This document shows positions 1 through 64,000 of a DNA stretch of 64,000 bases, in pieces (positions within the stretch are counted from its first letter, which is position 1; the number at the start of each line of letters is the position of its first letter). Origin of the DNA: Gemmatimonadota bacterium (GTDB lineage: Bacteria > Gemmatimonadota > Gemmatimonadetes > Longimicrobiales > Gaopeijiaceae). The notes beneath the pieces were generated by a model. It worked only from the letters and a program-made list of their open reading frames with translations, was not told the origin of the DNA and did no database searches. Position numbers and translations under genes: made by a program. The stretch is taken from the NCBI GenBank assembly GCA_039586035.1, contig JBDHLD010000014.1, positions 1-64,000 of the forward strand, given 5' to 3'.

Positions 1-1215
1 CGAGGCGTGGAAGTGCGGCTCGAGGAGGTGAGCCGGCGCGACCTCGTGGCCACAGTGACGGCCAGCGGCCACGTGCGGGCTCGACGGACCGTGGACATCA
101 GCGCCGACGTGCAGGGCCGCGTGGTGGAGCTCAACGTCGACGAGGGAGACGACGTGCAGGCCGGGGCCATCCTGCTCCGTATCGACCCGACGCAGTATCA
201 GGCCGCGGTTGCCAGGAACGAGGGTGCGCTGAGCCAGGCCCAGGCGCGCGTGCTGGAGCAGGAGGCCAACGTCATTCGGTTCCAGCGTGACTACGACCGC
301 ATCGTGGCATTGAGCCAGCGTGACTCACTGCTCGTGTCGGCCCAGCAAGTTCAGGACGCGGAGACGGCCGTCCAAGTGGCCCGGGCTCAACGGCAATCCC
401 TGGAGTTCGGGGTCGCTCAGGCCCAGGCCGCTCTGACGGAGGCTCGGGAGTTCTTGTCCAAGACGGTTATCCGAGCCCCTATCTCGGGCAAGGTCACGCG
501 CCTCAACATCGAGTCGGGCGAGACCGTCGTCATCGGGACGATGAACAACCCCGGAAGCCTCCTGTTGACGGTTTCCGACCTCTCCGTCGTGGAAGCCGTG
601 ATGGAGGTAGACGAGACGGACGTGTCCCTCATCGCCCCGGGTGACAGCGCGGTGGTGGAGCTCGACGCCTTCCCCGACACGCGGTTCGACGGTCGCGTGA
701 CCGAGATCGGCAACAGCGCCATCCGGCCGCCGTCATCGACGGCGGCCGCCGGACAAGCCCAGGCCGTCGACTTCGAGGTGGTGATCACGATGACCGACCC
801 GCCGGACAACATCCGCCCGGACCTGTCCGCCACCGCCGACGTCATCATCGACACCCGGGAGGACGTTCTGGCGGTGCCCATCATCTCGGTCACCGTCCGG
901 GAGGACGAAGACGGCGGCGGTGCCCCCGTCGACGACGAGGACGAGACCGAGCAACGTCCGGAAGGCCCGGTGGCTCGCAGCCGTCTCGGTAAGCCTACGG
1001 AGGGCGTCTTCGTGGTCACGGAAGGGACGGTGACGTTCGCCGAGGTCGAGATCGGCATCACCGGACAGGAGTACTTCGAGGTGGTAGCGGGCGTGGAAGA
1101 GGGGGACACGGTGGTGGCGGGACCTTACCAGCGGATCCGGAACCTGAGCGACGGAGACGCGGTCAAGGCGGCGGAGTCGGACTCCCGTGGCCGAGCAGAA
1201 GGCCCTCAAGGCTGA
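1..1215 (+). CDS. HlyD-family efflux transporter periplasmic adaptor (membrane fusion protein), 5'-truncated by the window edge
   Basis: The translation (RIDPTQYQAAVARNEGALSQAQARV ... TVIRAPISGKVTRLNIESGETV) matches the coiled-coil, lipoyl and beta-barrel layout of MacA/HlyD adaptors. The N-terminal TM anchor is missing, so the gene starts upstream of the window. Two permease genes follow. Confidence 0.8.
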   Translation, partial: RGVEVRLEEVSRRDLVATVTASGHVRARRTVDISADVQGRVVELNVDEGDDVQAGAILLRIDPTQYQAAVARNEGALSQAQARVLEQEANVIRFQRDYDRIVALSQRDSLLVSAQQVQDAETAVQVARAQRQSLEFGVAQAQAALTEAREFLSKTVIRAPISGKVTRLNIESGETVVIGTMNNPGSLLLTVSDLSVVEAVMEVDETDVSLIAPGDSAVVELDAFPDTRFDGRVTEIGNSAIRPPSSTAAAGQAQAVDFEVVITMTDPPDNIRPDLSATADVIIDTREDVLAVPIISVTVREDEDGGGAPVDDEDETEQRPEGPVARSRLGKPTEGVFVVTEGTVTFAEVEIGITGQEYFEVVAGVEEGDTVVAGPYQRIRNLSDGDAVKAAESDSRGRAEGPQG

Positions 1216-1235
1216 TGGCACGAGAGGCCTGAGCG

Positions 1236-2474
1236 ATGCACGTCTGGGAGGGGATCCGGCTGGCCTTCGGTCAGATCCACAGCCAGAAGCTGAAGAGCTT
1301 CTTCAGCGTTCTGGGCGTGGTGATCGGGGTCATGTTCCTCATCGTCGTGGTGAGCGTCGTCGAGGGCCTCGACCAGTACATCAAGGAGGACTTCAGTGAA
1401 CAGGTTTTCGGCCTCAACACCGTGACCCTCCGCCGCACCGACATCCAGATCAACACGAGCGACGAGCAGCGGCGGGCGTGGGCCCGCCGGCCGCCGGTGG
1501 AGTTCGAGGACGCCCAATACCTTCGAGAGCGCCTGACCCTACCCGTGAGAGTCGGCGTCCTGAATGATCGCGGCGGGGAGATCGAGGGACCGGGGGGACG
1601 GAGCGTGGAGAACGTGATCCTGATCGCGGCCACGCCCGAGGTCTTCGAGATCCGGGACCTGGACGTCGAGTTCGGGCGACCTTTTTCGCCGGAGGAATCC
1701 GAGCAGGGCATCCCCGTGGCCGTGCTGGGCACCGAGACCGTAGAGGTGCTCTTTCCCGACTCCGACCCCCTGGGCCAGCGTGTTCAGGTTCGAGGCTTCC
1801 CGTACCGGGTCATCGGCGTTCTCGAGGAGCAGGGCTCCATCCTGGGCCAGTCCCTGGACAACGTGGCCGTCATGCCCATCCACTCCCCGATCCGGCGGTA
1901 CATGACCCGTGGCAACGTGGTCGAGGACGTGCTCATCCAGACCGACGACCCGAGTCTGATGGAGGCGGTGGCCATGGAGGCCGAGGGGATCATGCGGGTC
2001 AGGCGCCGGCTGCGACCGGCCGAGGAGAACAACTTCGCCCTGGTCACCGCCGACGCCTCGCTCTCGTTCTGGGACCGGATATCACGCATTCTCTTCCTGG
2101 CGCTCCCCGGCCTGGTCTCCATCTCGTTGGTCGTCGGTGGCATCGTGATCATGAACATCATGCTGGTTTCGGTCATGGAGCGGACGCGGGAGATCGGCGT
2201 GCGCAAGGCCATCGGAGCCAGGCAGCGTGACATCCTGATCCAGGTGCTCATCGAGTCGGCCACCCTCTCGGGCTTCGGCGCCCTGCTGGGCGTGGCCGTC
2301 GGAATCGGCTTGACCATACTGGTGGGCGCGGTCTCGCCGCTGCCGGCGGCCGTGGCGCCGCGATGGATCGCCGCCGGCGTCGCGCTCGGCGTCACGGTGG
2401 GCGTGGTGGCCGGGGTCTATCCGGCGGCTCGGGCGGCTCGCCTCGATCCCGTTGACGCGCTCCGCTATGAGTGA
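1236..2474 (+). CDS. ABC transporter permease, FtsX/MacB-like (permease domain only)
   Basis: It has an N-terminal TM helix, a large periplasmic domain and a C-terminal FtsX-type 3-TM bundle (ERTREIGVRKAIGARQRDILIQVLIES). It is one of two tandem permeases downstream of the adaptor gene. Confidence 0.8.
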   Translation: MHVWEGIRLAFGQIHSQKLKSFFSVLGVVIGVMFLIVVVSVVEGLDQYIKEDFSEQVFGLNTVTLRRTDIQINTSDEQRRAWARRPPVEFEDAQYLRERLTLPVRVGVLNDRGGEIEGPGGRSVENVILIAATPEVFEIRDLDVEFGRPFSPEESEQGIPVAVLGTETVEVLFPDSDPLGQRVQVRGFPYRVIGVLEEQGSILGQSLDNVAVMPIHSPIRRYMTRGNVVEDVLIQTDDPSLMEAVAMEAEGIMRVRRRLRPAEENNFALVTADASLSFWDRISRILFLALPGLVSISLVVGGIVIMNIMLVSVMERTREIGVRKAIGARQRDILIQVLIESATLSGFGALLGVAVGIGLTILVGAVSPLPAAVAPRWIAAGVALGVTVGVVAGVYPAARAARLDPVDALRYE

Positions 2475-2594
2475 CGCTCGCCGCCGCCTGCCCGACGCCC
2501 TCCCGGGGTCCGGCCCGTCGACTTCGCGAGAGCGCCCCGGCGGACCCGCGTCCGGCGGCGGTCCCATCGGCCTTGCCCACGAGGGGGTGGTCCG

Positions 2595-3866
<1,272 letters not shown>

Positions 3867-3873
3867 ACGACCC

Positions 3874-4596
3874 TTGAGTGAACCCCTGGACATCCTGGCC
3901 ATCATGGCCCACCCGGACGACGCGGAGCTGCTGTGTGGCGGCGCGCTGGCGAAGAGCGCCGATACGGGAGAGCGGACCGGAATCATCGACCTGACGCGGG
4001 GCGAGGCCGGGACGCTCGGTACGCCCGAGCAGCGCTCCCAGGAGGCCGCGCGTGCGGCCGAGATCCTGGGACTGGCGGTCCGGCGCAACGCAGGCCTGCC
4101 GGATACGCGACTGGCCAGCACGCACGAGGCTCGCCGCACCGTGGCCACGTTGATCCGGGAGCTCCGTCCTCGGATCGTCGTGACGCACTACCTGAGCGGT
4201 CGCCACCCGGATCACCGGAGAGCCGCCGAGCTCGTTTACGACGCCTGCTTCCTGTCCGGCCTCAAGGGCTTCGACGCGCCCGGGCAGGCGCACCGGCCGG
4301 ACAAGGTCATCCACGCCATGACCTTCCGGGAGGATGCGGTCAAGCCCACGTTCGTGGTGAATGTGACCGATCAGCTCGAGCGCAAGCTCGAGGCGGTCGC
4401 CTGCTTCGTCTCCCAGTTCGGTGGGGCCGTGCAGGCCGGCGAGGTGTTTCCCGGCGGGCGACCGCTGGACGAGCAGATCCGCGCCCAGTCGGCGGCGTAC
4501 GGGTCGCTCATCAGGGTCCCGTACGGGGAGCCGTTCTGGACCCGCGAGACGGTGTCGGCCGATACGCTGGGGAGCCTTCGGGTTTCCACGTACTGA
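3874..4596 (+). CDS. bshB1: PIG-L/LmbE-family N-acetylglucosaminyl deacetylase, bacillithiol-biosynthesis BshB1-like
   Basis: LmbE zinc-binding motif AHPDDAE near the N-terminus. Strong resemblance to BshB1 (IIDLTRGEAGTLGT, HYLSGRHPDHRRAAE). Length 240 aa. Confidence 0.65.
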   Translation: MSEPLDILAIMAHPDDAELLCGGALAKSADTGERTGIIDLTRGEAGTLGTPEQRSQEAARAAEILGLAVRRNAGLPDTRLASTHEARRTVATLIRELRPRIVVTHYLSGRHPDHRRAAELVYDACFLSGLKGFDAPGQAHRPDKVIHAMTFREDAVKPTFVVNVTDQLERKLEAVACFVSQFGGAVQAGEVFPGGRPLDEQIRAQSAAYGSLIRVPYGEPFWTRETVSADTLGSLRVSTY

Positions 4597-4679
4597 CGGG
4601 CTGCCACCGGCGGCGCCTGGACCGCTGAACGACCCGCGCCACGGAGGCGCGGGGCAGGCATGGACGAGCCGCCGCCCGA

Positions 4680-5018
4680 TCAGCCTCCGCAGTCCACCTC
4701 CACCAGGACCCGTCGCCAGCTGGGCACGTCCGCGCCTCCTACCTTCAGCATCCGGGCCCTCGCGCCGCCGCCACCCCGCATCCACGGCGCCAGCCATGCT
4801 CCGATCTCGGGCGGAAGGTGTCCGATGGGATCGCCGGACTGGAGATGCACCCAGACGTCGGGATCGTCCTGGCCGGGGGGGTCGGGGATCAGTACGAGGG
4901 GATCGCCCGCCGCGAGGCCGGGCAGGTGACGCTCGCGGTCCGCGAAGACGGTTCCGTGGACGGTTGCGCGGAACCGCCGAGGCCGGCCCTCGGGGAACGG
5001 GGGGGCCCGAAGGTTCAC
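4680..5018 (-). CDS. Stand-alone HIRAN-domain protein (112 aa)
   Basis: Pattern G..F..R...L..L..GDPL.L..DP.N..DP.A..V....G..IGHLP.E.A..LAP......A.V..V.G, typical of HIRAN 3'-DNA-end-binding domains. It is the only plausible ORF between bshB1-like and iscS; the plus-strand ORFs here are out-of-frame shadows. Confidence 0.55.
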   Translation of the reverse strand: MNLRAPPFPEGRPRRFRATVHGTVFADRERHLPGLAAGDPLVLIPDPPGQDDPDVWVHLQSGDPIGHLPPEIGAWLAPWMRGGGGARARMLKVGGADVPSWRRVLVEVDCGG

Positions 5019-5134
5019 GGGGTCTTCCCGGGTCGGTTCCAGGTCTGGTGCATCGTCGGTAACTTACCGAAGGCGGCCTTCCGTGCAATGGCGGGCACCA
5101 CCCGACCTGCTTCCCTCGAGCCGCGACCCGACGT

Positions 5135-6298
5135 ATGGACGCCATCTACCTGGATCACGCAGCCACCACTCCCCTCCGACCCGAGGTCCGTGACGCCATG
5201 GACCCGTGGATGGGGCAGGCCTTCGGCAACCCCTCGAGCGCCCACCGATTCGGCCGGAGGGCAGCCACGGCGCTGGCGGAGGCTCGGGAGCGCATCGCGG
5301 CCGCGCTGGGGGCCCACCCTGGCGAAGTCTATTTCGTGCGAGGTGGCACGGAATCTGACAACATGGCGGTGCGTGGCCGGGCCGCCGTCGCGCGCGGTCG
5401 GGGCGAGCGGCCCCGCGTCGCCGCGAGCACCGTGGAGCACTCCGCGGTGCTGGAGTCCCTGGACCGCGTGGAGGCCGAGGGCGGGCTCGCCCACCGGATT
5501 CCGGTAGCTCCGACCGGCGCCCTCGACGAGGACGTCCTGGACGAGGTGTTGTCGCTCCGCCCGGATGTCCTTTCGGTCATGTGGGTGAACAACGAGGTGG
5601 GGTTGGTCCTGCCGGTCCCCGAGATCGCCGCCCGGGCCCGTCAGGCCGACGTCACCCTGCACACCGACGCCGTACAGGCCCTGGGCAAGATCCCCGTGCG
5701 GGTGGATCAGACCCCGGTGGACCTGCTCACCGTGACCGGCCACAAGATCTACGGGCCCGGCGGCGCCGGCATCCTGTTCGTCCGTGAGGGAACCGAGCTG
5801 GTACCTGGCCTGGTGGGCGGAGGACAGGAGCGCGGGTTGCGCCCGGGCACCGAGGACGTGGCCGGGGCGGTGGGGCTTGCGGAGGCCATCACCCTGGCCG
5901 TTGAAGAGCAGCCCCGGGAGTCTCTGCGCCTGGCGGCGCTTCGTGACGGCCTCGAGTCGCTCCTGCTGGAGCGCTTCGGCGATCTCACCGTCCATGGCGG
6001 CGAGGGAGCCCGCGCGCCGCACGTGGCCAACCTGGGCATCCCCGGCGTGGACGCCACGGCCCTGGTACAGGCGCTGGACATGGAAGGCGTGGCGGTCTCG
6101 AGCGGCTCCGCATGCCACAGCGGCGCCGCGAAGGCCAGCCACGTGCTGACGGCGCTGTATGGTCCCGGCGCCAGCCAGGCCTCGGTCCGCTTCAGCCTCG
6201 GTCACCTCTCCGACGACGACCGTATGCGTCGTGCGGCGGGCGTGGCTTCCGAGGTTATCGAACGGCTACGCGAGCTCGCAGGGAGCATTTCGGGGTGA
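5135..6298 (+). CDS. iscS: Cysteine desulfurase (IscS/NifS family, PLP-dependent)
   Basis: Has the class-V aminotransferase fold, the PLP lysine motif (TVTGHKIYGPGGAGILFV) and an active-site Cys loop (SSGSACHSG). It lies directly upstream of mnmA. Confidence 0.9.
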   Translation: MDAIYLDHAATTPLRPEVRDAMDPWMGQAFGNPSSAHRFGRRAATALAEARERIAAALGAHPGEVYFVRGGTESDNMAVRGRAAVARGRGERPRVAASTVEHSAVLESLDRVEAEGGLAHRIPVAPTGALDEDVLDEVLSLRPDVLSVMWVNNEVGLVLPVPEIAARARQADVTLHTDAVQALGKIPVRVDQTPVDLLTVTGHKIYGPGGAGILFVREGTELVPGLVGGGQERGLRPGTEDVAGAVGLAEAITLAVEEQPRESLRLAALRDGLESLLLERFGDLTVHGGEGARAPHVANLGIPGVDATALVQALDMEGVAVSSGSACHSGAAKASHVLTALYGPGASQASVRFSLGHLSDDDRMRRAAGVASEVIERLRELAGSISG

Positions 6299-7398
6299 GC
6301 CAACCCCGACACCGGCGGGTGCTGGTGGCCATGTCGGGCGGCGTCGATTCGTCGGTGGCGGCCGCACTGCTCGTCGAGCAGGGGCACGAGGTGGTGGGCG
6401 CCACCATGAAGACCTTCTGCTACAGCGGCACGACGGGTGCCTCGAAGACGTGCTGTGGCCTGGACGGCATCGCCGACGCCCGCCGCGTGACGCATCACCT
6501 GGGCATCCCCCACTACGTGTACGACGTGGAGGAGGAGTTCACCCGCGACGTGATCGACGACTTCGTGGCGGAGTACGCGCGCGGCCGTACACCGAATCCC
6601 TGCGTCCGGTGCAACTCCAACACCAAGTTCCGAGATCTCCTTGCACGGGGCCGGCTCCTCGGATGCGACGCCGTGGCGTCGGGTCACTACGTCCGAGTCC
6701 GGCACGAGGCCCACTCGTCCGCGCTGCTCAGGGGAGTCGATCGCTCGAAGGACCAGTCGTACTTCCTCTGGGGCCTCCCGCGGGAGATGGTCCCACGCCT
6801 GGAGTTTCCCCTTGGTGAGCTGACCAAGACCGAGGTCCGGGCGCGGGCCCGAGAGCTGGGCCTGGTGACGGCCGACAAGCCCGAGTCCCAGGAGATCTGC
6901 TTCGTGCCGACTGGACACTACAAGGGCTTCCTGGAGAAGCGGCTGCCCGTCGCCCACCCGTCTCTCCAGCCGGGCCCCATCGTGACCCGCGAGGGCGAAG
7001 TCCTGGGTGAGCACCGCGGCTACGCGGGTTTCACCGTGGGACAGCGGAAGGGGCTGGGCGGCGGCTTCCCCGAGGCCCTCTACGTCCTCGAGATCTGGCC
7101 GGAGGCCAGGGCCGTGGTCGTGGGTCCCCTGGCGGAGTTGGGTAGCCTCGGCATGGAGGTCGGAGAGTTGAACTGGCTCGCCGCCCCGCCGGCGTCGGGC
7201 AGTCGGGTGCACGTCCAACCCAGGTATCGGGCTGCCGCGGTGCCCGCGACCGTGGTGGAGGCCGGTGAGCTCCTGACGTTGACCTTCCAGCAGGCGCAGC
7301 GGGCCATCACTCCCGGCCAATCGGCGGTGATCTTCGACGGGGAGCGCGTGCTCGGGGGCGGCCGGATCCGACACGCCCTGCGCGGCGCCGCCGTCTGA
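6295..7398 (+). CDS. mnmA: tRNA-specific 2-thiouridylase MnmA
   Basis: PP-loop SGGVDSS plus conserved MnmA cysteines. The track ORF from 6112 is over-extended. An in-frame GTG at 6295 overlaps the iscS TGA (GTGA) and gives the canonical N-terminus xxRVLVAMSGGVDSS. Confidence 0.9.
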   Translation: MSQPRHRRVLVAMSGGVDSSVAAALLVEQGHEVVGATMKTFCYSGTTGASKTCCGLDGIADARRVTHHLGIPHYVYDVEEEFTRDVIDDFVAEYARGRTPNPCVRCNSNTKFRDLLARGRLLGCDAVASGHYVRVRHEAHSSALLRGVDRSKDQSYFLWGLPREMVPRLEFPLGELTKTEVRARARELGLVTADKPESQEICFVPTGHYKGFLEKRLPVAHPSLQPGPIVTREGEVLGEHRGYAGFTVGQRKGLGGGFPEALYVLEIWPEARAVVVGPLAELGSLGMEVGELNWLAAPPASGSRVHVQPRYRAAAVPATVVEAGELLTLTFQQAQRAITPGQSAVIFDGERVLGGGRIRHALRGAAV

Positions 7399-7531
7399 AC
7401 CCACGACGGTCCTCGCGTTCGCGCCTCGCTGCCTGCGGGGGCGGACCCGCGCTTCGCCGGGGCGGCTTACCGGGTTCTCGAAGCGGAGGACCCAGGCCGC
7501 CAGGACCAGCGATCCGGCCGCCCCGCCAGGC

Positions 7532-8659
7532 TCAGTGCTTCAGACCCGCCGCCTCGGCGAACTCCTCCATGGCCTTCTGCTCGTCGTCGGAGATCGTTTC
7601 GGGCACTTCGACCCGGACCTCCACGTACTGGTCGCCCCTCCGGTCGCCTTTTTCGATGCCCTGTCCCCTCAGCCTGAACTTGGTGCCGGCTTGGGTGCCG
7701 GACGGGATCCTCAGAACGACCTTCTTCCCGCTGACCGTGCGAACGCGGATCTTGGACCCCAGCGTGGCCTGGACGATGTTGATGGGCACGGTCACGTGGA
7801 TGTCCAACCCCTCCCGCCGGAAGAACCGGTGGGACCCCACCTTGAAGTTGATGATCAGGTCGCCCGGCGCACCTCCGCCCCGGCCACGCTCGCCCTGACC
7901 GGACAGGCGAAGGCGACTGCCCGTCTCGACACCGGTCGGCACTGCCACCTGGATCTTGCGGGTCTGTCTGACGTTGCCGCTGCCCGAACAGGACGGGCAG
8001 GCGGTCTCCGGGATCTTCCCGCGTCCGAAGCAGGCGGGACACGGCCTCGTGACGGCGAAGCCGCCCTGACCGAAGGTGACGCTGCCGGACCCCTTGCACT
8101 CCCCGCATGTCCGGGTCTTGGTCCCGGGGGCGGCACCGGACCCGCTGCACGTCGTGCACTCTTCGGTGATGGGCACGCTGATCGAGATCTTGCCGCCCCG
8201 CACGGCGGTCTCGAAGGAGATCTCGACCACGTATTCGACGTTCTCGCCCTTCTCGGGTCCTTCCTTCTTGGGTTTGGCCCCCTTCTTCCCGAGATCGAAG
8301 ATCGAGCTGAAGATGTCCGAGATGCCGCCGAACCCCGACAGGTCGTCGAACGAGAATCCACCCCCTGCGCCACCGGGGCTGGGTCTGCCCGTGCTGTAGC
8401 CCCCGGGCGTGGCTCCTCGGCCGAACCCGAAGGCCCCCAACTTCCGCATCTGATCGTACTGCTTGCGCTTGGCCGGATCCGACAGCACGGTGTAGGCCTC
8501 ACCGATCTCCTTGAAGCGCTCCGCTGCCTTTGGACTGTCGGGATTGGCATCGGGGTGGTACCGCTTCGCCAGCTTGCGGTATTCCTTCTTGATCTCGTCC
8601 TGTGACGCCTTCTCCTCGACGCCCAGAACCTTGTAGAAGTCCTTCGTACCGGTAGCCAC
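7532..8659 (-). CDS. dnaJ: Molecular chaperone DnaJ
   Basis: J-domain with HPD (KDFYKVLGV...YHPDANPD), a G/F-rich region, four CxxCxGxG zinc-finger repeats and the C-terminal substrate-binding domain. Confidence 0.95.
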
Positions 8660-8671
8660 GGCTGCCGCGAC

Positions 8672-9346
8672 CTAGTCGTCGTGCTTGAGGACGCTCACCC
8701 GGGCGGGACGAACCAGGTGCCCCTTGAGCGAATAGCCCTTGAGGAATACCTGGTGCACCCGGTCGTCGTCTTCGGGCAATTCGGCTGGGACCCGCATCAT
8801 CGCCTCCATGATGTTGGGGTCGAACGACTCCCCCACCGGGTCGATCTCCTTGAGGCCGGCTTCCTCGAGGGCTCGCATGACCTTCCGCTCTACGAGGTCG
8901 ATCCCCTCCATGATGTTCTCGACGGTCGCGTTCGACAGATCGAGGGCAGATACCCGCTTGATGTCGTCGATGGGGTCCAACAGGCGCCGGACCAGGTCGG
9001 CCTGGGCTCGCACCCACGACTCCGTCAGCTCGCCCTGGGCTCGCCTGCGATAGTTGTCGAACTCTGCGCGCAACCGCAGATGACGGTCGTGCAGGTCCGC
9101 CATCTCGGCCTGGACGCGCTCGGCCTCGCTCCTGAGCTCCGCTTCCGCCTCCTGCTCCTCGGCGAGCTCCGGCGTGTCCGAAGCGAGGGGTGGGTCCGCC
9201 TCTTCGGCCACGGACTCCGGGTCCGGCCGGTCCTCGGCGGCGGCCCGGCCGTCGGCCGGCGCATCGGCCGAGGCGGTGAGGGAATCGACCTCTTCCAGTA
9301 CGTCTTCAGCCCCAGTGAGCGTTTGATCGTTCTCAGGTCTAGTCAT
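8672..9346 (-). CDS. grpE: Nucleotide exchange factor GrpE
   Basis: C-terminal GrpE domain (FDPNIMEAMMRVP...LKGYSLKGHLVRPARV). The track start at 9424 is a TTG. The first ATG at 9346 (MTRPEN...) leaves room for an upstream terminator hairpin, so the shorter form is preferred. It lies immediately upstream of dnaJ. Confidence 0.85.
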   Translation of the reverse strand: MTRPENDQTLTGAEDVLEEVDSLTASADAPADGRAAAEDRPDPESVAEEADPPLASDTPELAEEQEAEAELRSEAERVQAEMADLHDRHLRLRAEFDNYRRRAQGELTESWVRAQADLVRRLLDPIDDIKRVSALDLSNATVENIMEGIDLVERKVMRALEEAGLKEIDPVGESFDPNIMEAMMRVPAELPEDDDRVHQVFLKGYSLKGHLVRPARVSVLKHDD

Positions 9347-9390
9347 CAGTCGTCCATGAATCGTCGGCTGCTCGGGTGCCCTCCAACATC

Positions 9391-9416
9391 GAGACAAAAG
9401 GGCTCCGTGGAGCCCG
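9391..9416 (-). terminator. Intrinsic-terminator-like hairpin downstream of the alpha/beta hydrolase gene
   Basis: On the minus strand: GGGCUCC-ACG-GAGCCC followed by UUUUGUCUCG. It sits between the hydrolase stop (9449) and the preferred grpE start (9346). Confidence 0.45.
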
Positions 9417-9448
9417 GGCTGCAATACCCACCCGGGCTAGCGGTGTTC

Positions 9449-10261
9449 TCATGCCATGCGCGCCACGAGCCAGGAGCACAGGCGAGCGATGACCTCTGCT
9501 CGGCCCGTATCGTTGAACGGCTCGTGGAAGAAGCCGGGTAGCTCGACGATGGTGGTCCGCCCGGACGGCATTGCCGTGGCCAGCCCGAGCGTCGCCGACG
9601 CGTCGGCGAGACGGTCCGCCCCCGGTACGAAGAACAGCGCTGGAACCTTCAGCCGATCCCGGCCGTGCAGGACCCACCGCTGCCAGCGCTCCACTTCGGT
9701 GTACAGCCTCGGTGTGATCACGGTATGCACCAGGGGATCGGCTTCCCACGCCGCGATCATCTCCGGGTCCCGGGTGCAGACCTCCGGCACGCCCCCGGTA
9801 TCCATGGGGACCCGGGGTAAAACCCGCGCCGCGATCCGGCCCACGGTGACCTTCCACCAGGGCACGCGCGCAGCCGTGGCGAGCCACGGGGCGGAGGCGA
9901 CCAACCCCTTCAGCCCCGGCTGACGGCTCGCGGTCCACGCGAGGCTCACGAGGCCGCCCAGGGAGTGCCCGATGAGGAAGGAGGGCGCCCGGCCCAATGC
10001 CCCCTCGGCCTCCGACCAAGCCAGATCGAGATCCTCCAGAAGCGCCTCGAAGCTGTCAGCATGGCCCCGGTTGCCCCCCGATAGTCCGTGTCCCCTCTGA
10101 TCGAACGAGAACACGCTGATCCCCGCCGCGTTGAGCGCGTTCGCGACGTGCTCGTACCGGGCCGCGTGCTCTCCCAGGCCATGGACCACCACGGCGGCGT
10201 CCCCCGGCTCCGCCGCCGTCCACCAGAGGGTTCTGAGCGACACGCCACCGCTCCCCGCCAT
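9449..10261 (-). CDS. Alpha/beta-fold hydrolase (lysophospholipase / monoacylglycerol-lipase-like)
   Basis: HG oxyanion motif (VVVHGLGEH), nucleophile elbow GHSLGG, 270 aa. The track ORF (556 aa) is an upstream read-through; the true start is an ATG at 10261 (MAGSGGVSLRTLWW). Confidence 0.8.
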   Translation of the reverse strand: MAGSGGVSLRTLWWTAAEPGDAAVVVHGLGEHAARYEHVANALNAAGISVFSFDQRGHGLSGGNRGHADSFEALLEDLDLAWSEAEGALGRAPSFLIGHSLGGLVSLAWTASRQPGLKGLVASAPWLATAARVPWWKVTVGRIAARVLPRVPMDTGGVPEVCTRDPEMIAAWEADPLVHTVITPRLYTEVERWQRWVLHGRDRLKVPALFFVPGADRLADASATLGLATAMPSGRTTIVELPGFFHEPFNDTGRAEVIARLCSWLVARMA

Positions 10262-10296
10262 TCGGCCTTCGCCGTGGACGCTCGTGCCCCGGGCCG

Positions 10297-11538
10297 TCAA
10301 GCGGTGCCCTCCAGCATGCGGAGAAGCAGAGCGAGGGCCGCCTGTCCCGCCCTGGCGCGCACGAAAGCACGATCCCCGGGGAATCGCTCCTTGCGAGCCA
10401 CGACGCGGCCGTCCAGGCTGACGGCGTACCAGACGGTGCCGACCGGCTTCGCATCCGTCCCTCCCTCGGGGCCGGCAACCCCCGTGATGCCGAGGCCCGC
10501 CTCGGCCCCCAGGCGGCCCGCCGCGCCCAGCGCCATCGCCTCGGCCACCGGCTGCGACACGGCTCCCTCCCGCTCGATGACACCCGCGTCCACTCCCAAC
10601 AGCGTCACCTTCGCGTCGTTCGAGTAGGACACGACACCACCCACGAAGTAGTCCGACGAACCCGCCCGGTCCGTCAGGCGCTTGGCCACGCCGCCTCCCG
10701 TGCAGCTTTCCGCCGTGGCCAACCGCTTGCCGGCTCGCCTCAACGCCTCGGCCACGGCCTCCACCAGGTCTCCGGACCGAGCTCGGTAGCGATAGGCTCC
10801 CACGATTGGCTCCAGCAGCGCTTCCGCCCGATCCAACAGTCTCGCCGCCCGGTCGGCGTCGGCGACGTCGCGCACCGTGACCCGCAGCGCGACCCCGGCG
10901 ACGCCGGGCAGGAACGCCAGCTCCGCGCGACCCAGCCCCCCGTCCTGCAAGGGAGCGAGCCGGAGGGCCAGCTCCGACTCCGGGATGCCGGTGGTATAGA
11001 CGTTTCGGTGCCGCGTGGGCCGCAAGCGACCCGCGAAGGACGCCTCCAGATAGGCCGAGGCCGACTCGGTGAAGATCCGCTTCAGCTCGGCGGGCACGCC
11101 AGGAAACAGAATCACGCACCTGCCTCCGTCCTCCAATACGAGCCCCGCCGCGGTCCCGATGGGGTTTGGGAGGACGATCGCACCCGTTGGGACCTGCACC
11201 TGCTGCACGTTCGTCTCGGGCATGCGGTCGTAGCCTCGATCCCGGAAGCGGGCCTCCAGGGCGTCCCGCAGCGACGCGTCGACTCTGAGATCACGGCTGA
11301 GGAGATCCGCCACCGCGTGCCGCGTAACGTCGTCGGGGGTGGGGCCGAGGCCGCCGGTGACGAGCACCGCATCGGCTCGCTGCAGAGCCGCCGCCACGGC
11401 TTGCTGAACGTCGGCCCCCCGATCGCCCACCGTGAACTTCGCTTCGACGGACATGCCAAGGCCGTGGAGCTCCCGGGCCAGCCATGCGCTGTTCGTGTCG
11501 ACCGTCTCACCCAGGAGCAACTCGTCTCCGACCGCCAC
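10297..11538 (-). CDS. cinA: CinA-family competence/damage-inducible protein (molybdopterin-binding domain + PncC-like NMN deamidase domain)
   Basis: N-terminus AVIVAVGDELLLGETVDTNSAWL matches the MoCF-biosynthesis-like domain, and the C-terminus has the CinA deamidase domain. There is no in-frame ATG near the true N-terminus. The nearest start is a GTG at 11538; an unusual start just upstream, overlapping the pgsA stop at 11580, is possible. The track's 593-aa ORF is read-through across pgsA in another frame. Confidence 0.75.
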   Translation of the reverse strand: MAVGDELLLGETVDTNSAWLARELHGLGMSVEAKFTVGDRGADVQQAVAAALQRADAVLVTGGLGPTPDDVTRHAVADLLSRDLRVDASLRDALEARFRDRGYDRMPETNVQQVQVPTGAIVLPNPIGTAAGLVLEDGGRCVILFPGVPAELKRIFTESASAYLEASFAGRLRPTRHRNVYTTGIPESELALRLAPLQDGGLGRAELAFLPGVAGVALRVTVRDVADADRAARLLDRAEALLEPIVGAYRYRARSGDLVEAVAEALRRAGKRLATAESCTGGGVAKRLTDRAGSSDYFVGGVVSYSNDAKVTLLGVDAGVIEREGAVSQPVAEAMALGAAGRLGAEAGLGITGVAGPEGGTDAKPVGTVWYAVSLDGRVVARKERFPGDRAFVRARAGQAALALLLRMLEGTA

Positions 11539-11579
11539 GATGACGGCGCGAGCCGTCGCGTGCTCGGTCGGGGGGGAGC

Positions 11580-12227
11580 TCAGGTGCCGCTCCGGACCAA
11601 CGATCGGTAGCTCCAGAGGTAGTCCAGCATGGAGTAGATCGTGAGGAGCACCGCAACGCTGAGGCTGACGCCGATGAATGCACCGTGGAAGCGGCTCCAA
11701 CTGGTCCAAGACGAGCTCCCGATCCAACCCGACTCCTCGGCTACCATCAGGAGGGGGTACCACAGCAGGAGCGCGCCCACGAAGAGATTCTGGATGAACG
11801 CCTTGTACTTCCCCGACTGACCCGCCGAGATGACGACGCCGCGTCGGGCGGCCCAGCTCCGGAACAGCGTGATGCCGAGCTCTCGCCCCAGGACCACGAC
11901 CAGGACCCAGAGAGGCAAGGTGCCCCACCACGGCACTCGGTTGAGTGGCTCCGCGGAGTGGGAAAGGATGTAGAACGGGATGAACGTGCACACGATGAGC
12001 AGCTTGTCGGCGATCGGGTCGAGGAGCTTGCCGACGTCCGTGATCCAGCCGTGCTTTCGAGCCAGGTACCCGTCCCACAGGTCGCTGAGGGCCGCAGCCA
12101 CGAACAGCACGAAGGCCGCCGTCCGACCCGGCACGGAGTCGGACAGGGCAAGCGCGAAGATCACCGGGCAGATGGCGATGCGCGCTACGGTGATGATGTT
12201 CGGGAGGGTCAGTCGTCGCCCGGCCAT
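11580..12227 (-). CDS. pgsA: CDP-diacylglycerol--glycerol-3-phosphate 3-phosphatidyltransferase
   Basis: CDP-alcohol phosphotransferase motif D..DG..AR.......G...D...D (LSDLWDGYLARKHGWITDVGKLLDPIADK); multi-TM; 215 aa. Confidence 0.85.
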   Translation of the reverse strand: MAGRRLTLPNIITVARIAICPVIFALALSDSVPGRTAAFVLFVAAALSDLWDGYLARKHGWITDVGKLLDPIADKLLIVCTFIPFYILSHSAEPLNRVPWWGTLPLWVLVVVLGRELGITLFRSWAARRGVVISAGQSGKYKAFIQNLFVGALLLWYPLLMVAEESGWIGSSSWTSWSRFHGAFIGVSLSVAVLLTIYSMLDYLWSYRSLVRSGT

Positions 12228-12334
12228 AGGCTCCGGTGGCGCGTTCGGGTCACGGCAACCGACTGAAGGTAGCGTGTAAGTGGCCTACGGAGAACCGCCC
12301 TTCGTGCCTCCGGGTCGGCAGAGCCGCACTCCGC

Positions 12335-12913
12335 TCAGCTGAGCGACTTCACGACCATCTTGGACACGGCCTTGAGCGTGTCGAAGACGCCGCGGCCCTC
12401 GATGGCCACGCCCTCGAAGTCCGGCACGCCTTCGGGGTTCAGCTGGGCGCGCAGCTCCTCCACCGCCATCACGTTGCCCAGATCCCGCTTGTTGTACTGG
12501 ATCGCGAACGGGATCTCCTCGAGATCGTAGCCGTAGGACTCGAGGTTCTCGTACAAGTTGTGCATGGCCTCGATGTTGGCCTCGGTGCGCTCTTGCTGAG
12601 AGTCGGCCACGAAGATGATCCCGTCCACGCCCTTCAGGATGAGCTTGCGGCTGGCATTGTAATAGACCTGACCCGGGACCGTGTAGAGGTGGAACCGGGT
12701 CTTGAAGCCGCGGATCTCTCCCAGATCGATGGGGAGGAAATCGAAGAAGAGCGTTCGCTCCGTCTCCGTCGCGAGCGAGATCATCTTGCCCTTGGTTTCC
12801 GGGTTCACGCGGGAGTAGACGTACTCGAGGTTGGTCGTCTTCCCGCCAAGACCGGTGCCGTAGTAGACGATCTTGCAGTTGATCTCACGGCTGGCGTAGT
12901 TGATCATCGACAT
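12335..12913 (-). CDS. mglA: Ras-like small GTPase MglA (gliding/polarity GTPase)
   Basis: Near-identical over its full length to the MglA pattern: [30 protein letters not shown]...[35 protein letters not shown]...IQYNKRDL...[10 protein letters not shown]. Confidence 0.9.
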
Positions 12914-12919
12914 GACCGG

Positions 12920-13417
12920 CTACGCTCCTTCCTCGAACAGGCGGTCGATCTCGTCGCCGGCCGCGGAGACCCAGTCGGGGTCGAGGGGCCGGCCCCCTTC
13001 CGATCCGGCTTCAATCAGTTCGCGCAAGGGCGCTTCGAGGCTCGAGACGATTCTGCTACCCTCCTTGCTGACCTGTCCTGACGGGCGGCGTCCGTTGAAG
13101 AGAATGGACAGGATGAGTTGATCGGCAACTGGCGCCACGAAGAGTGACGTGTGCTCGCCCTGCTGACAGAGGCCCTTGAGGTCGTCCTCTCCCACGAGCG
13201 ACGCCAGCGCTCGAGTCGCGGCCAGGTGGCTCACCGTGAGACTCGCGAACGCGGTGCGGTCGAGGTCCGGTGACCGCCCGGCTTCGAGAATGACGGCCCC
13301 GCTGCCATCCATGAGAATACCCATGCGCCCGTCCGTCTCCAGCAGGAGCTCGTCCAGGTTCGCGCGCAGGACCCCCAGGGGGTCGGTTGTCGTGTCGTGT
13401 GCTTGACCGAGCTTCAC
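12920..13417 (-). CDS. mglB: MglB, Roadblock/LC7-domain GAP of MglA
   Basis: Roadblock/LC7 fold pattern (AVILEAGRS...LASLTVSHLAA...SLFVAPVADQLILSILFN) and an acidic C-terminal tail (GDEIDRLFEEGA), as in MglB. It is immediately upstream of mglA. Confidence 0.85.
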   Translation of the reverse strand: MKLGQAHDTTTDPLGVLRANLDELLLETDGRMGILMDGSGAVILEAGRSPDLDRTAFASLTVSHLAATRALASLVGEDDLKGLCQQGEHTSLFVAPVADQLILSILFNGRRPSGQVSKEGSRIVSSLEAPLRELIEAGSEGGRPLDPDWVSAAGDEIDRLFEEGA

Positions 13418-13743
13418 GCCGTACCCTCCTCAGGGCTGTGCTCGAGCGCTCGCGCCTCCCGCTCCATGCGGTCGTGGATCACGCGGGCCCGATTGCGAAG
13501 GAGCTTGCTCTGCTCCCACGCGATGTAGTCTCGGAGGAGGGTGATGTGGCCCACCGACGGCTCCTCCCGGGCGATGTGCCCGAGAGCGGCCAACCTGCGA
13601 AAGGCGTGGGGACTGAACAGGTCCCGTTGGTGACGTGAGATCTGGTCACGCACCACGAGGAGCGCCACCGCACCTGCGGCGGCCGTTGCCAGCGCGGCCA
13701 CGGCCGCGATCCGGAGCGTCTTGTTCATTCTGCGTCCCGTCAC
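13414..13743 (-). CDS. Small hypothetical membrane-anchored protein (109 aa; one N-terminal TM helix + charged helical tail)
   Basis: ATGA/TGA overlaps on both sides: the recR stop overlaps its start, and its stop overlaps the mglB start. TM segment LRIAAVAALATAAAGAVALLVV. I recognise no family for it. Confidence 0.55.
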   Translation of the reverse strand: MTGRRMNKTLRIAAVAALATAAAGAVALLVVRDQISRHQRDLFSPHAFRRLAALGHIAREEPSVGHITLLRDYIAWEQSKLLRNRARVIHDRMEREARALEHSPEEGTA

Positions 13744-14333
13744 ATTTCGCGGCGACCCGCCAGGGCCTCCGCGATGGTAGTTCCGTCGACGTACTCGAGG
13801 TCCGATCCCACGGGGATCCCCCGGGCGAGGCGCGTCAGCCGCACACCTCGGGGCCTCAAAACGTTCTCAAGGTACACTGCGGTGGCCTCTCCTTCCACGC
13901 TCGCGTTCGTCGCGACGATCACTTCCGCGACGCCGCCCTCCGCGTTCGCCACTCTCTCGAGCAGGGCACCGATGTTCAACTCGTCGGGCCCGACTCCATC
14001 GAGTGGGGAGAGGTGGCCGCCCAACACGTGGTACAGTCCCCTGAATCCGCCCGTACGTTCGATGGCGCCTACTTCGTAGGCCTCCTCCACCACACATAGT
14101 ATCGACGGATCTCTTCGCGGATTAGAGCAGATCTCGCAGAGCTCGTCTTCGCTGAAATTCCCGCACTGGGCGCAGGGCCGCACCCGCTCTGCGAGTTCCT
14201 TCAAGGCCCGGCTCAATCGATGCACGTCTTCACGCGATCCCTTGAGCATGTGGTGGACCAGCCGCAGCGCGGTCTTGGGGCCGATGCCCGGCAAGCGGGA
14301 CAGCTCCACCGTGACGTGATCGATCGCCGACAT
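13740..14333 (-). CDS. recR: Recombination protein RecR
   Basis: HhH motif (LPGIGPKTALRL), C4 zinc finger (CAQCGNFSEDELCEIC) and a Toprim domain. Confidence 0.95.
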   Translation of the reverse strand: MSAIDHVTVELSRLPGIGPKTALRLVHHMLKGSREDVHRLSRALKELAERVRPCAQCGNFSEDELCEICSNPRRDPSILCVVEEAYEVGAIERTGGFRGLYHVLGGHLSPLDGVGPDELNIGALLERVANAEGGVAEVIVATNASVEGEATAVYLENVLRPRGVRLTRLARGIPVGSDLEYVDGTTIAEALAGRREM

Positions 14334-14372
14334 GGCTATGTCGCCTGGCCGCGGTACCGGTCCCGCCCGGCG

Positions 14373-14693
14373 TCAGAAGAGCCCAGGGATCTGGACCGGG
14401 AGCCCACCTGCCGCCTTGCGCATTTCCTCTTCGTAGAGCGTGCGCGCCTTCTTCTGCGCTTCCGCCACGGCGGCGAGGACGAGATCCTCGAGCATTTCCA
14501 CGTCCGCCGGATCCACGACCGTGGGCTCGATCGAGATCTTCTTGACGGCCCCCTTTCCGTCGACGGCGACCGTCACCATGCCGCCTCCTGACGTGGCCGT
14601 GACCTCTTGGCTGTCCAGGTTGTTCTGGATCTCCGCGATGCGGGCCTGAAGCTGCTGGCCCATTTGCATCAGCTGCTGAAGGTTCTCGTTCAT
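14373..14693 (-). CDS. ybaB: Nucleoid-associated protein YbaB/EbfC
   Basis: 106 aa; MNENLQQLMQMGQQLQARIAEIQNNL...GGGMVTVAVDGKGAVKKISI. It sits in the conserved position between dnaX and recR. Confidence 0.9.
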   Translation of the reverse strand: MNENLQQLMQMGQQLQARIAEIQNNLDSQEVTATSGGGMVTVAVDGKGAVKKISIEPTVVDPADVEMLEDLVLAAVAEAQKKARTLYEEEMRKAAGGLPVQIPGLF

Positions 14694-14743
14694 CGATCGG
14701 CTCGAATCCTAGAAGTCCTTTTCCGACAACGACCTCGAACCGC

Positions 14744-16528
14744 TCAGTCGAGCAGCTCGAGGTCCAGCTCTTGTACCGCCTTGCCCAGCAGTGGTTCCCG
14801 TTCGATCAGCTCCCTCAAGCGGCCCTCGCGAACGGTCTCGGGCGTGATCCGTCGACTCGCGTCCGCGGCCGCTTCGGTAGCGACGACGACCAGCTGCGGC
14901 CTGTCCACCAGATGTCGATGTAGCGCCCTTTCGACTGCGGCGCGCACGAGGGGTTCCCGCAGCCTGTCCAGCCCTGGGCCCGGCGGGAGGCTCACCTCCA
15001 CCTGGCCCTCGCTGCCGCTCCGGACTACCGCAGCTCGCATGAACGGGACCAACCCCCCCGGCAGCCCTGCGCCCTGGTCCAGGAGGCGAGTCCAGGCGAC
15101 CGCCGGATCGCCGGTCGGTGATCGGGGCTCGGCGGTCTCCGGCTGCTGGAGCCCCGAGGCGCTGCCCTCTCCGTCGTGTTCCGAGACGCCTTCTTCCGAG
15201 GTCTCCGCCGCCGCCGACAGATTGGACGCCAGCGAGTCCTCGTTCCCTCCCGCCATCGACGGTTGGCTCTCGGGGTCGGTGGGGGCCGGCGGCGAGAGCG
15301 CCGCCTCCGGCGGCACCGACGCGGTTGAGCCGGCCGACGTCGCGAAGCTACCGCCTGGCGACTCGACGTCCGCAGGGGCACCGCCCAATCCTCGCAGCAG
15401 CTCCTCCAGGTCAACGGTGCGATCGAGGAATGCGAGGCGAAGCAGGAGCATCTCCACCAACATACGGGGCTGCACGCTGCGCCGGAGGCTGCCGGATGTC
15501 TCGAGCTCCGCCGCGAGCGCCAGCATGCGAACCAGATCCACGGGATCACAGCGCTCAGCCCGGTCCCGGAAGCCGTCTCGCAGGTCCTCTCGCACGTCGG
15601 ACAGCTCGGAGGAGCCCTCGAGCCGGATTCGGAGCAGCAGCCGGATGGCCTCGACCAGGCCGTGGTAGAACTCGACCAAGTCGTACCCATCGGCCACCAG
15701 CCGATCCACGAAAGCGAAGATCCGTCCCGTCTGTCGCGCCATGAGGATGTCGATCAACTCGACGTACCGCTCCTCCTCGACCAGGCCCAGGATCTGCCGG
15801 ACCGCCTCCTGGCTCACCTGCCCTCCCGTCAGGGCCATGACCTGGTCCAGGAGCGAAAGCGCGTCACGCATGCCGCCGTCGGCCTTGCGGGCGATGGTAC
15901 GGAGGGCGTCATCCGGGCCCTCTGTCCCTTCGCGCCTCAACACCTCCGACAGGCGCTCCACGATGTCGGCGACGCCGATCCGGCGGAAGTCGAACCGCTG
16001 GCAGCGCGACAGGATCGGCGCCGCGGACTGCTGAATCTTCTGGGGCTCGGTCGTGGCGAAGACGAAGATCACACGCGGGGGCGGCTCCTCGAGGACCTTG
16101 AGGAGGGCATTCCACGCCTCCCGGGTCAACATGTGGGCCTCGTCCAGGATGTAGACCTTGTACCGGCCCTCGTCGGACGGCGCGTATTGAGCCCGTGCGC
16201 GTAGCTCGCGGGCGTCGTCCACCCCCCGATTCGAGGCCGCGTCGATCTCGACCACATCCAGGGCCGTGTGGCCACCCCAGATCCGGCTGCAGCTCTCGCA
16301 CTCCCCGCACGGCTCCCCTTCCGGGGTCCGGGTCGGGCAGTTCAAAGCCATGGCCAAGACGCGGGCCAGAGTCGTCTTGCCGACACCGCGGGGGCCACAG
16401 AAGAGGTAGGCGTGGCCCACCCTGCCCCCTGCAACCGCACGCCGCAAGGTCTCCGAGACGTGACCCTGAGTGGCCACCTCCGAGAACGTTCGGGGTCGGT
16501 ATTTGCGCGCTAGCGCCGTGTGGGACAC
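14744..16528 (-). CDS. dnaX: DNA polymerase III subunit gamma/tau
   Basis: AAA+ clamp-loader motifs (ALARKYRPRTF, GPRGVGKTT), a zinc module (CGECESC) and an SRC motif. The track start (GTG at 16630) abuts the SRP-RNA terminator. An in-frame GTG at 16528 gives the canonical N-terminus (M)SHTALARKYRP. Confidence 0.88.
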   Translation of the reverse strand: MSHTALARKYRPRTFSEVATQGHVSETLRRAVAGGRVGHAYLFCGPRGVGKTTLARVLAMALNCPTRTPEGEPCGECESCSRIWGGHTALDVVEIDAASNRGVDDARELRARAQYAPSDEGRYKVYILDEAHMLTREAWNALLKVLEEPPPRVIFVFATTEPQKIQQSAAPILSRCQRFDFRRIGVADIVERLSEVLRREGTEGPDDALRTIARKADGGMRDALSLLDQVMALTGGQVSQEAVRQILGLVEEERYVELIDILMARQTGRIFAFVDRLVADGYDLVEFYHGLVEAIRLLLRIRLEGSSELSDVREDLRDGFRDRAERCDPVDLVRMLALAAELETSGSLRRSVQPRMLVEMLLLRLAFLDRTVDLEELLRGLGGAPADVESPGGSFATSAGSTASVPPEAALSPPAPTDPESQPSMAGGNEDSLASNLSAAAETSEEGVSEHDGEGSASGLQQPETAEPRSPTGDPAVAWTRLLDQGAGLPGGLVPFMRAAVVRSGSEGQVEVSLPPGPGLDRLREPLVRAAVERALHRHLVDRPQLVVVATEAAADASRRITPETVREGRLRELIEREPLLGKAVQELDLELLD

Positions 16529-16633
16529 AGGGCCGCCCGAATGGCTGGCTGACGTTGTCCCGGGCGACCGGGCCTCTGTGCCCGGAGCCCCGGCCCGAGG
16601 GCGGAGGACGGGAGTCGAAGCGGGCAGCACGGG

Positions 16634-16741
16634 AAAAAAAATGCCCCAGGCGACCCGCAGCTACGATTACCGCACTTAGCGCTGCTACCTGCGGGGTCCT
16701 GACGCGGTTCGTGGGCTCTCGCCCTACGGACCTGGGGCACC
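16634..16741 (-). ncRNA. ffs: Signal recognition particle RNA (small 4.5S-type SRP RNA, ffs) with intrinsic terminator
   Basis: Minus-strand sequence GUGCCCCAGGUCCGUAGGGCGAGAGCCCACGAACCGCGUCAGGACCCCGCAGGUAGCAGCGCUAAGUGCGGUAAUCGUAGCUGCGGGUCGCCUGGGGCA followed by U8. The 5' and 3' ends pair (GCCCCAGG / CCUGGGGC). The conserved domain-IV core GUCAGG...AGGNAGCAGC and the 3' GUAGCUG... resemble E. coli 4.5S RNA. Location directly upstream of dnaX is classic. Confidence 0.75.
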
Positions 16742-16799
16742 GCGAAAGCTACCCATGCGGAGAGAGAGCGTCAACCGAATCGCGGCGGACGCCGAGCCT

Positions 16800-17198
16800 T
16801 CAACGGTGTCGTCGCCAGGCGTCCTCGACGTGCTCGATGCGCGTGGGTCCTGCGGGCCCGAAGAACACCGCCACCGCGTCGAATCGGTAGGTCCGTCCCA
16901 CCCCCGGATGGGCCTCCGTCCACCGCCGGGCTACCTCCGAGATCTCGCGACGCTTCTTCCAGGTGATGGCTTCCAGCGGGTGACCGAACCCCGTATCCCT
17001 TCGACTCTTGACCTCGACGAACGCCACGAGCGTACCCCGCCGCGCGATGAGGTCCACCTCTTTTCGACCCGCTCGGTAGTTCCGTTCGAGGATCGTCCAG
17101 CCCATCCGCTCGAAGAGCGCCGCCGCGAGACGCTCGCCCTCCCGGCCGAGCTCGAGCGACGTACCCCTGAATGAGCCGGTCGTGGGCTGTTCGTTCAT
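16800..17198 (-). CDS. yraN: YraN-family (UPF0102) predicted endonuclease
   Basis: 132 aa; GERLAAALFERMGWTILERNYR...EVDLIARRGTLVAFVEVKSRR matches the restriction-endonuclease-like fold of the YraN family. The track's 278-aa ORF is an upstream extension; an ATG at 17198 gives MNEQPTTG.... Confidence 0.8.
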   Translation of the reverse strand: MNEQPTTGSFRGTSLELGREGERLAAALFERMGWTILERNYRAGRKEVDLIARRGTLVAFVEVKSRRDTGFGHPLEAITWKKRREISEVARRWTEAHPGVGRTYRFDAVAVFFGPAGPTRIEHVEDAWRRHR

Positions 17199-17400
17199 GG
17201 TAGGAAGGTCGCAGACAGCCCCGGGCGCGACCATGAGCCGGTGGGACGGAGGCACGACGGCCGAACCGCCACCGCGCATTGGCAGCCGGCCTCGGGATCG
17301 GGACGAGTCAGGATCGCCGCGACCCGACCGGTCGGATCGGGCCTGTGGTTGCGCTCGCCGGACCGCGTCGACTCGGCCGACCCGGCTTCCCGAGCGTCGG

Positions 17401-18453
17401 TCAGGCTCCCGCGACGGTCGCCTCGGCAAGGGAAGCCACGAGGTCCCGGTCCAACGCGTGGGCGATGACACGGATCTGCTCGACCAGGGCGGCGAACTGC
17501 TCCGGATAGAGGCTCTGGGCGCCGTCCGAGAGGGCCGTGGGTGGATCCGGGTGCACCTCCACCATGAGGCCATCCGCTCCCGCCGCCACGGCTGCGCGGG
17601 CCATGGGCGTGACCTTGGCGCGGATGCCGGTCCCATGGCTTGGATCCGCGATGATGGGGAGGTGGGAGAGCGCCTGAACGACCGGAATCGCGGTCAGGTC
17701 CAGGAGGTTCCGCGTGTGCGTGTCGAAGCTCCTCACGCCGCGCTCGCAGAGGATCACCTGCTCGTTTCCCTCAGCGAGGATGTACTCGGCAGCCAGCAGC
17801 AGCTCCGTGATCGTGGCCGACATCCCTCGCTTGAGGAGGATGGGCTTGTCGAGGCGACCGGCCTCCTTGAGCAGCGGGTAGTTCTGCATATTGCGGGCCC
17901 CGATCTGCACGATGTCGGCATATTCCGCCACCAGCTTGGCCCCCGCCGGATCCAGAGCCTCGGTGACCACGGCCATGCCCGTCGCCTCACGGGCTTCGGC
18001 CAGAAGCTCGAGCCCGGCCTGCCCGAGACCCTGGAAAGAGTAGGGCGAGGTGCGGGGCTTGAACGCACCACCGCGGAGCACTGTGGCGCCCGTGTCCCGG
18101 AGCCGGTGCGCCACGTCGAGGATCTGCTCCCTGCCCTCTACCGCGCAGGGACCCGCCATGAGCACGATCGACCGTCCACCGATCAGCGTGCCGTTGGGTA
18201 GCGCGATGACCGTGTCGTCCGACCGCCACTCCCGAGACACCTGCTTGTAGGGCTTGGTGACCGAGATGACCTCACGGACACCCTCCATGCCTTCGAGCCG
18301 GGCAGAGTCGACGCGCCCGTCGTTGCCGATGAGGCCCACAGCTGTCCGCTGCCGGCCGGGAATGGGACGCGCGTCGTAGCCCATGTCCCGGATCGTGTCC
18401 ACGACCGTCCGGATCTCGGCTTCCGAGGCGCTATGGCGCATCACGATCAGCAT
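17401..18453 (-). CDS. aroF: 3-deoxy-7-phosphoheptulonate (DAHP) synthase, short KDO8PS-like type with N-terminal ACT-like regulatory domain
   Basis: Core ([41 protein letters not shown]) matches Thermotoga/Bacillus-type DAHP synthases. The N-terminal ~70 aa resemble a ferredoxin-like regulatory domain. Confidence 0.85.
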
Positions 18454-18559
18454 GACAACCGCTCTGGGTCAGGCGAATTCTTGGGGCTCGCGTCGATTCG
18501 GACGAGCGTCATCGGGTGTAAGTCTAAGGGAGAAGGGTGACTCTGGTCTACCGTGACCC

Positions 18560-19351
18560 CTACTCGTCCTCCGAAGCGTGGGGGGGGACCAGATCCATCT
18601 GCAGCCCGTCGAACCCAGCCGTGACCGTCCCCTCCCAGCCCGCCTCCCTCACGAGTTGCGGGACCCGTTCCGGCTGGAGCGGCGGATAGGCGTGGGTGGT
18701 GACGATGCACTCCGGCGCCGCGACCCGGCCGAGCTCGGCGACCCCGACGGGCGTGAGGTGGGTGTCGGTCGGCGCCGGGTCGAGGTGTGCGCACTCGCAC
18801 ACGACCACCTGAGCACCCCGAAGGAAAGAGAACAGCTCGGTGTCGGGACCCGTGTCACCCGTGTAACCGAGCACGCAGCCCTCCGCCTCGATCCGGTAGG
18901 CCATGGAGCGGTCGGTATGGGGGGTAGCGTGCGTAAACAACGTGAATCGCTCTGCGGGATCGGACCACCGACCCATCCGCGGGAGCTCCACCACCCGCAG
19001 GGGCAGCCCCGGATCGAGGACGTGACGTCCAAATGCCACGGCGGCAGCGTCGAGGAAATCCCGGAGCCCACGAGGTCCCACGAGGGTCAACGCCTCGGCA
19101 CGCTGCCGGTCCAGGCCGTGCTTGAACGCCCAGAGCAAGGCCGGCAGGTCACCCACGTGATCGCCGTGAAAGTGCGTGATGGCTACGTGGGTGAGGTCTT
19201 GCCACACGCCGCCGAGCTTGCCCAAGCGGTGAACCGCGCCGGAGCCGCAGTCCAGGAGTAACGCAAACCCCCGGCCCTGGACGAGGTGGGCGGGCGACGC
19301 CCGCTCCCCGTTCGGCAGCAGCGTTCCAGAGCCGAGCACGGTCAGCCTCAT
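18560..19351 (-). CDS. MBL-fold metallo-hydrolase (RNase Z/ElaC-like)
   Basis: HxHxDH motif (THFHGDHVGD) plus downstream His/Asp ligands; 263 aa. Its start ATG overlaps the stop of the upstream S8-like gene (ATGA). The track's 324-aa ORF is over-extended. Confidence 0.8.
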   Translation of the reverse strand: MRLTVLGSGTLLPNGERASPAHLVQGRGFALLLDCGSGAVHRLGKLGGVWQDLTHVAITHFHGDHVGDLPALLWAFKHGLDRQRAEALTLVGPRGLRDFLDAAAVAFGRHVLDPGLPLRVVELPRMGRWSDPAERFTLFTHATPHTDRSMAYRIEAEGCVLGYTGDTGPDTELFSFLRGAQVVVCECAHLDPAPTDTHLTPVGVAELGRVAAPECIVTTHAYPPLQPERVPQLVREAGWEGTVTAGFDGLQMDLVPPHASEDE

Positions 19352-21399
19352 GGCCAATACACCATCCGGCGGATCCCCTCGGTCCCCCCGGCTCGGAGCC
19401 GAAGCAGATACACGCCGGGCTCCACGTTGCGGCCCGACTCGTCCGTACCGTCCCAGCTCAGCTGCACACACGGATCCGGGGAGCCTCCCTCCTCTCTCCC
19501 GTAGATGCCCGGGGGCAACACGACCTCGCTGCAACCGACCGCCGGCACCAGCCTCCGCACCAGCCTGCCGCGGAGGTCGTACACGGTGAGCTGAACGGGC
19601 CCCTCACGGGACAGGTCGAACCAGATCCGAGTCTCCGAGAGCCCCAACTCCGCATTCGGGAATGGATTGGGGAAGTTCTGGAACAGGATGGTGGCCGGCG
19701 GACTCGAAGTGCTCACCACGACGAAGGGACCGGCGCTGACCACCGTGTCGGCCTGGCCACCCGGAGCCCTGGCCACCACGCTCCAGCGCAGCGGCTCGTT
19801 CAGTGGCAGCGGATCGGGCACCCGGAAGCGCGTGGTGTCCAGGCCCGCAAAGGCGGCCACCGACTCCTCGTCCCGGTCGCTGAAGACGTCGAGATCGTAG
19901 GTGAGCGGCCCGGCGGGCGGGTCGAGCGCCTCGAACGGCTCCCACTCGAAGATGGGCCTCCGCTCCTCTATCGTCTGGCCGGCCGGGTTGTTCAGGACCG
20001 TGAGCCGGAGCCATGCCGGGACGGTGAGCGGGCCTTGCGTCTCCGTGCGGCGCGTGATGGCCTGGGGCGTCTCGGCGTTGACCCGCCAGAAGATCCGCTG
20101 CCGTGGCGGCAACGGCCGACTGAGGCGGCGAGCGAACGTCCCCACGACCCGGTCGGCCAGAAGGACGTCCTGGAACGTGGAGTCCGCCGCCACGAGGATC
20201 GTGAACGACACCGGCAAGGCCGGCGGGTAGATCGTGGGCGCGTCCCACCGGAAGAGGGGCGTGAGCGTCGTCACCTGACCCTGGGCGTCCACCTCGTCGA
20301 TGGGAATGCCCACGACGCCATCCGGGAACGCGATGGCCGAGCCCACGTCGATGGACCGCACGGCTCCGGTGAACCCCACCCGCGTGGTCGCGGACGCCGC
20401 GAGAGCCTCGGCGATCTGGACCGGGGTCCGCTCGGGATGAGCCTCCGCGAAGAGGGCCGCGCCACCGGCGAGGAGGGCCGCCGCCAACGCCGTCCCGTCA
20501 GATACCACCAGCTCCGTTGGCGACCCCGCGCCCGCCACCGGTACGTCGACACCCGGCGCGTAGGCGTCGGGCTTCGGGCGCCCGTCCGCCGTCGGCCCTT
20601 CGGACGAGAAGGACGCGACGGTCTCGTCGCCGGCCACCGCTCCAGCCGACAGCACGCCGTCTCCGTCCGAAGGAGCTACGAGCGTACCTTCGCCCGGGCC
20701 GAGGTCGCCCACCGGCGCGACGACCAGCACGCCCCGCTCGCTCGCCAGAACCGCCGCCACCGTGGCCGGAGCGGTGGCGCCGTCCAGATCCTCGATCACG
20801 TAGGCGAAGCCATCGTCGAAGGCGCGAAAACCCCCGTCGCTGATGGCCACCCGGGCGCCCTGGCTCTCCAGCCACTCGAGGCCCTGGACCCACCGACCCT
20901 CATCTTCCCTGGGGGCCCCCTCCCCCGCGAAGGTCCGAGCCAGCAGAAAGGACGAGCCGAAGGCGGGTCCGACCAGGACATCCGGTGCCCGGGCCCCGGC
21001 GAGCGACCACGCCGCGGTGGTTGGCGCAGCGGCCTCCTCCTCGCCTGGCCGGGGCGACACGTCGTCGTCGCCCTCGACGAAGTCCCGCGTCGCGAGCAGG
21101 TCGCTTCCGGCGAAGGCCTGATGGTCCGTGCGTACGGTTCCGCCGAGGATCCCGATCCTCACACCCGCACCGGTGAGACCGAGGCGGTGGGCGCCGTCCA
21201 CGCCCATGCGCCGCGTCACCTCCGAGAGGGCTCCGTAAGACGTGTCCGCCAGAGCCACGGGCCGGCCGCCGGATTGGGCCTGCAGGGCCTGGCCGGGTAC
21301 GGCCGCCGCGCCCCAAGCGGAGGAGAGGAGAAAGAGGAGCTGGGCCGGGCTTCGGCCCCGGTCGGGGCTACGCTGCCGAGCCACTCGCCTGCAGGGCAT
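19348..21399 (-). CDS. Secreted subtilisin-like (S8 fold) protein with C-terminal T9SS sorting domain; catalytic triad apparently lost (pseudo-protease)
   Basis: Signal peptide (LLFLLSSAWGAAAVP). S8-like blocks VRIGILGGTVRTDHQAF and VVSDGTALAAALLAGGAALFAEAHPERTPVQI resemble the Asp and Ser blocks, but with D->G and S->A, and no HGTH block is found. C-terminal FQNFPNPFPN...TRIWFDL...LTVYDLRGRLVRRL is a type IX secretion (Por) C-terminal domain. Its 5' end overlaps the 3' end of smc by 32 nt. Confidence 0.75.
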   Translation of the reverse strand: MPCRRVARQRSPDRGRSPAQLLFLLSSAWGAAAVPGQALQAQSGGRPVALADTSYGALSEVTRRMGVDGAHRLGLTGAGVRIGILGGTVRTDHQAFAGSDLLATRDFVEGDDDVSPRPGEEEAAAPTTAAWSLAGARAPDVLVGPAFGSSFLLARTFAGEGAPREDEGRWVQGLEWLESQGARVAISDGGFRAFDDGFAYVIEDLDGATAPATVAAVLASERGVLVVAPVGDLGPGEGTLVAPSDGDGVLSAGAVAGDETVASFSSEGPTADGRPKPDAYAPGVDVPVAGAGSPTELVVSDGTALAAALLAGGAALFAEAHPERTPVQIAEALAASATTRVGFTGAVRSIDVGSAIAFPDGVVGIPIDEVDAQGQVTTLTPLFRWDAPTIYPPALPVSFTILVAADSTFQDVLLADRVVGTFARRLSRPLPPRQRIFWRVNAETPQAITRRTETQGPLTVPAWLRLTVLNNPAGQTIEERRPIFEWEPFEALDPPAGPLTYDLDVFSDRDEESVAAFAGLDTTRFRVPDPLPLNEPLRWSVVARAPGGQADTVVSAGPFVVVSTSSPPATILFQNFPNPFPNAELGLSETRIWFDLSREGPVQLTVYDLRGRLVRRLVPAVGCSEVVLPPGIYGREEGGSPDPCVQLSWDGTDESGRNVEPGVYLLRLRAGGTEGIRRMVYWP

Positions 21400-24300
21400 C
21401 CTCGAGACGCACGCCGACGATGCTGCTCACTCCCGGCTCTTCCATCGTCACCCCGTAGATCCAGTCGGCCGCCTCGATGGTGCGCGGGTTGTGCGTAATG
21501 ACGACGAACTGGGTGCCCCGCTTGAACTCCTGAAGAAGCCGGATGAATCGGCCGATGTTGGCCTCGTCGAGGGGCGCGTCGACCTCGTCCAGCACACAGA
21601 ACGGACTGGGCTTCACCAGGTAGATGCCGAAGAGGAGGGAAAGGGCCGTCAGTGCCCGTTCGCCCCCCGACAGGAGATCGATCCGTTGGGTCCTCTTGCC
21701 CCGGGGCGAAGCGTGGATCTCCACCAGTGACTCCAGGGGATCGTCCTCGTCCGACAGCCAGAGGTCGGCTTCGCCGCCTTCGAACAGGCGTCGGAACGTG
21801 CTGACGAAGTTCTCCCGAATCTGGTGGAATGTGTCCAGGAAAAGGGTCGTGGCCGTCTCGTTGATCTGCTTGATGGCGGCCCTGAGGTCGTCGCGGGCGC
21901 TCACCAGGTCGAACTGTTGCTCCTTCAGGAACGAGAGCCGGGTGCTCTCCTCTTCGTGCTCCTCCATGGCGAGCATGTTCACCGGCCCGATCCGCTCCAG
22001 GGCCTGGACGATCTCCTTCAGCTCGGAGGACAGCGCTTCGGGATCACCTTCGATGGGCTCGGCCTCCTCCAGCAGGGTCTGGAGCGGCCTGCCCCACTCA
22101 CCCTCGAGCCGCTCCTGTATCCGCCCGATGTCTCCCAGGAGCTCCTGTCGCTCCAGCTCGAGCCGATGGCGCCGGTTCGTCGCCTCGCGCTCGGCACTCC
22201 GGGCGGCTCGCACCCGGCGCGCCTCCACGTCGAGCTCCTCCGCCACGTCCGCGACCGCCCGGTCGCGCTCCGCGAGCTGAGATTCGGCCTCGGTGCGAGA
22301 CCTGAAGAGCTCTTCGGTGGCGGTTTCGCCCTGCCTCCTCAGCTGACTCACCTCGGACAGCTCGGTCCGCAGGGCTGTTTCCTCACGGTCGAGCGCCTCG
22401 ACTCGATCCAGGGCGGACTGGCGCGCCTTGACCGCGTCCTCGTTCCGCTCGCGGGTGCGACCCAGCTCGCCCTCGAGGCGTGTGAGCTCCACCGTCAGTC
22501 TGGACTCTTCGGCCCGGGCGGTCTCCCACTCCTCCTCTACGGTCTCCAGCGCGGCCTGAGCCTTCTCGCGCTGGCCGTGCAGCGCTTCCTCCTCCGATGA
22601 CAGAACCCCCCGATCTTCCCGCGCGGTCTCGCCCCGCTCCAGAGCGCGGGCACGAGCCGCCCGGGTGCCCTCGAGCTGCCGCGCCAGCTCGTCCCGGTGT
22701 CGGTCCATTCGGTCCTTGCGGTCGTACTGGGCGGCGATCTCGGCCCCGGCCTGGCGATGGGCGTCCTCCGCGGTCCGCAGCTCGCCTCGAGCGTCTTCCA
22801 GGTTCGTCTCGGCGGCCCTCACGCGGACCTCGGCGTCCTCACGGTCCGCCCGCGCCTGATCCGCTGCGGCACGTGCGGCCGCCGCCCGGGGCTGGAGCTC
22901 TTCCAGACGGGCCCTGCGCTCCAACACGCCGCTGGCGCCCGTGGGGTTGCCCACACGCACGACGCCCAGCCGGTCCACCGAGGCCCCGGACGGGGCCAGG
23001 CGCAGGCCGTCGGCGTCGGTGAGCAGGCCATCCTCTTCCACCAGCTGCACGCCGCCGAGCAACGCCTCGACCCAGCGGCTGCCCGCCCCGGTCGACGTGA
23101 CACCGTCGGGCACCTTGCCTCCGGACTCCGGCGCGTTGTCCAGCGGCAACAGGATGAGGCCTCCACCGCCGTCCCACTCCTCCTTGAACCAGGTGGCCAC
23201 CCGGCCAGCCGCCTTTCGGTCCTTCACCACGATGCCCCGCAGCAAAGTCCCCAGATATGCCTCCACGGCCGCCGAGTGAGACGCCTCGACGTCGAGGAAG
23301 TCGGACAGCGTTCCCAGCACACCGGTGCCGCCTCCGTCGAGAGCCGCCTGAACCGCGGGCTCCACGCCTTCACGGTCTCGCGCCATGCGCTCCAGCGCCG
23401 CGGCCTCGGCCGACAACGATCCGGCGTGGTCGGCGGCCTCCAGCTCCCTGACCCGGAGGTCGTCGAGCGCCGACCGAGCCGAGGCGAGGGTACTCTCCGC
23501 GCCCGCGACCTTCGACCGGGCCACCTGCTCGTCGGTCGCGAGCTGCTCCAGGCGATCCGCAAACAGATCCCCTTGGGATTCCAGGTCCGAAAGGGCGTCG
23601 GCCGCCGCCTCCAGCTCGTCGTGGAGCCGCTCCAGACGCCGCCCCAGCTCGGCCGCCTGGGCTTCGGCTGCGTCGGCGTCGCCTTCGAGCTGCGCGCCCT
23701 TACGCGCCACCTCCCGCTCGCGCGCCTCCATGGACTGGACGTCGCCACGGGCGCTCTGAAGTCGTTGCCTCACCTCCCCCGTGGCCGCGCGGCTGGCCTC
23801 CAGCGACGCCCGCGCCTGACCCAGCTCCTCCTCCAGGTCCCGCCCCAGGCGGGAGAGGTTGCGGGTCTCGGACCCCAGCGCGTGGGCCCGATCCTGCGAC
23901 TGCTGGCGCTCCTCCAGGATCTGCGCCAATCGCCGCTCCGCGTAGGCCGCCCGCTCGTCCGCGACCGCCAGGTCCCGCTCCCAGCGGACGAGTTGGTTGC
24001 GCACGTCGTCGAGCCGCGCTGCGGACTCGGAGCGCTGCTTCTCGACGTCGATCTGGCGCAGCCGCAGGCTCTCGACCCGTGCCTCGGCGGCTCGCAGCTC
24101 CGCGAGCATGCCCTCGGCGGAGCCTTGCTCTCCGCCCAGGACGCCCTCTACCTCCACCAGCCGCTCCTGGAGCCCGGTGAGGCGGTGCCCCACGACGGCC
24201 ACCTCCACAGCCAGCCGGCGGGTTCGTAGCGAATGGTATCGCTGCGCCTTCCCCTTCTGGCGGGCGAGGGATCTGACCTTCGTCTCGACTTCCGCGATGA

Positions 24301-24880
24301 CGTCTTCCAGGCGTTGGAGATCCAGCTCCGCCCGCTCCAACCGCCTCGTCGCCGCCTTCCTTCGGTCCTTGTATTTGCCGATTCCGGCCGCCTCCTCGAA
24401 GAGGCCCCGGCGTTCATCGGCCCGGTCCGAGAGGATCGCGTCGATCATGCGGTTCTCGATGACCGCGTAGGCGTTGGCGCCCAGGCCGGTGTCACGGCAG
24501 AGCTCGACGACGTCCTTCAAGCGACAGTGGGAGCGGTTGATGGAGTACTCGCTGCCCCCGTCCCGGAACACGGTCCGACCGATCTCCACCTCCTCGAACG
24601 GGACCGGGAGCAGCCCGTCTTCGTTGCTGACCGTCATGACCACGGACCCGCGGTTCACGGGCCGACGGTTCACGGTCCCCTGGAAGATGGCTTCCTCCAT
24701 CTTGGCGCCCCTGATGGCGGTCGGGCGCTGCTCTCCCAGTACCCAGCGGATGGCGTCGCTGATGTTGGACTTGCCGCAACCGTTGGGGCCCACGATGGCG
24801 GTGATGCCCTCGTGGAAATCGATATCCGTGCGGTCTGCGAAGGACTTGAAGCCGTTGACCCTCAGGGAGCGGAGCTTCAT
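21368..24880 (-). CDS. smc: Chromosome segregation protein SMC
   Basis: 1170 aa; N-terminal Walker A (GPNGCGKSN), long coiled coils, a hinge, and a C-terminal signature/Walker B (LSGGERALTALSLLFGIYLVKPSPFCVLDEVDAPLD). Confidence 0.95.
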   Translation of the reverse strand: MKLRSLRVNGFKSFADRTDIDFHEGITAIVGPNGCGKSNISDAIRWVLGEQRPTAIRGAKMEEAIFQGTVNRRPVNRGSVVMTVSNEDGLLPVPFEEVEIGRTVFRDGGSEYSINRSHCRLKDVVELCRDTGLGANAYAVIENRMIDAILSDRADERRGLFEEAAGIGKYKDRRKAATRRLERAELDLQRLEDVIAEVETKVRSLARQKGKAQRYHSLRTRRLAVEVAVVGHRLTGLQERLVEVEGVLGGEQGSAEGMLAELRAAEARVESLRLRQIDVEKQRSESAARLDDVRNQLVRWERDLAVADERAAYAERRLAQILEERQQSQDRAHALGSETRNLSRLGRDLEEELGQARASLEASRAATGEVRQRLQSARGDVQSMEAREREVARKGAQLEGDADAAEAQAAELGRRLERLHDELEAAADALSDLESQGDLFADRLEQLATDEQVARSKVAGAESTLASARSALDDLRVRELEAADHAGSLSAEAAALERMARDREGVEPAVQAALDGGGTGVLGTLSDFLDVEASHSAAVEAYLGTLLRGIVVKDRKAAGRVATWFKEEWDGGGGLILLPLDNAPESGGKVPDGVTSTGAGSRWVEALLGGVQLVEEDGLLTDADGLRLAPSGASVDRLGVVRVGNPTGASGVLERRARLEELQPRAAAARAAADQARADREDAEVRVRAAETNLEDARGELRTAEDAHRQAGAEIAAQYDRKDRMDRHRDELARQLEGTRAARARALERGETAREDRGVLSSEEEALHGQREKAQAALETVEEEWETARAEESRLTVELTRLEGELGRTRERNEDAVKARQSALDRVEALDREETALRTELSEVSQLRRQGETATEELFRSRTEAESQLAERDRAVADVAEELDVEARRVRAARSAEREATNRRHRLELERQELLGDIGRIQERLEGEWGRPLQTLLEEAEPIEGDPEALSSELKEIVQALERIGPVNMLAMEEHEEESTRLSFLKEQQFDLVSARDDLRAAIKQINETATTLFLDTFHQIRENFVSTFRRLFEGGEADLWLSDEDDPLESLVEIHASPRGKRTQRIDLLSGGERALTALSLLFGIYLVKPSPFCVLDEVDAPLDEANIGRFIRLLQEFKRGTQFVVITHNPRTIEAADWIYGVTMEEPGVSSIVGVRLEDALQASGSAA

Positions 24881-26772
24881 CGGAGGGGGCGGCCCATCCG
24901 TTCGGTGAGGATCGCGCCAGTCAGGCCCGATTCGATCAGCAGGGTCTGCAGATGACTCGCCTCGCGGGCGTTGGCGTAGGCGCCGGCGTACACCCGGTAC
25001 CGCAGCGGACCCTCCGGCGGCCCGTATTCCGCGAAGTAGGCCGGGATCCCAGCGTCCTCGGCCTGGCCTCTGCGAGCCATGGCCTCGTCGAGCGAGTCGT
25101 ACTCGCCCAGGAGAAAGGCGACGCGGGTGGAACGGACGATGGCCCCCCTCGCGACGGCGGTGCCGATGTAGCCGGCCAACTCTGCGCGGATGGCCTCGGC
25201 GTGGCCTCTCGACTCGGCGGGGCCGGCCACGACCCGGTAGTAGTTGGCGCCCCCCACCTGTACGGGCACCAGCACGAACTGGAGCGACGGGAAGCGCGCC
25301 TGAAGGTCCCTCGACTGTTCCTGGGCGGCGGTTGCCCGCTCATGGGCGTTGATGGTGAGACCGAAGCGCATGATGGCGCTGGGCGACAGGGCGCCCGTGG
25401 CCGATGGCGTGCCTTCCTCCGTCGCGTCCTCTCTGGTCGCGGTGGGGACCCCGCCTTCATCGACGGGCGTGGGATCGTCGGGCTCGCCACCGGTGCCCCC
25501 GGGCACGGCGCCCTCTGAAGTCGTGGGCTCGCTCACTTCCGCCGCGTCGCCTGCGTCCGGCGTAGCTGCCGCCATGTCCGCGTCAGCCGACCGTGCCGCG
25601 GACAGCTCGACCGGTGCGTCGTCCGCGGGATCGCTACTCGAGACGGCTGGCGCGTCGCCCCGGCCCATCAGAGCGATGAGCGTCGCCACGACGATGACGA
25701 TCAATGCCAACCAGAGGAGGAGCCGCCGCCGAGAGCTAGGGGCCGGCTCCGATTCGATGGAAAGCAGGCCTTCGAACTCGGCGGACAGCTCTGTATCCGG
25801 GCCGCTGGGAGCCTCTGGCCCGGACGCTCCGGGTGCTCCCGCGGCTTCGTCGGCGAGCTCTTCGGCAGCGGTTTCGTCCCAAAACGGATCCAGCTCTGCC
25901 CCCGCGCTCCCACCGGCACCGGGCTCCTCCTCCCCCGTGGGGAGACCCTCGGCAAGGGGTCCGCTGGCGAACGCCGTGCCCTCGTCGACGGCAGGGAGTG
26001 CGCCGGCCGCCGGCCCCTCGGTCAGACTCGGGGCTCCGGGATCGTGGGTGGCCTCGAGGCTCTCGGCGAGACGGACCTCCAGGCTGGCGACGTCCGTGGC
26101 ATCGAGGTCCGCTCCGTCGCCTCCCAGATCCACCGCGGTGCCCGCCACCGATGCCGGGCTGGCCGCGCCAGCTTGCGCTACGTCCAGGGGAGAGACTACC
26201 GCATGCACCGGAGTGGACGACTCCACGAGCGCCTCGGTGGGCGCGGCAGCCCCGGCCAGAAGCACCACGGCGTCGGCACGTTCGAGCAAGGCGGTGGCAC
26301 CCTCGAGCGAAAGCGGTACGTGGAGGAGCACCAGCGTGCCCGACTTCCGGTAGCCGCCCAGGATGGTTTCCCAGCGAGGGTTCTCGAGGATCTTCGAGGA
26401 ATCTCCGACCACCGTGCCCGAAGGCACGAACAGGAAGGTGCCCTCGCGGACCCCCCGGGAGACACGGCGAGCGGAGGCTCCGAACTCGAAGACGTCGCTG
26501 ATGCCTTCGCCCGGCGTGACGCCGAGCTCGTTGGGGAGCCAGGAACCCTCCAGGCTCAGGTCGATCAGGACTGTGCGGGCGCCACGGCCGGCTGCCGCCT
26601 CGGCGACCCTCGCGGACACGCTGGCCGCCCAGGGGCCGTCTTCAGCCGTCGGAGCCACCGCCATGGCCAACACGCGAACGGGGCCGTCGCCGTCCAGCAG
26701 AGCCGAGATCGAATCCGGCACGTCGTCCGTATCCGGGTCGAAGGCCTGCCAGACGGGTGTCTCCAGTGTCAT
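24877..26772 (-). CDS. Hypothetical protein: degenerate ParA/MinD-like N-domain + low-complexity linker + TM helix + two C-terminal SPOR (septal peptidoglycan-binding) domains
   Basis: N-terminus (VRVLAMAVAP...RTVLIDLSLEGSWLP...LVLLHVP...ADAVVLLAG) has a MinD/ParA-like fold pattern but no Walker A GKS/T. TM segment LLLWLALIVIVVATLIALMG. Two SPOR-like repeats (QFVLVPVQVGGANYYRVVAGP...; YRVYAGAYANAREASHLQTLL). Its stop overlaps the smc start by 4 nt. Confidence 0.65.
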   Translation of the reverse strand: MTLETPVWQAFDPDTDDVPDSISALLDGDGPVRVLAMAVAPTAEDGPWAASVSARVAEAAAGRGARTVLIDLSLEGSWLPNELGVTPGEGISDVFEFGASARRVSRGVREGTFLFVPSGTVVGDSSKILENPRWETILGGYRKSGTLVLLHVPLSLEGATALLERADAVVLLAGAAAPTEALVESSTPVHAVVSPLDVAQAGAASPASVAGTAVDLGGDGADLDATDVASLEVRLAESLEATHDPGAPSLTEGPAAGALPAVDEGTAFASGPLAEGLPTGEEEPGAGGSAGAELDPFWDETAAEELADEAAGAPGASGPEAPSGPDTELSAEFEGLLSIESEPAPSSRRRLLLWLALIVIVVATLIALMGRGDAPAVSSSDPADDAPVELSAARSADADMAAATPDAGDAAEVSEPTTSEGAVPGGTGGEPDDPTPVDEGGVPTATREDATEEGTPSATGALSPSAIMRFGLTINAHERATAAQEQSRDLQARFPSLQFVLVPVQVGGANYYRVVAGPAESRGHAEAIRAELAGYIGTAVARGAIVRSTRVAFLLGEYDSLDEAMARRGQAEDAGIPAYFAEYGPPEGPLRYRVYAGAYANAREASHLQTLLIESGLTGAILTERMGRPLR

Positions 26773-26949
26773 TCGCGCGATCGGGAAGCTATGGCAAGCC
26801 GGCTCCGCAGGACCGGCTCGGGACCCCGTTGGCTGTTCGCCGGGGACCGCATGGAAACCTCGTCAACTTAACGTCCGCTGAAGCGGCCGGGCAATCCGGC
26901 GGGGCTCCATCGTTCGACGGCGGAGTGCGCCGCGAGCCGGCCGGGTCGC

Positions 26950-27321
26950 TCAGCCCTCGAACGCGACCCGCGGCGCGTCGCCCCACAGGTGCTCGAGTTG
27001 ATAGAACTCCCGCGCCGAAGCGTGGAAGATGTGTACCACGAAGTCGATGTAGTCCAGGAGCACCCAGGTTCCCCCGGCCTTCCCTTCGACGTGGTCTGGG
27101 CGGTGTCCCTCCTCGCGCAGGGTCTCCTCGATGTGCTCGGCGATGGAGCGGACCTGGATGTCCGAGGTCCCGGACCCGATCACGAAGTAGTCCGTGGCCG
27201 TGGAGATCCCCCGGAGGTCCAGTGCGACCACCTCCGATGCCTTCCGATCGAGAGCCAACTCCGCGACCTGACTGACCACTGGCGGCAGCTCGGGCTTGGC
27301 CCGTTCGGGGGCGTGCTGCAT
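26950..27321 (-). CDS. rsfS: Ribosome silencing factor RsfS (Iojap)
   Basis: 123 aa; ASEVVALDLRGISTATDYFVIGSGTSDIQVRSIAEHIEE...GTWVLLDYIDFVVHIF. Confidence 0.85.
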   Translation of the reverse strand: MQHAPERAKPELPPVVSQVAELALDRKASEVVALDLRGISTATDYFVIGSGTSDIQVRSIAEHIEETLREEGHRPDHVEGKAGGTWVLLDYIDFVVHIFHASAREFYQLEHLWGDAPRVAFEG

Positions 27322-27333
27322 AGCGGGCGCCGC

Positions 27334-27789
27334 CTACTCGGCGGCTCGCTCCACCCGGATCTCGATTTCCGCGTCGACTTCGGGTCCGAGACGGATCTTG
27401 ACCGGAAAGGCCCCGAGCTGTTTGATCGGCTCGTCGAGGAGGATCTTGCGCCGGTCCACCTCGAAGTCGAGGTCCTGCTCGCCGGCGCGGGCCGCGATGT
27501 CCGCCGCCGTGACGGACCCGAAGAGCTTGCCTTCCTCGCCGGCTTTGGCATGGAAGGTGAGGACGAGGCCAGCGAGCTGGGCCGCCCGCCTGCGAGCCTC
27601 CAGGTAGTCCCGCTTCGCCCGTTCTTCCGCCTGCTGCTTCTCCAGCTCGATTCGCTTGAGGTTGGCGTCGCTGGCCGCATACGCCAGTCCCTGCGGAAGA
27701 AGGTAGTTACGCGCGTAGCCCGGCTTGACGTTCACGATGTCGCCGGACGTGCCCAGGTTCTGCACGTCTTGCTTGAGGATGAGCTTCAT
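27334..27789 (-). CDS. rplI: 50S ribosomal protein L9
   Basis: MKLILKQDVQNLGTSGDIVNVKPGYARNYLLPQGLA; 151 aa. Confidence 0.9.
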   Translation of the reverse strand: MKLILKQDVQNLGTSGDIVNVKPGYARNYLLPQGLAYAASDANLKRIELEKQQAEERAKRDYLEARRRAAQLAGLVLTFHAKAGEEGKLFGSVTAADIAARAGEQDLDFEVDRRKILLDEPIKQLGAFPVKIRLGPEVDAEIEIRVERAAE

Positions 27790-27811
27790 CTGCCACTCCT
27801 TTTCGTCTCGT

Positions 27812-28750
27812 TCATGGCTGGCCCTCCGCCTGCGGCGTGCTCCGCGAGCGCAGATCGAGCCATGTATCTCCGATCCCGATGACCATTGCGGCCATGAGCA
27901 CGATTGGCGCCACGAAGAGCAACCCGAACAGGAACACGATCATTCCGAGGAGGTTCAGCCCGCCATAGAGAAATAGCACGACGGCCGCGCCGCGGAGCGC
28001 GTATAGCGCGCCCATGAACACGAGGGCGTTGGTCCCCGCATCGGACCACGCCGGGCTCGAACCGAGGAGCACGGCGCCCAACCCCGCGATCACCACCCAC
28101 ATCAATTGATCGTTGAAGCGGAAGTCCCGCAGGGGGCCGACCCCCTGGTCGCTTCCGCGTGCTAGCCGCACATACAGCCACCAGGCCACGCCCAACGCCG
28201 ACAGCGAGGTGAGGCCGAGGAACGCCGGGAAGACCGCGCCCTGGATGTCCGCGGTCTGATATGCTGCGTTGACCAGCGTCTCCGACATCTCTCCGTCGCC
28301 CTGCATCAGCCGCAACGCCTCCAGGGCCGAGCCGAGCCCCTGGCGAATGCGTGACTCCACCAGCCAGCGGACCACCGTCCACTCTCCGGGCCGCACCGCG
28401 AGTATCGTGGCCGTGACTGCCAGGGCTCCGGCGAGCGCGCCGAGGGCCCTGCTCGAGAAGCCGCTTCCAGGCCAACGCAACGTCAAAGCGACGAACCAGC
28501 CTCCCAGCAACAGGGCCCAACCCCGCTCGATGAACCACAAGCCAGGGTGACCCGACCCTCGGAACACCAGGTAGCCGACCGCACTCGCCAGGAGCAGGGC
28601 CACCAACCGGTGGGGCGGCAGGATCAGCGCCAGAAGAAGGAACGGGACGGCGACGAGGACACCGGGCTGCAAGACCGAGAAGCCCGCCGTGAAAGCCAGG
28701 AGCGCCGCTGCCCGAAGCCACCCTCGACTCTCTCGGTGGCCGGCTCGCAT
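27812..28750 (-). CDS. DUF2232/YybS-like integral membrane protein
   Basis: A polytopic membrane protein in the conserved rpsR-(yybS)-rplI neighbourhood known from Firmicutes. Confidence 0.65.
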   Translation of the reverse strand: MRAGHRESRGWLRAAALLAFTAGFSVLQPGVLVAVPFLLLALILPPHRLVALLLASAVGYLVFRGSGHPGLWFIERGWALLLGGWFVALTLRWPGSGFSSRALGALAGALAVTATILAVRPGEWTVVRWLVESRIRQGLGSALEALRLMQGDGEMSETLVNAAYQTADIQGAVFPAFLGLTSLSALGVAWWLYVRLARGSDQGVGPLRDFRFNDQLMWVVIAGLGAVLLGSSPAWSDAGTNALVFMGALYALRGAAVVLFLYGGLNLLGMIVFLFGLLFVAPIVLMAAMVIGIGDTWLDLRSRSTPQAEGQP

Positions 28751-28756
28751 GTCGCC

Positions 28757-29410
28757 TCAGACCTCGTGGTCCCGGACATACGGGACAAGAGCCAGATATC
28801 GGGCACGCTTGATCGCCCGTCCGAGCTGACGCTGGAAGCGGGCCGTCACCTTCGTCGTCCGTTTCGGCAGGATCTTCCCCTGCTCTGTCATGAACCGCGA
28901 CAGCGTCGCCACGTCCTTGTAGTTCAGGAGCTCGATGGCAGGGCCCTCGATGCGCCGGCGCCGGCCGCGACCTCCGCTGAATTCGGGCGGAGCCGACCTG
29001 TGGGTCACGGCCGGGGCCTCCCCGTCGCCGTCACTCGTGTCGTCCTCGGCATCGCCTTCGCCCTCGTCGGCCTCCCGCACCCGCGTGTTGGGCTTCTGGA
29101 GGGACATGCCCTGCGTAGGCTCGCCTTCATTGAGCACCACCAAGTAGCGCATGATCTGCTCGTTCAGGCCGACGCGACGCTCGAACTCCGGCAACGCCTC
29201 GGGGTCCGTCCGAACCTGAGCGACCACGTAATAGCCGATCTTCTTCTTTTCGATCGGGTACGCGAGCTGCCGGGCCCCCCAGTGGTCCACGGCGACGATC
29301 TCGGCGCCGTCGACCTGGGTGAGCAGGTCGTGGTGCTGCTCCAGATGGAGGTTGACGCCGGCCTCGTCCAAGGCGGCGTCGAAGATGTAGACGATCTCGT
29401 AGAGACGCAT
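28757..29410 (-). CDS. Fused 30S ribosomal proteins S6 (N-terminal ~100 aa) and S18 (C-terminal ~75 aa) joined by an acidic linker
   Basis: The N-terminus [14 protein letters not shown]...[20 protein letters not shown]... is S6. The C-terminus [62 protein letters not shown] is S18. It is one continuous 217-codon frame with no stop between the two parts and no ssb/priB gene between them. Confidence 0.8.
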
Positions 29411-29850
29411 GATACGACTCTCCCTCGGTCCGTCGTGAAAACGCGGGCCCCGCCTCTATGGACGGAGCGGGATGAGCCTGTAAAGATATCGCTCCGCACG
29501 CCCTCGGTGGAAGGGGTAAGGGGCGCGGTCTACGCAGGGTCACGCGTGCGGCGACCGACCCCGTGCGTTCCGGACCCCACGCGCCGGCCGAACGGGCCCG
29601 GCACCGGGCAAGGCACCGCCGGGCGGCCTTGCGCCCTGGACGCGTCGAGCGGACAATCCACTTGGTGTCATCCGGGTTGCCCCGGGGACCGAGCAGAGCC
29701 GGTCGTGCCTCCTCCCCGCCCGTGCCCTCCACGGCAGCCCGTAGAAGGCGACGCCGTTTAGATCCGTATGCAGGGTACATCCAAGAACGGAGCCGGAGGA
29801 CGCGGGCCTGGGCCCGGGTTCCCCAGCTCCCCCGCGCCGGACGCTTCGCG

Positions 29851-30447
29851 ATGGCCGTAGCCTATGTCTTCGCCCTGGTGTTGGGCGGTGGATTCATGGC
29901 CCTCTCCCTCCTCGGCGACGTGGCGGGAGGCGGCGACGTGGCCGACGTCGATCTGGACGTGGATTTCGACGTCGACGCCGACGCGGGTGGAGGCAGCGAC
30001 GTCAACGCGTTCAAGATCCTTTCGCTGCGGACGCTGGTGTACGCCTTGTTCGGGTTCGGAGCCGTCGGGACCATCCTCAGCCAGCTGTGGGGAGGAGCGC
30101 GGGAGCCCCAAACGGCCCTCTTCGCCACGGCAGGTGGTGTCGCCACCGGTTTCATCGCGTCGGCGCTGTTCGGGTTCCTGAAGCGGTCGGAGGTCGGAGA
30201 CCGGGCCGGAGACACCAGCTTCGTAGGACTCCCGGGCGTCGTCAGCCTGCCCATGGGGTCCGGTTCTCCCGGGCAGGTGACCGTGCTGCGCGGCGACCGG
30301 AGCTACCGCATTCGGGCGCTGCCCCATGACACCGCGGGGCATCTGGACCCGCAGGCGTGGAAAGAAGTGCTCGTGGTGGAGATGGAAGGGGGCATCGCCC
30401 GCGTGGTTCCGGTGGATGAGGAGCTCCGCCTCCCGGACGGCGGCTGA
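29851..30447 (+). CDS. NfeD-like membrane protein (YuaF/YqiJ-like; C-terminal OB-fold) with acidic DV-repeat segment
   Basis: Two TM helices, then (DVDLDVDFDVDAD), two more TM helices, and a C-terminal beta-barrel (GQVTVLRGDRSYRIRALPHD...VLVVEMEGGIARVVPV) typical of NfeD partners of SPFH proteins. It lies directly upstream of the flotillin gene. The track ORF start at 29563 is an Arg-rich artefact; the ATG is at 29851. Confidence 0.65.
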   Translation: MAVAYVFALVLGGGFMALSLLGDVAGGGDVADVDLDVDFDVDADAGGGSDVNAFKILSLRTLVYALFGFGAVGTILSQLWGGAREPQTALFATAGGVATGFIASALFGFLKRSEVGDRAGDTSFVGLPGVVSLPMGSGSPGQVTVLRGDRSYRIRALPHDTAGHLDPQAWKEVLVVEMEGGIARVVPVDEELRLPDGG

Positions 30448-30534
30448 CGCGCCCGACCAGGAGCGGAACCGGTGCTTGGTGACGTGGAGCCGATGTCAAT
30501 CGACCGGTAACTGATCGCATTCGATTCGGAGGAT

Positions 30535-31884
30535 ATGATGGACCAGATGCTCGCAGGTGGGGCCGCAATCGGCTTTGCCGTTCTCTTCGCCGTGTTCGTC
30601 GCGATCCTGACGATCAAGTCGCTCATTATCATCGTCCCACCCAACGAGGCGGCCGTCATCACGGGGCGGAGCCGGAGCCTGCCGGACGGCCAGAAGGTCG
30701 GCTACCGCTCGATGATCGGTGGAAGAACGCTGCGCATCCCCATCATCGAAGCCGTCGAGTGGGTCAGTCTCGAGACGATTCCCATCGAGGTGGGTGTCAG
30801 CAACGCCTTCTCGAAGGGGAACATCCCTCTGACCGTCGAGGCCATCGCCAACGTCAAGATCGCCTCCGAGCCCGAGACGGTGTTCAACAACGCAGTGGAG
30901 CGACTCCTCGGGAAGTCGGAGCAGGAGGTCAAGCTCCTGGCCAAGGACACGCTGATGGGGAACCTCCGGGGCGTGTTGGCCACCTTGACGCCCGAGGAGG
31001 TGAACGAGGACCGACTCGGCTTCGCCAAGGCGCTGGCCGAAGATGCCGGCGAGGACCTGGCGGCCCTGGGGTTCCACCTGGACGTGCTGAAGATCCAGAA
31101 CGTGAGCGACGAGCGGGGCTACCTCGAGGCCATCGGTCGGAAGCGCGCGGCCGAGGCCGTGCGGGACGCCGAGATCGCCGAGGCTGACGCGGACGCAGAG
31201 ACGCGGGAGCGGCAGGCCGAAGCGAAGCAGCGGGCCGAGGTCAAGGAAGCCGAGGCCGACATCCGGATCGCCGAGGCGAAGAACGCCCTGCGTGTGCGGG
31301 AGGCGGAGCTCGACCAGGAGGCCCAGATCGCGGAGCGCACGGCGCAGGTGAGGGCAGAGCAGGCAGAGGTGGAGGCCCAGAAGGTGCTGGAGGAGCGGCG
31401 AGTCGAGAAGGAACAGGAACGGCTTCGGGCCGACGTCGTGGAGCCCGCCAACGCGGCCCGGGAGGCGGCCTTTGCGGAGGCCCAGGCCGAGGCGGCACCG
31501 ATCCTGGAGCGCGGCAAGGCCCAGGTCCAGGTGCTCCGCCGTCTCTACGAAGAGGTGCAGAAGGGAGGCGAGCATGGGTTCGCCGTGTTCCTGGCGGAGA
31601 AGCTCCCGGAGCTCCTCGGGATCGCGGTCGGCGCCGTGAAGGACGTGGACATCGACCGCCTGGTGGTCCTCGACGGGGGCACCGGCAGCGGGGCTAGCAA
31701 CGCGGTCAACCAGAAGATCCAAGGCGCCTACGGGACCATGGAGGGGCTGGCATCGGCGCTGGGCATCGATATCCAGGCCGTCCTCGAGGGAGCGACCGCC
31801 CGTGTCGCCCAGCTCCCGGCCGAAAGCGACGGAAACGGAGCGCCGAGCCCGCAGATCGCGCGACCGAGCGGCGAGACCCTCTGA
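30535..31884 (+). CDS. Flotillin-family SPFH/band-7 protein (FloT/YqiK-like)
   Basis: N-terminal TM helix, SPFH domain, then a long A/E-rich flotillin coiled-coil region (AEADADAETRERQAEAKQRAEVKEAEADIRIAEAK...). Confidence 0.85.
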   Translation: MMDQMLAGGAAIGFAVLFAVFVAILTIKSLIIIVPPNEAAVITGRSRSLPDGQKVGYRSMIGGRTLRIPIIEAVEWVSLETIPIEVGVSNAFSKGNIPLTVEAIANVKIASEPETVFNNAVERLLGKSEQEVKLLAKDTLMGNLRGVLATLTPEEVNEDRLGFAKALAEDAGEDLAALGFHLDVLKIQNVSDERGYLEAIGRKRAAEAVRDAEIAEADADAETRERQAEAKQRAEVKEAEADIRIAEAKNALRVREAELDQEAQIAERTAQVRAEQAEVEAQKVLEERRVEKEQERLRADVVEPANAAREAAFAEAQAEAAPILERGKAQVQVLRRLYEEVQKGGEHGFAVFLAEKLPELLGIAVGAVKDVDIDRLVVLDGGTGSGASNAVNQKIQGAYGTMEGLASALGIDIQAVLEGATARVAQLPAESDGNGAPSPQIARPSGETL

Positions 31885-31917
31885 CCGGGGGGCGACGCGG
31901 TCGCCCACGACCCCGAC

Positions 31918-31959
31918 GAGAAACGACCCCGCAGGCAGAAGCCGCGGGGTCGTTTCTCC
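31918..31959. terminator. Bidirectional terminator-like perfect inverted repeat between the convergent flotillin and M20-peptidase genes
   Basis: GAAACGACCCCGC-(aggcagaagc)-CGCGGGGTCGTTTC: a stem of 12 bp or more, exactly between the two convergent stops (31884, 31998). Confidence 0.45.
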
Positions 31960-31997
31960 TTGCGGATCGCGCGGGTCCTCGCCGGCTCGGGGTCGGC

Positions 31998-33194
31998 CTA
32001 CCGCAAGGATCCCTGCACGGCCAGGATCAAGTCCGGGTACCGAGACAGGGCCCAGCGTGCCTCGTCCAGGTCGAGCCGCTCCCGGTTCGTGTGCGCGAAG
32101 CGTTCCTCGCCCGGAGCAAAGCCCAGCGTCGGTATGCCATGAATCCCGCGGCTCCAGCCACCGTCGGTGGCGAAGGCCCACGGGCGCACCGTGGCGGGTC
32201 CCACGCCGTCCCGGCGGCCCACGGCCCGAGCCGCGGCCTGGATCATCGGAGCGTCCGCGTCCATGAGAAAGCCGGGGGTGAACAGCCGACGATCCCGGTG
32301 CAAGCCCGTGTAGGTTCCCTGCCGCTCCCGGGCCATCTGGACCTCGATTCGGAAGCCCCCGGGCACGGTCGGCAGCCGCCGCGCGATGGCCTCCTGCACG
32401 GACCGGATGAGACCCTCGTCGGTGGAATCGGGGAGGACCCGCCAGTCGATGACGACAGTCACCCGGTCGGGGATGACGTTCCGGCTCTCGGGAAGCACGT
32501 CGATGCCCGTGGCGACCAGGCTTGCACGGCCCAGAACCGGATCGGCGGGTTGGTCTGCCGCGAGATCCTGGATGGCGGCCAAGACCGACGGAACCAGGTC
32601 GAGAGCGTTCCGCGCCCGGTCGGGGACGCTGGCGTGTCCCGCAAGTCCGTGAAGGACGACTTCCAGCTCGCCCCGTCCGCGGTGCCCGATGGCGATGTCG
32701 CCTTTGGTAGCCTCGCCGATGATCACGGCATCCGGCTTCACGCCGCCGGACTCGATCAGGTGCTCCATGCCCCAACCGCCCCGCTCCTCCAGGACCGTGT
32801 GGGCCACCACCACGTCGCCCTCGGTCCGCCCCATGAGCGAGGCTGCGGCGTACGTCTGCAGCGCGAGGGGGCCCTTGATGTCCATGGCCCCCCGTCCATG
32901 GAGGCAGCCGTCCGCGACCACCCCCCCGTAGGGCGGGTGCTCCCACTCGGCCGGGTCCCCCTCCGCCACCACGTCCACGTGGCTGTTGAGCATGACCGTG
33001 GGCGCCCGGCCGGAGCCGGGCACGACGCCGATCACGTTGCCCACCTCGTCGGTACGAACCTGGGTGAACCCCAGGGCCACCATCTCGTCCTGCACGCGTC
33101 GAACCACCGGCTCTTCCTGCCCGGGCGGCGACGGCAGGCGGATCAAGTCCTGGGCGAACGCCAGGGCGTTCTCGAAGGTGGCGTCCTTCGTCAC
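31998..33194 (-). CDS. M20-family metallopeptidase/deacylase (ArgE/DapE/YgeY-like)
   Basis: Metal-binding blocks HVDVV, GRGAMDIKG, EERGG and a dimerisation domain; 398 aa. Confidence 0.8.
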   Translation of the reverse strand: MTKDATFENALAFAQDLIRLPSPPGQEEPVVRRVQDEMVALGFTQVRTDEVGNVIGVVPGSGRAPTVMLNSHVDVVAEGDPAEWEHPPYGGVVADGCLHGRGAMDIKGPLALQTYAAASLMGRTEGDVVVAHTVLEERGGWGMEHLIESGGVKPDAVIIGEATKGDIAIGHRGRGELEVVLHGLAGHASVPDRARNALDLVPSVLAAIQDLAADQPADPVLGRASLVATGIDVLPESRNVIPDRVTVVIDWRVLPDSTDEGLIRSVQEAIARRLPTVPGGFRIEVQMARERQGTYTGLHRDRRLFTPGFLMDADAPMIQAAARAVGRRDGVGPATVRPWAFATDGGWSRGIHGIPTLGFAPGEERFAHTNRERLDLDEARWALSRYPDLILAVQGSLR

Positions 33195-33213
33195 GGCAGC
33201 TCCCGGCCTCGCG

Positions 33214-35334
33214 CTAACCGAGGAAGCGGGTCACCAGATCGGTGATCCACGAGGTGGCGTCCAAGTCCAGCCCGTGGATCCTCACGAACCACGGTGCCAA
33301 CACCAGGGCCACCACGCTCATGAGCTTGATCAGGATGTTCAGGGACGGACCGGAAGTGTCCTTGAACGGATCACCCACCGTGTCTCCGACGACGGCCGCC
33401 TTGTGGGGATCCGACCCTTTGCCTCCCATGGCCCCCCCCTCGATGTACTTCTTGGCGTTGTCCCAAGCGCCCCCGGCGTTGGCCATGAACAGGGCCATGA
33501 GCACGCCCGTCACGGTGGCCCCGGCGAGGAGGCCGCCCAGGGCCTCGACGCCCAAGAACGCGCCCACCAGCACGGGAGCCAGGACGGCCGTCACCCCGGG
33601 CAGGATCATCTCTCGCAAGGCCGCCCGGGTGGAGATGTCCACGCATCGCGCCGAGTCGGGCTTGGCCGTGCCCTCCATCAGCCCCGGTATCTCCCGGAAC
33701 TGGCGCCTCACCTCCTCCACCATCCCGGCGGCGGCACGGCCAACTGCGGTCATGGTCAGGGCGGCGACGAAGAACGGCAGCATGCCGCCCAGGAGCAGTC
33801 CGACGACCACGGTGGGGTCCACGATGCTGATCCCCGTATCCAGCAGCCCCACCGCCGAGGCGTAGGCCGAGAAGAGCGCCAACGCCGTGAGCGCCGCCGA
33901 ACCGATGGCGAAGCCCTTGCCGATGGCCGCCGTTGTGTTGCCGATCGCGTCCAGCGAGTCGGTGATGGCGCGGGTCTCGGGTCCGAGACCGCTCATCTCG
34001 CTGATGCCCCCGGCGTTGTCGGCCACCGGTCCGTAGGCGTCCACCGACATGGTCACGCCGACGGTGGCCAGCATGCCCACGGCCGCGATGCCGATTCCGT
34101 ACAGGCCGGCGAAGAAGTGCGACACGCCGATGGCCGTGGCGATGAGGATCACTGGCACTGCAGTGGATTCCATTCCGACCGCCAGGCCGGTGATGATGTT
34201 CGTCGCGGCGCCCGTGCGGCTCGCCTCGGCGATGCGCCGGACGGGACCTGCCGCCGTGTAGTACTCGGTGGCCAAGCCGATCAGGATGCCCGTCAGGGTT
34301 CCCGACAGCAGCGCCCAGAAAGGCCCGGCGGACGGGTACGCGCTTCCCGACGCGTCCAACATCCGGAAGCCCATGGAGTCGATGATGAAGTACATCGCCA
34401 CGAGGAACAGCCCGGCGGCGATGAAAGTGACGTTGCGCAGCGCCCCGGCCGGATCGGTCCGCTCCAGGACCTTCATCATTCCGATCCCCACCAGGGAGGC
34501 CACCAGCCCCACCATCACCGCGACGACCGGCAGGGCCACCGCCTCGATCCGGTTCGAGGCCAACGCGGTAGCCGAGGCCCCGATGGCGATGGTGGCCACG
34601 ATGGAGCCGACGTACGACTCGAAGATGTCGGCACCCATGCCCGCCACGTCACCCACGTTGTCGCCCACGTTGTCGGCGATGGTGGCCGGATTCCGCGGGT
34701 CGTCCTCCGGGATGCCGGCCTCGACCTTGCCGACCAGGTCGGCGCCGACGTCCGCCGCCTTGGTGTAGATCCCGCCACCGACGCGGGCGAACAGGGCGAT
34801 GGAGCTGGCGCCCATGGCGAAGCCCGACACGATCTCGGCGAACCTGGGAAGGTCACCGGTGCCCGGAATGGCGTCGGCCGCGTAGATCCAGTACAGGACC
34901 CCGAGCCCCAGCAGCCCCAACGACGCCACGGCCAGGCCCATGACGCCGCCGCCGAAGAAGGCAATGCGCAAGGCCTTGCCTTGGCCTTCCTGGTTGGCGG
35001 CGGCCGACGTGCGCACGTTCGCGCGCGTCGCGGCCTTCATCCCGAAGAAGCCCGCCGAGACCGAGCAAAGGGCGCCGAACAGATACGCGATGGCGGTCTG
35101 GGGTGAGATGGCAAGGCCCAGCAGCACCGCGACCACCGCGACGAAGACCGCCAGCACGGTATATTCGCGCCGGAGAAACGCCATGGCACCGTCGTGGATC
35201 TGATTGGCCAGATCGACCATGACGTCAGTCCCGGGATCCTGCTTCTTGACATAGCCGTAGGTGAATCCGGCCGTGCCCAGACCGATCAGGCCCAACAGCC
35301 AGGCCCAATCCGTCAGCGTCACGAAGTCGGTCAT
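33214..35334 (-). CDS. hppA: Membrane-bound H+/Na+-translocating pyrophosphatase
   Basis: 706 aa polytopic protein with V-PPase signatures ([57 protein letters not shown]). Confidence 0.9.
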
Positions 35335-35385
35335 TCAGCGACCCTTTCTCGGTTCCTCATTGTCGTGTGGAGGCGGCTCGGTCGG

Positions 35386-35949
35386 TCACCGGTTGTACCG
35401 GTTCATCGCCGCCTCGATTCCCTCTGCGATCCACGTTTCCACGGCGCGGGTCAGCTCCGGAAGGAGCCTCACCACGACCTCTTCATCCGACTCGGTCATG
35501 GGCGAAAGGACCCAGGCCGCCAGGTCCGCCCCGGCGGGCGCCACGCCCACCCCCACCCGCAGGCGGGGGTAGTCATCGGTGCCCAGGGTGCTGGACACCG
35601 ACCTCAGCCCGTTGTGTCCGCCGGCTCCTCCTCGGGGACGCAAACGGACCCGCCCGACGTCCAGGGCCGCGTCGTCGACGACGACCAACAGGTCGCGAGC
35701 GGGCTCGAAGCCAGGCACCGTGGAGAGGGGGGCCAGGGCCCACCCACTCCGGTTCATGTATGCGGTGGGCTTGATCAGCCGAACGTCGTGGTCGTTCACG
35801 GTGCCGTCGACGGCGACGGCGAAGCCCCGCTGCCGGAAGGCACCGAAATCCCAGTCGTACGCCAGCCGATCCAGCACCCACCACCCGACGTTGTGCCGGG
35901 TTTCGTCGTACTCGGACCCGGGGTTCCCGAGGCCGGCGACGACCTTCAT
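35386..35949 (-). CDS. pth: Peptidyl-tRNA hydrolase
   Basis: MKVVAGLGNPGSEYDETRHNVG... GHNGLRS motif; 187 aa. Confidence 0.9.
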   Translation of the reverse strand: MKVVAGLGNPGSEYDETRHNVGWWVLDRLAYDWDFGAFRQRGFAVAVDGTVNDHDVRLIKPTAYMNRSGWALAPLSTVPGFEPARDLLVVVDDAALDVGRVRLRPRGGAGGHNGLRSVSSTLGTDDYPRLRVGVGVAPAGADLAAWVLSPMTESDEEVVVRLLPELTRAVETWIAEGIEAAMNRYNR

Positions 35950-35976
35950 GCGAAGTGGCGTCGAGTGGGAAGTGGC

Positions 35977-36654
35977 CTAGCCCTCTGCCTCTTCGCCCTC
36001 TCCTTCTGCCTCTGCAGCCTCGCCCGTGACGGCCTCGGCAGCCTCTGCCGCCTCGCCTTCGAGCTCCTCTTCCTCCACGACTTCCTCTTCGGCCCTCGGC
36101 GCCGCGACGGCGGCCAGGGTCCGCTCCGGGTCCATGAGCAACTCGATGCCCTCGCCGATCTCCAGGTCGTAGGCGTGGATGGAGTCACCCACGTTCAGCC
36201 CCGTCACGTCCACCGTGATGGCCTCGGGGATATTGGAGGGGAGGCACTTGATGGGAATCACGTGGAAGACCTGCTCCAGCGTGCCACCGTTGCGCACGCC
36301 CTCGGGCGTGCCCTCCAGCTCCAGCGGGACCTCGACTTCCACGGCCACGCCCTTCTGGATCCGGTAGAAGTCGATATGGATGAGCTCGGGTCGGTACGGA
36401 TGAGTCTGGACCTCCCGGACCAGCGTCGGCAAAGGCCTCCGCTCGCCCTCGATCTTCAGATCGACGATGGTGCTCGCCACCGAGATCCCCTGGAAAAGGT
36501 GCTCCGCCTCGTGGGCGTCAACCGCCAGGGAGACCGCCTCCATGTCCTTGCCGTATACGACGGCCGGCACCTGACCCGCGGTCCGCAGCTTGCGCGCGAC
36601 GCCCTTGCCGGTGCCTTCGCGCTTGGTCGCGCTCAACGTTGCATTCTCGCTCAT
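35977..36654 (-). CDS. rplY: 50S ribosomal protein L25 / general stress protein Ctc (long form with acidic tail)
   Basis: ATKREGTGKGVARKLRTAGQVPAVVYG...; C-terminal Glu/Ala-rich tail; prs-ctc-pth gene order. Confidence 0.85.
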   Translation of the reverse strand: MSENATLSATKREGTGKGVARKLRTAGQVPAVVYGKDMEAVSLAVDAHEAEHLFQGISVASTIVDLKIEGERRPLPTLVREVQTHPYRPELIHIDFYRIQKGVAVEVEVPLELEGTPEGVRNGGTLEQVFHVIPIKCLPSNIPEAITVDVTGLNVGDSIHAYDLEIGEGIELLMDPERTLAAVAAPRAEEEVVEEEELEGEAAEAAEAVTGEAAEAEGEGEEAEG

Positions 36655-36664
36655 GACGCTCGTC

Positions 36665-37642
36665 CTACGACTGGTGAGTGGGCTCGAGGGTCTCCGACCC
36701 GTGGCTCGTCCCGTGAGGCCGGATTTCGAAGAGCTCGCTCACGGACTCGTTCGAGTGGGTGTTGACGATGGCATCCGCCAGAAGGCCTGCCACCGAGAGG
36801 ATCCGCAGCCTGTCAAAGCGCCGCTCCTCGGGCACGTGGATGCTGTTGGTGACCACGAGCTCCTCCAACGGCGCGGCGGAGAGCTTTTCGGCCGCCGTCC
36901 CCGAGAGGAGGGCGTGCGTGCCGCAGGCGTAGACCTTGGTGGCGCCCCGTTCCTTGAGTGCATGCACCGCGTTCGCCATGGTGCCGCCCGTGTCCACCAT
37001 GTCGTCGGTGATCAGGCAGGGGCGCCCCTCCACCTCACCGACCACGTTGAGCACCTGAGCCACGTTGGCGCGCGGCCGACGCTTGTCGATGATGGCCAGC
37101 GACGCCCCCAACCGCTTCGCGTAGCCCCGGGCCATCTTGGCGGACCCCACGTCCGGCGCCACCACGACCAGATCCTCGAGCTCGAGGCTGCGGAAGTAGT
37201 CGATCAGGACGGGACGGCCATAGAGGTGGTCGACCGGGATGTCGAAGAAGCTGGCGATCTGGTGCTGGTGGAAGTCGATCCCCAAGACGCGATCCGCACC
37301 CGCCGCCTCGATGAGGTTCGCCACCAGCTTCGCCCCAACGGACACGCGTGGCTGGTCCTTCCGGTCCTGACGACCGTAGCCGAAGTAGGGGATCACCGCC
37401 GTGACGCGAGCCGCCGAGGCCCGCATCGCCGCGTCGATCAGGAGCAACAGCTCCATGAGGTTCTCGGCAGGGGCCGGCGTGGGCTGGATGATGAAGACGT
37501 CCCGTCCACGGACGTTCTCGTCGATCCTGACGAAGATCTCGCCGTCGGCGAAGTCCTCGATCGTGACGCCCAAGGTCGTCTGGCCGATCCGATCTCCGAT
37601 CTCCATGGCCAGCGAACGATTGGCCCGCCCGGCCAGGAGCAT
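36665..37642 (-). CDS. prs: Ribose-phosphate pyrophosphokinase (PRPP synthetase)
   Basis: MLLAGRANRSLAMEIGDRIG..., PRPP-binding loop (VVAPDVGSAKMARGYA) and DxxDTGGT (ITDDMVDTGGT). The track start at 37693 is probably extended; an ATG at 37642 gives the canonical N-terminus. Confidence 0.9.
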   Translation of the reverse strand: MLLAGRANRSLAMEIGDRIGQTTLGVTIEDFADGEIFVRIDENVRGRDVFIIQPTPAPAENLMELLLLIDAAMRASAARVTAVIPYFGYGRQDRKDQPRVSVGAKLVANLIEAAGADRVLGIDFHQHQIASFFDIPVDHLYGRPVLIDYFRSLELEDLVVVAPDVGSAKMARGYAKRLGASLAIIDKRRPRANVAQVLNVVGEVEGRPCLITDDMVDTGGTMANAVHALKERGATKVYACGTHALLSGTAAEKLSAAPLEELVVTNSIHVPEERRFDRLRILSVAGLLADAIVNTHSNESVSELFEIRPHGTSHGSETLEPTHQS

Positions 37643-37756
37643 CAGCGGGCCTCTTTGGAAGGTGTAGTCCATATTCCTGGAGGTCGGATCCAATGATAGT
37701 TGCGACAGCCCGCTAAGTTAGAGACGGGTCCAGGTGCCGTCAACGTGGAAGCGGCG

Positions 37757-39550
37757 TCACTCCACGACCCTGAGCGTGCGGTGGACGGCCATGGTGGAGC
37801 GTCCCGGCAGCTCGAGCTCGAGCGTGAGGCGGTACCGGCCGGGGCCGAGGGCGGTGAGGTCTACGTCCGTGGCCCGAAACTCACGGCGAGCACCTCCCCC
37901 GCCCTGCTCGCTCCACGAAACCTGCACCTCGGGCCCCCCACCGAAAAGGCCCAGGAGCGAGCCCACCTTCTCCGCCAGGCCCCGGTCGCGCTTCACGACG
38001 GTGAGCCGATAGGCCATGCTCACGGCTTCGGGGCCGAGCCCGGTCACTTCCCAGGCGACGCCGAGGGGTTGTCCGGGCAGAATGGCGTTCCCCGGCCAGG
38101 CCTGGTCGATGGCCGCTGCTAGAGTCTCGGGCATACCGGGACCGGCGTCGAGAAGCAGTGCGTCGGAGAGGGCAGGAACGTCGGGCGGCAGCGTGTCGGC
38201 CACCAGTCCCAACCTCGTCCGGCTGGCGCGCCCGAGCTTCGAGGTCAGGCTCTCTACCGAAGCCAGGTAGGAGCCGGCCGGCACCTGGAGGGACAGGCGT
38301 CCCACGGGCCCCGCCGTGCTGGTGGCCGCGTGGATGGCCCCACCGGTCTCCGGCAGCAGGAAGAGGCCCGCCTCCACCGCCTGATCGGGGGGTACGTCCG
38401 AGTCCAGGCGCCGGAGCAGGGCACCGGCGGGTCGGTCGTCGTCCTCCGGCGGCGTCATTCTGTACGCGGCCACCACAAGCACCGAGTCGCCGCGCCAGAA
38501 GCGGGCGATCTGGACGGCCGCGCGGGTCGCCACGGGGGCGTAGAGGGGCGCGTACGCACTCCTCGGCCGATCCGGAGACAGCTCCCAGGCTTCCTCGTCC
38601 GATGCCGCGGGCCGGGCGATCGCCGCCGCAGGCGGCATGTAGGTCAAGGATTCGGGGTGATGGTGGCCCACGACGCCAGTGCTCCGGGACTCGCCGGGAC
38701 CGGCGCGCGTGCGCTCCCAACCCACCTCCCAGCCGTACCGGACCAGCAGCTCCTCGAGGTCCGGGCCCCACGACATGCCATACGCCGATCGGCTGTCCGA
38801 CCGGATGCGGGACACCGTGTGCCGAGCGTAGTGCTCGGTGAGGCGATCGTTGCCGGACTTCAGGAAGAAGGGATCGGCGAGCTGCCAGGCCCGCTCCACG
38901 AGACGGTCGGGGGGGAGGGTGTCGTGTGCGTCCCGTAGGACGTTCCCCCGGTCCTCGAGCAACGGCGACGGGTCCCGCCATCGACCCGCCAACTCGGGAC
39001 TCATGGCGGCCAGCGCCGCATCGAAGGCCCGCTCGGCGTCCACGAAGCGTTGGGCTCCGTGGTAGGCGAGCCCCCGGAGAGCGTCACACCATCCCCGCTG
39101 CCCGCCGTGACACGCATCGGCGACGTGGACGGCCTCGGTCCACCGGCCGACCTCGCCCAGGTAGAAGATCCGTTGCCCGGTGATCCAGGTGTCACCCGGA
39201 ATCCGCTCACCGGCAATCCGCAGCTCCCCGAGCAGCTGCTCCCGGGCCGCACGGATCTCGGGAGACTCCGGAACCGGCTCCCAGTCGCCCTCGCCATGTC
39301 GCATGCACATGCGGCCGATGACCTCGTCGCACTGGCCGCCCCAGCTTCCCCACGTCGAGGGCAGGTGCAGTCGACGATACCGTTCGAAGCGTGTCTGGGC
39401 GCCGCGGGCTCGGTCACGGACCTCGGCTGAATCCACCGCCTCGGGGACCGCGGTGAGGTGGAGGGCATCCTGACCGGCTACCGACGTCGAGGCGAGCGGG
39501 ACCGCGGTCAGCAGGCTGAGTGACGCGACGAGGGCCAGTGGGCTCTGCAT
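37757..39550 (-). CDS. Hypothetical secreted protein (597 aa, signal peptide)
   Basis: N-terminal signal peptide (LALVASLSLLTAVPLASTSVAG); no family recognised with confidence. Coding-like composition along its full length. Confidence 0.55.
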   Translation of the reverse strand: MQSPLALVASLSLLTAVPLASTSVAGQDALHLTAVPEAVDSAEVRDRARGAQTRFERYRRLHLPSTWGSWGGQCDEVIGRMCMRHGEGDWEPVPESPEIRAAREQLLGELRIAGERIPGDTWITGQRIFYLGEVGRWTEAVHVADACHGGQRGWCDALRGLAYHGAQRFVDAERAFDAALAAMSPELAGRWRDPSPLLEDRGNVLRDAHDTLPPDRLVERAWQLADPFFLKSGNDRLTEHYARHTVSRIRSDSRSAYGMSWGPDLEELLVRYGWEVGWERTRAGPGESRSTGVVGHHHPESLTYMPPAAAIARPAASDEEAWELSPDRPRSAYAPLYAPVATRAAVQIARFWRGDSVLVVAAYRMTPPEDDDRPAGALLRRLDSDVPPDQAVEAGLFLLPETGGAIHAATSTAGPVGRLSLQVPAGSYLASVESLTSKLGRASRTRLGLVADTLPPDVPALSDALLLDAGPGMPETLAAAIDQAWPGNAILPGQPLGVAWEVTGLGPEAVSMAYRLTVVKRDRGLAEKVGSLLGLFGGGPEVQVSWSEQGGGGARREFRATDVDLTALGPGRYRLTLELELPGRSTMAVHRTLRVVE

Positions 39551-39569
39551 GTACTCCTTTCCTGCGAAA

Positions 39570-39641
39570 TTGCCCCCCCAGGACTCGAACCTGGACCAAG
39601 GGTTCCAAAGACCCTTGTGCTGCCGTTACACCAGGGGGCAG
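39570..39641 (-). tRNA. tRNA-Gln (anticodon UUG)
   Basis: Minus strand UGCCCCCUGGUGUAACGGCAGCACAAGGGUCUUUGGAACCCUUGGUCCAGGUUCGAGUCCUGGGGGGCA. D-arm GUGU/GCAC with a GG loop. Anticodon stem AGGGU/ACCCU with loop CUUUGGA. T-arm CCAGG-UUCGAGU-CCUGG. My hand fold of the acceptor stem is one G short of perfect, so boundaries are +/-2 nt. Confidence 0.75.
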
Positions 39642-39825
39642 TCGTGATCGACCCGCGCCTGCGCCGCGCTCCGGCCACGGCGCTCGGACCTTCCTGCTCG
39701 AGGGAGCTCGTCCCGCGACTGCTCATCGCACCCCGACCGCGCGGCGATCGTGGCACCGCCGGTCTGGAAAAGGTAGCGTGCGGCGCCTTCCCGCTCCACT
39801 CGACTCGGCCCGCCCACCGGCCCAC

Positions 39826-40719
39826 TCACTGCCGAAACGCCGGCTCCGGCATGGAGAGCCGCGAGGTCGTGCGGATGAGCGTCACGCCGGGAAACCACTC
39901 CGCCATCCGAAGGGACGCCAGCTCACGCTGGCCCGGATCCTCGTAGACGGCGAAGACGGTGGAGCCGCTCCCTGCGAGCAGGCAGAGGAGAGGCTCCGTC
40001 TCGAGGAGCCTCGCGTGCAGCTCCCCGAGCGCCGGCTCCACGGTGAACACCGCGGGGTGAAAGTCGTTCTCCGCGACGCGGGCCAAGGAGGACCAGGACT
40101 CCAGCGCTTCCGGATGCAGGGCTCCGATCGGCGTCGCTGCACCCACGGCCGAGCGGGTTTCGTCCAGCGCCTCGAACGCCGCCGCGGTCGAGACGCTGAT
40201 CTCGGGCACGCACAGCAGGAAGTGGGCCTCGGGAAGCGGCGCGAGCGGCAGGAAGCGGTCGCCCCTACCCCAGGCCAACGCAACGGGAGACGGACTCAGG
40301 AAGAACGGCACGTCGGCGCCCAGGCCGGACCCTACGCGCGCCAATCGGTCGACGCCCAGCTCCCCTTCATACATCCAGTCCAGGGCCCTCAATACCGCGG
40401 CGGCATCGGAGGAGCCGCCGCCCAGGCCGCCTGCGGCCGGGATGTTTTTTTCCAGGTGGATCCGGATACCCTGGGTGATGTCGGCGGACTCCAGATATGC
40501 CCGGGCCGCCCGGTAGGCCAGGTTCTCCTCGGGCGGACAAGGCGAGGGCCCCGACACCTCGAGCGTGATACCCTCCCCCGCCGGGGCGACTTCCACGGCG
40601 TCACCGAAGTCGAGGGCCGCGAAGACCGTCTCCAGCTGGTGGTAGCCCGACTCTTCCCGCGCCATCACCCGCAGACGCAGGTTGACTTTGGCCGGCGCCT
40701 CCAGCCGGACGACCTTCAC
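39826..40719 (-). CDS. ispE: 4-diphosphocytidyl-2-C-methyl-D-erythritol kinase
   Basis: GHMP-kinase motifs (PAKVNLRLRV, IPAAGGLGGGSSDAAAVL). The track's 437-aa ORF is over-extended. A GTG at 40719 overlaps the upstream gene's TGA (GTGA) and gives (M)KVVRLEAPAKVNL. Confidence 0.85.
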   Translation of the reverse strand: MKVVRLEAPAKVNLRLRVMAREESGYHQLETVFAALDFGDAVEVAPAGEGITLEVSGPSPCPPEENLAYRAARAYLESADITQGIRIHLEKNIPAAGGLGGGSSDAAAVLRALDWMYEGELGVDRLARVGSGLGADVPFFLSPSPVALAWGRGDRFLPLAPLPEAHFLLCVPEISVSTAAAFEALDETRSAVGAATPIGALHPEALESWSSLARVAENDFHPAVFTVEPALGELHARLLETEPLLCLLAGSGSTVFAVYEDPGQRELASLRMAEWFPGVTLIRTTSRLSMPEPAFRQ

Positions 40720-41813
40720 GAGCTCTCCGAGCGTGTCGGTCCGCCGGGCGGCGCGTCGTCCCGCGAACCCGTCGCCTCGGGGTGGGCGGCCTCGACAGCC
40801 TCCTCGACCCTGGTTTCGGCGGACCCGACCTCCTGCAGGGAGAGCCCCAACCGCCAAGCGTAGAAGAGGCCCAGCAGCGTCACCGGGAAGAAGCCACCGA
40901 GGTGGAAGCCGACCGCGTACGACAAAGCCTGGCCGACGGGGACTCCATAGACGTCGGACAGCGCCACGCGGGCCGCCAGGTGCCACGTACCGAAGAAGCC
41001 CGGGGCGCTGGGAATCGCCACGAAGAGCGCCACCGCCGACTGCACGAAGATCGCCGCGACGAAGCCCTCGTCGATTCCAAAGGCCAGGAAGGCCACCCAG
41101 AAGCCGAACGAGTTCCACAGCCAGAGGAAGAGGGACCACGCCACCGCCTGCACCAGCAAGCGCGGGCTCTGCAGCACCCCCAGTCCCTCCAGGAAGGCCT
41201 CGAGGGCGTCCACGATCAGTCGGGACAGATTCCCTGGAAGCAGACGAGCGAACCGCTCCGCCAGCGCTACGACGCGCCGTGGCCAGATGAGCAGGACGAC
41301 GAGCCCGAGGAAGAGAACCGCAACCCCCACCGCACCGGCCCGGAGCGCGAGACCGAGAGTGCCGCCGTCCCCGGCGGCGTCCCTGGGGAAACCCGGGGAC
41401 ACCAACACGAGCCCCGTAAGGAGCAGGATTGTCATGGCGTCCAGAAACCGCTCGACCACCAGGGTCCCGAAGGCGCCCGAGGCCGTGGTCGGCGTCAAGC
41501 GGCTCAACGCATAGGCCCTGGCGAACTCACCGACCCTGGCGGGCAGGAGGTTGTTGGCCATGAAGCCGATGTTCACGGCTGCGAAGCGAGGCCCGAAGCC
41601 GGTGCCGGGCTGGACGGGCTCCAACAACACCTTCCAGCGCAAAGCCCGTATCGGGTAGGTCATGGTCACGATCACGACGGCGGCCAGGAGCAGCCACGGA
41701 TCGGCACGCCGGATGTCCGCGAGGATCGCTCCCAGGTCTTCGCCCCGGAACACGAACCAGAGCAGGACCAGGCTGACGAGGATCCCGACGACCGCCTTCC
41801 AATCGAGTTTCAT
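40716..41813 (-). CDS. Lysylphosphatidylglycerol-synthase-TM-region-like / flippase-like (UPF0104, MprF N-domain-like) membrane protein
   Basis: About 8 TM helices; ARVGEFARAYALS motif typical of the UPF0104 family. The ATG at 41813 (MKLDWKAVVGILV...) is preferred over the track's GTG at 41951, which would overlap pdxJ by ~90 nt. Confidence 0.6.
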   Translation of the reverse strand: MKLDWKAVVGILVSLVLLWFVFRGEDLGAILADIRRADPWLLLAAVVIVTMTYPIRALRWKVLLEPVQPGTGFGPRFAAVNIGFMANNLLPARVGEFARAYALSRLTPTTASGAFGTLVVERFLDAMTILLLTGLVLVSPGFPRDAAGDGGTLGLALRAGAVGVAVLFLGLVVLLIWPRRVVALAERFARLLPGNLSRLIVDALEAFLEGLGVLQSPRLLVQAVAWSLFLWLWNSFGFWVAFLAFGIDEGFVAAIFVQSAVALFVAIPSAPGFFGTWHLAARVALSDVYGVPVGQALSYAVGFHLGGFFPVTLLGLFYAWRLGLSLQEVGSAETRVEEAVEAAHPEATGSRDDAPPGGPTRSESS

Positions 41814-41862
41814 GACGATGCCCTGGGACGGCGTCTGGCTGGGTCGATCCGGGGAGAGGCCA

Positions 41863-42630
41863 CTAGTACCCCAACGGCGGCAGCCAGCGCCCAGGGTCCC
41901 GAACCATGGTGGGGGCCTGGCGCATGAGGTCCAGCATCTCCCGCACCGCACGCTCCATGCCCACGAGGACGGCCCGGGATACGATGCTGTGACCGATATT
42001 CAGCTCCTCGAGTCGAGGAAGCGCGGCCACCGGTGTCACGTTCTCGTACGTGAGACCATGTCCGGCGTGAACGTGGAGCCCCGCGTCGTGGGCCTTCCCG
42101 CCCGCTGCCGCCAGGCGCTCCAGCTGGCGTCCCCGAGCATCTCCCGACGCGTTGGCGTACTCCCCGGTGTGCAGCTCCACCGCGTGGGCGCCCAGCGCCG
42201 CCGCCACCTCGATGGCGTGGTCGTCGGGGTCGATGAACAGCGACGTGCGGATCCCGGCCTCCGTCAGGTTCCCGAGAGCGGTCTCCAGCGCATCACGGGT
42301 CGCCCCGGATTCCAGGTCCAGCCCTCCCTCGGTCGTGACCTCCTCCCGCTTCTCGGGCACGAGCGTCGCCTGGACGGGGGCCAGCGAGCAGGCGATCTCC
42401 ACCATCTCCGGATTCGCCGCCAGCTCCAGGTTCACGACCGTCCGCACCGTTTCCATGAGCAGGCGCACGTCCCGGTCGTCGATGTGACGCCGATCTTCGC
42501 GCAGGTGGACCGTGATGCCGTGGGCGCCGCCCAGCTCGGCCAGCACCGCCGCCCGCACGGGGTCCGGCTCGTCGGTCCGACGAGCCTGCCGCACGGTGGC
42601 CACGTGATCGATGTTTACGTAGAGCCTCAT
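41863..42630 (-). CDS. pdxJ: Pyridoxine 5'-phosphate synthase
   Basis: [25 protein letters not shown]...; TIM-barrel PdxJ signature throughout; 255 aa. Confidence 0.9.
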
Positions 42631-43499
42631 CGCTCCGCCTCGAATAGTTCCACCAGTGTCTGTGCGGTCGCGTCGTCCAACTCGGTGCCGCCCACCTCCA
42701 GCGCCGCGAGACCCACCGCGGCGTACATGCGCCGCTCCACCGGCTCCAGGGTCCGCAGGTGGAGCCGTACCGTGTCGAGGTCACCTCGCTGGACCGGGCC
42801 CGTCAGGGAGCTCAGCTCCTCGGAACCGGCGTAGCTGTGCACCGTGCCCTCCACCAACGTCTGCAAGGCCGACCTGGCCTCCGGACCGGGCACCCCCGCC
42901 CGCATCATGAGCTCTCGGCTCACGTCCAACAGCACCGTGACGTAGTTGGACGCCAGCACTGCCGCCGCGTGATAGAGCGGCCGCCGGATCGCAGGCACTT
43001 CCAGCCCCGGCGCGCCCAGGTGGGAGAGGAGACGGTAGGCGGTGCGCCGGGCCTGAGGCTCCCCCGCCACGGCGAAGTGGGCTCCCCGAAGGAGATCGGC
43101 ACCCGTCACCGGGTTCGAGAGAGACTGAAGCGGGTGAAGAGAACCCACCGAGTAGCCCCGCTCGTGCAAAGGAGCCAAGACGTCGGTTCGCAGGGCGCCC
43201 GAGACGTGAAACGCCGAACAGCCGTCCGGCGCGTCACCCAGGGCACCCAGGCGCAACGCAGTCTCCGCCACCGCGTCGTCCGGGACCGACAGGATGACGG
43301 CTGTCGTCCCGGCTCCGGGCCGCCGCAGGCCGTACACGTATCGAGCGGTGCCTTGAATGAAGAGCGGGTGCGCGGGCGGCTCCGGGCGACGGCCTGCGTA
43401 GACGAGGTCGACGGGAGCCTCCTGCGACAGGGCGTACCCCAGGGAGAGGCCCACGCGGCCGGGGCCCACGAAGAAGAGGTGCTCCCGATCAGGCGACAT
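42627..43499 (-). CDS. Rossmann-fold / DUF2520 domain protein (putative NAD(P)-dependent oxidoreductase)
   Basis: N-terminal GxGxxG ([12 protein letters not shown]) and a C-terminal DUF2520-like helical domain. Confidence 0.6.
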
Positions 43500-44802
43500 C
43501 GAGTACGGTGACTCCGGGGCGTCGCTGTAGACGGCTCACGGTGGGACTCGGGAGGCGGACCGTCACGCGAACGGTGGCGCCGTTGCTCGCCCGCTCCAAC
43601 ACCTCTCCCTCTCGGTACAAGGATGCCAGCGTCTCTCCATCACCCGCCGACAGGTCCAGCGTGACCTCCTGGAGGCGAGCCCGCATGCGCGCCCGCATGA
43701 CCGCCTTGAGCTCGTCGGCGCCGCCCGCGTCCAACGCCGAGACGAAGACGGCGGCGTGAGGCTCGAACGCCTGTGTTCGCTGGCGCAGCGCCGCCTCCTC
43801 GGTGTGCGTGAGCCGGTCGATCTTGTTGAACACGAGGATGCAGGGAACCTCAGAGAGGTCCAGCTCGGCCAAGACCTCGTCCACGACGGTGCGCTGCTCC
43901 TCTCGATCCGGATGAGACGCGTCAATTACGTGGAGTAGCAGGTCCGCCTCCCGAGCTTCCTCCAACGTAGACCGGAACGAGGCGATCAGATGGTGGGGCA
44001 GCTTCCGGATGAAGCCCACCGTGTCGGTCACCAGCGCCTCGAACCCGCTGCCGAGGTCCACGCTGCGCGTCGCGGAGTCCAGCGTGGCGAAGAGGCGATC
44101 CTCGACGAACAGGTCCGCTCCCGACATGGCCCGCAGGAGGGACGACTTGCCGGCGTTCGTGTACCCGACCAGTGCGGCCCGGTATTGACCCTCGCGTCTC
44201 TTCCTCTGAGTCGCCCTGGACCGGGCGACGACGGCGAGCTTCTTCTTGAGGTCCGCGATACGAAGCCCGATCAGCCGGCGATCGGTCTCGAGCTGCGTTT
44301 CACCAGGACCTCGGAGCCCGATTCCCCCCCGGATTCTGGAAAGGTGATTCCACATCCGGGTCAGGCGCGGAAGGAGGTACTCGAGCTGAGCCAGCTCGAC
44401 CTGCATCTTGGCCTCCCGCGTCCGGGCGCGGGTGGCGAAGATGTCCAGGATCAGCTCCGGGCGATCCATGATCCGCACGCCCACGACCTTCTCCAGGTTG
44501 CTGCCCTGCCGGGGAGACAGCTCCTCGTCGATGATGACCAGCGATGCGCCGGACGCCTCCACGGTAGCTCGGAGCTCTTCGGCCTTACCGCTGCCGATGT
44601 AGAGCGACGGGTTGGGCGCGTTGATCCGTTGCCTCACCACGGCCGCAACCTCACCTCCGGCCGTATCCGTGAGCCGCGCGAGCTCGTTCAGATGCTCCTC
44701 GGCGAGCCTGGGCTCGATGTCCTTGGTCGGCGCCCCGACCAGGACCACACGGTCGACGGGTGCTTTGTTGTCCAGAAGCTGCGTTGGAATCGTCTCCTCC
44801 AC
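43489..44802 (-). CDS. hflX: GTPase HflX
   Basis: HflX N-domain, G1 (GYTNAGKSSLL), G3 (DTVGF), G4 (NKID). Confidence 0.9.
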   Translation of the reverse strand: MEETIPTQLLDNKAPVDRVVLVGAPTKDIEPRLAEEHLNELARLTDTAGGEVAAVVRQRINAPNPSLYIGSGKAEELRATVEASGASLVIIDEELSPRQGSNLEKVVGVRIMDRPELILDIFATRARTREAKMQVELAQLEYLLPRLTRMWNHLSRIRGGIGLRGPGETQLETDRRLIGLRIADLKKKLAVVARSRATQRKRREGQYRAALVGYTNAGKSSLLRAMSGADLFVEDRLFATLDSATRSVDLGSGFEALVTDTVGFIRKLPHHLIASFRSTLEEAREADLLLHVIDASHPDREEQRTVVDEVLAELDLSEVPCILVFNKIDRLTHTEEAALRQRTQAFEPHAAVFVSALDAGGADELKAVMRARMRARLQEVTLDLSAGDGETLASLYREGEVLERASNGATVRVTVRLPSPTVSRLQRRPGVTVLDVA

Positions 44803-44820
44803 GCTGGTGACACGCCCCTC

Positions 44821-46302
44821 CTAAACCCCTATGTCGTCCTGGGTTTCCCCGCCGTCCGTCGGGGCCGGGCCGTCATGGACCTGATCCGGCGTCGCGAGGG
44901 CGGACGCCCTTCCTGCTCCCGCCTCGGCCTTCCGCCTCGCCCACCACTCGAGCCGCCTCGCGACTTCCTTCTCGAAGCCGAACGGCCCGGGCTCGTAGAA
45001 CCGGGTCCCGGCCAGAGCGTCAGGCAGGTACGCCTGCGGTGCAACGCCGCCCTCCTCGTCGTGGTCGTACCGGTACCCCCGGCCGTAGCCCAGCTCCTGC
45101 ATGAGCGACGTCGGCGCGTTCCTGATGTGCAGCGGCACGGGGGCCGAGGGGGTCTCCTTCGCGGCTCCGCGGGCGTCCTTCCACGCCCGATACACCCGGT
45201 TCGATTTGGGAGCCGTGGCGAGGTATACGGCCGCCTCCGCCAACGCCAGCTCGCCCTCCGGCGCGCCCAGGAAGTGGTACGCGTCCCGAGCAGCCAGGGC
45301 GATTCGGAGCGCCGCCGGATCGGCCAGCCCCACGTCCTCGGAGGCCATGCGGACGAGCCGGCGGGCCAGGTAGAGCGGGTCCTCCCCACCCTCGATCATC
45401 CGCGCCAGCCAATACAGAGCCGCGTCGGGATCGCTCCCGCGAACGGCCTTGTGCAGCGCCGAGACGAGGTTGAAGTGCTCTTCCCCGCTCTTGTCGTAGA
45501 TGGCGAACCGCGCGTGCAGCGCCTGGCGGACGGAATCGAGCCCGATGACGCTGCCGTCTTCGAGGAGTCCCGCGGCGGCCTCCAGGACGCCCAGGGCTCT
45601 GCGAGCGTCTCCGTCGGCGGACAGAGCCAGGAAGTCCAGGGCTTCGGGGGTCAGGGTGAGACGACGGGATCCGAGGCCTCGGGCCCGATCCGTCAGAGCG
45701 CGGTTCAGCACGCGTGTGATCGCTTCAGGCGCCAGCGGTTCCAGAACCAGCACCGGCGCCCGGGAGAGAAGCGGCCGGTTCACCTCGAAGCTGGGGTTCT
45801 CCGTCGTCGCGCCGATCAGGACGACGGTGCCGTCCTCCACGTGGGGGAGGAATGCGTCCTGCTGGGCCTTGTTGAACCGATGTATCTCGTCGCAGAAGAG
45901 GATGGTCCGGCGCCCCGTGGCGCGCTTGCGCTCCCGCGCCTCTCGAACGATCTCCCGGACGCGAGGGACGCCGCCGGTGACCGCGGAGAACGGAACGAAT
46001 GTCGCGTCGGTCCCGCCGGCCAGAAGACGGGCCAGGGTCGTCTTGCCGCTGCCGGGAGGGCCCCAGAAGATCATGCTGCTCAGCGCGCCGGTCTCGAGTT
46101 GGGCACGCAGCGGTTTCCCCGGACCCAGCAGCTTCTCCTGCCCCTCGAACTCGTCCAGGGACCGTGGCCGCATCCGAGCGGCAAGGGGGGCCGCCGAGTC
46201 TGACGGCAACGGCTGTTCGCCACCGGCACGGGCGGTTGTATCCGCGCCGCGAGGCGAGGCCGGGTCGGGTGCGTTGCCGCCGAAGAGGTCCAGCTCGCTC
46301 AT
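44821..46302 (-). CDS. rarA: Replication-associated recombination protein A (AAA+ ATPase RarA/MgsA)
   Basis: Walker [10 protein letters not shown], Walker [11 protein letters not shown], sensor motifs, MgsA C-terminal helical domains. ATG at 46302 (MSELDLFGG...). The track's 753-aa ORF is an upstream extension. Confidence 0.9.
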
Positions 46303-47621
46303 GCGCCCACCTCGTCGCCCCCGCCGTCGGGCTCGGCGGACTCCTCCTCCGCGAGCTCCTCCGCCATGGCCAGTAGGCGATCCGGGGTGTTCAGCGTCGG
46401 GTCGGCGAGCGCGCGGTCCAGAAGCGCGGCCAGAATCCGCCCGAAGGCCGGCCCTGGGCGAAGGCCGAGACCCATGAGATCTCGACCTCCGATGGCCAGT
46501 GCGTCCACGTTGAGTGGCGCCCCGCCGCGGAGTTCGCGCCTCGAGATTCTCCACACCTCCGGCAGGCCCGGCTCCGGCGGGGCCCCACCCCGCGCGGCTC
46601 GCACGCGTGCCCGCGCGGCCTCTACCCGGGCCCAGTCGGTCAGCCGGTTTGGCCCGATGCGCGCCAGCCACCGGCGAACCGCCTCGGCCTCCGCAGCGCC
46701 GGGGCCCCTCTCCAGAGCGTCCACCAGCTCGCTCACGTCCCGCGCCTCGGCGTTGGAGAAGCGGAGCCGCAGCAACACCTGGGCGGCCCCGACCTTGCCC
46801 ACGCCCTGGAGCACCGCGCCGAGGCGGAGGAGGGGCCGGACCATAGGGAGCAGATCCGCCGCCAACACGCCGACTGTCCACGGGTCCTCCGGGGCCGTTC
46901 CAGCCGCATCGAGCTTGTGGTCCAACTCGGGCACGAGCGTGGACAGCGCTCCGCTGGCGGCCAGGAGGCTCAGGGCTCCCGAGGGCTGCGGGTCGAGGGC
47001 CAAGACCTTCATGAGCTCGTCTCGGATCCGCTCCGCGGAGAGGCGCGGCAAGTGTTCGACTGCCTGGCACAGCGCCTGCCACGTGGCTGCGTCGGCTTCC
47101 AGCCGGTATCGCCCGGCAAATCGGAGAGCCCGGAGCACGCGAAGGTAGTCCTCGCTGAATCGGTCCGCCGGCTCTCCCACGGTCCTGAGCCGGCCCCGCT
47201 CCAGGTCCTCCAAGCCCTCGAAGGGATCCTTGAGCTCTTCTCGAAGCGGGTGCCAGGCCATGGCGTTGATGGTGAAGTCACGGCGAGCGAGGTCGTCGTC
47301 GACGTGATCCGCGAACTCCACCACGGCATGGCGGCCGAAGGTCTGTACGTCGCGTCGGAACGTGGTCACTTCGTACAGGGTGCCGTCGCGGGCCAGAATG
47401 CCCACGGTGCCGTGATCGACGCCGATGGGGACGGTTCTCTTGAAGAGTTGGCGTACCCGATCCGGGCGAGCCGCGGTGGCCAGGTCCCAGTCCTCGTGCT
47501 CGATCCGGAGGAACGCGTCACGGATCGCCCCGCCGACGGCCCACGTCTCATAGCCGGCCGACTCCAGGGTCCGGACGATCCACCGCACCGCAGGGGGTGC
47601 CGAGGGCTTCGCGAAAGTCAC
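46299..47621 (-). CDS. cca: CCA-adding tRNA nucleotidyltransferase / poly(A)-polymerase family (class II)
   Basis: Pol-beta-like NT motif ([16 protein letters not shown]), [21 protein letters not shown] at 47621 overlaps the upstream SDR gene's stop (GTGA). The track's 582-aa ORF is over-extended. Confidence 0.8.
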
Positions 47622-48373
47622 CCCACCAGCACCGACCCGCCGTTGACATTGATGATCTCGCCGGTCACATGGCGGGCCAGAGGTGAGCACAGGAAGAGGA
47701 TCGGACCCGCCACGTCTTCCGCAGTGGCCACGAACCCCAGGGGGATCGCCGCCTCGATTTCGGCGAGGCGACCCGAGTGGAGCGCGTCCGCCGACATCTC
47801 GGTGTCCACCCAGCCGGGCGCGACCGCGTTGACCGTGATTCTCCGACTCCCGACCTCGACGCACAGGCCCTTGACCATGGAGATCAACGCTCCCTTGGTG
47901 GCCGCGTAATCTACGTGGAAGGCCTCGCCCCGCTGACCGGCGGTGGAGCTGACGACGACCATTGCCCCACCGTCGCGCATGCGGCCCAGCGCGGCGCGCG
48001 TCGTGTAGAAGACGGAGTCGAGATTCGCTCCGATCGTCTGGTGCCACTGGTCATCGGTCATATCCACCAGCGCCACTTCCTGGGGCGGCCAGATCGCGGC
48101 GTTGGCCACGAACAGGTCGAGACCACCGAATTCCCGGTCGGCCCGCTCGAACAGCCGATCCGCGTCGCTTCTCACGGAGAGGTCCCCGGGCTCGGCCCAC
48201 GCCCGAACGCCCAGTGATTGCAGCTCCGCCACTACAGCCTCGGCGTCGGCGGCGCGAGACCGATAGCCGATCCCCACAGAAGCGCCGGCCCTGGCCAGGA
48301 GACGAGCCGTGGCCGCGCCTATGCCCCGCGAGCCCCCCGTAACGATGGCTGTCCTGCCCGTCAGATCGATCAC
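47618..48373 (-). CDS. SDR-family oxidoreductase (FabG-like 3-oxoacyl reductase)
   Basis: TGGSRGIG cofactor motif, NAA, catalytic S...YxxxK (YAATKGAL); 251 aa with a GTG start at 48373. Confidence 0.8.
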   Translation of the reverse strand: MIDLTGRTAIVTGGSRGIGAATARLLARAGASVGIGYRSRAADAEAVVAELQSLGVRAWAEPGDLSVRSDADRLFERADREFGGLDLFVANAAIWPPQEVALVDMTDDQWHQTIGANLDSVFYTTRAALGRMRDGGAMVVVSSTAGQRGEAFHVDYAATKGALISMVKGLCVEVGSRRITVNAVAPGWVDTEMSADALHSGRLAEIEAAIPLGFVATAEDVAGPILFLCSPLARHVTGEIINVNGGSVLVG

Positions 48374-48405
48374 CGAATTCCCTCGCTTCGCGCCGGCTGC
48401 CTCTC

Positions 48406-48825
48406 TCAGGCGGGCATCCACTTGCCGCCCAGGACGTCCCGATGATGCCGCTCGGACTCCAGGATCTCCTCGAAGAGGGCCCGGGTGTCCGGATCGAGCC
48501 TGCCGGCCAGCAGCTGCTCGTACCACTCCACCTCTTCCCCCTCCCGAGTCCTGGCCGCGGACTCCCAACCCTCCAGCGGAACCTCCGGAACCGGACTCGC
48601 CGGCAGCTCGGCCGGCTCCCCGCCCAGCTCGAGCAGTCGAGCGGTCAGGCGCGACAGGTGGTGCTGCTCGTCGGCGTGCAACTCGTTGAGCCGCTCCGCG
48701 TCCAGGTCCTGGCCCTGGAGCTCGGCACGAGCGGCCAGGGCCCGGTAGAACCGGGTCTGGGCGCGCTCACGCGCTCGGCAGTGCTCCAGGGTCGCCACCA
48801 TCTCGGAGGTCCCGTCGTTGGTCAT
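48406..48825 (-). CDS. Ferritin-like / rubrerythrin-like di-iron-motif protein
   Basis: Two ExxH-type helices (ADEQHHLSRL, ESERHHRDVL) in a ~140-aa helical protein. Confidence 0.5.
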   Translation of the reverse strand: MTNDGTSEMVATLEHCRARERAQTRFYRALAARAELQGQDLDAERLNELHADEQHHLSRLTARLLELGGEPAELPASPVPEVPLEGWESAARTREGEEVEWYEQLLAGRLDPDTRALFEEILESERHHRDVLGGKWMPA

Positions 48826-49406
48826 GCTTCTCTCCCGGTCCACGCGCGGTCCACGATGTCGCAGATGAGGTGCCCCAGGGCCAGGTGGATCTCCTGGGCT
48901 CGGGCCGTTTGCTGCGTCGGTACCACCACCGCATGGTCGACCCGCTCCCGAAGGCGTCCTCCGCCCTTCGCCAGAAAGGCGATGGTCTCGACGCCGCGAG
49001 CACGGGCGGCATCTGCCGCCAGGATGAGGTTCTCGGACTCCCCGCTCGTCGAGTGGAGGAAGAGTACGTCGCCCCTCCGGCCGAGGGCCTCGATCTGGCG
49101 TGAAAAGACCGTCTCGAAACCATGATCGTTCGACGCCGCCGTCAGGATCGAGGAATCCGTCGTGAGCGCGATGGCCGGGAGAGCCTCGCGATCTCCCCCG
49201 AAGCGAACCACGTACTCCGCCGCCAGATGCTGAGCGTCGGCCGCCGAGCCGCCGTTCCCGGCGAAGAACAGGCGGCCACCGGCCCGGAGCGCGTCGACCG
49301 TGGCGTTGGCCGCGGCCTCGATGTCGTCGGTCCGCTCCCGGGACACCTGTTCCGCCAATCGGGCCAGTTCCTGCAGCCCCGCTCGAATCGAGTCGCTCAC
49401 CGTCAT
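48822..49406 (-). CDS. gmhA: SIS-domain phosphoheptose-isomerase-like protein (GmhA/DiaA family)
   Basis: GNGGSAADAQH...SDHGFE...LHSTSGESEN pattern of GmhA/DiaA. The ATG at 49406 overlaps the upstream stop. Confidence 0.7.
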   Translation of the reverse strand: MTVSDSIRAGLQELARLAEQVSRERTDDIEAAANATVDALRAGGRLFFAGNGGSAADAQHLAAEYVVRFGGDREALPAIALTTDSSILTAASNDHGFETVFSRQIEALGRRGDVLFLHSTSGESENLILAADAARARGVETIAFLAKGGGRLRERVDHAVVVPTQQTARAQEIHLALGHLICDIVDRAWTGREA

Positions 49407-50215
49407 TCGGTCCCCAGAAGGCCTTTCAATCGTGACCAGAGCCGCCGCTGCGGCCGTAGTGGCGGGACCGGAAGCGGATCCCTGCCTTCCGCGATCCGGC
49501 CCGTGTTCGTCGCGGCCAGCAGGTCGAACTGCTCCACGGCGTCCCGCTCCTCGAAGAGAGCCCGCACCCGGGACACGTGAAGCTCCAAATGTGGACGTCC
49601 GTGGAAGTCCGTGGAGAGGCAGTCCACCCAACCGGCGATCAGCAGACGAAGCGCCAGACTGCGCGGCCCGGCTCCGTAGCGCCCTACCAGAGATCCGTAG
49701 TTCACCTGGAGAATCGCACCCTCCTGACGCCAGATTTCCGCCAGCCGGAAGCGCTCTGCCATGCCTCGGTACCGCTCCGGATGGGCGATGACGGGTCGCA
49801 CGCCCAACTCCCGCAAGCGGGCCACGGCGTCGACTGTCCCCGGGGGCAGCATGAGGCGGGGCCACTCGACGAGCACGAAGCTGGTGTCTGCAAGACGTAG
49901 CCGGGAATCCGACAGATCTGGATCCGGCACGTCCAGCATCACCTCGTGACCCCGCTCTACCACCAGGTCCGGCAGCCGCGCTCGAGCCGCCGCCTGGAGC
50001 TCGTGGAACGCCGTGTCCACCGCCGCCAGGGTCGGTCCCGCCGCCGCGGTTCGGGTCAGGCTTCCATCGATGTGAGGCGTGGTGATCACGCGTCCGATGC
50101 CGGCCTCCCACATCCGAGCGAGACCCTCGAGAGAATCGTCGATCGACCTCGAGCCATCGTCCACGGCAGGGACGAGATGGCTATGAAGATCGACGAGCCG
50201 GGGCGCTCCGGCCAC
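49403..50215 (-). CDS. PHP-domain protein-tyrosine phosphatase, CpsB/YwqE-like
   Basis: N-terminal VDLHSHLVPAVDDGSRSIDDSLEGLARMWEAGIGRVITTPH, characteristic of CpsB/CapC Mn-dependent phosphatases. Confidence 0.7.
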   Translation of the reverse strand: MAGAPRLVDLHSHLVPAVDDGSRSIDDSLEGLARMWEAGIGRVITTPHIDGSLTRTAAAGPTLAAVDTAFHELQAAARARLPDLVVERGHEVMLDVPDPDLSDSRLRLADTSFVLVEWPRLMLPPGTVDAVARLRELGVRPVIAHPERYRGMAERFRLAEIWRQEGAILQVNYGSLVGRYGAGPRSLALRLLIAGWVDCLSTDFHGRPHLELHVSRVRALFEERDAVEQFDLLAATNTGRIAEGRDPLPVPPLRPQRRLWSRLKGLLGTE

Positions 50216-50501
50216 TACGCTCCCGTCCTCGCGCCGTCGAGGACGCGTCGCAGCGCGGCCTCCACGTCCTCCTCTTCGGCAGCGGCTTCACAAGCGTACG
50301 TGAACAGGGCATCGGCGCCCAGGAGGAGGAAGGCAGCGTCTCGTCGACGCCCGGGACGGCGCACCGCCTGGTTCAGCGCCTCCCCGGCCCCGGCGGCGAG
50401 GAGGTCGACCAGCGAGCTGCTTCCGTCAGGCACGACGAGGTGCTCCTCGAGCTCCGTCGGTGGGGTCGGCTCCCTGGTTGCCAACCACTCCTGGACCTGG
50501 C

Positions 50502-50505
<4 letters not shown>
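50215..50505 (-). CDS. Small acidic hypothetical protein (96 aa), translationally coupled to alaS
   Basis: Its ATG overlaps the alaS TGA (ATGA), and its stop abuts the cpsB-like start. No family recognised. Confidence 0.45.
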
Positions 50506-53186
<2,681 letters not shown>

Positions 53187-53284
53187 CGTCGTATGTGACG
53201 CTCTTTCAACGAATTCAGCGGCACCTCAGGGGCACCGTAGGGAGCCCTGAAGATAACCAGGCCTGAGCGCGGATGAAATGAACG

Positions 53285-53311
53285 GGGCCCGACGGCGGAT
53301 CCGTCGGGCCC
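53285..53311 (-). terminator. Terminator-like perfect hairpin downstream of recA
   Basis: GGGCCCGACGG-cggau-CCGUCGGGCCC (11-bp stem), 40 nt after the recA stop. Confidence 0.5.
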
Positions 53312-53347
53312 CGCGGGTACCGAACGAAGGGCAGGAGGTCCCTCCCC

Positions 53348-54418
53348 TCAGGCCTCCACTCCCGCCGGCTCCGGCTGCGCCGCGTCGGAGGAGGAAGCTG
53401 CCTCTTCCGTGGGCACCATGCCCAGCACCGCTTTCAGACGAGCTTCCACCTCTTCGGCGATGTCCCGGTTCTCGTCGAGGAAGAGCTTGGCGTTCTCCTT
53501 CCCCTGTCCCAACCGAAGGTCGCCGTACGAGTACCACGAGCCCGACTTGTCCACGATGCCATGCTCCACGCCCAGGTCGATGAGCAGCGCGTTGTGGCTG
53601 ATGCCTTCGTCGTAGATGATGTCGAACTCCGACTGCTTGAAGGGTGGCGCACACTTGTTCTTCACCACTTTCACCCGGGTGCGGTTCCCGATCAGGTCCT
53701 GCCCGTCCTTGATGGCCCCGATGCGACGGATGTCCAGTCTGAGCGACGCGTAGAACTTGAGGGCCCGTCCCCCGGAGGTGGTCTCCGGGTTGCCGAACAT
53801 CACACCCACTTTCTCACGAATCTGGTTCGTGAAGATGACCGCCGTGTTCGACCGGTTGACCGCACCAGTGAGCTTCCGGAGCGCCTGGCTCATGAGCCGG
53901 GCCTGGAGACCCACGTGGGTGTCTCCCATCTCACCCTCGATCTCCGCCCGAGGAACCAGCGCTGCCACGGAGTCCACCACCACGACGTCCACGGCGTTGC
54001 TCCGGATCAGCACCTCGGCGATCTCCAGCGCCTGCTCCCCGGTGTCGGGTTGCGAGACCAGGAGATTGTCCACGTCCACGCCGAGCTTCCGCGCGTAGTT
54101 GACGTCCAACGCATGCTCGGCGTCGATGAACGCGGCGATACCGCCTTCGCGCTGGGCGTTCGCGATGACGTGGAGACAGAGCGTCGTCTTACCGCTGGAT
54201 TCGGGGCCGTAGATCTCGCTGATGCGGCCCCGGGGGATTCCCCCGATGCCGATGGCGGCGTCCAGGTTCAGTGCCCCGGTGGGAATCGCCTCGATGTGGA
54301 GCTTCGCCCCTTCCGCACCCATCCGCATGATGGCGCCCTTGCCGAACGCTCGCTCGATCTGGCTGATGGCCGTGCCCAGCGCCTTGTTCTTCTTCTCGTC
54401 CGTCTGCATCAGGGCCAT
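53348..54418 (-). CDS. recA: Recombinase RecA
   Basis: 356 aa; Walker [11 protein letters not shown]1/L2 loops; near-universal RecA sequence. Confidence 0.97.
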
Positions 54419-54750
54419 CTCGTCCTCGCTGTTGAACGTCCTTCGTGGGGTCCTGGGGCCACTTCTACGCGGGCCTCCGTGTCGGGGGATCCCGGAGAGG
54501 CGGCTCCAAAGTACAATACCCGAAGAGAAAGCGAAAGGGTCTCTGGGCTACACGTCCAACCTATGGCCCACGCGCGGGCGTCGAAATGCCCTGGTGGGAT
54601 CTTCGGGCGGTCCGGATATTCGATGTACGGAGCGAGCCCGGCCTCGAGGCTTGGAACCCGGCCCACCACGGAGCGGGTTCGGCTGCCGACCCCTGGGACA
54701 CGCATCCGAAGCCCTGCTGGCGCCCAGGGGGACCCGGATCCGGAAGCTGT

Positions 54751-56166
54751 ATGACCAGAATACGCGAATACGACCTCGTAGCCATCGGTGGGGGGACGGC
54801 TGGCCTCGTCTCGGCGGCCGGCGCAGCCTACATCGGAGCCAGCTCGGCGATCATAGAGAAGGCCCGCCTGGGTGGCGACTGCCTCTGGACCGGGTGCGTG
54901 CCGTCGAAGGCCTTGATCGCCTCGGCTCGGCTCGCTCACGCCATGCGGAACGCCGACCGGCTCGGTCTCGTGGGCGCGTCTCCGGCGCACGCCTTCGCCG
55001 ACATCATGGCGCGGGTCCACCGCGCCCGGGCCACTGTCGCGCACCACGACGACCCGGAGCGCTTTCGAGCCCTGGGCGTGGACGTCCACTTCGGCCACGC
55101 CCGCTTCCTGGGCCCTGACACCCTCGAAGTGGACGGCGTCGGCCGCATTCGTTCCAAGCGGATCGTCATCGCCTCGGGCGCCCGGCCCGTCGCTCCCCCG
55201 ATCCCCGGGCTCGACCAGGTGGGCTACGTCGACCACGAGTCCGCCTTCGAGCAGGACTCCTTGCCTCGTCGGATCGTGGTCCTGGGGGGCGGCCCCATCG
55301 GACTCGAGTTCGCTCAGGTCTACGCGCGGCTCGGAGCCGAGGTGACGGTGCTGGAGATGCTCCCCAGACTGCTGCAGCGGGAGGATCCAGACGTGAGCGA
55401 GCTCATGAGGTCCTCGCTCGAGTCGGAGGGTGTGCGGGTCCGGACGGGAACAGCTGCAACGAAAGTGGACGCGTGCCCCGGGGGCAAGGTGGTCTCCACC
55501 TCGACGGGAACCGCGATTGAAGCCGATGAGCTCTTCGTGGCGACGGGCCGACGGCCCAACACCACCGGCCTCGACGTGGAGCGAGCCGGTGTGGAGCTGG
55601 ACGGAGCGGCGATCCGGGTGGATCGGTCGCTGCGCACCACTGCGGCGACGGTGTGGGCGGCCGGAGACGTCACGGGCGGCCTCCAGTTCACCCACGTCGC
55701 CGACTACATGGCCAAGACCGCGCTTCGCAACGCCTTGCTTCCGGGTAGGACCCGGGTGGACTACGGACAGGTCCCGTGGGTGACCTACACCGATCCGGAG
55801 GTGGCGCACGTGGGGCTGAGCCAGTCGGAGGCCGAGGCGCGGGGCGGGCGCACGCATGCGTACGACTTCTCGGATCTCGACCGGGCCATCGCCGACGGTG
55901 ACACGCGAGGCACGGTCAAGATCTCTGCCGACAAGCGCGGACGGATCCTGGGCGCCACCATCGTTGGTGGAGACGCCGGAGAGCTGATCTTTCCGGTTGT
56001 CCTTGCCATGAAGCACGGCCTCACCCTCGCGCAGATCTCGAACACGATCTTTCCCTACCCCACCCGGGTGGAAGGCGTGAAGCGGGCGGCGGACGCCTTT
56101 CAGCGCTCGCGGCTGGAGGGGTTCGGTGGCACGGTGCTCAGGAAAGTGGTCTCGTGGCTGACGTGA
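54751..56166 (+). CDS. FAD-dependent pyridine nucleotide-disulfide oxidoreductase (dihydrolipoyl dehydrogenase / mercuric-reductase-like class I)
   Basis: GGGTAG FAD motif, redox-active CLWTGCVPSK, NAD GGGPIGLE, and a C-terminal dimerisation domain with HP. ATG at 54751; the track ORF from 54445 is extended. Confidence 0.85.
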   Translation: MTRIREYDLVAIGGGTAGLVSAAGAAYIGASSAIIEKARLGGDCLWTGCVPSKALIASARLAHAMRNADRLGLVGASPAHAFADIMARVHRARATVAHHDDPERFRALGVDVHFGHARFLGPDTLEVDGVGRIRSKRIVIASGARPVAPPIPGLDQVGYVDHESAFEQDSLPRRIVVLGGGPIGLEFAQVYARLGAEVTVLEMLPRLLQREDPDVSELMRSSLESEGVRVRTGTAATKVDACPGGKVVSTSTGTAIEADELFVATGRRPNTTGLDVERAGVELDGAAIRVDRSLRTTAATVWAAGDVTGGLQFTHVADYMAKTALRNALLPGRTRVDYGQVPWVTYTDPEVAHVGLSQSEAEARGGRTHAYDFSDLDRAIADGDTRGTVKISADKRGRILGATIVGGDAGELIFPVVLAMKHGLTLAQISNTIFPYPTRVEGVKRAADAFQRSRLEGFGGTVLRKVVSWLT

Positions 56167-57659
56167 ACGTCGACGCGAACCGGGACTCGCGGCCGCTCGT
56201 CAAGCTCCTGCTCCTGGGCCTGGTCCTGGGGGCCGGGTTCGTCGCGGTCCGGATCACGCCCCTGGGAGACCTGCTCACCCGAGAGGGCGTGACCGGCAAC
56301 CTGCAGCAGCTCCGGGGCTCGGTCTGGGGCCCTGTGGTGTTCATCAGCCTCTACGCGGGTGCGACGGCGCTGGCGATCCCCGGCACCATTCTGACCCTGG
56401 CGGGTGGCGCCATCTTCGGAGTCTTCTGGGGTACCGTGTTCAACACCGTCGCCGCCAACATCGGCGCCAACCTCGCCTTCGGAGTAGCACGGCTTCTCGG
56501 CCGCGAGGGCGTGGAGCGCCTGGCGGGCAGCCGCCTGGACAAGCTCGACCGGGCAACCCGTGAGCACGGCTTCAAGGGACTGCTCACGCTGCGGCTGATC
56601 CCTCTCGTACCCTTCAACGCGCTGAACTTCGGCTCGGGGCTCACGGCCATCTCCTGGACTGCCTACGCCACCGCGACGCTCATAGGCATTTTCCCGGGGA
56701 CCGTGATCTACACGAACTTCGCCGACGCCCTCCTGCAGGGGTCTCAGGAGGCGTCCCGGGAAGCGTTGCTCCGGGTCGTGATCTCCGGCGCTCTTCTCGT
56801 ATTGCTGAGCCTGTTGCCCACCATTCTCCGCAGACTTCGGGTGCGCGTGCCGGGCGGCGCGGCCCTGGTCCTCGCGGCGCTGACCTTGCCTGCGGCCGCC
56901 CGGGCCCAGGAGACTTCCGGGAGCATTCCCGATCACGAGCTGCTGACCGAAGTCCTGGCGGCTCACGTGGAGATGCCCCTCGTGGACTACCGAGGGCTCC
57001 AGGCCGACGCCGCAGCCCTCGAGCTCTACCTCGCAGGTCTGGCGGCTACCGACCCCCAGACGCTCGCCGCCGCACCACCTGACGTCCGGCTGGCCTTCTG
57101 GATCAATGCCTACAACGCCTGCATGCTCAAACAGGTGGTCGATCACTATCCCATCCGGAAGGCCGGCGGGCTCGTCAACGCCGTGAAGAACACGGTGACG
57201 GGTCGACCAGCGAACTCCGTGTGGCAGATCGACGACGTGTTTACGAGACAGTTCTGCAACGTGGCCGGGCAAGCGCGATCCCAGGACGAGATCGAGCACG
57301 AGATCATCCGGCCCATGGGCGACCCCCGCATCCACTTCGCGGTGAACTGCGCGGCCCGGAGCTGCCCGCCGCTTCTGGACGAGGCGTACGTGCCGGGGAG
57401 GCTGGACGAGCAGCTCGACGCGGCGGTGCTCCGCCTTACCGAGGACGAGGAGCACCTGAGCCTGGAACGGGGCGGAAACCCGGGAATCCGCCTGAACAAG
57501 GTCCTCGAATGGTACAAGGAGGACTTCGGCGGCGATGAGGGGCTGAAGCGCTTCTTGGCGCCGTACCTGCCCGCGGCCGACCGGGGGTTCGTCGAGGATC
57601 CCAGCACCGACGTGCGCTACTTCGATTACGACTGGACGCTCAACGACGTGGCGCGGTGA
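56154..57659 (+). CDS. Fusion protein: TVP38/TMEM64 (DedA-like) membrane domain + C-terminal DUF547 domain
   Basis: N-terminal half is polytopic with the DedA/TVP38 signature (LIPLVPFNALNFGSGLT). C-terminal half carries DUF547 signatures (AFWINAYNACMLK, HFAVNCAARSCPPL). It overlaps the upstream oxidoreductase gene by 13 nt. Confidence 0.7.
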   Translation: MADVNVDANRDSRPLVKLLLLGLVLGAGFVAVRITPLGDLLTREGVTGNLQQLRGSVWGPVVFISLYAGATALAIPGTILTLAGGAIFGVFWGTVFNTVAANIGANLAFGVARLLGREGVERLAGSRLDKLDRATREHGFKGLLTLRLIPLVPFNALNFGSGLTAISWTAYATATLIGIFPGTVIYTNFADALLQGSQEASREALLRVVISGALLVLLSLLPTILRRLRVRVPGGAALVLAALTLPAAARAQETSGSIPDHELLTEVLAAHVEMPLVDYRGLQADAAALELYLAGLAATDPQTLAAAPPDVRLAFWINAYNACMLKQVVDHYPIRKAGGLVNAVKNTVTGRPANSVWQIDDVFTRQFCNVAGQARSQDEIEHEIIRPMGDPRIHFAVNCAARSCPPLLDEAYVPGRLDEQLDAAVLRLTEDEEHLSLERGGNPGIRLNKVLEWYKEDFGGDEGLKRFLAPYLPAADRGFVEDPSTDVRYFDYDWTLNDVAR

Positions 57660-58333
57660 ACGGCGACGCGGCCGAGGCCCCTGCGGCCTCATCCCCAGCG
57701 GGGGCATCCGCGGTTCTCCTGGTATTCGCGAAGGCACCGGTGCCGGGCCGGGTCAAGACGCGCCTCGCCGCTGACGTGGGTGCGGCGGCGGCGACGGCCG
57801 TCTACCGGGTCATGGGACGCACGGTGGTGGACGCCGTTCGGGTCGGCCCGTGGCGGACCGTGGTGTGTTACCACCCTCCCGACGCCCTGGCCGAGGTCAG
57901 GGCCTGGCTGGGAGGGGAGCTGGACTACTGGCCCCAGCAGGGACACGACCTGGGCGCGCGCATGGACCAGGCTCTCCGCCGCGCGCTCGCCTCGAGTAGC
58001 CGGGCCTGCCTCATCGGCACCGACACCCCGAGGGTGGATGCCGCCCGCGTTCACGAGGCGCTCGTCGCCCTCGAGGCGGCGGACGTGGTCTTCGGACCGG
58101 CTGAGGACGGAGGCTACTACCTGCTCGCGTTGCGGCAGCCCGCCCCCGAGTTGTTTCGACGGATCCCGTGGGGAACGTCACGGGTCCTCGCGCGGAGCAC
58201 GGCGAGAGCCGCGGCCGCCGAGCTGTCGGTGGCGCTCCTACCCCCTCTGGCCGACGTGGACACGGTCTCGGACCTGGCGAGCTTCCCCGACCTCGCGCGC
58301 ACGATCGACGGCACTGGAGGTCTAGCCCCCTAG
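57656..58333 (+). CDS. DUF2064 / TIGR04282-like (glycosyltransferase-fold) protein
   Basis: VLLVFAKAPVPGRVKTRLA...CLIGTDTP...VFGPAEDGGYYLLAL pattern of the DUF2064 family. Its start overlaps the upstream stop. Confidence 0.6.
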   Translation: MNGDAAEAPAASSPAGASAVLLVFAKAPVPGRVKTRLAADVGAAAATAVYRVMGRTVVDAVRVGPWRTVVCYHPPDALAEVRAWLGGELDYWPQQGHDLGARMDQALRRALASSSRACLIGTDTPRVDAARVHEALVALEAADVVFGPAEDGGYYLLALRQPAPELFRRIPWGTSRVLARSTARAAAAELSVALLPPLADVDTVSDLASFPDLARTIDGTGGLAP

Positions 58334-58498
58334 CCGTCGCCCCTCTCCCGGCCCACCGCTTCCCGGAAGCCCGCCGACGCGCCAAGGACGGCGCGGGGGA
58401 CTACGCCCCACCCTCCGTTACGTCGACATCAAGGAAGGGGGCACGGTTCGGTTGCCAGACGGGGAGTGCCCCGTTCATGTTGACCCTCCCCCGAGTCC

Positions 58499-58966
58499 AT
58501 GCACCATCAACGGCCGCAGCCCGTGTCCGAGACCCACGACTCCCAAGCGCACGCCCTGGTCGGCCGGAACCGGCTTCGCTTCGAGGCGATCGATTTCGAG
58601 TGCTTCCCCAATGGGCGCTGCACCGCGGTCGTGGAGCTCGAATGGAAAGATCGGGCGCGCTTCGAGGGGCGGGCCGAGGGGACCCACACCATGCAGGGCG
58701 GCCTGCGGGCCGGAGCCCTCGCCACCCTGCGCGCCGCGGAGAGCGCCGCCGAGGGGCGACTCAAGCTCGAGTTCGTCGGCGTCAAAGCGGTCCGCGCCTT
58801 CGACGCCTGGGTGACCATCGCCGCGGTCCGGGCCCGGAGCGAAGAGAAGACCTATCACCTGCTGGGCTCGTACGCCGATCTCGCCGATCCGACCCCACGG
58901 AGCGCGGCGCTGGCGCTCCTGGACGCGACGAACCGTGTGATGGAGCGGTACCTCCAGCTCGACTGA
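58499..58966 (+). CDS. Hypothetical protein (155 aa)
   Basis: An ORF with coding-like composition in a plus-strand gene run; no family recognised. Confidence 0.4.
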   Translation: MHHQRPQPVSETHDSQAHALVGRNRLRFEAIDFECFPNGRCTAVVELEWKDRARFEGRAEGTHTMQGGLRAGALATLRAAESAAEGRLKLEFVGVKAVRAFDAWVTIAAVRARSEEKTYHLLGSYADLADPTPRSAALALLDATNRVMERYLQLD

Positions 58967-59129
58967 GGCCACACCCGCTCCGCCCAGCGATCCTCGCAAC
59001 AGACGGACGCGCCCGCGTCCCGAGCTGGCCTCTCCCCACTCGGAGCGCCGGGTCGAGCAACCAACCAAAGAGAACCGCCCCGACCCTCCGAGGAGGGCCG
59101 GGGCGGCGTTGCCTCCGGAACCGGGGCGG

Positions 59130-60533
59130 CTACTGACCCCGAGTCGACTGGAGTCCCGTCTGGTAGCCCTGCCACACGCCCGGCCGAACCGGAACGTAGA
59201 GGGTCTCGTACGGGCTGCTGGCGTTGCTGTCCGCGAACAGCGGCACGCCCATGTACTCGCCGACCCGCATGATGTTGCCGCAGTTCATGCCGACCTCACC
59301 ACCGGACTTGGAGTAGCCACGGTCCTCGAAGGTCAGGTCTTCGTCGTTCTCGAAGAAGCCCATCCCCTCGGCGTACGTGCCGGCGAACACTACGCCGGGC
59401 CGGAGGGTGCGTACCGACACCCGGTCGGCGCCCACCAGCGTGTCGCCCTGGGCCGTGACCAGCACCTGGGCATTCTCGCCCGTGGCGAGGCACAGCGTGG
59501 CCGGCGTGCCGGTCGGCGGCGGCGGCGCCACCTCGACGTTGACCCGGACGGTGTCCGGCGGAGGCGCCGGCAGGCGGACGGTGTCAGGCGAGGCCTTCTC
59601 GAGCAGGCCGGGCTTGCAGAGGCCACCCTGATCGGGGCAGAGGGCCGCGGAAACCAGGAAACCCCACTTGGCGCTCCGAGGCACCGTCTTGTTCTCCAGG
59701 TAGTTCGATCCGAGGACGAAGCCGCCCACGCGGATCCCGGAGAAGTCGAGCTGCGCGCCGACGTTGACGTCGAACCCGTTCCACTCGCCCATGAGGTTCA
59801 GGAGCGTGTTCGTTCCCAGACCCATGTGCACGCCGGCTCCGGCGAAGAAGCCGGAGGACGACGCGTTCGAGTAGAAGTCGAGCTGCCGCCCGTCACGCCA
59901 AACGCCACTGCCCCACCCGAGGGTGAACGTGTAGTCATGCTCGGGGCCGAAGTCGAGGCCGGCCACGTCGGCCGTGGCGACGACGTACGGCGAGAACGCC
60001 GTGGACACGTCGTTGCCGTCGGCGCCGTCGAACAGCTGCTGGTGCGGCGCGCCGTAGCGCGTCGGCTGCGTGCTCTCGCCGTCGTCGAAGGACGGCTCGC
60101 TCACGTAGCGGGCACCCACGGCCAAGCCGATACCCTGCCGCTGCGGCCGCAGGAGGGCAATGCGGCCGAATGCGCCGGCCATCGTGCCCCCAGCGTCGCT
60201 GTCGTTGAAGCTCTGGAACGTCCCGCCGATTTCGACCCAGTCGAACAGCCCGAGGGCCACGGAGCCGTCGCCGTAGAGGTTTCCGTCGTTCTCGTTGCCC
60301 GCCAGGTTGAGGACCCAACCGGAGTACGTGCCCGTAATGGCGAGATGGGGGAGCACCGTCGCCGAGGGTACGTCGAGATAGCCCGACCCGTACCGCAGCG
60401 TGCTCGGCATCTTGGTCTTCTCCCGATCGTTGTCCCGGACGGACTGGGCCTCGACCTGCCCAGCCGTACCGACGAGTACGGCAACGGCCAGGAGGGCTGC
60501 AAACCACCCGGTCAAACTCCGAGCCATCTTCAT
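59130..60533 (-). CDS. Hypothetical secreted / outer-membrane-like protein (~467 aa) with signal peptide
   Basis: ATG at 60533 (MKMARSLTGWFAALLAVAVLVGTAGQVEAQS). Preceded by GGAGG at -9 and an AT-rich upstream region. Gly/aromatic-rich alternating segments suggest a beta-barrel. The track start at 60668 is an extension. Confidence 0.5.
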   Translation of the reverse strand: MKMARSLTGWFAALLAVAVLVGTAGQVEAQSVRDNDREKTKMPSTLRYGSGYLDVPSATVLPHLAITGTYSGWVLNLAGNENDGNLYGDGSVALGLFDWVEIGGTFQSFNDSDAGGTMAGAFGRIALLRPQRQGIGLAVGARYVSEPSFDDGESTQPTRYGAPHQQLFDGADGNDVSTAFSPYVVATADVAGLDFGPEHDYTFTLGWGSGVWRDGRQLDFYSNASSSGFFAGAGVHMGLGTNTLLNLMGEWNGFDVNVGAQLDFSGIRVGGFVLGSNYLENKTVPRSAKWGFLVSAALCPDQGGLCKPGLLEKASPDTVRLPAPPPDTVRVNVEVAPPPPTGTPATLCLATGENAQVLVTAQGDTLVGADRVSVRTLRPGVVFAGTYAEGMGFFENDEDLTFEDRGYSKSGGEVGMNCGNIMRVGEYMGVPLFADSNASSPYETLYVPVRPGVWQGYQTGLQSTRGQ

Positions 60534-60539
60534 CGCGCT

Positions 60540-60660
60540 GCTCCTCCGTGAGGAAAAAATAGGATTCACGATCCGTTCTAATCTTGTTTTTCGAATTGTT
60601 CTCAGACGAAAAGTCGAGTCGAAGTTATCCAGACGGCCAGAATCGTGCCAGGCTTTCGAT
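60540..60660 (-). promoter_or_regulatory. AT-rich (~40% GC) intergenic promoter region upstream of the secreted-protein gene
   Basis: Strong local compositional dip versus the ~70% GC surroundings (aggaaaaaataggattcacgatccgttctaatcttgtttttcgaattg...). An RBS GGAGG is adjacent to the start. Confidence 0.4.
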
Positions 60661-60664
60661 AAAC

Positions 60665-61744
60665 TCACGTTTGTGCTCGCGCTTCTGCCAGGGTGGCCAG
60701 AGTTCGCACGATTGCTTGACGATCCACGTCCTGGTGGGTCACGGCGCGCAGCCGGTGCCTCCCGAATCTGGTCATCAGAATTCTGCGGTTCTCCAAAAAT
60801 TTCAACAGGTTATCTGCCACGCTCACCGGGCCGTCGACTTCGATGAAGACGATGTTGGTCTCCGGGAGCGCCGCGTGGAGACCGCTCGTCGACCGGATCC
60901 CCTGGGCGAGCTGGGTGGCCAACTCGTGATCTCTCGCGAGGCGATCCAGCTGGTGATCGAGGGCGTGCAGCACCGCAGCGGCCAGGATGCCCGTCTGGCG
61001 CATGGCGCCACCGAGGCGCCGGCGTACGTGCCAGGCCTCCCGCATGGTCGGCTCGTCGCCGGCCAGCATGGATCCCACAGGCGCTCCGAGCCCCTTGGAG
61101 AGCGCCACCATCACCGTATCCGCGTACCCCGCCAAATCGGACGCGGGCGCGCTCAGGGCCACGGCCGCATTCCAGAGTCGGGCACCGTCCAGGTGGATGC
61201 GAAGCCCCGCCTCGTCCGCCAACGCCCGGTGACCGGCCATGCACTCGAGGGACATGACGCGCCCGCCCGAGTCCATGTGGGTATTCTCCAGGGCCAGGAC
61301 CCGGTCCCGCAACAGGTAGCGGGAGCGAGGGTTCAACACCTCCGCCACCCGTGCCGGTGTGAGCAGGCCGTCCGCGGTTTCGATGGGCCGCAGCTGGAGG
61401 CCGGACAGGACCCCGGCCCCTCCCTCTTCCCAGTGAACGATGTGGGCTCTGGACTCCACGAGCACGCCGGTGCCGGGTGAGCCGAGCACCGCCAGCGCGA
61501 CCTGGTTCGCCATCGTGCCGCTGGGAAGGAAGAGGGCGCGCTCCTTGCCCAGGAGCTCTGCCATCCGCACCTCGAGGCGCCGCATGGTGGGGTCATCGCC
61601 GTAGACCTCGTCTCCCACCGGGGCGTTGGCGATGGCCTCCCTCATGGCTGCGGTGGGACGCGTGACCGTATCGCTGCGGAGGTCGATGAAGCTCGGCGCG
61701 TCTCCATCCCCACGCGGGACTTCTGCGGGATCCGCCTCGGTCAT
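60665..61744 (-). CDS. ltaE: Low-specificity L-threonine aldolase (PLP-dependent)
   Basis: DLRSDTVTRPT..., PLP Lys region (ALSKGLGAPVGS). ATG at 61744; the track ORF is extended. Confidence 0.8.
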   Translation of the reverse strand: MTEADPAEVPRGDGDAPSFIDLRSDTVTRPTAAMREAIANAPVGDEVYGDDPTMRRLEVRMAELLGKERALFLPSGTMANQVALAVLGSPGTGVLVESRAHIVHWEEGGAGVLSGLQLRPIETADGLLTPARVAEVLNPRSRYLLRDRVLALENTHMDSGGRVMSLECMAGHRALADEAGLRIHLDGARLWNAAVALSAPASDLAGYADTVMVALSKGLGAPVGSMLAGDEPTMREAWHVRRRLGGAMRQTGILAAAVLHALDHQLDRLARDHELATQLAQGIRSTSGLHAALPETNIVFIEVDGPVSVADNLLKFLENRRILMTRFGRHRLRAVTHQDVDRQAIVRTLATLAEARAQT

Positions 61745-61757
61745 GAGGAGCCCTATC

Positions 61758-61976
61758 TCACTCGGTGGATTGCTTCTCCAACTTCGACAGCCGACGGCTG
61801 ATGGAGATGATCCATCCACCGATGAGGAGCCAGGCGATGCCGTACGCGACGAAGACGTGCCAGTACGGCCGCATGCTCTGAGCGCCGAGATTGCCACCGG
61901 GCGCTTGCGCCGAGACCTCGAGGGCGCACAGGAGCAGGAACGCGGCGAGGGGTAGGGCGGCGCGGAGTGATTTCAC
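61758..61976 (-). CDS. ccmD: Heme exporter protein D (CcmD)-like small membrane protein
   Basis: 72 aa, a GTG start overlapping the ccmC stop (GTGA). TM helix plus motif YWHVFVAYGIAWLLIGGWIISISRRLSKLE typical of CcmD. Unusually it has an extra N-terminal hydrophobic/signal-like segment. Confidence 0.6.
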   Translation of the reverse strand: MKSLRAALPLAAFLLLCALEVSAQAPGGNLGAQSMRPYWHVFVAYGIAWLLIGGWIISISRRLSKLEKQSTE

Positions 61977-62707
61977 GAGACACCCTCCATGGTGTCGGAC
62001 CTGCCGTAGGCGTGAGCCCGTGACGGGGTGGCTGTCGGGACGTCGCCCCTGATCGAATGCTCGAGAGCATACCGGAGCAGGAACCCGGCGAAGAAGAGTA
62101 GCGTGAACGACACGAGGCCTGTCATGAGCGTCTGAAGCATGGCCGGGTGCAGCGTCGGCCCTTCGGGCTTCACCACCACGGGCTGTGGATGAAGGGAGCG
62201 GAACCACACCACGCTCAGGTGGATGAGCGGGATGTTGAAGGCACCGATGATGCCCACGATGGCGGCGAACCGCTTGCCCCGCTCGGGATTCTCCGTCGAG
62301 GCCCGGACCATGAAGTATCCGAGGTAGATGAACCAGAGCAGGAGCGTGAGCGTCAAGCGGGGCTCCCAGGTCCACCAGGTGCCCCAGGCGACCCGGGCCC
62401 AGAGAGGACCGGAGGTGATCATGACCGTGGTGAAGACCATGCCTCCCTCCGCGGCCGCCTGAGCCGCCATGTCCAGCCGCTCGTCCCGGAGCCAGAGGTA
62501 CACGGCGCTCGTGAGGGCGACGATCCCGAACGCCATGAAGCCGACCCAGGCGCCGGGCACGTGGATGTAGAAGATCCGCTGGACCACCCCCATGCTGGCC
62601 TCAGTGGGGACCCAGAAGGCCACCTGCCACATCAGGAGTGCCATGCCGGCCACGCCCAGGAGGCCCAGGCCCGTCCCGGTCCATCGAAGCTTACGATCCT
62701 CTGCCAA
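61973..62707 (-). CDS. ccmC: Heme exporter protein C (CcmC)
   Basis: WWD domain (WGTWWTWEPRLT), conserved His residues, 6 TM. Confidence 0.9.
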   Translation of the reverse strand: MAEDRKLRWTGTGLGLLGVAGMALLMWQVAFWVPTEASMGVVQRIFYIHVPGAWVGFMAFGIVALTSAVYLWLRDERLDMAAQAAAEGGMVFTTVMITSGPLWARVAWGTWWTWEPRLTLTLLLWFIYLGYFMVRASTENPERGKRFAAIVGIIGAFNIPLIHLSVVWFRSLHPQPVVVKPEGPTLHPAMLQTLMTGLVSFTLLFFAGFLLRYALEHSIRGDVPTATPSRAHAYGRSDTMEGVS

Positions 62708-62710
62708 GAG

Positions 62711-63391
62711 CTACTCCTCCATGACGAATCGGAACAGCGAAGCACCCACGCCCAGGGCCACGATGGCGAACGCGCCCAACATCCTCAAGCTCCCGGCCAC
62801 TTCAGACGGCGGTCGGCCGGCAAAGACACGGCTGGTGGCCGACGCCCCGTAGATGACGACTGGGACCAGGAGCGGAAAGACCAGGATCGGAAGGAGCGTG
62901 TCTCCCATCCTCGTTCGGTTCGATATGCCGGCGAAGAGCGTGCTGATGGCCACGAACCCCAGCGTGCCCAGCCCGACAACCCCCACCAACAGCGCGGGGT
63001 TCCCCCGAAGGCTCAGTCCGAAGAATAGCGCGAACACCAGCAGGACCAGAATCACCGTCAGGCCGACGATGACGAAGTTCGACAGGACCTTGGCCAGGTA
63101 CAGCGCGTCCCTGGGGATGGGGCTCAACAGGACGCCCTGGATCGCCCGCTCCTCCTCTTCGAGCGCGAATGTGCGGCCCACACCCAGCAGTCCACCGAAG
63201 ACGATCGTGAGCCAGATGAAGCCTGACGCGACGTCCGACGGTCGGACCAGCGTGGGATCGAGGGCGTAACCGAAAAGCACCCCGGCGAGTACGGCGAACG
63301 CACCCATGGAAGCCAGGCGCTCCCGCGTCCTCAGCTCCAGCGTCAGGTCCTTGCGGACGACCGCTCCGAGCTGGGCGAGGTATCCGCTCAC
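62711..63391 (-). CDS. ccmB: Heme exporter protein B (CcmB)
   Basis: 226 aa, 6-TM ABC-2-type permease with a CcmB pattern (LELRTRERLASM..., FGGLLGVGRTFALEEEE). Confidence 0.85.
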   Translation of the reverse strand: MSGYLAQLGAVVRKDLTLELRTRERLASMGAFAVLAGVLFGYALDPTLVRPSDVASGFIWLTIVFGGLLGVGRTFALEEEERAIQGVLLSPIPRDALYLAKVLSNFVIVGLTVILVLLVFALFFGLSLRGNPALLVGVVGLGTLGFVAISTLFAGISNRTRMGDTLLPILVFPLLVPVVIYGASATSRVFAGRPPSEVAGSLRMLGAFAIVALGVGASLFRFVMEE

Positions 63392-64000
63392 CCTGCGGCC
63401 TCGACCGTTTCGCGGTAGAAGTGCTCGAACCCGTCGGCACCCACCTCGGTCCGGGTACCGTGGTAGACCAGCCTCCCGCCCACCTGGATCGCCACACGGT
63501 CCGCGAGCTCCAGCCCCTGCCCGAGGTTGTGTGTGACCAAGACGACGGTTCGGCGACCGTCCTTCAACGACGCCAGCACGCCTCGGAGCGTCTCGGCAGC
63601 GTGGGCGTCGAGCCCCGTGTACGGCTCGTCGAGGAGCACGATCTCGGGATCATGGAGGAGCGTCCGCGCGAGGGCCAGCCTCTGGCGCATCCCCCTGGAC
63701 AGCGTGCGGACCTCTGAGTCGGCCCGACCCGCGAGCCCGACACCGGCGAGGCGCTCGCCGATCCTCTGCTCGAGGTCAGGCAAGCCGTACAGCCTACCGT
63801 AGAACCGCAGGTTCTCCCGACCCGTGAGGCGGCTGTAGAGGAAGCTCTGATGGGACAGAACACCGATGGATCGATGGGAATCCGGGTCACCCGCCTGGAG
63901 CAGCCGGCCTCGGACGCGCACCTCACCATGCGTGGCTCGCAGCATGCCCGAGAGAAGCCCCAATACCGTGCTCTTGCCGGCGCCGTTGGGCCCGAAAAGG
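63388..64000 (-). CDS. ccmA: Heme exporter ATP-binding protein CcmA (partial; N-terminus beyond window end)
   Basis: Walker A (GPNGAGKSTVLGLL) at the window edge, signature LSRGMRQRLALAR, Walker B ILLDEP. Its stop overlaps the ccmB start. Confidence 0.85.
   Translation of the reverse strand, partial: LFGPNGAGKSTVLGLLSGMLRATHGEVRVRGRLLQAGDPDSHRSIGVLSHQSFLYSRLTGRENLRFYGRLYGLPDLEQRIGERLAGVGLAGRADSEVRTLSRGMRQRLALARTLLHDPEIVLLDEPYTGLDAHAAETLRGVLASLKDGRRTVVLVTHNLGQGLELADRVAIQVGGRLVYHGTRTEVGADGFEHFYRETVEAAG

Follow-up and report, generated by a model that had tools for sequence, protein, structure and literature searches.

The minus strand of a 64,000-nucleotide stretch of Gemmatimonadota DNA (contig JBDHLD010000014.1, hereafter the window) carries what appears to be the Gemmatimonadota version of an old gene order. 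In this arrangement, a housekeeping block of SRP RNA, dnaX, ybaB and recR would precede the mglB-mglA GTPase/GAP switch, and a phylum-specific gene for a single-pass membrane protein of 104 aa would have been inserted between recR and mglB. We give this reading, in which the essential partner of the small protein is neither MglA nor MglB, a probability of roughly 60%. Comparison among relatives revealed that the small gene occurs independently of mglB and mglA, being kept in some lineages where they are missing and missing in others where they are kept.

Gene organization of the locus

The genes follow one another in the order SRP RNA, dnaX, ybaB, recR, small ORF, mglB, mglA and pgsA (Table 1), and the co-directional run continues past mglA as pgsA-cinA-...-grpE-dnaJ. 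An earlier note on this DNA had named the six genes from dnaX to mglA, and their identities, order and minus-strand coordinates were confirmed by the open reading frames and Pfam searches. The SRP RNA gene (ffs), located directly upstream of dnaX, is missed at the gathering threshold of RF00169, which is set at a score of 40. By reading the sequence, we found a run of T after ffs that ends at position 16631. Because the longest dnaX frame reaches back to the first base past this run, the true start of dnaX is probably GTG 16528; alignments of dnaX homologues begin at about residue 35.

Table 1. Features of the dnaX-mglA region and its flanks in the window.
Feature	Position	Strand	Support
SRP RNA (ffs, bacterial small SRP)	16640..16738	-	Rfam RF00169, 39.1 bits, E=4.9e-7, full model 1-97
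dnaX (DNA polymerase III tau/gamma)	16630..14744	-	Pfam DNA_pol3_delta2 (2e-36), DNA_pol3_gamma3, DNAX_ATPase_lid
ybaB/ebfC nucleoid-associated protein (formerly DUF149)	14693..14373	-	Pfam YbaB_DNA_bd, 7.3e-31
recR	14333..13740	-	Pfam RecR_HhH, RecR_ZnF, Toprim_4, RecR_C
small ORF, 104 aa	13728..13414	-	ATG start; alternative GTG 13743 gives 109 aa
mglB (Roadblock/LC7 GAP of MglA)	13417..12920	-	GTG start; Robl_LC7 domain
mglA (group 1 MglA-type small GTPase)	12913..12335	-	similarity to M. xanthus MglA
pgsA-like CDP-alcohol phosphatidyltransferase	12227..11580	-	Pfam CDP-OH_P_transf, 8.7e-36

The spacers amount to 50 nt between dnaX and ybaB, 39 nt between ybaB and recR, and 107 nt between mglA and pgsA. 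From recR onward, the junctions had been described as ATGA overlaps or 6-nt gaps. The 6-nt gap between mglB and mglA stands, with a GGAG Shine-Dalgarno sequence within the 3′ end of mglB. The overlaps, however, read GTGA, joining the recR stop with GTG 13743 and the stop of the small ORF with the mglB start by 4 nt, and the first of them gives way to an 11-nt gap if the small gene begins at its likelier start codon.

MglA and MglB

MglA aligns over residues 1-191 with MglA of M. xanthus (6hjh/6h17; 296.8 bits, E=7e-88), to which it is about 72% identical as counted on the alignment, and scores 268 bits against MglA of T. thermophilus. Its motifs GKTT, RTLFFDF, TVPGQ and NKRD (within YNKRD) align with the corresponding M. 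xanthus residues. The full group 1 motif set is present, namely the P-loop GxxxxGKT, the switch-I RT with the intrinsic arginine, TVPGQ in place of DxxGQ, and NKxD; the roles of these residues are taken from published MglA work. An MglA is termed coupled when an MglB gene lies within four genes (PMC4316618), and here the mglB stop is followed by mglA after 6 nt.

MglB matches Pfam PF03259 (Robl_LC7) with 25.1 bits (cutoff 23) and reaches 63.2 bits against a cutoff of 200 in the NCBIfam equivalog model NF052242. Since this match spans positions 17-160 of 161 in the model, the low score points to divergence and not to truncation. MglB evolves fast in the clade, with only 29-40% identity between Gemmatimonadota lineages. 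As an M. xanthus-like feature, it can be aligned end to end with MglB of that species (6izw_B; E=2e-14, query 18-165 to chain 16-161), and the C-terminal helix is retained, with DEIDRLFEEGA aligned to DDIDNLFSEGS. Compared with a 93%-identical relative (L007), dN/dS is 0.023 for mglA and 0.070 for mglB. Judged by sequence, both proteins are orthodox and should act as the usual GTPase/GAP pair.

Conservation and predicted structure of the small protein

The small gene had been described as encoding an unannotated membrane protein of 109 aa. It is indeed real, conserved and unannotated, and searches of Pfam, NCBIfam and PDB sequences, with the single sequence and with a 44-member alignment, returned nothing meaningful. 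Its length is likelier to be 104 aa. The homologues have a modal length of 104 aa and their alignments begin with MNK or MNR, which favors a start at ATG 13728, 11 nt after recR. The same 11-nt gap is present in L007.

The ORF is widely conserved in relatives. Database searches returned 876 homologues at E<=0.01, and tblastn confirmed the gene in at least 521 GTDB species. The protein is thus found in more than 500 Gemmatimonadota species and is restricted to that phylum. The homologues fall into two subfamilies, of which the second is a divergent 89-aa form; length and architecture are conserved across both, and the homologue alignment contains 23 invariant columns. With 26.5 synonymous and 7.5 non-synonymous differences from L007 (dN/dS 0.077), the gene is under purifying selection.

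The architecture proposed earlier, a single N-terminal TM helix and then a helical tail, holds. The TM segment has a mean Kyte-Doolittle value of 2.17 over 19 aa, and the AF2 model (pLDDT 82.6) is all-helical, with helices at residues 42-53, 59-71 and 75-97. This fold, together with the lack of any Robl_LC7 match, confirms that the protein is not of the MglC/Roadblock type. The C-terminal domain is basic, with a mean pI of about 11 and a net charge of +5. In the 60 sequences considered, the C-terminal flank of the TM helix is the one richer in K/R in 46; by the positive-inside rule, the very short N-terminus would probably lie outside the cell and the basic domain in the cytoplasm, a topology that is moderately supported. 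A cleavable signal peptide was considered and rejected by eye, as the hydrophobic stretch of about 20 residues continues into a conserved VRDQ..R.RRDLF segment, and AF2 predicts the two as one helix.

In the model, the three-helix C-terminal domain appears to resemble HEAT repeats. Foldseek comparison yielded generic alpha-solenoids, all with E-values above 0.1, and no match with E<0.1 in the PDB; no Pfam HEAT family appeared among the matches at E<=10 for the 44 members, and no DNA-binding fold was detected in the fold comparison. Compared with short HEAT-like proteins of the PBS-lyase type, such as TON_1937 (4l7m), E. coli YibA (1oyz) and the artificial alphaRep (4jw2), the small protein comprises only about 1.5 repeats, and its helical domain is fused to a TM helix. 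Our best guess from the fold alone is that it would serve as a small docking module at the cytoplasmic side of the membrane.

Distribution in Gemmatimonadota

We used two samples of loci, 81 found with the small protein and 80 found with MglA. Among the former, every junction clean enough to measure places recR immediately upstream of the small gene, at distances from stop to start of -4 to +60 nt; 4-nt overlaps and gaps of 1-11 nt are frequent. The exception to a measurable junction is L005, in which recR is frameshifted. The same neighbor precedes the distant 89-aa subfamily.

Downstream of the small gene, the picture is far more variable. Only 10 of the 81 loci carry both mglB and mglA, 55 carry mglA only, nine carry neither gene, and two to three contain a decayed mglA. 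Altogether, about 85% of these loci have mglA one or two genes after the small gene, and in one clade its start follows the stop of the small gene by only 3-4 nt. The 4-nt overlap of the small-gene stop with the mglB start recurs in several other lineages. In most marine or saline lineages, mglB has been lost and the small gene is intact. Furthermore, every locus without mglA encodes a small protein whose core motifs are intact. The trees imply that both mglB and mglA were lost at least four independent times with the small gene kept, the NJ trees being rough and such counts estimates. Loci without mglA were judged on 8-kb windows, and relocation of mglA elsewhere in those genomes is possible.

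The reverse situation was also found. Among the loci found with MglA, 14 of 80 are of Gemmatimonadota type and have no small gene, even by HMM search at E<=10. They form a monophyletic soil clade of Gemmatimonadales that keeps recR-mglB-mglA-pgsA. The question of whether the small ORF is always found with mglB is thus answered in the negative both ways. Because the small gene is kept without mglB or mglA and is missing from a clade that has both, these comparisons indicate that the small protein is not an obligate third Mgl component. The constant neighbor of its gene is recR.

The order dnaX-ybaB-recR-mglBA is present in 27 of the 80 MglA-found loci, and a further 14 have recR-mglB-mglA but no small gene. 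Four soil Gemmatimonadales of the 89-aa subfamily (L088-L091) all show dnaX-ybaB-recR-small-mglB-mglA-pgsA-cinA. As they share the six-gene order with the basal branches of the NJ trees, this order looks ancestral in Gemmatimonadota.

Comparison with known systems

The assumption that MglA and MglB normally form a free-standing locus is not supported. A synteny of dnaX, DUF149 (ybaB), recR, (mglB) and mglA has already been described in deltaproteobacteria, including Bdellovibrio bacteriovorus, Bacteriovorax marinus and others (Milner et al. 2014, PMC3983030). The Gemmatimonadota locus shares with these the order and orientation, with mglB-mglA downstream of recR, and, like Bdellovibrio, some Gemmatimonadota lineages lose mglB and keep mglA with its flanking genes. 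In contrast to deltaproteobacteria, the locus described here has the gene for the 104-aa membrane protein between recR and mglB, pgsA-cinA after mglA, and junctions that overlap or nearly do so.

In M. xanthus, recR and mglBA are near each other as well, with only the masABK operon between the recR operon and mglBA (Fremgen et al. 2013, PMC3546991). There, mglBA is a separate operon, masABK lies on the opposite strand, and its products are membrane-associated and interact with the Mgl system (PMC3546991). In both organisms, the space between recR and mglB is thus filled by lineage-specific genes for membrane-associated proteins. However, masABK encodes three large proteins, one of them the kinase MasK, and is divergent from mglBA, whereas the Gemmatimonadota slot holds one small co-directional gene whose product has no similarity to any Mas protein.

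The four Myxococcus-type loci with recR-mglB-mglA have no small gene. In two contigs (L164, L165), recR is followed directly by mglB-mglA, and L165, whose MglA scores 377 bits against that of M. xanthus, also has dnaX and ybaB upstream; in the other two (L142, L161), only a recR fragment precedes mglB-mglA. Several other mglBA loci have no recR in the upstream sequence examined, which covered the full 3.5 kb in eight of them, and group 1 MglA neighborhoods have been reported to vary widely (Wuichet & Sogaard-Andersen 2014, PMC4316618).

B. subtilis has SRP RNA, dnaX, a ybaB homologue and recR in the same order, and recR is followed by the small genes yaaL and bofA, so that lineage-specific small genes can stand behind recR (PMC10454642). 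The small protein has no sequence or fold relation to YaaL or BofA, and Bacillus, in contrast to the Gemmatimonadota locus, has no mgl genes. BofA is a small integral membrane protein, and the known functions of yaaL and bofA are unrelated to RecR.

Transcription and the fate of mglB

A consensus scan of positions 11400-17200 found no sigma-70-like promoter and four terminator-like matches, where about two are expected from shuffled sequence; none of these coincides with a junction between genes in the stretch from recR to mglA. The 110-nt stretch formed by the mglA stop and the spacer to pgsA shows no more structure than shuffled controls (z=0.97). Given the GTGA overlap, the 6- and 11-nt gaps and the lack of a terminator, it is plausible that recR, the small gene, mglB and mglA are co-transcribed and translationally coupled in this genome.

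Relatives without mglB appear to be organized differently, as a conserved promoter-like motif precedes their mglA. More specifically, 630 kb of loci contain 36 matches to TTGCC-N17-CGA[GC]TTTA[TG]G; 29 of the 36 lie in the gap between the small gene and mglA, and three further ones lie inside the mglB coding sequence (L018, L035, L062). The window contains no match, and this genome therefore lacks that promoter-like element. The 3′ ends of the gaps retain GGAGCGTAG, which corresponds to the stop codon of mglB with the Shine-Dalgarno sequence of mglA. We infer that mglB has decayed to a remnant of 100-280 nt in most relatives, mainly from the shared position of the motif and the retained GGAGCGTAG end. 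An alignment of the gap in L028 with mglB genes of sister lineages was noisy, with only the GAGTTTAGGG motif segment and the 3′ end convincing.

The compact state seen in the window would be ancestral in our reading, and the remnant in most relatives would preserve the ribosome-binding site of mglA and the promoter-like motif. The small gene would then be the last of the recR unit, and mglA would receive its own start. If so, the repeated loss of mglB illustrates how a coding sequence may be reduced to its regulatory parts.

Possible roles of the small protein

In the reading we prefer, the small protein would be made together with RecR by way of the tight or overlapping junctions, and it would act with a partner outside the Mgl switch. 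One may ask whether RecR itself, together with YbaB and DnaX, is that partner, for example if the basic domain tethered RecFOR or the nucleoid to the membrane. The recR gene directly upstream at every cleanly measured junction is consistent with this, the charge of the domain is compatible with binding of DNA or an acidic protein, and in relatives without mglB the recR transcription unit seems to end with the small gene. We nevertheless consider such a role unlikely. The argument is one of adjacency, the small gene is missing behind recR in one Gemmatimonadales clade, the fold comparison gave no DNA-binding fold, and the mirror-tree partial correlation with RecR is about 0.07, with no specific signal. 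Moreover, small genes follow recR in B. subtilis too, and because the known functions of yaaL and bofA are unrelated to RecR, a position behind recR is weak evidence.

The earlier note had proposed the small TM protein as a novel third component of MglAB, in the sense of an anchor, effector or regulator co-encoded for matched amounts. The overlap with mglB here and in several other lineages speaks for it, as do the closeness of mglA in most loci and the M. xanthus slot between recR and mglBA, which holds the MglA-linked, membrane-associated masABK (PMC3546991). Against it stand nine species whose locus lacks both mglA and mglB but has an intact small gene with intact motifs, with the losses that these imply, as well as a whole clade with mglB-mglA and Myxococcota-type loci of the same synteny that do without the gene. 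Likewise, the mirror-tree partial correlation between the small protein and MglA (0.03) gave no signal of co-evolution, and in most relatives a promoter-like element stands between the small gene and mglA. A third component is decidedly improbable on these grounds, and a polarity switch with such a component hard-wired to replication genes, which the comparative data do not support, should be built on only if an interaction is shown.

A looser connection can be imagined. Since mglA is near in about 85% of loci and within 3-4 nt in one clade, an accessory link of the small protein to MglA is possible, and masABK in the same slot of M. xanthus offers a suggestive parallel. By analogy, the slot between recR and mglB might be a recurrent home of lineage-specific, membrane-bound Mgl accessory factors, with the small protein recruiting MglA to the inner membrane or regulating it there; some lineages could do without this protein, and a second role would maintain it where mglA was lost. 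We regard this extended version as a conjecture with little chance of being correct. Were the small protein a partner of MglA, it would be a small-GTPase partner of a new type in prokaryotes, and its helical-repeat fold would recall the HEAT/ARM effectors known for the eukaryotic Ran and Arf GTPases.

The gene order itself had been taken to suggest that cell polarity is coupled to replication and repair. In this explanation, dnaX-ybaB-recR-mglBA would be kept across phyla, on one transcript, by functional coupling of MglA-driven polarity or motility to these processes. The same order does occur in distant phyla, in Bdellovibrio, Bacteriovorax and other deltaproteobacteria (PMC3983030), Myxococcus-type contigs and Gemmatimonadota. 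However, we found no support for coupling, and it is very improbable: mglBA is a separate operon in M. xanthus with masABK between on the opposite strand (PMC3546991), a promoter-like motif lies just upstream of mglA in most Gemmatimonadota relatives, and repeated loss of mglA or mglB leaves the housekeeping block undisturbed. Several mglBA loci without recR upstream (over the full 3.5 kb in eight) and the wide variation of group 1 neighborhoods (PMC4316618) point the same way. These findings place the recR-mglBA order, known from deltaproteobacteria and holding across Gemmatimonadota, among the more persistent neighborhoods of functionally unrelated genes.

High-GC DNA yields many long spurious ORFs, and dozens are listed in the region, yet the idea that the small ORF arose by chance in a 68% GC genome, within a non-coding recR-mglB spacer, is already refuted by hundreds of homologues with 23 invariant columns, a dN/dS of 0.077 and a length and architecture kept across two subfamilies, to which a confident AF2 model is added, and its probability is negligible. 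The small membrane protein family, for which boundaries, phyletic distribution and a fold model are now available, presents a clean knockout target.

Further along the run, pgsA is the next gene in nearly all Gemmatimonadota loci with sequence reaching that far. In the mirror-tree comparison, the partial correlations of the small protein were 0.54 with PgsA and 0.38 with YbaB. These values were considered as evidence of interaction and set aside, as they probably reflect a better tracking of overall divergence by these two proteins.

Gene order and junctions

On its reverse strand, the window carries the Gemmatimonadota version of a known synteny, into which the gene for a phylum-specific single-pass membrane protein is inserted, between recR and mglB. 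Open reading frames and Pfam matches place the genes in the order reported in an earlier note on this DNA; that observation was correct, its interpretation only partly so. More specifically, MglAB had been described as normally free-standing, although its link to recR is already published: a dnaX-DUF149 (ybaB)-recR-(mglB)-mglA order is on record for deltaproteobacteria, mglB-mglA lies downstream of recR in Bacteriovorax and mglB has been lost from the recR context in Bdellovibrio (Milner et al., PMC3983030). In M. xanthus, the recR operon and mglBA are separated by the masABK operon, which is transcribed divergently from mglBA and encodes three membrane-associated proteins with genetic ties to mgl (PMC3546991). 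Group 1 MglA is listed for Gemmatimonadetes, with widely varying group 1 neighbourhoods (Wuichet and Sogaard-Andersen, PMC4316618). Small lineage-specific genes trailing recR are not unusual, as yaaL and bofA of B. subtilis show (PMC10454642), and the arrangement is a variant of an already known gene order that extends this pattern to another phylum.

Features of the locus and of the TTGCC-N17-CGA[GC]TTTA[TG]G motif in related loci (L handles)
Feature	Sequence	Position	Strand	Basis or remark
SRP RNA (ffs, bacterial small SRP)	window	16640-16738	-	RF00169, 39.1 bits, E=4.9e-7
dnaX	window	16630..14744	-	ORF and Pfam
ybaB	window	14693..14373	-	ORF and Pfam
recR	window	14333..13740	-	ORF and Pfam
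small ORF, no family	window	13743..13414	-	ORF; no Pfam match
mglB, Roadblock/LC7 protein	window	13417..12920	-	ORF and Pfam
mglA, Arf/Ras-like GTPase	window	12913..12335	-	ORF and Pfam
pgsA-like CDP-alcohol phosphatidyltransferase	window	12227..11580	-	ORF and Pfam
Motif in small-gene-to-mglA gap	L001; L005; L013; L019	6349; 6356; 4310; 4347		examples; about 25 more loci
Motif inside mglB coding sequence	L018; L035; L062	1961; 4478; 4514		corresponding position
Motif downstream of mglA	L035		opposite	one more in this locus
Motif upstream of dnaX	L054; L058			one each
Motif	L033			one; contig ends inside mglA

The GC content of the window is 65-73%. In relatives, pgsA is followed by cinA, a hydrolase, grpE and dnaJ. 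At both the recR/small ORF and small ORF/mglB overlaps, the stop codon runs into a GTG, and the sequence reads GTGA rather than the ATGA noted earlier; mglA starts 6 nt past the mglB stop, behind a GGAG. For the small protein, a 104-aa product is more likely than the 109 aa assigned earlier, because the modal homologue length is 104 and homologue alignments begin at an MNK/MNR start. An ATG is available 11 nt past the recR stop, a gap shared by L007, a 93%-identical relative. Since a scan of positions 11400-17200 found no sigma-70-like promoter and no convincing terminator between recR and mglA, and the junctions overlap or span at most 11 nt, the simplest reading is that recR, the small gene, mglB and mglA would be co-transcribed and translationally coupled.

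Directly upstream of dnaX lies ffs, with a promoter-like TTGACG-17nt-TAGCTT ahead of it and eight consecutive T behind it; its score is just below the gathering score of 40, and the default Rfam scan therefore missed it. The window thus has the same order as scr-dnaX-ybaB-recR of B. subtilis. The longest dnaX frame begins at GTG 16630, the first base past this T-run (16638..16631). As dnaX homologues align only from about residue 35 onward, GTG 16528 (VSHTALARKYRP...) is probably the true start. The sole RNA family match at gathering threshold in the 64 kb is a single tRNA gene (39570-39640, -; Rfam, 60.6 bits).

A phylum-restricted membrane protein

The small ORF represents a genuine gene, whose family is restricted to the phylum. 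We found 876 homologues at E<=0.01, nearly all of 100-110 aa, and those named are labelled Gemmatimonadota. When 1.8 billion cluster representatives were searched exhaustively with a profile, only 157 clusters matched, and scanning a single genome for each GTDB species placed the gene in at least 521 species (labels Gemmatimonadota, Gemmatimonadales, Longimicrobiales). Its dN/dS relative to L007 is 0.077, and a 44-sequence alignment contains 23 invariant columns, with the core pattern RDQ..RH.RDLFS...RRLAALG...SV...LLRD...WE...LR.RA...RM. Two subfamilies are seen, one of about 104 aa, including the window protein, and one of about 89-90 aa in soil Gemmatimonadales and Gemmatimonadaceae.

The AlphaFold2 model (pLDDT 82.6) comprises a long N-terminal helix with the TM segment (mean Kyte-Doolittle 2.17) and helices at 42-53, 59-71 and 75-97; the pI of the C-terminal domain averages about 11. 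In 46 of 60 members, K/R residues are more numerous on the C-flank of the TM than on the N-flank, which, together with the hydrophobicity of the segment and this pI, favours an N-out/C-in topology with a cytoplasmic domain.

Four MAGs titled 'Gammaproteobacteria bacterium' (L018, L063, L069, L070) carry a Gemmatimonadota-type locus, and P0326, a protein labelled Pseudonocardiaceae, is of the Gemmatimonadota type; these are therefore probably mis-binned or mislabelled contigs.

The small gene and mglBA occur independently

Two sets of loci were compared. Searching with the small protein gave 81 non-redundant loci, in most cases a single locus for each GTDB species. In this set, the small gene is followed by mglB-mglA in 10, by mglA without mglB in 55, and by pgsA with neither gene at the locus in 9 (L045, L051, L052, L054, L056, L058, L060, L061, L073). 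Decayed mglA fragments occur in L038, L081 and probably L068. The core motifs of the small protein are complete wherever mglA is missing or decayed. Each of the four long soil contigs with a member of the 89-aa subfamily carries a tightly packed dnaX-ybaB-recR-small-mglB-mglA-pgsA-cinA run, and recR overlaps the small gene in a fifth, short contig.

The second set comprises 80 metagenome loci found with MglA. Those with recR in view and pgsA downstream (Gemmatimonadota-type) divide into 27 small-mglB-mglA, 7 small-mglA and 14 recR-mglB-mglA-pgsA loci in which the small gene was not found even with the family HMM at E<=10; in one of these (L124), mglB starts 13 nt past recR. In a neighbour-joining (NJ) tree, these 14 loci group as a single clade lying among soil Gemmatimonadales. 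In L142, L161, L164 and L165, mglB-mglA directly follows recR, with neither small gene nor pgsA; in L142 and L161, only a fragment of recR is present. L165, with dnaX and ybaB upstream of recR, is a Myxococcus-type organism, judging by the 377 bits that M. xanthus MglA gives with its MglA.

Presence of the small protein thus does not depend on that of mglB and mglA, nor theirs on it, and the proposal of a third MglAB component does not hold in any obligate sense. An accessory link to MglA is unlikely, although the tight junctions, the roughly 85% adjacency of the small gene to mglA and the masABK parallel would all allow it; a mirror-tree analysis found no specific co-variation with MglA (partial r=0.03) or RecR (0.07).

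No gene other than recR constantly adjoins the small gene. In the 81-locus set, recR lies immediately upstream (-4 to +60 nt) wherever the distance from its stop to the start of the small gene could be measured cleanly; the exception is L005, with a frameshifted recR. On the best reading, the small protein, made alongside RecR, may serve as a docking module of helical-repeat type that is anchored in the membrane and faces the cytoplasm. Inserts of about 850 nt (L115, 1835-2688) and 290 nt (L104, 2392-2683) in two soil loci are the only cases of recR and the small gene not being adjacent. In L005 (5406-6004), which lies on a 1.36-Mb contig, recR is split over two called ORFs of 118 and 81 aa, as a result of frameshifting, pseudogene formation or misassembly.

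Loss of mglB and a promoter-like element

Rough NJ trees place the small-mglB-mglA state on basal branches and in the soil group, and it therefore looks ancestral. These trees would put full loss of mglA in at least four separate lineages and loss of mglB in more than one; mglB persists in the window and in L007, both of which nest among lineages without it.

Where relatives lack mglB, the distance from the small gene to mglA is mostly 100-280 nt, and this gap carries a sharply conserved bipartite motif of fixed spacing, TTGCC-N17-CGA[GC]TTTA[TG]G, which does not fit the sigma-70 consensus spacing. The 630 kb of loci contain 36 copies, 29 of which lie in the gap; a motif search found none in the window. 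In the three relatives with a copy inside mglB, the motif is in frame and encodes LATLVGGVEF. Gap 3' ends retain GGAGCGTAG or GGAGGTAGCGTCGACC, corresponding to the mglB stop and mglA ribosome-binding site of the window. The gap may represent a decayed mglB that kept the ribosome-binding site of mglA along with a promoter-like element, a reading kept at suggestive because direct nucleotide alignment is noisy. The motif itself looks like a putative mglA promoter that outlived mglB.

MglA and MglB

The identities of mglA and mglB are genuine, as previously assigned. Residues 1-191 of MglA align with M. xanthus MglA (296.8 bits, E=7e-88) and keep the GKTT, RTLFFDF, TVPGQ and NKRD motifs. MglB is above the Pfam Roadblock cutoff, and its alignment with M. 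xanthus MglB runs end to end and takes in the C-terminal helix (DEIDRLFEE vs DDIDNLFSE). With the curated NCBIfam MglB model it stays well below the cutoff, at 63 against 200 bits. The dN/dS values relative to L007, the closest relative, indicate purifying selection on both mglA (0.023) and mglB (0.070).

One Longimicrobiales-type clade (L009, L012, L014, L042, L047, L049, L055, L063, L065, L069, L070, L083) has a markedly divergent MglA, with only 61-66% identity to that of the window compared with 82-92% in other lineages; here mglB is absent and mglA starts 3-4 nt past the small-gene stop. Soil Gemmatimonadales MglA is 224-225 aa long instead of 192 aa (L088-L091, e.g. L089 5783-6457; L124 3501-4175), with about 32 extra residues (e.g. 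WPVSEPARQRTTPDPYHDGEQLVFEQDGQWVERALW) after the 'LNPG' segment and before the final G5/helix region.

What the first reader, a model, noticed from the sequence alone, without database searches (positions are those of the whole stretch)
19348..21399. Catalytically dead subtilisin-like T9SS cargo protein, coupled to smc and an MBL-fold hydrolase
The protein has a signal peptide, an S8-like fold and a type-IX-secretion C-terminal sorting domain. However the Asp block reads ILGGTV (D->G), the His block (HGTH) is not recognisable, and the Ser block reads GTALAAALLAG (S->A). That makes it a pseudo-protease that is still exported to the cell surface. Its start overlaps the 3' end of smc by 32 nt, and its stop overlaps the MBL-hydrolase start (ATGA). 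Tight coupling of a surface pseudo-enzyme and a metallo-hydrolase to the chromosome condensin gene is unusual.
Basis: partly seen in the sequence, partly recalled or inferred. Interest (0 to 1): 0.6.

Follow-up and report, generated by a model that had tools for sequence, protein, structure and literature searches.

The report
Inactive exported subtilisin relative beside smc
This gene encodes a secreted subtilisin-type protein that has lost all its catalytic residues yet is still kept by selection. It sits in a gene cluster with the chromosome-condensing gene smc that is conserved across the phylum Gemmatimonadota, where more distant relatives still carry an intact protease.

Summary
ORF 19348-21399 (-) encodes a 683-aa protein with a signal-peptide-like N-terminus, a confident subtilisin (S8) fold, two beta-sandwich domains and a C-terminal beta-sandwich homologous to type-A T9SS sorting domains.

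All four catalytic positions are replaced: Asp32->Gly86, His64->Pro126, oxyanion Asn155->Asp232, Ser221->Ala304. The gene is not decaying. dN/dS against a 91%-identical relative is 0.135 in the S8 domain, 0.09 in smc and 0.17 in the MBL gene.

The 32-nt overlap with smc and the ATGA overlap with the MBL gene are real and recur in relatives.

New here:
- The order SPOR-smc-S8-MBL is conserved in every Gemmatimonadota locus examined that reaches those genes, with DAHP synthase next wherever the DNA extends far enough. Gemmatimonadales orthologs in that position keep an intact D/H/N/S set, so the linkage to smc predates inactivation.
- The window's wider clade lost the serine once. 38 of 38 relatives carry Glu there while mostly keeping Asp, His and Asn.
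- The window's subclade then lost the rest, plus an N-terminal extension of about 100 aa.

It is most likely a non-catalytic exported binding protein. Whether this lineage has a T9SS could not be tested. I rate it a new member of a known kind (pseudo-subtilases), of moderate interest.

The parts
19348..21399 (-). Gene for the 683-aa pseudo-subtilase: signal peptide, dead S8 domain, two beta-sandwich domains and a CTD.
   Evidence: ORF. Pfam S8 hit. AF2 model with pLDDT 86.9. dN/dS 0.16 over the whole gene.
21274..21399 (-). Signal-peptide-like N-terminus, aa 1 to about 42. It has an Arg-rich n-region, the hydrophobic stretch AQLLFLLSSAWGAAAV, and ALQA|QS as a likely cleavage site.
   Evidence: Read directly from the sequence. 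Conserved in L086, L001, L087 and L088. pLDDT is below 50 for aa 1-48. No signal-peptide predictor was available.
20365..21252 (-). Subtilisin-fold (S8) domain, aa about 50-345, catalytically dead. The substituted codons are Gly86 (21142-21144), Pro126 (21022-21024), Asp232 (20704-20706) and Ala304 (20488-20490).
19714..20322 (-). Two tandem beta-sandwich (Ig/Fn3-like) domains, aa about 360-466 and 470-562. Each carries conserved F-x-W and W-R-V motifs.
   Evidence: DSSP on the AF2 model, with pLDDT mostly above 90. Family conservation. Only weak Ig_Rha78A_N hits in 4 of 27 members.
19351..19704 (-). C-terminal beta-sandwich domain, aa 566-683, homologous to type-A T9SS sorting domains. It has the motifs QNFPNPF, YDLRGR and GVYLLRL, plus an insertion bounded by two conserved Cys residues.
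   Evidence: TIGR04183 scores 17.2 bits, below cutoff. 18 of 27 family members hit it. hhalign gives 99.6%. Fold hits to PorU, PorZ and T9SS substrate CTDs are weak.
21368..21399 (-). 32-nt overlap between the 3' end of smc and the 5' end of the S8 gene.
   Evidence: The same 32-nt overlap occurs in L001 and L087, and a 26-nt overlap in L088.
19348..19351 (-). ATGA overlap between the S8 stop codon and the MBL start codon.
   Evidence: The same 4-nt overlap occurs in L001, L086, L087 and L088.
21368..24880 (-). smc (1170 aa), immediately upstream.
   Evidence: Pfam SMC_N scores 219 bits, with an SMC_hinge hit as well.
24877..26772 (-). Gene for a SPOR-domain protein (631 aa). It overlaps the smc start by 4 nt and is the first gene of the conserved cluster.
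   Evidence: Pfam SPOR scores 47 bits. Synteny.
18560..19351 (-). MBL-fold hydrolase (263 aa from the ATG at 19351). It is RNase Z-like or phosphodiesterase-like and keeps an intact HxHxDH motif.
   Evidence: Pfam Lactamase_B_2 and Lactamase_B hits. NCBIfam RNase_Z scores 98 bits, well below its cutoff. Homologs are 257-267 aa.
17401..18453 (-). DAHP synthase gene, the next conserved member of the cluster. It lies 106 nt downstream of the MBL gene.
   Evidence: Synteny tables and tblastn.

Best explanation
The gene encodes a non-catalytic descendant of a secreted subtilase that Gemmatimonadota carry directly downstream of smc.

Shown:
- The protein keeps a complete subtilisin fold.
- Asp32, His64, the oxyanion Asn155 and the nucleophile Ser221 are Gly, Pro, Asp and Ala.
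- The gene is under purifying selection as strong as its neighbours.
- It lies in a SPOR-smc-S8-MBL(-DAHP synthase) block with overlapping reading frames. That block is conserved across the phylum.
- Orthologs in Gemmatimonadales keep an intact catalytic set.

Inferred from a neighbour-joining (NJ) tree:
- Inactivation happened in steps. Ser->Glu arose once at the base of the window's wider clade.
- In the window's subclade, Glu then became Ala or Gly, His became Arg or Pro, and Asn became Asp. The roughly 100-aa N-terminal extension, which occupies the position of a subtilase propeptide, was deleted.

Inferred mechanism:
- The protein is translated from the same transcript as SMC.
- It is exported through Sec by its N-terminal signal peptide. 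It then reaches or crosses the outer membrane via its type-A C-terminal sorting domain.
- There the dead S8 domain, held away from the sorting domain by two Ig-like domains, acts as a binding module or receptor for the peptide or protein that its active orthologs cleave. This resembles the way the CspC/CspA pseudo-subtilases of Clostridioides difficile signal rather than cut.
For: - Fold: Pfam S8 scores 56 bits. The AF2 model has pLDDT 86.9. Foldseek gives target-normalised TM 0.82-0.86 to subtilisins.
- Dead site: HMMER alignments to Tk-SP and savinase, and MAFFT with BPN' as reference. The family table shows the same positions replaced in the window and P0002-P0005.
- Selection: dN/dS against L086 is 0.135 for the S8 domain, 0.137 for the middle domains and 0.075 for the CTD. 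smc is 0.090 and MBL 0.174.
- Synteny: SPOR-smc-S8-MBL is present in every one of the 20 Gemmatimonadota loci whose DNA reaches those genes, with DAHP synthase next wherever the DNA extends that far (L001-L016, L042; L086-L088). The overlaps recur.
- Intact orthologs at the same position: L003-L016 and L042 all read D/H/N/S.
- Stepwise loss: 38 of 38 relatives have Glu at the Ser position, with Asn in 38, His in 36 and Asp in 34. In the NJ tree the window's subclade nests inside the Ser-less clade, with the D/H/N/S sequences L004 and P0046 as successive outgroups.
- Sorting domain: TIGR04183 hits 18 of 27 members, best E 2.4e-6. hhalign gives 99.6%, E 8.6e-24, against CTDs of FCB-superphylum (Fibrobacteres-Chlorobi-Bacteroidetes group) S8 proteins. 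Two of those, L019 and L038, pass Pfam Por_Secre_tail.
- Motif: YDLRGR matches the functionally required L-beta3-beta4 motif with its conserved Gly, described in PMC11285876.
- Precedent: pseudo-subtilases that act as receptors, CspC and CspA (PMC7200643, PMC12880746).
Against: - The ligand and the cellular location are entirely inferred.
- This protein's own CTD scores are below the curated cutoffs.
- Structural matches of the CTD to T9SS CTDs are weak, with E 1e-3 to 4e-2 and TM about 0.4-0.5. They are mixed with generic Ig-like hits.
- No T9SS component lies among the window ORFs I scanned. T9SS has not been shown experimentally in Gemmatimonadota.
- Co-transcription is inferred only from overlaps and the absence of terminator-like sites.
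- The NJ tree has no support values.
- The function of the active orthologs is also unknown, so 'binds what they cleave' has no identified target.
Confidence: 0.6

Rival explanations
1. The cluster is a functional unit. The S8-derived protein works in the cell envelope, periplasm or septum, together with the SPOR-domain protein, and so links division-site peptidoglycan to chromosome segregation by SMC. Under this reading the C-terminal domain is an Ig-like interaction domain, not a secretion signal.
For: - SPOR-smc-S8-MBL order and tight spacing are conserved across Gemmatimonadota, whatever the catalytic state.
- smc is also directly followed by an S8 gene in two Calditrichaceae-like loci, L019 and L038.
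- The CTD is below the T9SS cutoffs and also matches FlgD_ig.
Against: - The surrounding 20 kb is a run of unrelated housekeeping genes: S6/S18, L9, RsfS, DAHP synthase, DnaX, YbaB and RecR. Conserved order may therefore be simple inheritance.
- The Calditrichaceae loci lack the SPOR and MBL genes.
- The CTD profile is clearly homologous to CTDs that pass Por_Secre_tail.
Confidence: 0.2
2. The protein is still a hydrolase and uses non-canonical residues in the old active site or elsewhere.
For: - Strong purifying selection acts on the S8 domain.
- In the sister clade an invariant Glu replaces Ser while Asp, His and Asn are mostly kept. This could indicate a re-tooled site in those relatives.
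Against: - In the window's subclade all four positions carry residues that cannot do the chemistry: Gly or Ala, Pro or Arg, Asp, and Ala or Gly.
- The nearby Ser300 is not conserved among the five closest relatives.
- The Pro225 and His226 helix-cap residues are also lost.
Confidence: 0.05
3. The gene is a decaying pseudogene, or an assembly or sequencing artefact.
For: Four catalytic residues are lost, and part of the N-terminus is missing relative to other family members.
Against: - The 683-codon ORF is uninterrupted.
- dN/dS is 0.16 overall.
- The same substitutions occur in independent assemblies.
- The AF2 model is confident.
- GC3 of 0.87 is typical of coding genes in this window.
Confidence: 0.03

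Closest known systems
CspC / CspA pseudoproteases of Clostridioides difficile (subtilisin-like germinant-signalling proteins)
   Same: They are members of the S8 fold family whose catalytic triad is naturally substituted. They are kept under selection and work by binding or signalling rather than cleavage (PMC7200643, PMC12880746). NCBIfam CspBA and CspC models give weak hits to this family.
   Different: They are spore proteins of Firmicutes with no T9SS-type CTD and no Ig-like spacer domains. The sequence relation is only at the level of the S8 superfamily, with scores far below the curated cutoffs. The ligand here is unknown.
T9SS-type subtilases of the FCB superphylum (Fibrobacteres-Chlorobi-Bacteroidetes group), including the Calditrichaceae S8 in L019 and mirolase of Tannerella forsythia
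   Same: The S8 domain is followed by a C-terminal type-A sorting domain. The catalytic domains are 33-42% identical. The CTD profiles are homologous at 99.6%. L019 and L038 also sit directly downstream of smc.
   Different: Those proteins keep D/H/N/S and pass the Por_Secre_tail cutoff. The window protein has none of the catalytic residues. Its CTD carries insertions and falls below cutoff.
Orthologous S8 peptidases of Gemmatimonadales (L003, L005-L015; annotated 'S8 family serine peptidase')
   Same: They occupy the same position between smc and the MBL gene and have the same domain order, including both middle domains and the CTD. Identity is 38-41% over aa about 50-681.
   Different: They have an intact catalytic set and an N-terminal extension of about 100 aa. 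The window protein lacks both.
Tk-SP subtilisin-like protease of Thermococcus kodakarensis (PDB 3afg, 9ues)
   Same: It is the best sequence match among solved structures, with E 5e-16 over aa 60-337. It is among the top structural matches.
   Different: It is an active archaeal protease. The deposited chain reads Ala at the Ser221 position in my alignment; from memory, not checked here, that is an engineered S-to-A mutant. Its C-terminal domains differ.

Membership tests
Peptidase S8 (subtilase) family: homology and fold | Significant match to the S8 profile and an alpha/beta subtilisin fold | tested here: met
   PF00082 scores 56.4 bits against a cutoff of 21.8. Foldseek gives target-normalised TM 0.82-0.86 to subtilisins, with rmsd 2.7-3.8.
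Peptidase S8: active enzyme | Catalytic triad Asp32, His64 and Ser221 (BPN' numbering) | tested here: not met
   The positions read Gly86, Pro126 and Ala304.
Peptidase S8: active enzyme | Oxyanion-hole Asn155 | tested here: not met
   The position reads Asp232, in PVGDLGP.
Peptidase S8: typical precursor | N-terminal propeptide between the signal peptide and the catalytic domain | tested here: inconclusive
   Most family members carry an extension of about 100 aa that the window's subclade lacks. Pfam did not recognise that extension as Inhibitor_I9 in any of 27 members. The PDB alignment of P0008 starts only at aa 155.
T9SS type-A C-terminal sorting domain (TIGR04183 / PF18962) | HMM score at or above the curated cutoff | tested here: not met
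   TIGR04183 scores 17.2 bits against 23, and there is no PF18962 hit. By E-value alone, 18 of 27 family members hit TIGR04183, best 2.4e-6.
T9SS type-A C-terminal sorting domain | Homology to accepted CTDs by profile-profile comparison, and location at the extreme C-terminus | tested here: met
   hhalign gives probability 99.6%, E 8.6e-24, against CTDs of 25 FCB-superphylum S8 proteins. Two of them pass PF18962. The domain ends 2 residues before the stop codon.
T9SS type-A C-terminal sorting domain | Ig-like beta-sandwich of about 7 strands, with the L-beta3-beta4 motif carrying a conserved Gly (PMC11285876) | tested here: met
   The CTD model has pLDDT 84.3 and 8 strands. In YDLRGR, the Asp, the second Arg and the Gly are invariant across the family. 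The motif is described. Structural matches to the PorU, PorZ, RemA and NucA CTDs are only weak.
T9SS cargo (functional) | A T9SS translocon and sortase (SprA/Sov, PorV, PorU, GldKLMN) encoded in the same genome | not testable with these tools
   Only 64 kb of the genome is available. The window ORFs scanned, about 29 of roughly 50, are housekeeping genes or have no Pfam hit. The literature says only that T9SS 'may' be present in Gemmatimonadetes.
Sec-exported protein | N-terminal signal peptide with n-, h- and c-regions | tested here: inconclusive
   Judged by eye. There is an Arg-rich n-region, a 16-residue hydrophobic stretch and an AxA-like ALQA site. These are conserved in relatives. No predictor was available.
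CspC-type germinant-receptor pseudoprotease (NF040808) | Score above the family cutoff | tested here: not met
   There is no hit for the window protein. Only 5 of 27 relatives hit the model by E-value, best 2.2e-10, and no member's score was compared with its curated cutoff.

The most novel reading that the evidence does not exclude
The Ser->Glu relatives are not dead. They may carry a re-tooled Asp-His-Glu(+Asn) site with a new chemistry or a specific ligand. The phylum-wide SPOR-smc-S8-MBL operon may reflect a real functional link between envelope or septum remodelling and chromosome segregation. Under this reading the window's protein is a further step, a pure receptor or scaffold derived from that system.
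Probability: 0.1. Interest if true: 0.75.

Novelty: new member of a known kind. Interest (0 to 1): 0.4.

Why it matters
Pseudo-enzymes derived from subtilases are known from very few bacterial cases, the Csp proteins of clostridia being the example found here. This case adds a whole environmental clade, at least 43 sequence clusters from Gemmatimonadota metagenomes, in which the order of decay can be read from living relatives:
- intact D/H/N/S;
- then Glu in place of Ser, with the other residues kept;
- then loss of everything, plus loss of the N-terminal extension.

The protein stays under purifying selection and in the same operon position throughout.

It also flags an unexplained gene linkage. 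A secreted subtilase gene sits directly downstream of smc, often overlapping it, across a whole phylum.

Practically, automatic annotation names several family members 'S8 family serine peptidase'. That name is misleading for this clade.

Tried and rejected
- A sequence search of the CTD alone against the PDB gave only chance-level hits, with E at least 0.15.
- I tried to show that the family's N-terminal extension is a subtilase propeptide. Pfam found no Inhibitor_I9 in any of 27 members, and the PDB alignment of P0008 starts at aa 155. It is left as an inference from position.
- Literature on T9SS in Gemmatimonadota is thin. There is one review sentence, an older survey that found T9SS only in Bacteroidetes, and nothing specific.
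- The promoter and terminator scan of 16.5-29.6 kb found no promoter-like site. It found 6 terminator-like sites against 3.7 expected, and none lay at a gene boundary inside the cluster. It was uninformative.
- About 29 of the roughly 50 window ORFs were scanned for T9SS parts. All were housekeeping genes or had no Pfam hit.
- Rfam and tRNA scans found only tRNA-Gln.
- A first MAFFT run timed out and was repeated with faster settings.
- A Tat signal was considered and rejected. The RR at residues 4-5 lies about 15 residues before the hydrophobic stretch.
- A lipoprotein signal was considered and rejected because there is no lipobox Cys.
Full report
**What is there**

The window has about 69% G+C. 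On the minus strand, 19348..21399 is an open frame of 683 codons. Its third-position G+C is 0.87, typical of real genes in this window.

smc lies upstream at 21368..24880, with Pfam SMC_N at 219 bits. The two frames share 32 nt. Downstream, the S8 stop TGA and the ATG of an MBL-fold gene form ATGA. The ORF listing extends the MBL frame to a TTG at 19534. Homologs of 257-267 aa and tblastn alignments that begin at MRLTVLGSG support the ATG at 19351 instead.

A SPOR-domain gene (24877..26772) overlaps the smc start by 4 nt. DAHP synthase follows the MBL gene after 106 nt.

**Start codon**

Close relatives in the databases (P0001, P0002) were called as 619 aa from the equivalent of Met65. In locus L086 the frame stays open upstream. 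It encodes the same MPCRRVA...LLLLLSCAWGA... region as the window. More distant homologs begin M-x-x-R-x-V-x-R-R-P-D followed by a hydrophobic stretch.

The conserved DSxYGxL motif lies upstream of Met65, so the long form is the real one. A GTG at 21384 cannot be excluded. It changes nothing of substance.

**The protease domain is real and dead**

- Pfam Peptidase_S8 matches at 56 bits, but only from profile position 66 onward. The Asp block is too divergent to score.
- HMMER alignments to Tk-SP and savinase and a MAFFT alignment with subtilisin BPN' as reference agree on four substitutions:
  - Asp32 is Gly86 (IGILGGTV).
  - His64 is Pro126 (AAAPTTAAW).
  - The oxyanion Asn155 is Asp232 (PVGDLGP).
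  - Ser221 is Ala304 (GTALAAALLAG). The Pro and His that normally follow the serine are also lost.
- An AlphaFold2 model built on 54 sequences has mean pLDDT 86.9. Only residues 1-48 are disordered.
- The model superposes on subtilisins with target-normalised TM 0.82-0.86.

**It is not a pseudogene**

I compared the window with the 91%-identical gene in L086.

| Region | dN/dS |
|---|---|
| S8 domain | 0.135 |
| Two middle domains | 0.137 |
| C-terminal domain | 0.075 |
| smc | 0.090 |
| MBL gene | 0.174 |

**Family and history**

A search of the large protein collection returned about 48 clusters of full-length relatives. All came from Gemmatimonadota-type metagenomic contigs. The few that carry names are called Gemmatimonadota, Longimicrobiales or Gemmatimonadales 'S8 family serine peptidase'.

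Tabulating the four catalytic columns gives three groups:

| Group | Asp32 | His64 | Asn155 | Ser221 | N-terminal extension (~100 aa) |
|---|---|---|---|---|---|
| Window and four closest clusters (64-91% identity) | G, A or D | P or R | D | A or G | absent |
| 38 clusters at 48-55% identity | Asp in 34 | His in 36 | Asn in 38 | Glu in all 38 | present in most |
| More distant sequences | D | H | N | S | present |

In the Glu group about 20% of S8-domain columns are invariant. The invariance of Glu and Asn is therefore consistent with continued constraint but does not prove it.

A scan of one genome per GTDB species added 14 Gemmatimonadota loci. All read D/H/N/S, including L004 at 50% identity.

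A neighbour-joining tree without support values places the window's subclade inside the Ser-less clade. L004 and P0046, both D/H/N/S, are successive outgroups, and the Gemmatimonadales orthologs lie beyond them.

The simplest reading has two steps. Ser->Glu happened once, together with loss of the Pro-His cap. The window's subclade then lost the remaining residues and the N-terminal extension.

Four members of the Glu clade (P0014, P0016, P0017, P0027) lack the same extension but keep their signal peptide. Their sisters have the extension. The extension therefore seems to have been lost more than once after catalysis was lost. That fits a propeptide that has become useless. I could not show by sequence that the extension is a propeptide.

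**Gene neighbourhood**

SPOR-smc-S8-MBL is present, in that order and on one strand, in every one of the 20 Gemmatimonadota loci whose DNA reaches those genes. DAHP synthase follows wherever the DNA extends far enough (L001-L016, L042; L086-L088).

- The 32-nt smc/S8 overlap recurs in L001 and L087, and a 26-nt overlap in L088.
- The 4-nt S8/MBL overlap recurs in L001 and L086-L088.
- In Gemmatimonadales (L003) the gaps are 5 and 1 nt.

The linkage is therefore older than the inactivation.

Outside the phylum, most related S8 genes are not near smc. Two related Calditrichaceae-like loci (L019, L038) do have smc directly followed by an active S8 with a Por_Secre_tail domain. They lack the SPOR and MBL genes.

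The wider region consists of housekeeping genes: S6/S18, L9, RsfS, DnaX, YbaB and RecR. Inherited gene order without a functional link remains a live explanation.

**The C-terminal domain**

On its own the window protein misses the curated cutoffs: TIGR04183 scores 17.2 against 23, and FlgD_ig 19.7 against 27. The two partial hits flank an insertion bounded by two conserved cysteines.

- At family level, 18 of 27 members hit TIGR04183 (best E 2.4e-6) and 21 of 27 hit FlgD_ig.
- A profile of the family's last 118 residues aligns to a profile of the C-termini of 25 S8 proteins from the FCB superphylum (Fibrobacteres-Chlorobi-Bacteroidetes group). hhalign gives probability 99.6% and E 8.6e-24. 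Two of those proteins pass Pfam Por_Secre_tail.
- The alignment shows three insertions in the Gemmatimonadota domain.
- A separate model of the domain (pLDDT 84.3) is an eight-stranded beta-sandwich.
- Its PDB matches are weak. They include the PorU and PorZ CTDs, two T9SS-bound substrate CTDs and FlgD, mixed with generic Ig-like domains.
- The YDLRGR segment corresponds to the L-beta3-beta4 motif, whose glycine is needed for secretion of RgpB (PMC11285876).

Homology to type-A sorting domains is well supported. Function as a T9SS signal in this organism is not. A T9SS in Gemmatimonadetes is only suggested in the literature. An older survey found T9SS only in Bacteroidetes. The window ORFs I scanned hold no T9SS gene.

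**Mechanism**

Shown:
- a folded, selected, catalytically incompetent S8 domain;
- an export-type architecture;
- an operon-like arrangement.

Inferred:
- Sec export;
- CTD-dependent delivery to the cell surface;
- a binding or receptor role for the dead cleft.

The closest functional analogy is the CspC/CspA pair of C. difficile. These are subtilisin-like pseudoproteases that transduce germinant signals. That is an analogy only. The window protein fails every membership test for that family.

**Verdict**

The protein is a new member of a known kind, a naturally inactivated subtilase.

Two features are worth a specialist's attention. One is the stepwise decay visible among living relatives, including an invariant Ser->Glu stage. 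The other is the unexplained, phylum-wide placement of this secreted-protein gene directly behind smc.

Noticed in passing
Relatives P0006-P0044 (for example L002 8001-10304, L087 6001-8304, L088 6001-8352): All 38 clusters of the sister clade have Glu at the nucleophile position (GTEFAAALLAG). Asn155 is kept in 38, His64 in 36 and Asp32 in 34. From my own recollection, not checked in the literature, an Asp-His-Glu arrangement in a subtilisin fold is not a described catalytic set. It could be a stable dead state or a re-tooled site.
   Followed up: partly
L019 1782-7263 and L038 1898-7266: In two Calditrichaceae-like MAG contigs, smc is directly followed by a catalytically intact S8 gene with a Por_Secre_tail domain. 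In L019 a second T9SS-tail protein follows. No SPOR or MBL gene is present. This is either coincidence or a trace of an older smc-S8 linkage.
   Followed up: partly
window 21207-21399; L086 5809-6000: Public gene calls for the two closest relatives (P0001, P0002; 619 aa) start at the equivalent of Met65. They miss the conserved signal peptide, which overlaps the smc 3' end.
   Followed up: yes
P0014, P0016, P0017, P0027 (689-690 aa): A subgroup of the Glu clade lacks the N-terminal extension of about 85-100 aa but keeps its signal peptide, while its sisters P0020 and P0023 have the extension. This loss appears independent of the one in the window's subclade.
   Followed up: partly
window 12335-13417 (-): A Roadblock/LC7-domain gene (12920-13417) sits next to a small Ras/Arf-like GTPase gene (12335-12913). 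This is an MglB/MglA-like pair and is conserved at the same place in L001 and L002.
   Followed up: no
window 37757-39550 (-), 59130-60668 (-), 5015-6205 (-): Three sizeable ORFs (597, 512 and 396 aa) have coding-type G+C at the third codon position but no Pfam match at E<=0.001.
   Followed up: no
window 18560-19351 (-): The MBL-fold protein matches RNase Z, cyclic-nucleotide phosphodiesterase and anti-Pycsar Apyc1 models, all far below their cutoffs. Its actual substrate is open, yet it is conserved next to the S8 gene across the phylum.
   Followed up: partly
window 39570-39640 (-): tRNA-Gln (anticodon TTG) is the only RNA gene that Rfam or ARAGORN found in the 64 kb.
   Followed up: yes

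What the first reader, a model, noticed from the sequence alone, without database searches (positions are those of the whole stretch)
28757..29410. In-frame fusion of ribosomal proteins S6 and S18 in a single 217-codon gene
rpsF and rpsR are almost universally separate genes, often with ssb or priB between them. Here a canonical S6 domain, its acidic tail, and a complete S18 domain are one uninterrupted reading frame, and no ssb/priB gene is present. S6 and S18 form an obligate heterodimer before binding 16S rRNA. A covalent fusion would hard-wire that step and remove any S6:S18 stoichiometric feedback. If genuine, this is a rare ribosomal-protein gene fusion.
Basis: seen in the sequence. Interest (0 to 1): 0.65.

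Follow-up and report, generated by a model that had tools for sequence, protein, structure and literature searches.

The report
Natural single-chain ribosomal protein S6–S18
Two ribosomal proteins that normally pair up before joining the ribosome (S6 and S18) are here encoded as one conserved gene, a real but evolutionarily simple fusion that has arisen several times in bacteria and apparently keeps its own feedback control.

Summary
Window 28757-29410 (minus strand) is one 217-codon ORF with a full S6 domain (aa 1-95), an acidic disordered linker, a conserved basic junction motif ([13 protein letters not shown]) and an S18 core. It is not an assembly error. All 120 listed database homologues and 25 of 80 Gemmatimonadota genome loci, some on multi-megabase contigs or chromosomes, carry the same uninterrupted ORF. 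Linker length varies (45-113 aa) but always stays in frame, and dN/dS is below 1 in all three regions.

All fused genes except one form a single clade. Its sister clade has separate rpsF and rpsR whose stop and start abut or overlap (TAG-ATG, TGATG, ATGA), so the fusion is most simply explained by stop loss in a translationally coupled pair. No Gemmatimonadota locus has ssb or priB between the two genes.

Two additions:
- Fused S18 domains have lost all four Zn ligands (CxxC...CxxH), which 53 of 54 unfused relatives keep.

Other S6-S18 fusions exist (a gammaproteobacterial family and scattered others). I found no paper describing them. The finding is real, of moderate interest, and a new variant of a known kind.

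The parts
28757..29410 (-). rpsF~rpsR fused CDS, 217 codons plus stop (stop codon 28757-28759)
   Evidence: conserved as one ORF in 25 genome loci and all 120 listed database clusters
29126..29410 (-). bS6 domain (aa 1-95)
   Evidence: Pfam/NCBIfam; AF2 pLDDT about 85; Foldseek TM 0.89 to solved bS6 chains; dN/dS 0.07-0.20
28991..29125 (-). Acidic, disordered linker (aa 96-140). It begins with the conserved NEGEPTxGxS motif and derives from the acidic S6 C-terminal tail.
   Evidence: pLDDT 30-45. Across 25 fused genes, measured from the S6 domain to the RRRR run: 45-113 aa, 0 in-frame stops in 1455 codons against 94 in the +2 frame, rich in E/D/G/P. dN/dS 0.08-0.46.
28952..28990 (-). Conserved basic junction motif [13 protein letters not shown] (aa 141-153). 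The RGRRRR part corresponds to the N-terminus of free S18.
   Evidence: 12 of its 13 residues are invariant in a 50-sequence alignment; alignments
28760..28951 (-). bS18 core (aa 154-217), Zn-free (C-) type. RNA-reading K201/R204 are conserved.
   Evidence: dN/dS 0-0.07
29418..29472 (-). 5' leader with S6S18CBM/rpsF_leader architecture. P1 pairs UCCC (29469-29472) with GGGA of the SD (29420-29424 is GGGAG). P2 hairpin arms are 29461-29468 and 29447-29454. An extra hairpin lies at 29430-29447. The bulged CCG is at 29426-29428.
   Evidence: compared with PMC3854524 and PMC3895269
29483..29488 (-). Candidate -10 box (TATCTT; TATATT in most relatives) just upstream of the leader
   Evidence: Conserved position in the alignment. 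The generic promoter scan found nothing, so this is tentative.
27812..28750 (-). DUF2232 membrane protein, 6 nt downstream of the fused gene
   Evidence: an S18-to-L9 spacing of about 920-1140 nt in 72 of 76 loci suggests it is conserved
27334..27789 (-). rplI (bL9)
26950..27321 (-). rsfS (ribosomal silencing factor), same strand, 12 nt after rplI

Best explanation
The gene encodes a single-chain bS6-bS18.

Ancestral state (shown). In Gemmatimonadota rpsF and rpsR were adjacent and translationally coupled. The rpsF stop abuts or overlaps the rpsR start, and the GAGGAGGA codons of the acidic S6 tail look like the rpsR Shine-Dalgarno.

Origin (inferred). In one clade, to which the window's organism belongs, the stop was lost. 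The S6 acidic tail then became a flexible 45-113-aa linker to the basic N-terminus of S18.

Maintenance (shown). The ORF has since been kept by selection. The junction was remodelled into a conserved [13 protein letters not shown] motif, and the S18 N-terminal Zn knuckle (CxxC...CxxH) was lost.

Function (inferred).
- The polypeptide is incorporated into the 30S platform as a covalently tethered version of the S6:S18 heterodimer. This makes the dimerisation step intramolecular and fixes 1:1 stoichiometry.
- The tether may compensate for the loss of Zn stabilisation of S18.
- Free fusion protein still represses its own translation by binding the CCR-bulge leader that overlaps the SD, as the S6:S18 dimer does in E. 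coli.
For: - ORF and domains.
- Independent recurrence: 120 of 120 listed homologues are two-domain. 25 of 80 genome loci are uninterrupted, several on multi-megabase contigs or chromosomes.
- Selection on the frame: linker length varies (45-113 aa) with 0 in-frame stops, against 94 in the +2 frame. dN/dS is below 1 in S6, linker and S18.
- Single origin: all fused genes except L031 form one clade on the S6-domain tree, and the main group is also one clade on the independent L9 tree. The sister clade has TAG-ATG, TGATG and ATGA junctions.
- Structure: folded S6 and S18 domains with a disordered linker.
- No conserved internal start: the -10 position holds ATG or GTG in 16 of 25 genes, mostly without an SD, and Ile in the window.
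- Leader: 96.7% of cells paired, 6 pairs with compensatory changes, 0 of 500 shuffles reach this. CCR lies 0-2 nt before the SD in 78 of 81 loci, and the S18 K/R pair is conserved in 81 of 81. This matches the published motif definition (PMC3854524, PMC3895269, PMC4647458).
- Zn ligands: present in 53 of 54 split S18s and absent in every fused one.
Against: - There are no protein-level data, so cleavage of the product or additional internal initiation cannot be excluded.
- The rest of the genome could not be searched for stand-alone rpsF or rpsR paralogues.
- Rfam found no leader family at E<=5, so the leader assignment rests on architecture and covariation only.
- The P1 stem hardly varies, so covariation says little for or against it.
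- The link between Zn-ligand loss and fusion is a correlation from few independent events. L079 is Cys-depleted but unfused.
- The AF2 model gives no usable information on how the two domains dock (pTM 0.54).
Confidence: 0.75

Rival explanations
1. Assembly or sequencing artefact: a lost stop or an indel joined two separate genes in this assembly only.
For: Such artefacts do occur. L033 shows a 1-nt homopolymer change at this very locus (in the opposite direction, splitting a fused gene). Some database 'fusions' are frameshift junk (P0243, P0220).
Against: The same uninterrupted ORF is found in 25 genome loci at 58-88% identity. All 120 listed database clusters are two-domain, from NCBI, JGI, ENA and Logan. 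Linker indels are always in frame. The junction motif is conserved.
Confidence: 0.01
2. Polyprotein: the fusion is translated as one chain, then cleaved in the linker to give ordinary free S6 and S18. The fusion would then only guarantee equimolar synthesis.
For: The linker is disordered and accessible. The two motifs flanking the variable spacer (NEGEPTxGxS and PPEFSGGRG) are more conserved than a passive tether needs to be and could be processing sites.
Against: No protease or processing signal is identifiable. Unfused relatives already achieve near-equimolar synthesis by translational coupling, so cleavage would add nothing. The linker is under purifying selection along its length. There is no precedent known to me for processed bacterial r-protein polyproteins.
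Confidence: 0.12
3. Dual expression: besides the fusion, an internal in-frame start yields free S18, so the cell has both forms.
For: ATG or GTG sits 10 codons before YKD in 16 of 25 fused genes. The window and L001 have a GTG 29 codons before YKD that is preceded by GGGGAGG. GA-rich acidic codons create SD-like strings. The gammaproteobacterial fusions retain the ancestral S18 Met in frame.
Against: No candidate start is conserved across the clade. The window lacks the -10 start (Ile). The -10 ATG is preceded by CGN Arg codons, in most genes without an SD. Several genes have no candidate start at all in this region (for example L009).
Confidence: 0.12
4. Decaying or redundant copy: functional stand-alone rpsF and rpsR lie elsewhere in the genome and the fused gene is dispensable.
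For: Only 64 kb of the genome is visible. S18 paralogues exist in some phyla (PMC5912738).
Against: Purifying selection is strong on both domains (dN/dS 0-0.2). The operon position, leader and SD are conserved. There is no second copy in the window or in any 8-kb locus.
Confidence: 0.04

Closest known systems
bS6:bS18 heterodimer of bacterial 30S subunits (e.g. T. thermophilus S15-S6-S18-rRNA complex 1G1X; E. coli)
   Same: Same two folds and the same RNA-reading residues (S18 K/R pair, here K201/R204). The S6 domain superposes on solved bS6 at TM 0.89.
   Different: Here the two are one polypeptide joined by a 45-aa acidic linker and a 13-aa basic junction motif. All PDB hits shown (best 60 of 116) are stand-alone S6 or S18 chains of 135 residues or fewer.
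Translationally coupled rpsF-rpsR of unfused Gemmatimonadota (sister clade L024, L026, L027, L050, L051 and others)
   Same: Same operon (rpsF, rpsR, DUF2232-sized gap, rplI), same leader, same acidic S6 tail, no ssb or priB.
   Different: The sister clade has a stop codon directly before or overlapping the rpsR ATG, and its S18 is the Zn-binding C+ form. In the fused clade the stop, the start and all four Zn ligands are gone.
S6S18CBM / rpsF_leader autoregulatory RNA (Matelska 2013 PMC3854524; Fu 2014 PMC3895269; Babina 2015 PMC4647458)
   Same: It lies immediately 5' of rpsF. The basal stem sequesters the SD, the hairpin is variable and covarying, and the 3' bulge carries CCR just upstream of the SD.
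   Different: It would be bound by a single-chain protein rather than a dimer. The fused clade has an extra small hairpin in the bulge. There is no Rfam hit and binding is untested.
Zn-binding (C+) versus Zn-free (C-) S18 forms, e.g. mycobacterial S18-1/S18-2 (PMC5912738)
   Same: The fused S18 has lost the CxxC/CxxH ligands, as the alternative Zn-independent S18s have.
   Different: This looks like replacement of the only visible copy in a whole clade, coupled to fusion with S6, rather than a Zur-regulated paralogue.
Other S6-S18 fusions in public data (gammaproteobacterial-type family P0166, P0276-P0295, P0316; scattered alpha- and Bacteroidota-type singletons)
   Same: Same domain order S6 then S18 and an unstructured spacer. 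They are annotated only as 'S6' or 'S18'.
   Different: Independent origins with unrelated linkers. The five gammaproteobacterial members I read (P0279, P0287, P0288, P0290, P0295) keep an S18-type N-terminus with an in-frame Met (a read-through type). Their clusters are small (1-3 members where checked), whereas the Gemmatimonadota junction is remodelled and the clade is large.

Membership tests
bS6 (Ribosomal_S6, PF01250 / TIGR00166) | Profile match above the curated cut-off | tested here: met
   82.5 bits against 27 (Pfam); 76.3 bits against 42.9 (TIGR00166)
bS6 (Ribosomal_S6, PF01250 / TIGR00166) | beta-alpha-beta-beta-alpha-beta S6 fold | tested here: met
   AF2 secondary structure E-H-E-E-H-E, pLDDT about 85. 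Foldseek TM 0.89, rmsd 2.0-2.1 A to bS6 chains.
bS18 (Ribosomal_S18, PF01084 / TIGR00165) | Profile match above the curated cut-off | tested here: met
   73.7 bits against 21 (Pfam); 78 bits against 38.75 (TIGR00165)
bS18 (Ribosomal_S18, PF01084 / TIGR00165) | [quoted passage not shown] | tested here: met
   IKRAR at aa 200-204. The K-x-x-R motif is present in 81 of 81 sequences. Definition from PMC3854524.
Zn-binding (C+) S18 subtype | CxxC in the N-terminal segment plus CxxH in the core | tested here: not met
   Both motifs are absent in the window and in all fused genes, and present in 53 of 54 unfused relatives
S6S18CBM / rpsF_leader | Located immediately upstream of the rpsF start, with the SD in the 3' strand of the basal stem | tested here: met
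   UCCC:GGGA stem, 99% of cells paired in 30 sequences but almost invariant. The SD GGGAG ends 9 nt before the ATG.
S6S18CBM / rpsF_leader | Hairpin supported by correlated substitutions | tested here: met
   8-bp hairpin; 5 of its pairs have changes on both sides. For the whole structure, 0 of 500 shuffles reach the observed covariation, and slid controls are far lower.
S6S18CBM / rpsF_leader | Unpaired CCR 2-3 nt upstream of the SD | tested here: met
   CC[AG] lies 0-2 nt before the SD core in 78 of 81 leaders. The window has CCG-A-GGGAG. The spacing is slightly shorter than published.
S6S18CBM / rpsF_leader | Match to a curated covariance model | tested here: not met
   No Rfam family matched at E<=5 in 28400-30000 or at gathering score in the whole window. 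I do not know whether Rfam 15 holds a model of this motif.
S6S18CBM / rpsF_leader | Specific binding by S6:S18 and repression of rpsF translation | not testable with these tools
   Needs EMSA or filter binding and a reporter assay with the fusion protein
Gene fusion of interacting partners ('Rosetta stone') | The partners are separate genes in most genomes, interact physically, and are joined in frame in some genomes under selection | tested here: met
   55 of 80 Gemmatimonadota loci are not one ORF (54 split plus frameshifted L033). Fused clades are maintained. The interaction is established (PMC3854524, PMC4647458).
Single polypeptide present in mature ribosomes | Intact ~24.6-kDa chain in the 30S subunit | not testable with these tools
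   No proteomic or structural data are available

The most novel reading that the evidence does not exclude
The fusion is not a neutral stop-loss. It is an adaptive, Zn-sparing redesign of the 30S platform. On this reading, covalent tethering to S6 replaced the Zn knuckle that stabilises the S18 N-terminus. Fusion and loss of all four ligands coincide in the main clade and also in the separately placed Gemmatimonadota-like fusions L031/P0138, P0128 and P0136. The newly invented, nearly invariant [13 protein letters not shown] segment would be a functional element contacting rRNA, or the 16S 3' tail / mRNA exit region next to bS6, bS18 and bS21. The single chain would act as its own translational repressor.
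Probability: 0.15. Interest if true: 0.65.

Novelty: new variant of a known kind. Interest (0 to 1): 0.45.

Why it matters
S6 and S18 are the textbook case of two ribosomal proteins that must pair before binding 16S rRNA, and whose complex (neither protein alone) represses its own mRNA.

A natural, clade-wide single-chain version matters in four ways:
1. It is a clean evolutionary 'Rosetta stone' for that interaction.
2. It provides a ready-made reagent for assembly and autoregulation studies, with no need to co-express and reconstitute the dimer.
3. It shows step by step how translational coupling can turn into fusion. The intermediate junctions TAG-ATG, TGATG and ATGA are all visible in sister genomes.
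4. It raises a testable link between tethering and loss of Zn dependence in S18.

On the practical side, these genes are annotated only as 'S6' or only as 'S18' in public databases. That can distort single-copy marker counts and ribosomal-protein phylogenies for Gemmatimonadota.

Tried and rejected
- **Rfam scans** gave only chance miRNA-like hits and one tRNA. The leader had to be defined by comparative analysis instead.
- **Generic sigma-70 scan** found no promoter. Three overlapping terminator-like hits at 27975-27994 lie inside the DUF2232 ORF and were ignored.
- **Single-sequence MFE of the window leader** (z = -2.0) differs in its inner part from the covariation-supported consensus, so I relied on the alignment.
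- **Automated anti-SD search with constrained folding** was noisy because it often picked distant partners. I used it only as illustration.
- **L9 NJ tree** placed fused L013 and L046 outside the main clade. The S6-domain tree and the junction motifs shared with the main clade place them basal within it, so I treat the L9 placement as noise from a 150-aa marker.
- **L033 as a reversion to split genes**: rejected, because it is a 1-nt loss in a C5 run.
- **Literature**: no paper describing an S6-S18 fusion. PMC10817156 was irrelevant, and the r-protein phylogenomics paper PMC3353972 does not mention fusions.
- **The listing of cluster members** gave no organism names for the non-Gemmatimonadota fusions.
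- **Domain docking**: the fold search could only confirm the S6 fold, so the S6/S18 arrangement in the model could not be assessed.

Full report
**1. Observation**

The window holds one ORF at 28757..29410 on the minus strand (ATG start, 217 aa). Its domain content is:
- Pfam places Ribosomal_S6 at aa 4-92 and Ribosomal_S18 at aa 162-208.
- NCBIfam equivalogs for S6 and S18 both pass their cut-offs.

Codon-position GC is typical of real genes in this 69% GC window (GC3 0.87, GC2 0.40). The calculated mass is 24.6 kDa. The window has no second S6 or S18 copy and no ssb or priB homologue.

**2. Artefact or real?**

A homology search returned 1810 hits.
- All 120 best hits are two-domain proteins of 209-258 aa at 61-99% identity.
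- They come from NCBI, JGI, ENA and Logan, and the named ones are Gemmatimonadota.

In 80 Gemmatimonadota genome loci, I walked the reading frames.
- 25 loci (L001-L023, L031, L046) have one uninterrupted ORF. Several lie on multi-megabase contigs or chromosomes.
- L033 looks split but is a fused-type gene with one C missing from a C5 run.

Across the 25 fused genes analysed (the window plus 24 loci; L031 left out), three results point to selection.
- The linker varies from 45 to 113 aa but is always in frame.
- It has 0 stops in 1455 codons, against 7 in the +1 frame and 94 in the +2 frame.
- dN/dS between close pairs is 0.07-0.20 for S6, 0-0.07 for S18 and 0.08-0.46 for the linker.

The whole ORF is therefore under purifying selection, and an assembly error is excluded.

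**3. How it arose**

The other 54 loci have separate rpsF and rpsR, never with a gene between them.
- The stop and start overlap (ATGA, TGATG or TAATG), abut in frame (TAG-ATG or TAA-ATG in L024, L026 and L027), or lie 37-99 nt apart in one subclade.
- The rpsR Shine-Dalgarno appears to be formed by the GAGGAGGA codons of the acidic S6 tail.

Translational coupling is therefore ancestral in this phylum, and so is the absence of ssb/priB.

Two trees bear on the number of origins.
- On an S6-domain tree, every fused gene except L031 forms one clade, sister to the 'abutting' split clade.
- An independent L9 tree recovers the main clade and the same sister group.

The simplest path is loss of the stop in a coupled pair, which is a single point mutation from the TAG-ATG state. 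L031 has a diverged fused relative (P0138), and P0128 and P0136 are further Gemmatimonadota-like fusions. Fusion has therefore happened more than once even within this phylum.

**4. Anatomy**

The protein has five segments.

| Segment | Residues | Notes |
|---|---|---|
| S6 domain | 1-95 | Folded |
| NEGEPTxGxS motif | from about 94 | Conserved; straddles the end of the S6 domain and the start of the linker |
| Acidic spacer | to 140 | Rich in E, D, G and P; variable length |
| [13 protein letters not shown] | 141-153 | Nearly invariant (12 of 13 residues) |
| S18 core | 154-217 | Zn-free type |

The AlphaFold model has three regions of differing confidence.
- The S6 domain is confident (pLDDT about 85). 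Foldseek gives TM 0.89 to solved bS6.
- The linker is disordered (pLDDT 30-45).
- The S18 core is moderately confident (pLDDT 67-77).

In the PDB, all 60 hits shown are stand-alone S6 or S18 chains.

**5. Loss of the Zn site**

- Unfused relatives carry CxxC...CxxH in S18 in 53 of 54 loci. This is the Zn-binding C+ form described for S18 (PMC5912738).
- Every fused S18, including the separately placed L031, lacks all four ligands.
- The fused P0128, P0136 and P0138 were likewise classed as Cys-free.
- L079 is Cys-depleted but unfused, so Zn loss does not require fusion.

That fused genes are always Zn-free is a correlation from a few independent events. It suggests, but does not prove, that tethering substitutes for the Zn knuckle.

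**6. Feedback**

Upstream of rpsF, both fused and split lineages share a leader with three parts.
- A basal stem pairs UCCC with the GGGA of the SD.
- An 8-bp hairpin has 5 pairs with compensatory changes.
- A 3' bulge carries CCR 0-2 nt before the SD, in 78 of 81 loci.

For the whole structure, 96.7% of cells are paired and 0 of 500 shuffles reach the observed covariation. Slid controls fall to 44-64% paired.

This is the published definition of the S6:S18-binding motif, which is read by S18 K60/R63 (PMC3854524, PMC3895269) and represses rpsF translation in E. coli (PMC4647458). Those residues are K201/R204 here and are conserved in 81 of 81 sequences. Rfam did not detect the leader.

**7. 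Alternatives**

- **Internal initiation.** A start codon 10 codons before YKD occurs in 16 of 25 fused genes, mostly without an SD, and not in the window. The window and L001 have a GTG with a GGGGAGG upstream at -29, but it is not conserved. Dual expression cannot be excluded but is not a conserved feature.
- **Post-translational cleavage.** This also remains possible, because the conserved flanking motifs are unexplained.
- **Redundant copy.** Unlikely given the level of constraint, but whole genomes could not be scanned.

**8. Wider distribution and novelty**

An exhaustive phmmer search of 1.84 billion representatives, classified with my own S6 and S18 HMMs, shows that 48 of the top 150 carry both domains. 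About 35 look full length, and their signatures are very diverse.

One group is a gammaproteobacterial family.
- It has 22 clusters of 189-244 aa, on contigs up to 553 kb.
- One cluster is named 'Gammaproteobacteria bacterium'.
- One is filed in UniRef under Glossina pallidipes.
- One member sits in an rnr-rlmB-rpsF~R context without priB.
- The members I read still hold an S18-type N-terminus with an in-frame Met.

A few database 'fusions' are frameshift junk (P0243, P0220). S6-S18 fusion is therefore uncommon but recurrent.

I found no paper describing it. Databases label the proteins simply 'S6' or 'S18'.

**9. Verdict**

This is a real, selected, clade-wide single-chain S6-S18. It arose by a simple route from a translationally coupled gene pair, and it shows two non-trivial correlates: loss of the Zn site and an invented conserved junction motif. 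The autoregulatory leader is retained. It is a new variant of a known kind, of moderate interest (0.45).

Noticed in passing
window 27812-28750 (-), between the fused gene and rplI: A DUF2232 membrane protein sits between rpsR and rplI. An S18-to-L9 gap of about 920-1140 nt in 72 of 76 Gemmatimonadota loci suggests it is conserved phylum-wide. L013, L046 and L011 lack or shorten it. From memory, Bacillus has a similar yybS-gdpP-rplI arrangement.
   Followed up: partly
window 21368-27321 (-): Directly downstream on the same strand are rsfS (ribosomal silencing factor), a SPOR-domain protein and smc. Gaps are 12 nt (rplI to rsfS) and 177 nt (rsfS to the SPOR ORF), and the SPOR ORF overlaps smc by 4 nt. 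This may be one long translation and chromosome-maintenance operon.
   Followed up: partly
L033:4480-4500: A fused-type gene is interrupted by a 1-nt shortening of a C5 run relative to L009 and L016. It is a homopolymer sequencing error or a very recent frameshift in that MAG.
   Followed up: yes
L031:1548-2119; proteins P0138, P0128, P0136: Further Gemmatimonadota-like S6-S18 fusions (173-199 aa) with a short, different linker and no PPEF motif. They are placed among or near unfused Gemmatimonadales and are also Zn-ligand-free.
   Followed up: partly
L081:4001-4702; proteins P0166, P0276-P0295, P0316: A gammaproteobacterial-type family of S6-S18 fusions without priB. The members I read retain an S18-type N-terminus with an in-frame Met. 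One member (P0295) is filed in UniRef as mitochondrial bS6m of the tsetse fly Glossina pallidipes and is probably of bacterial (symbiont or contaminant) origin.
   Followed up: partly
L079 (uncultured Gemmatimonas sp.), around 3900-4581: This unfused locus has an S18 that lost part of the Cys ligands (CPITE...GVDARHQR). Its upstream region shows neither the conserved leader nor the CCR-SD arrangement.
   Followed up: no
L025, L028-L030, L036-L049, L052, L058, L060 (leader regions): In the subclade with a 37-99-nt rpsF-rpsR spacer, the rpsF leader carries an additional conserved GC-rich hairpin (GGCUCGAGCC...CGAGCC) inside the bulge. The fused clade has a different small hairpin (CCGU...ACGG) at that place.
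   Followed up: partly
window 29563-31884 (+): Divergently transcribed from the fused gene are a 294-aa ORF with no Pfam hit (hydrophobic stretches; the true start is probably near 29850) and then an SPFH/Band-7 protein. I suspect an NfeD-like/flotillin pair, but that was not tested.
   Followed up: no
window 28547-29761 (+) and other long ORFs overlapping the locus: Several long antisense or out-of-frame ORFs (up to 404 aa) overlap the fused gene. They are the usual stop-poor shadows of a 69% GC genome, not genes, and they fail the GC3/GC2 filter used.
   Followed up: yes
window 33214-39640 (-): An H+-pyrophosphatase, the prs - rplY(ctc/L25) - pth cluster, and one tRNA at 39570-39640.
   Followed up: no
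proteins P0243, P0220, P0230: Some database 'S6-S18' representatives are clearly frameshifted or read-through translations, with low-complexity out-of-frame stretches between the domains. Counts of fusions taken from raw protein catalogues are therefore inflated.
   Followed up: partly
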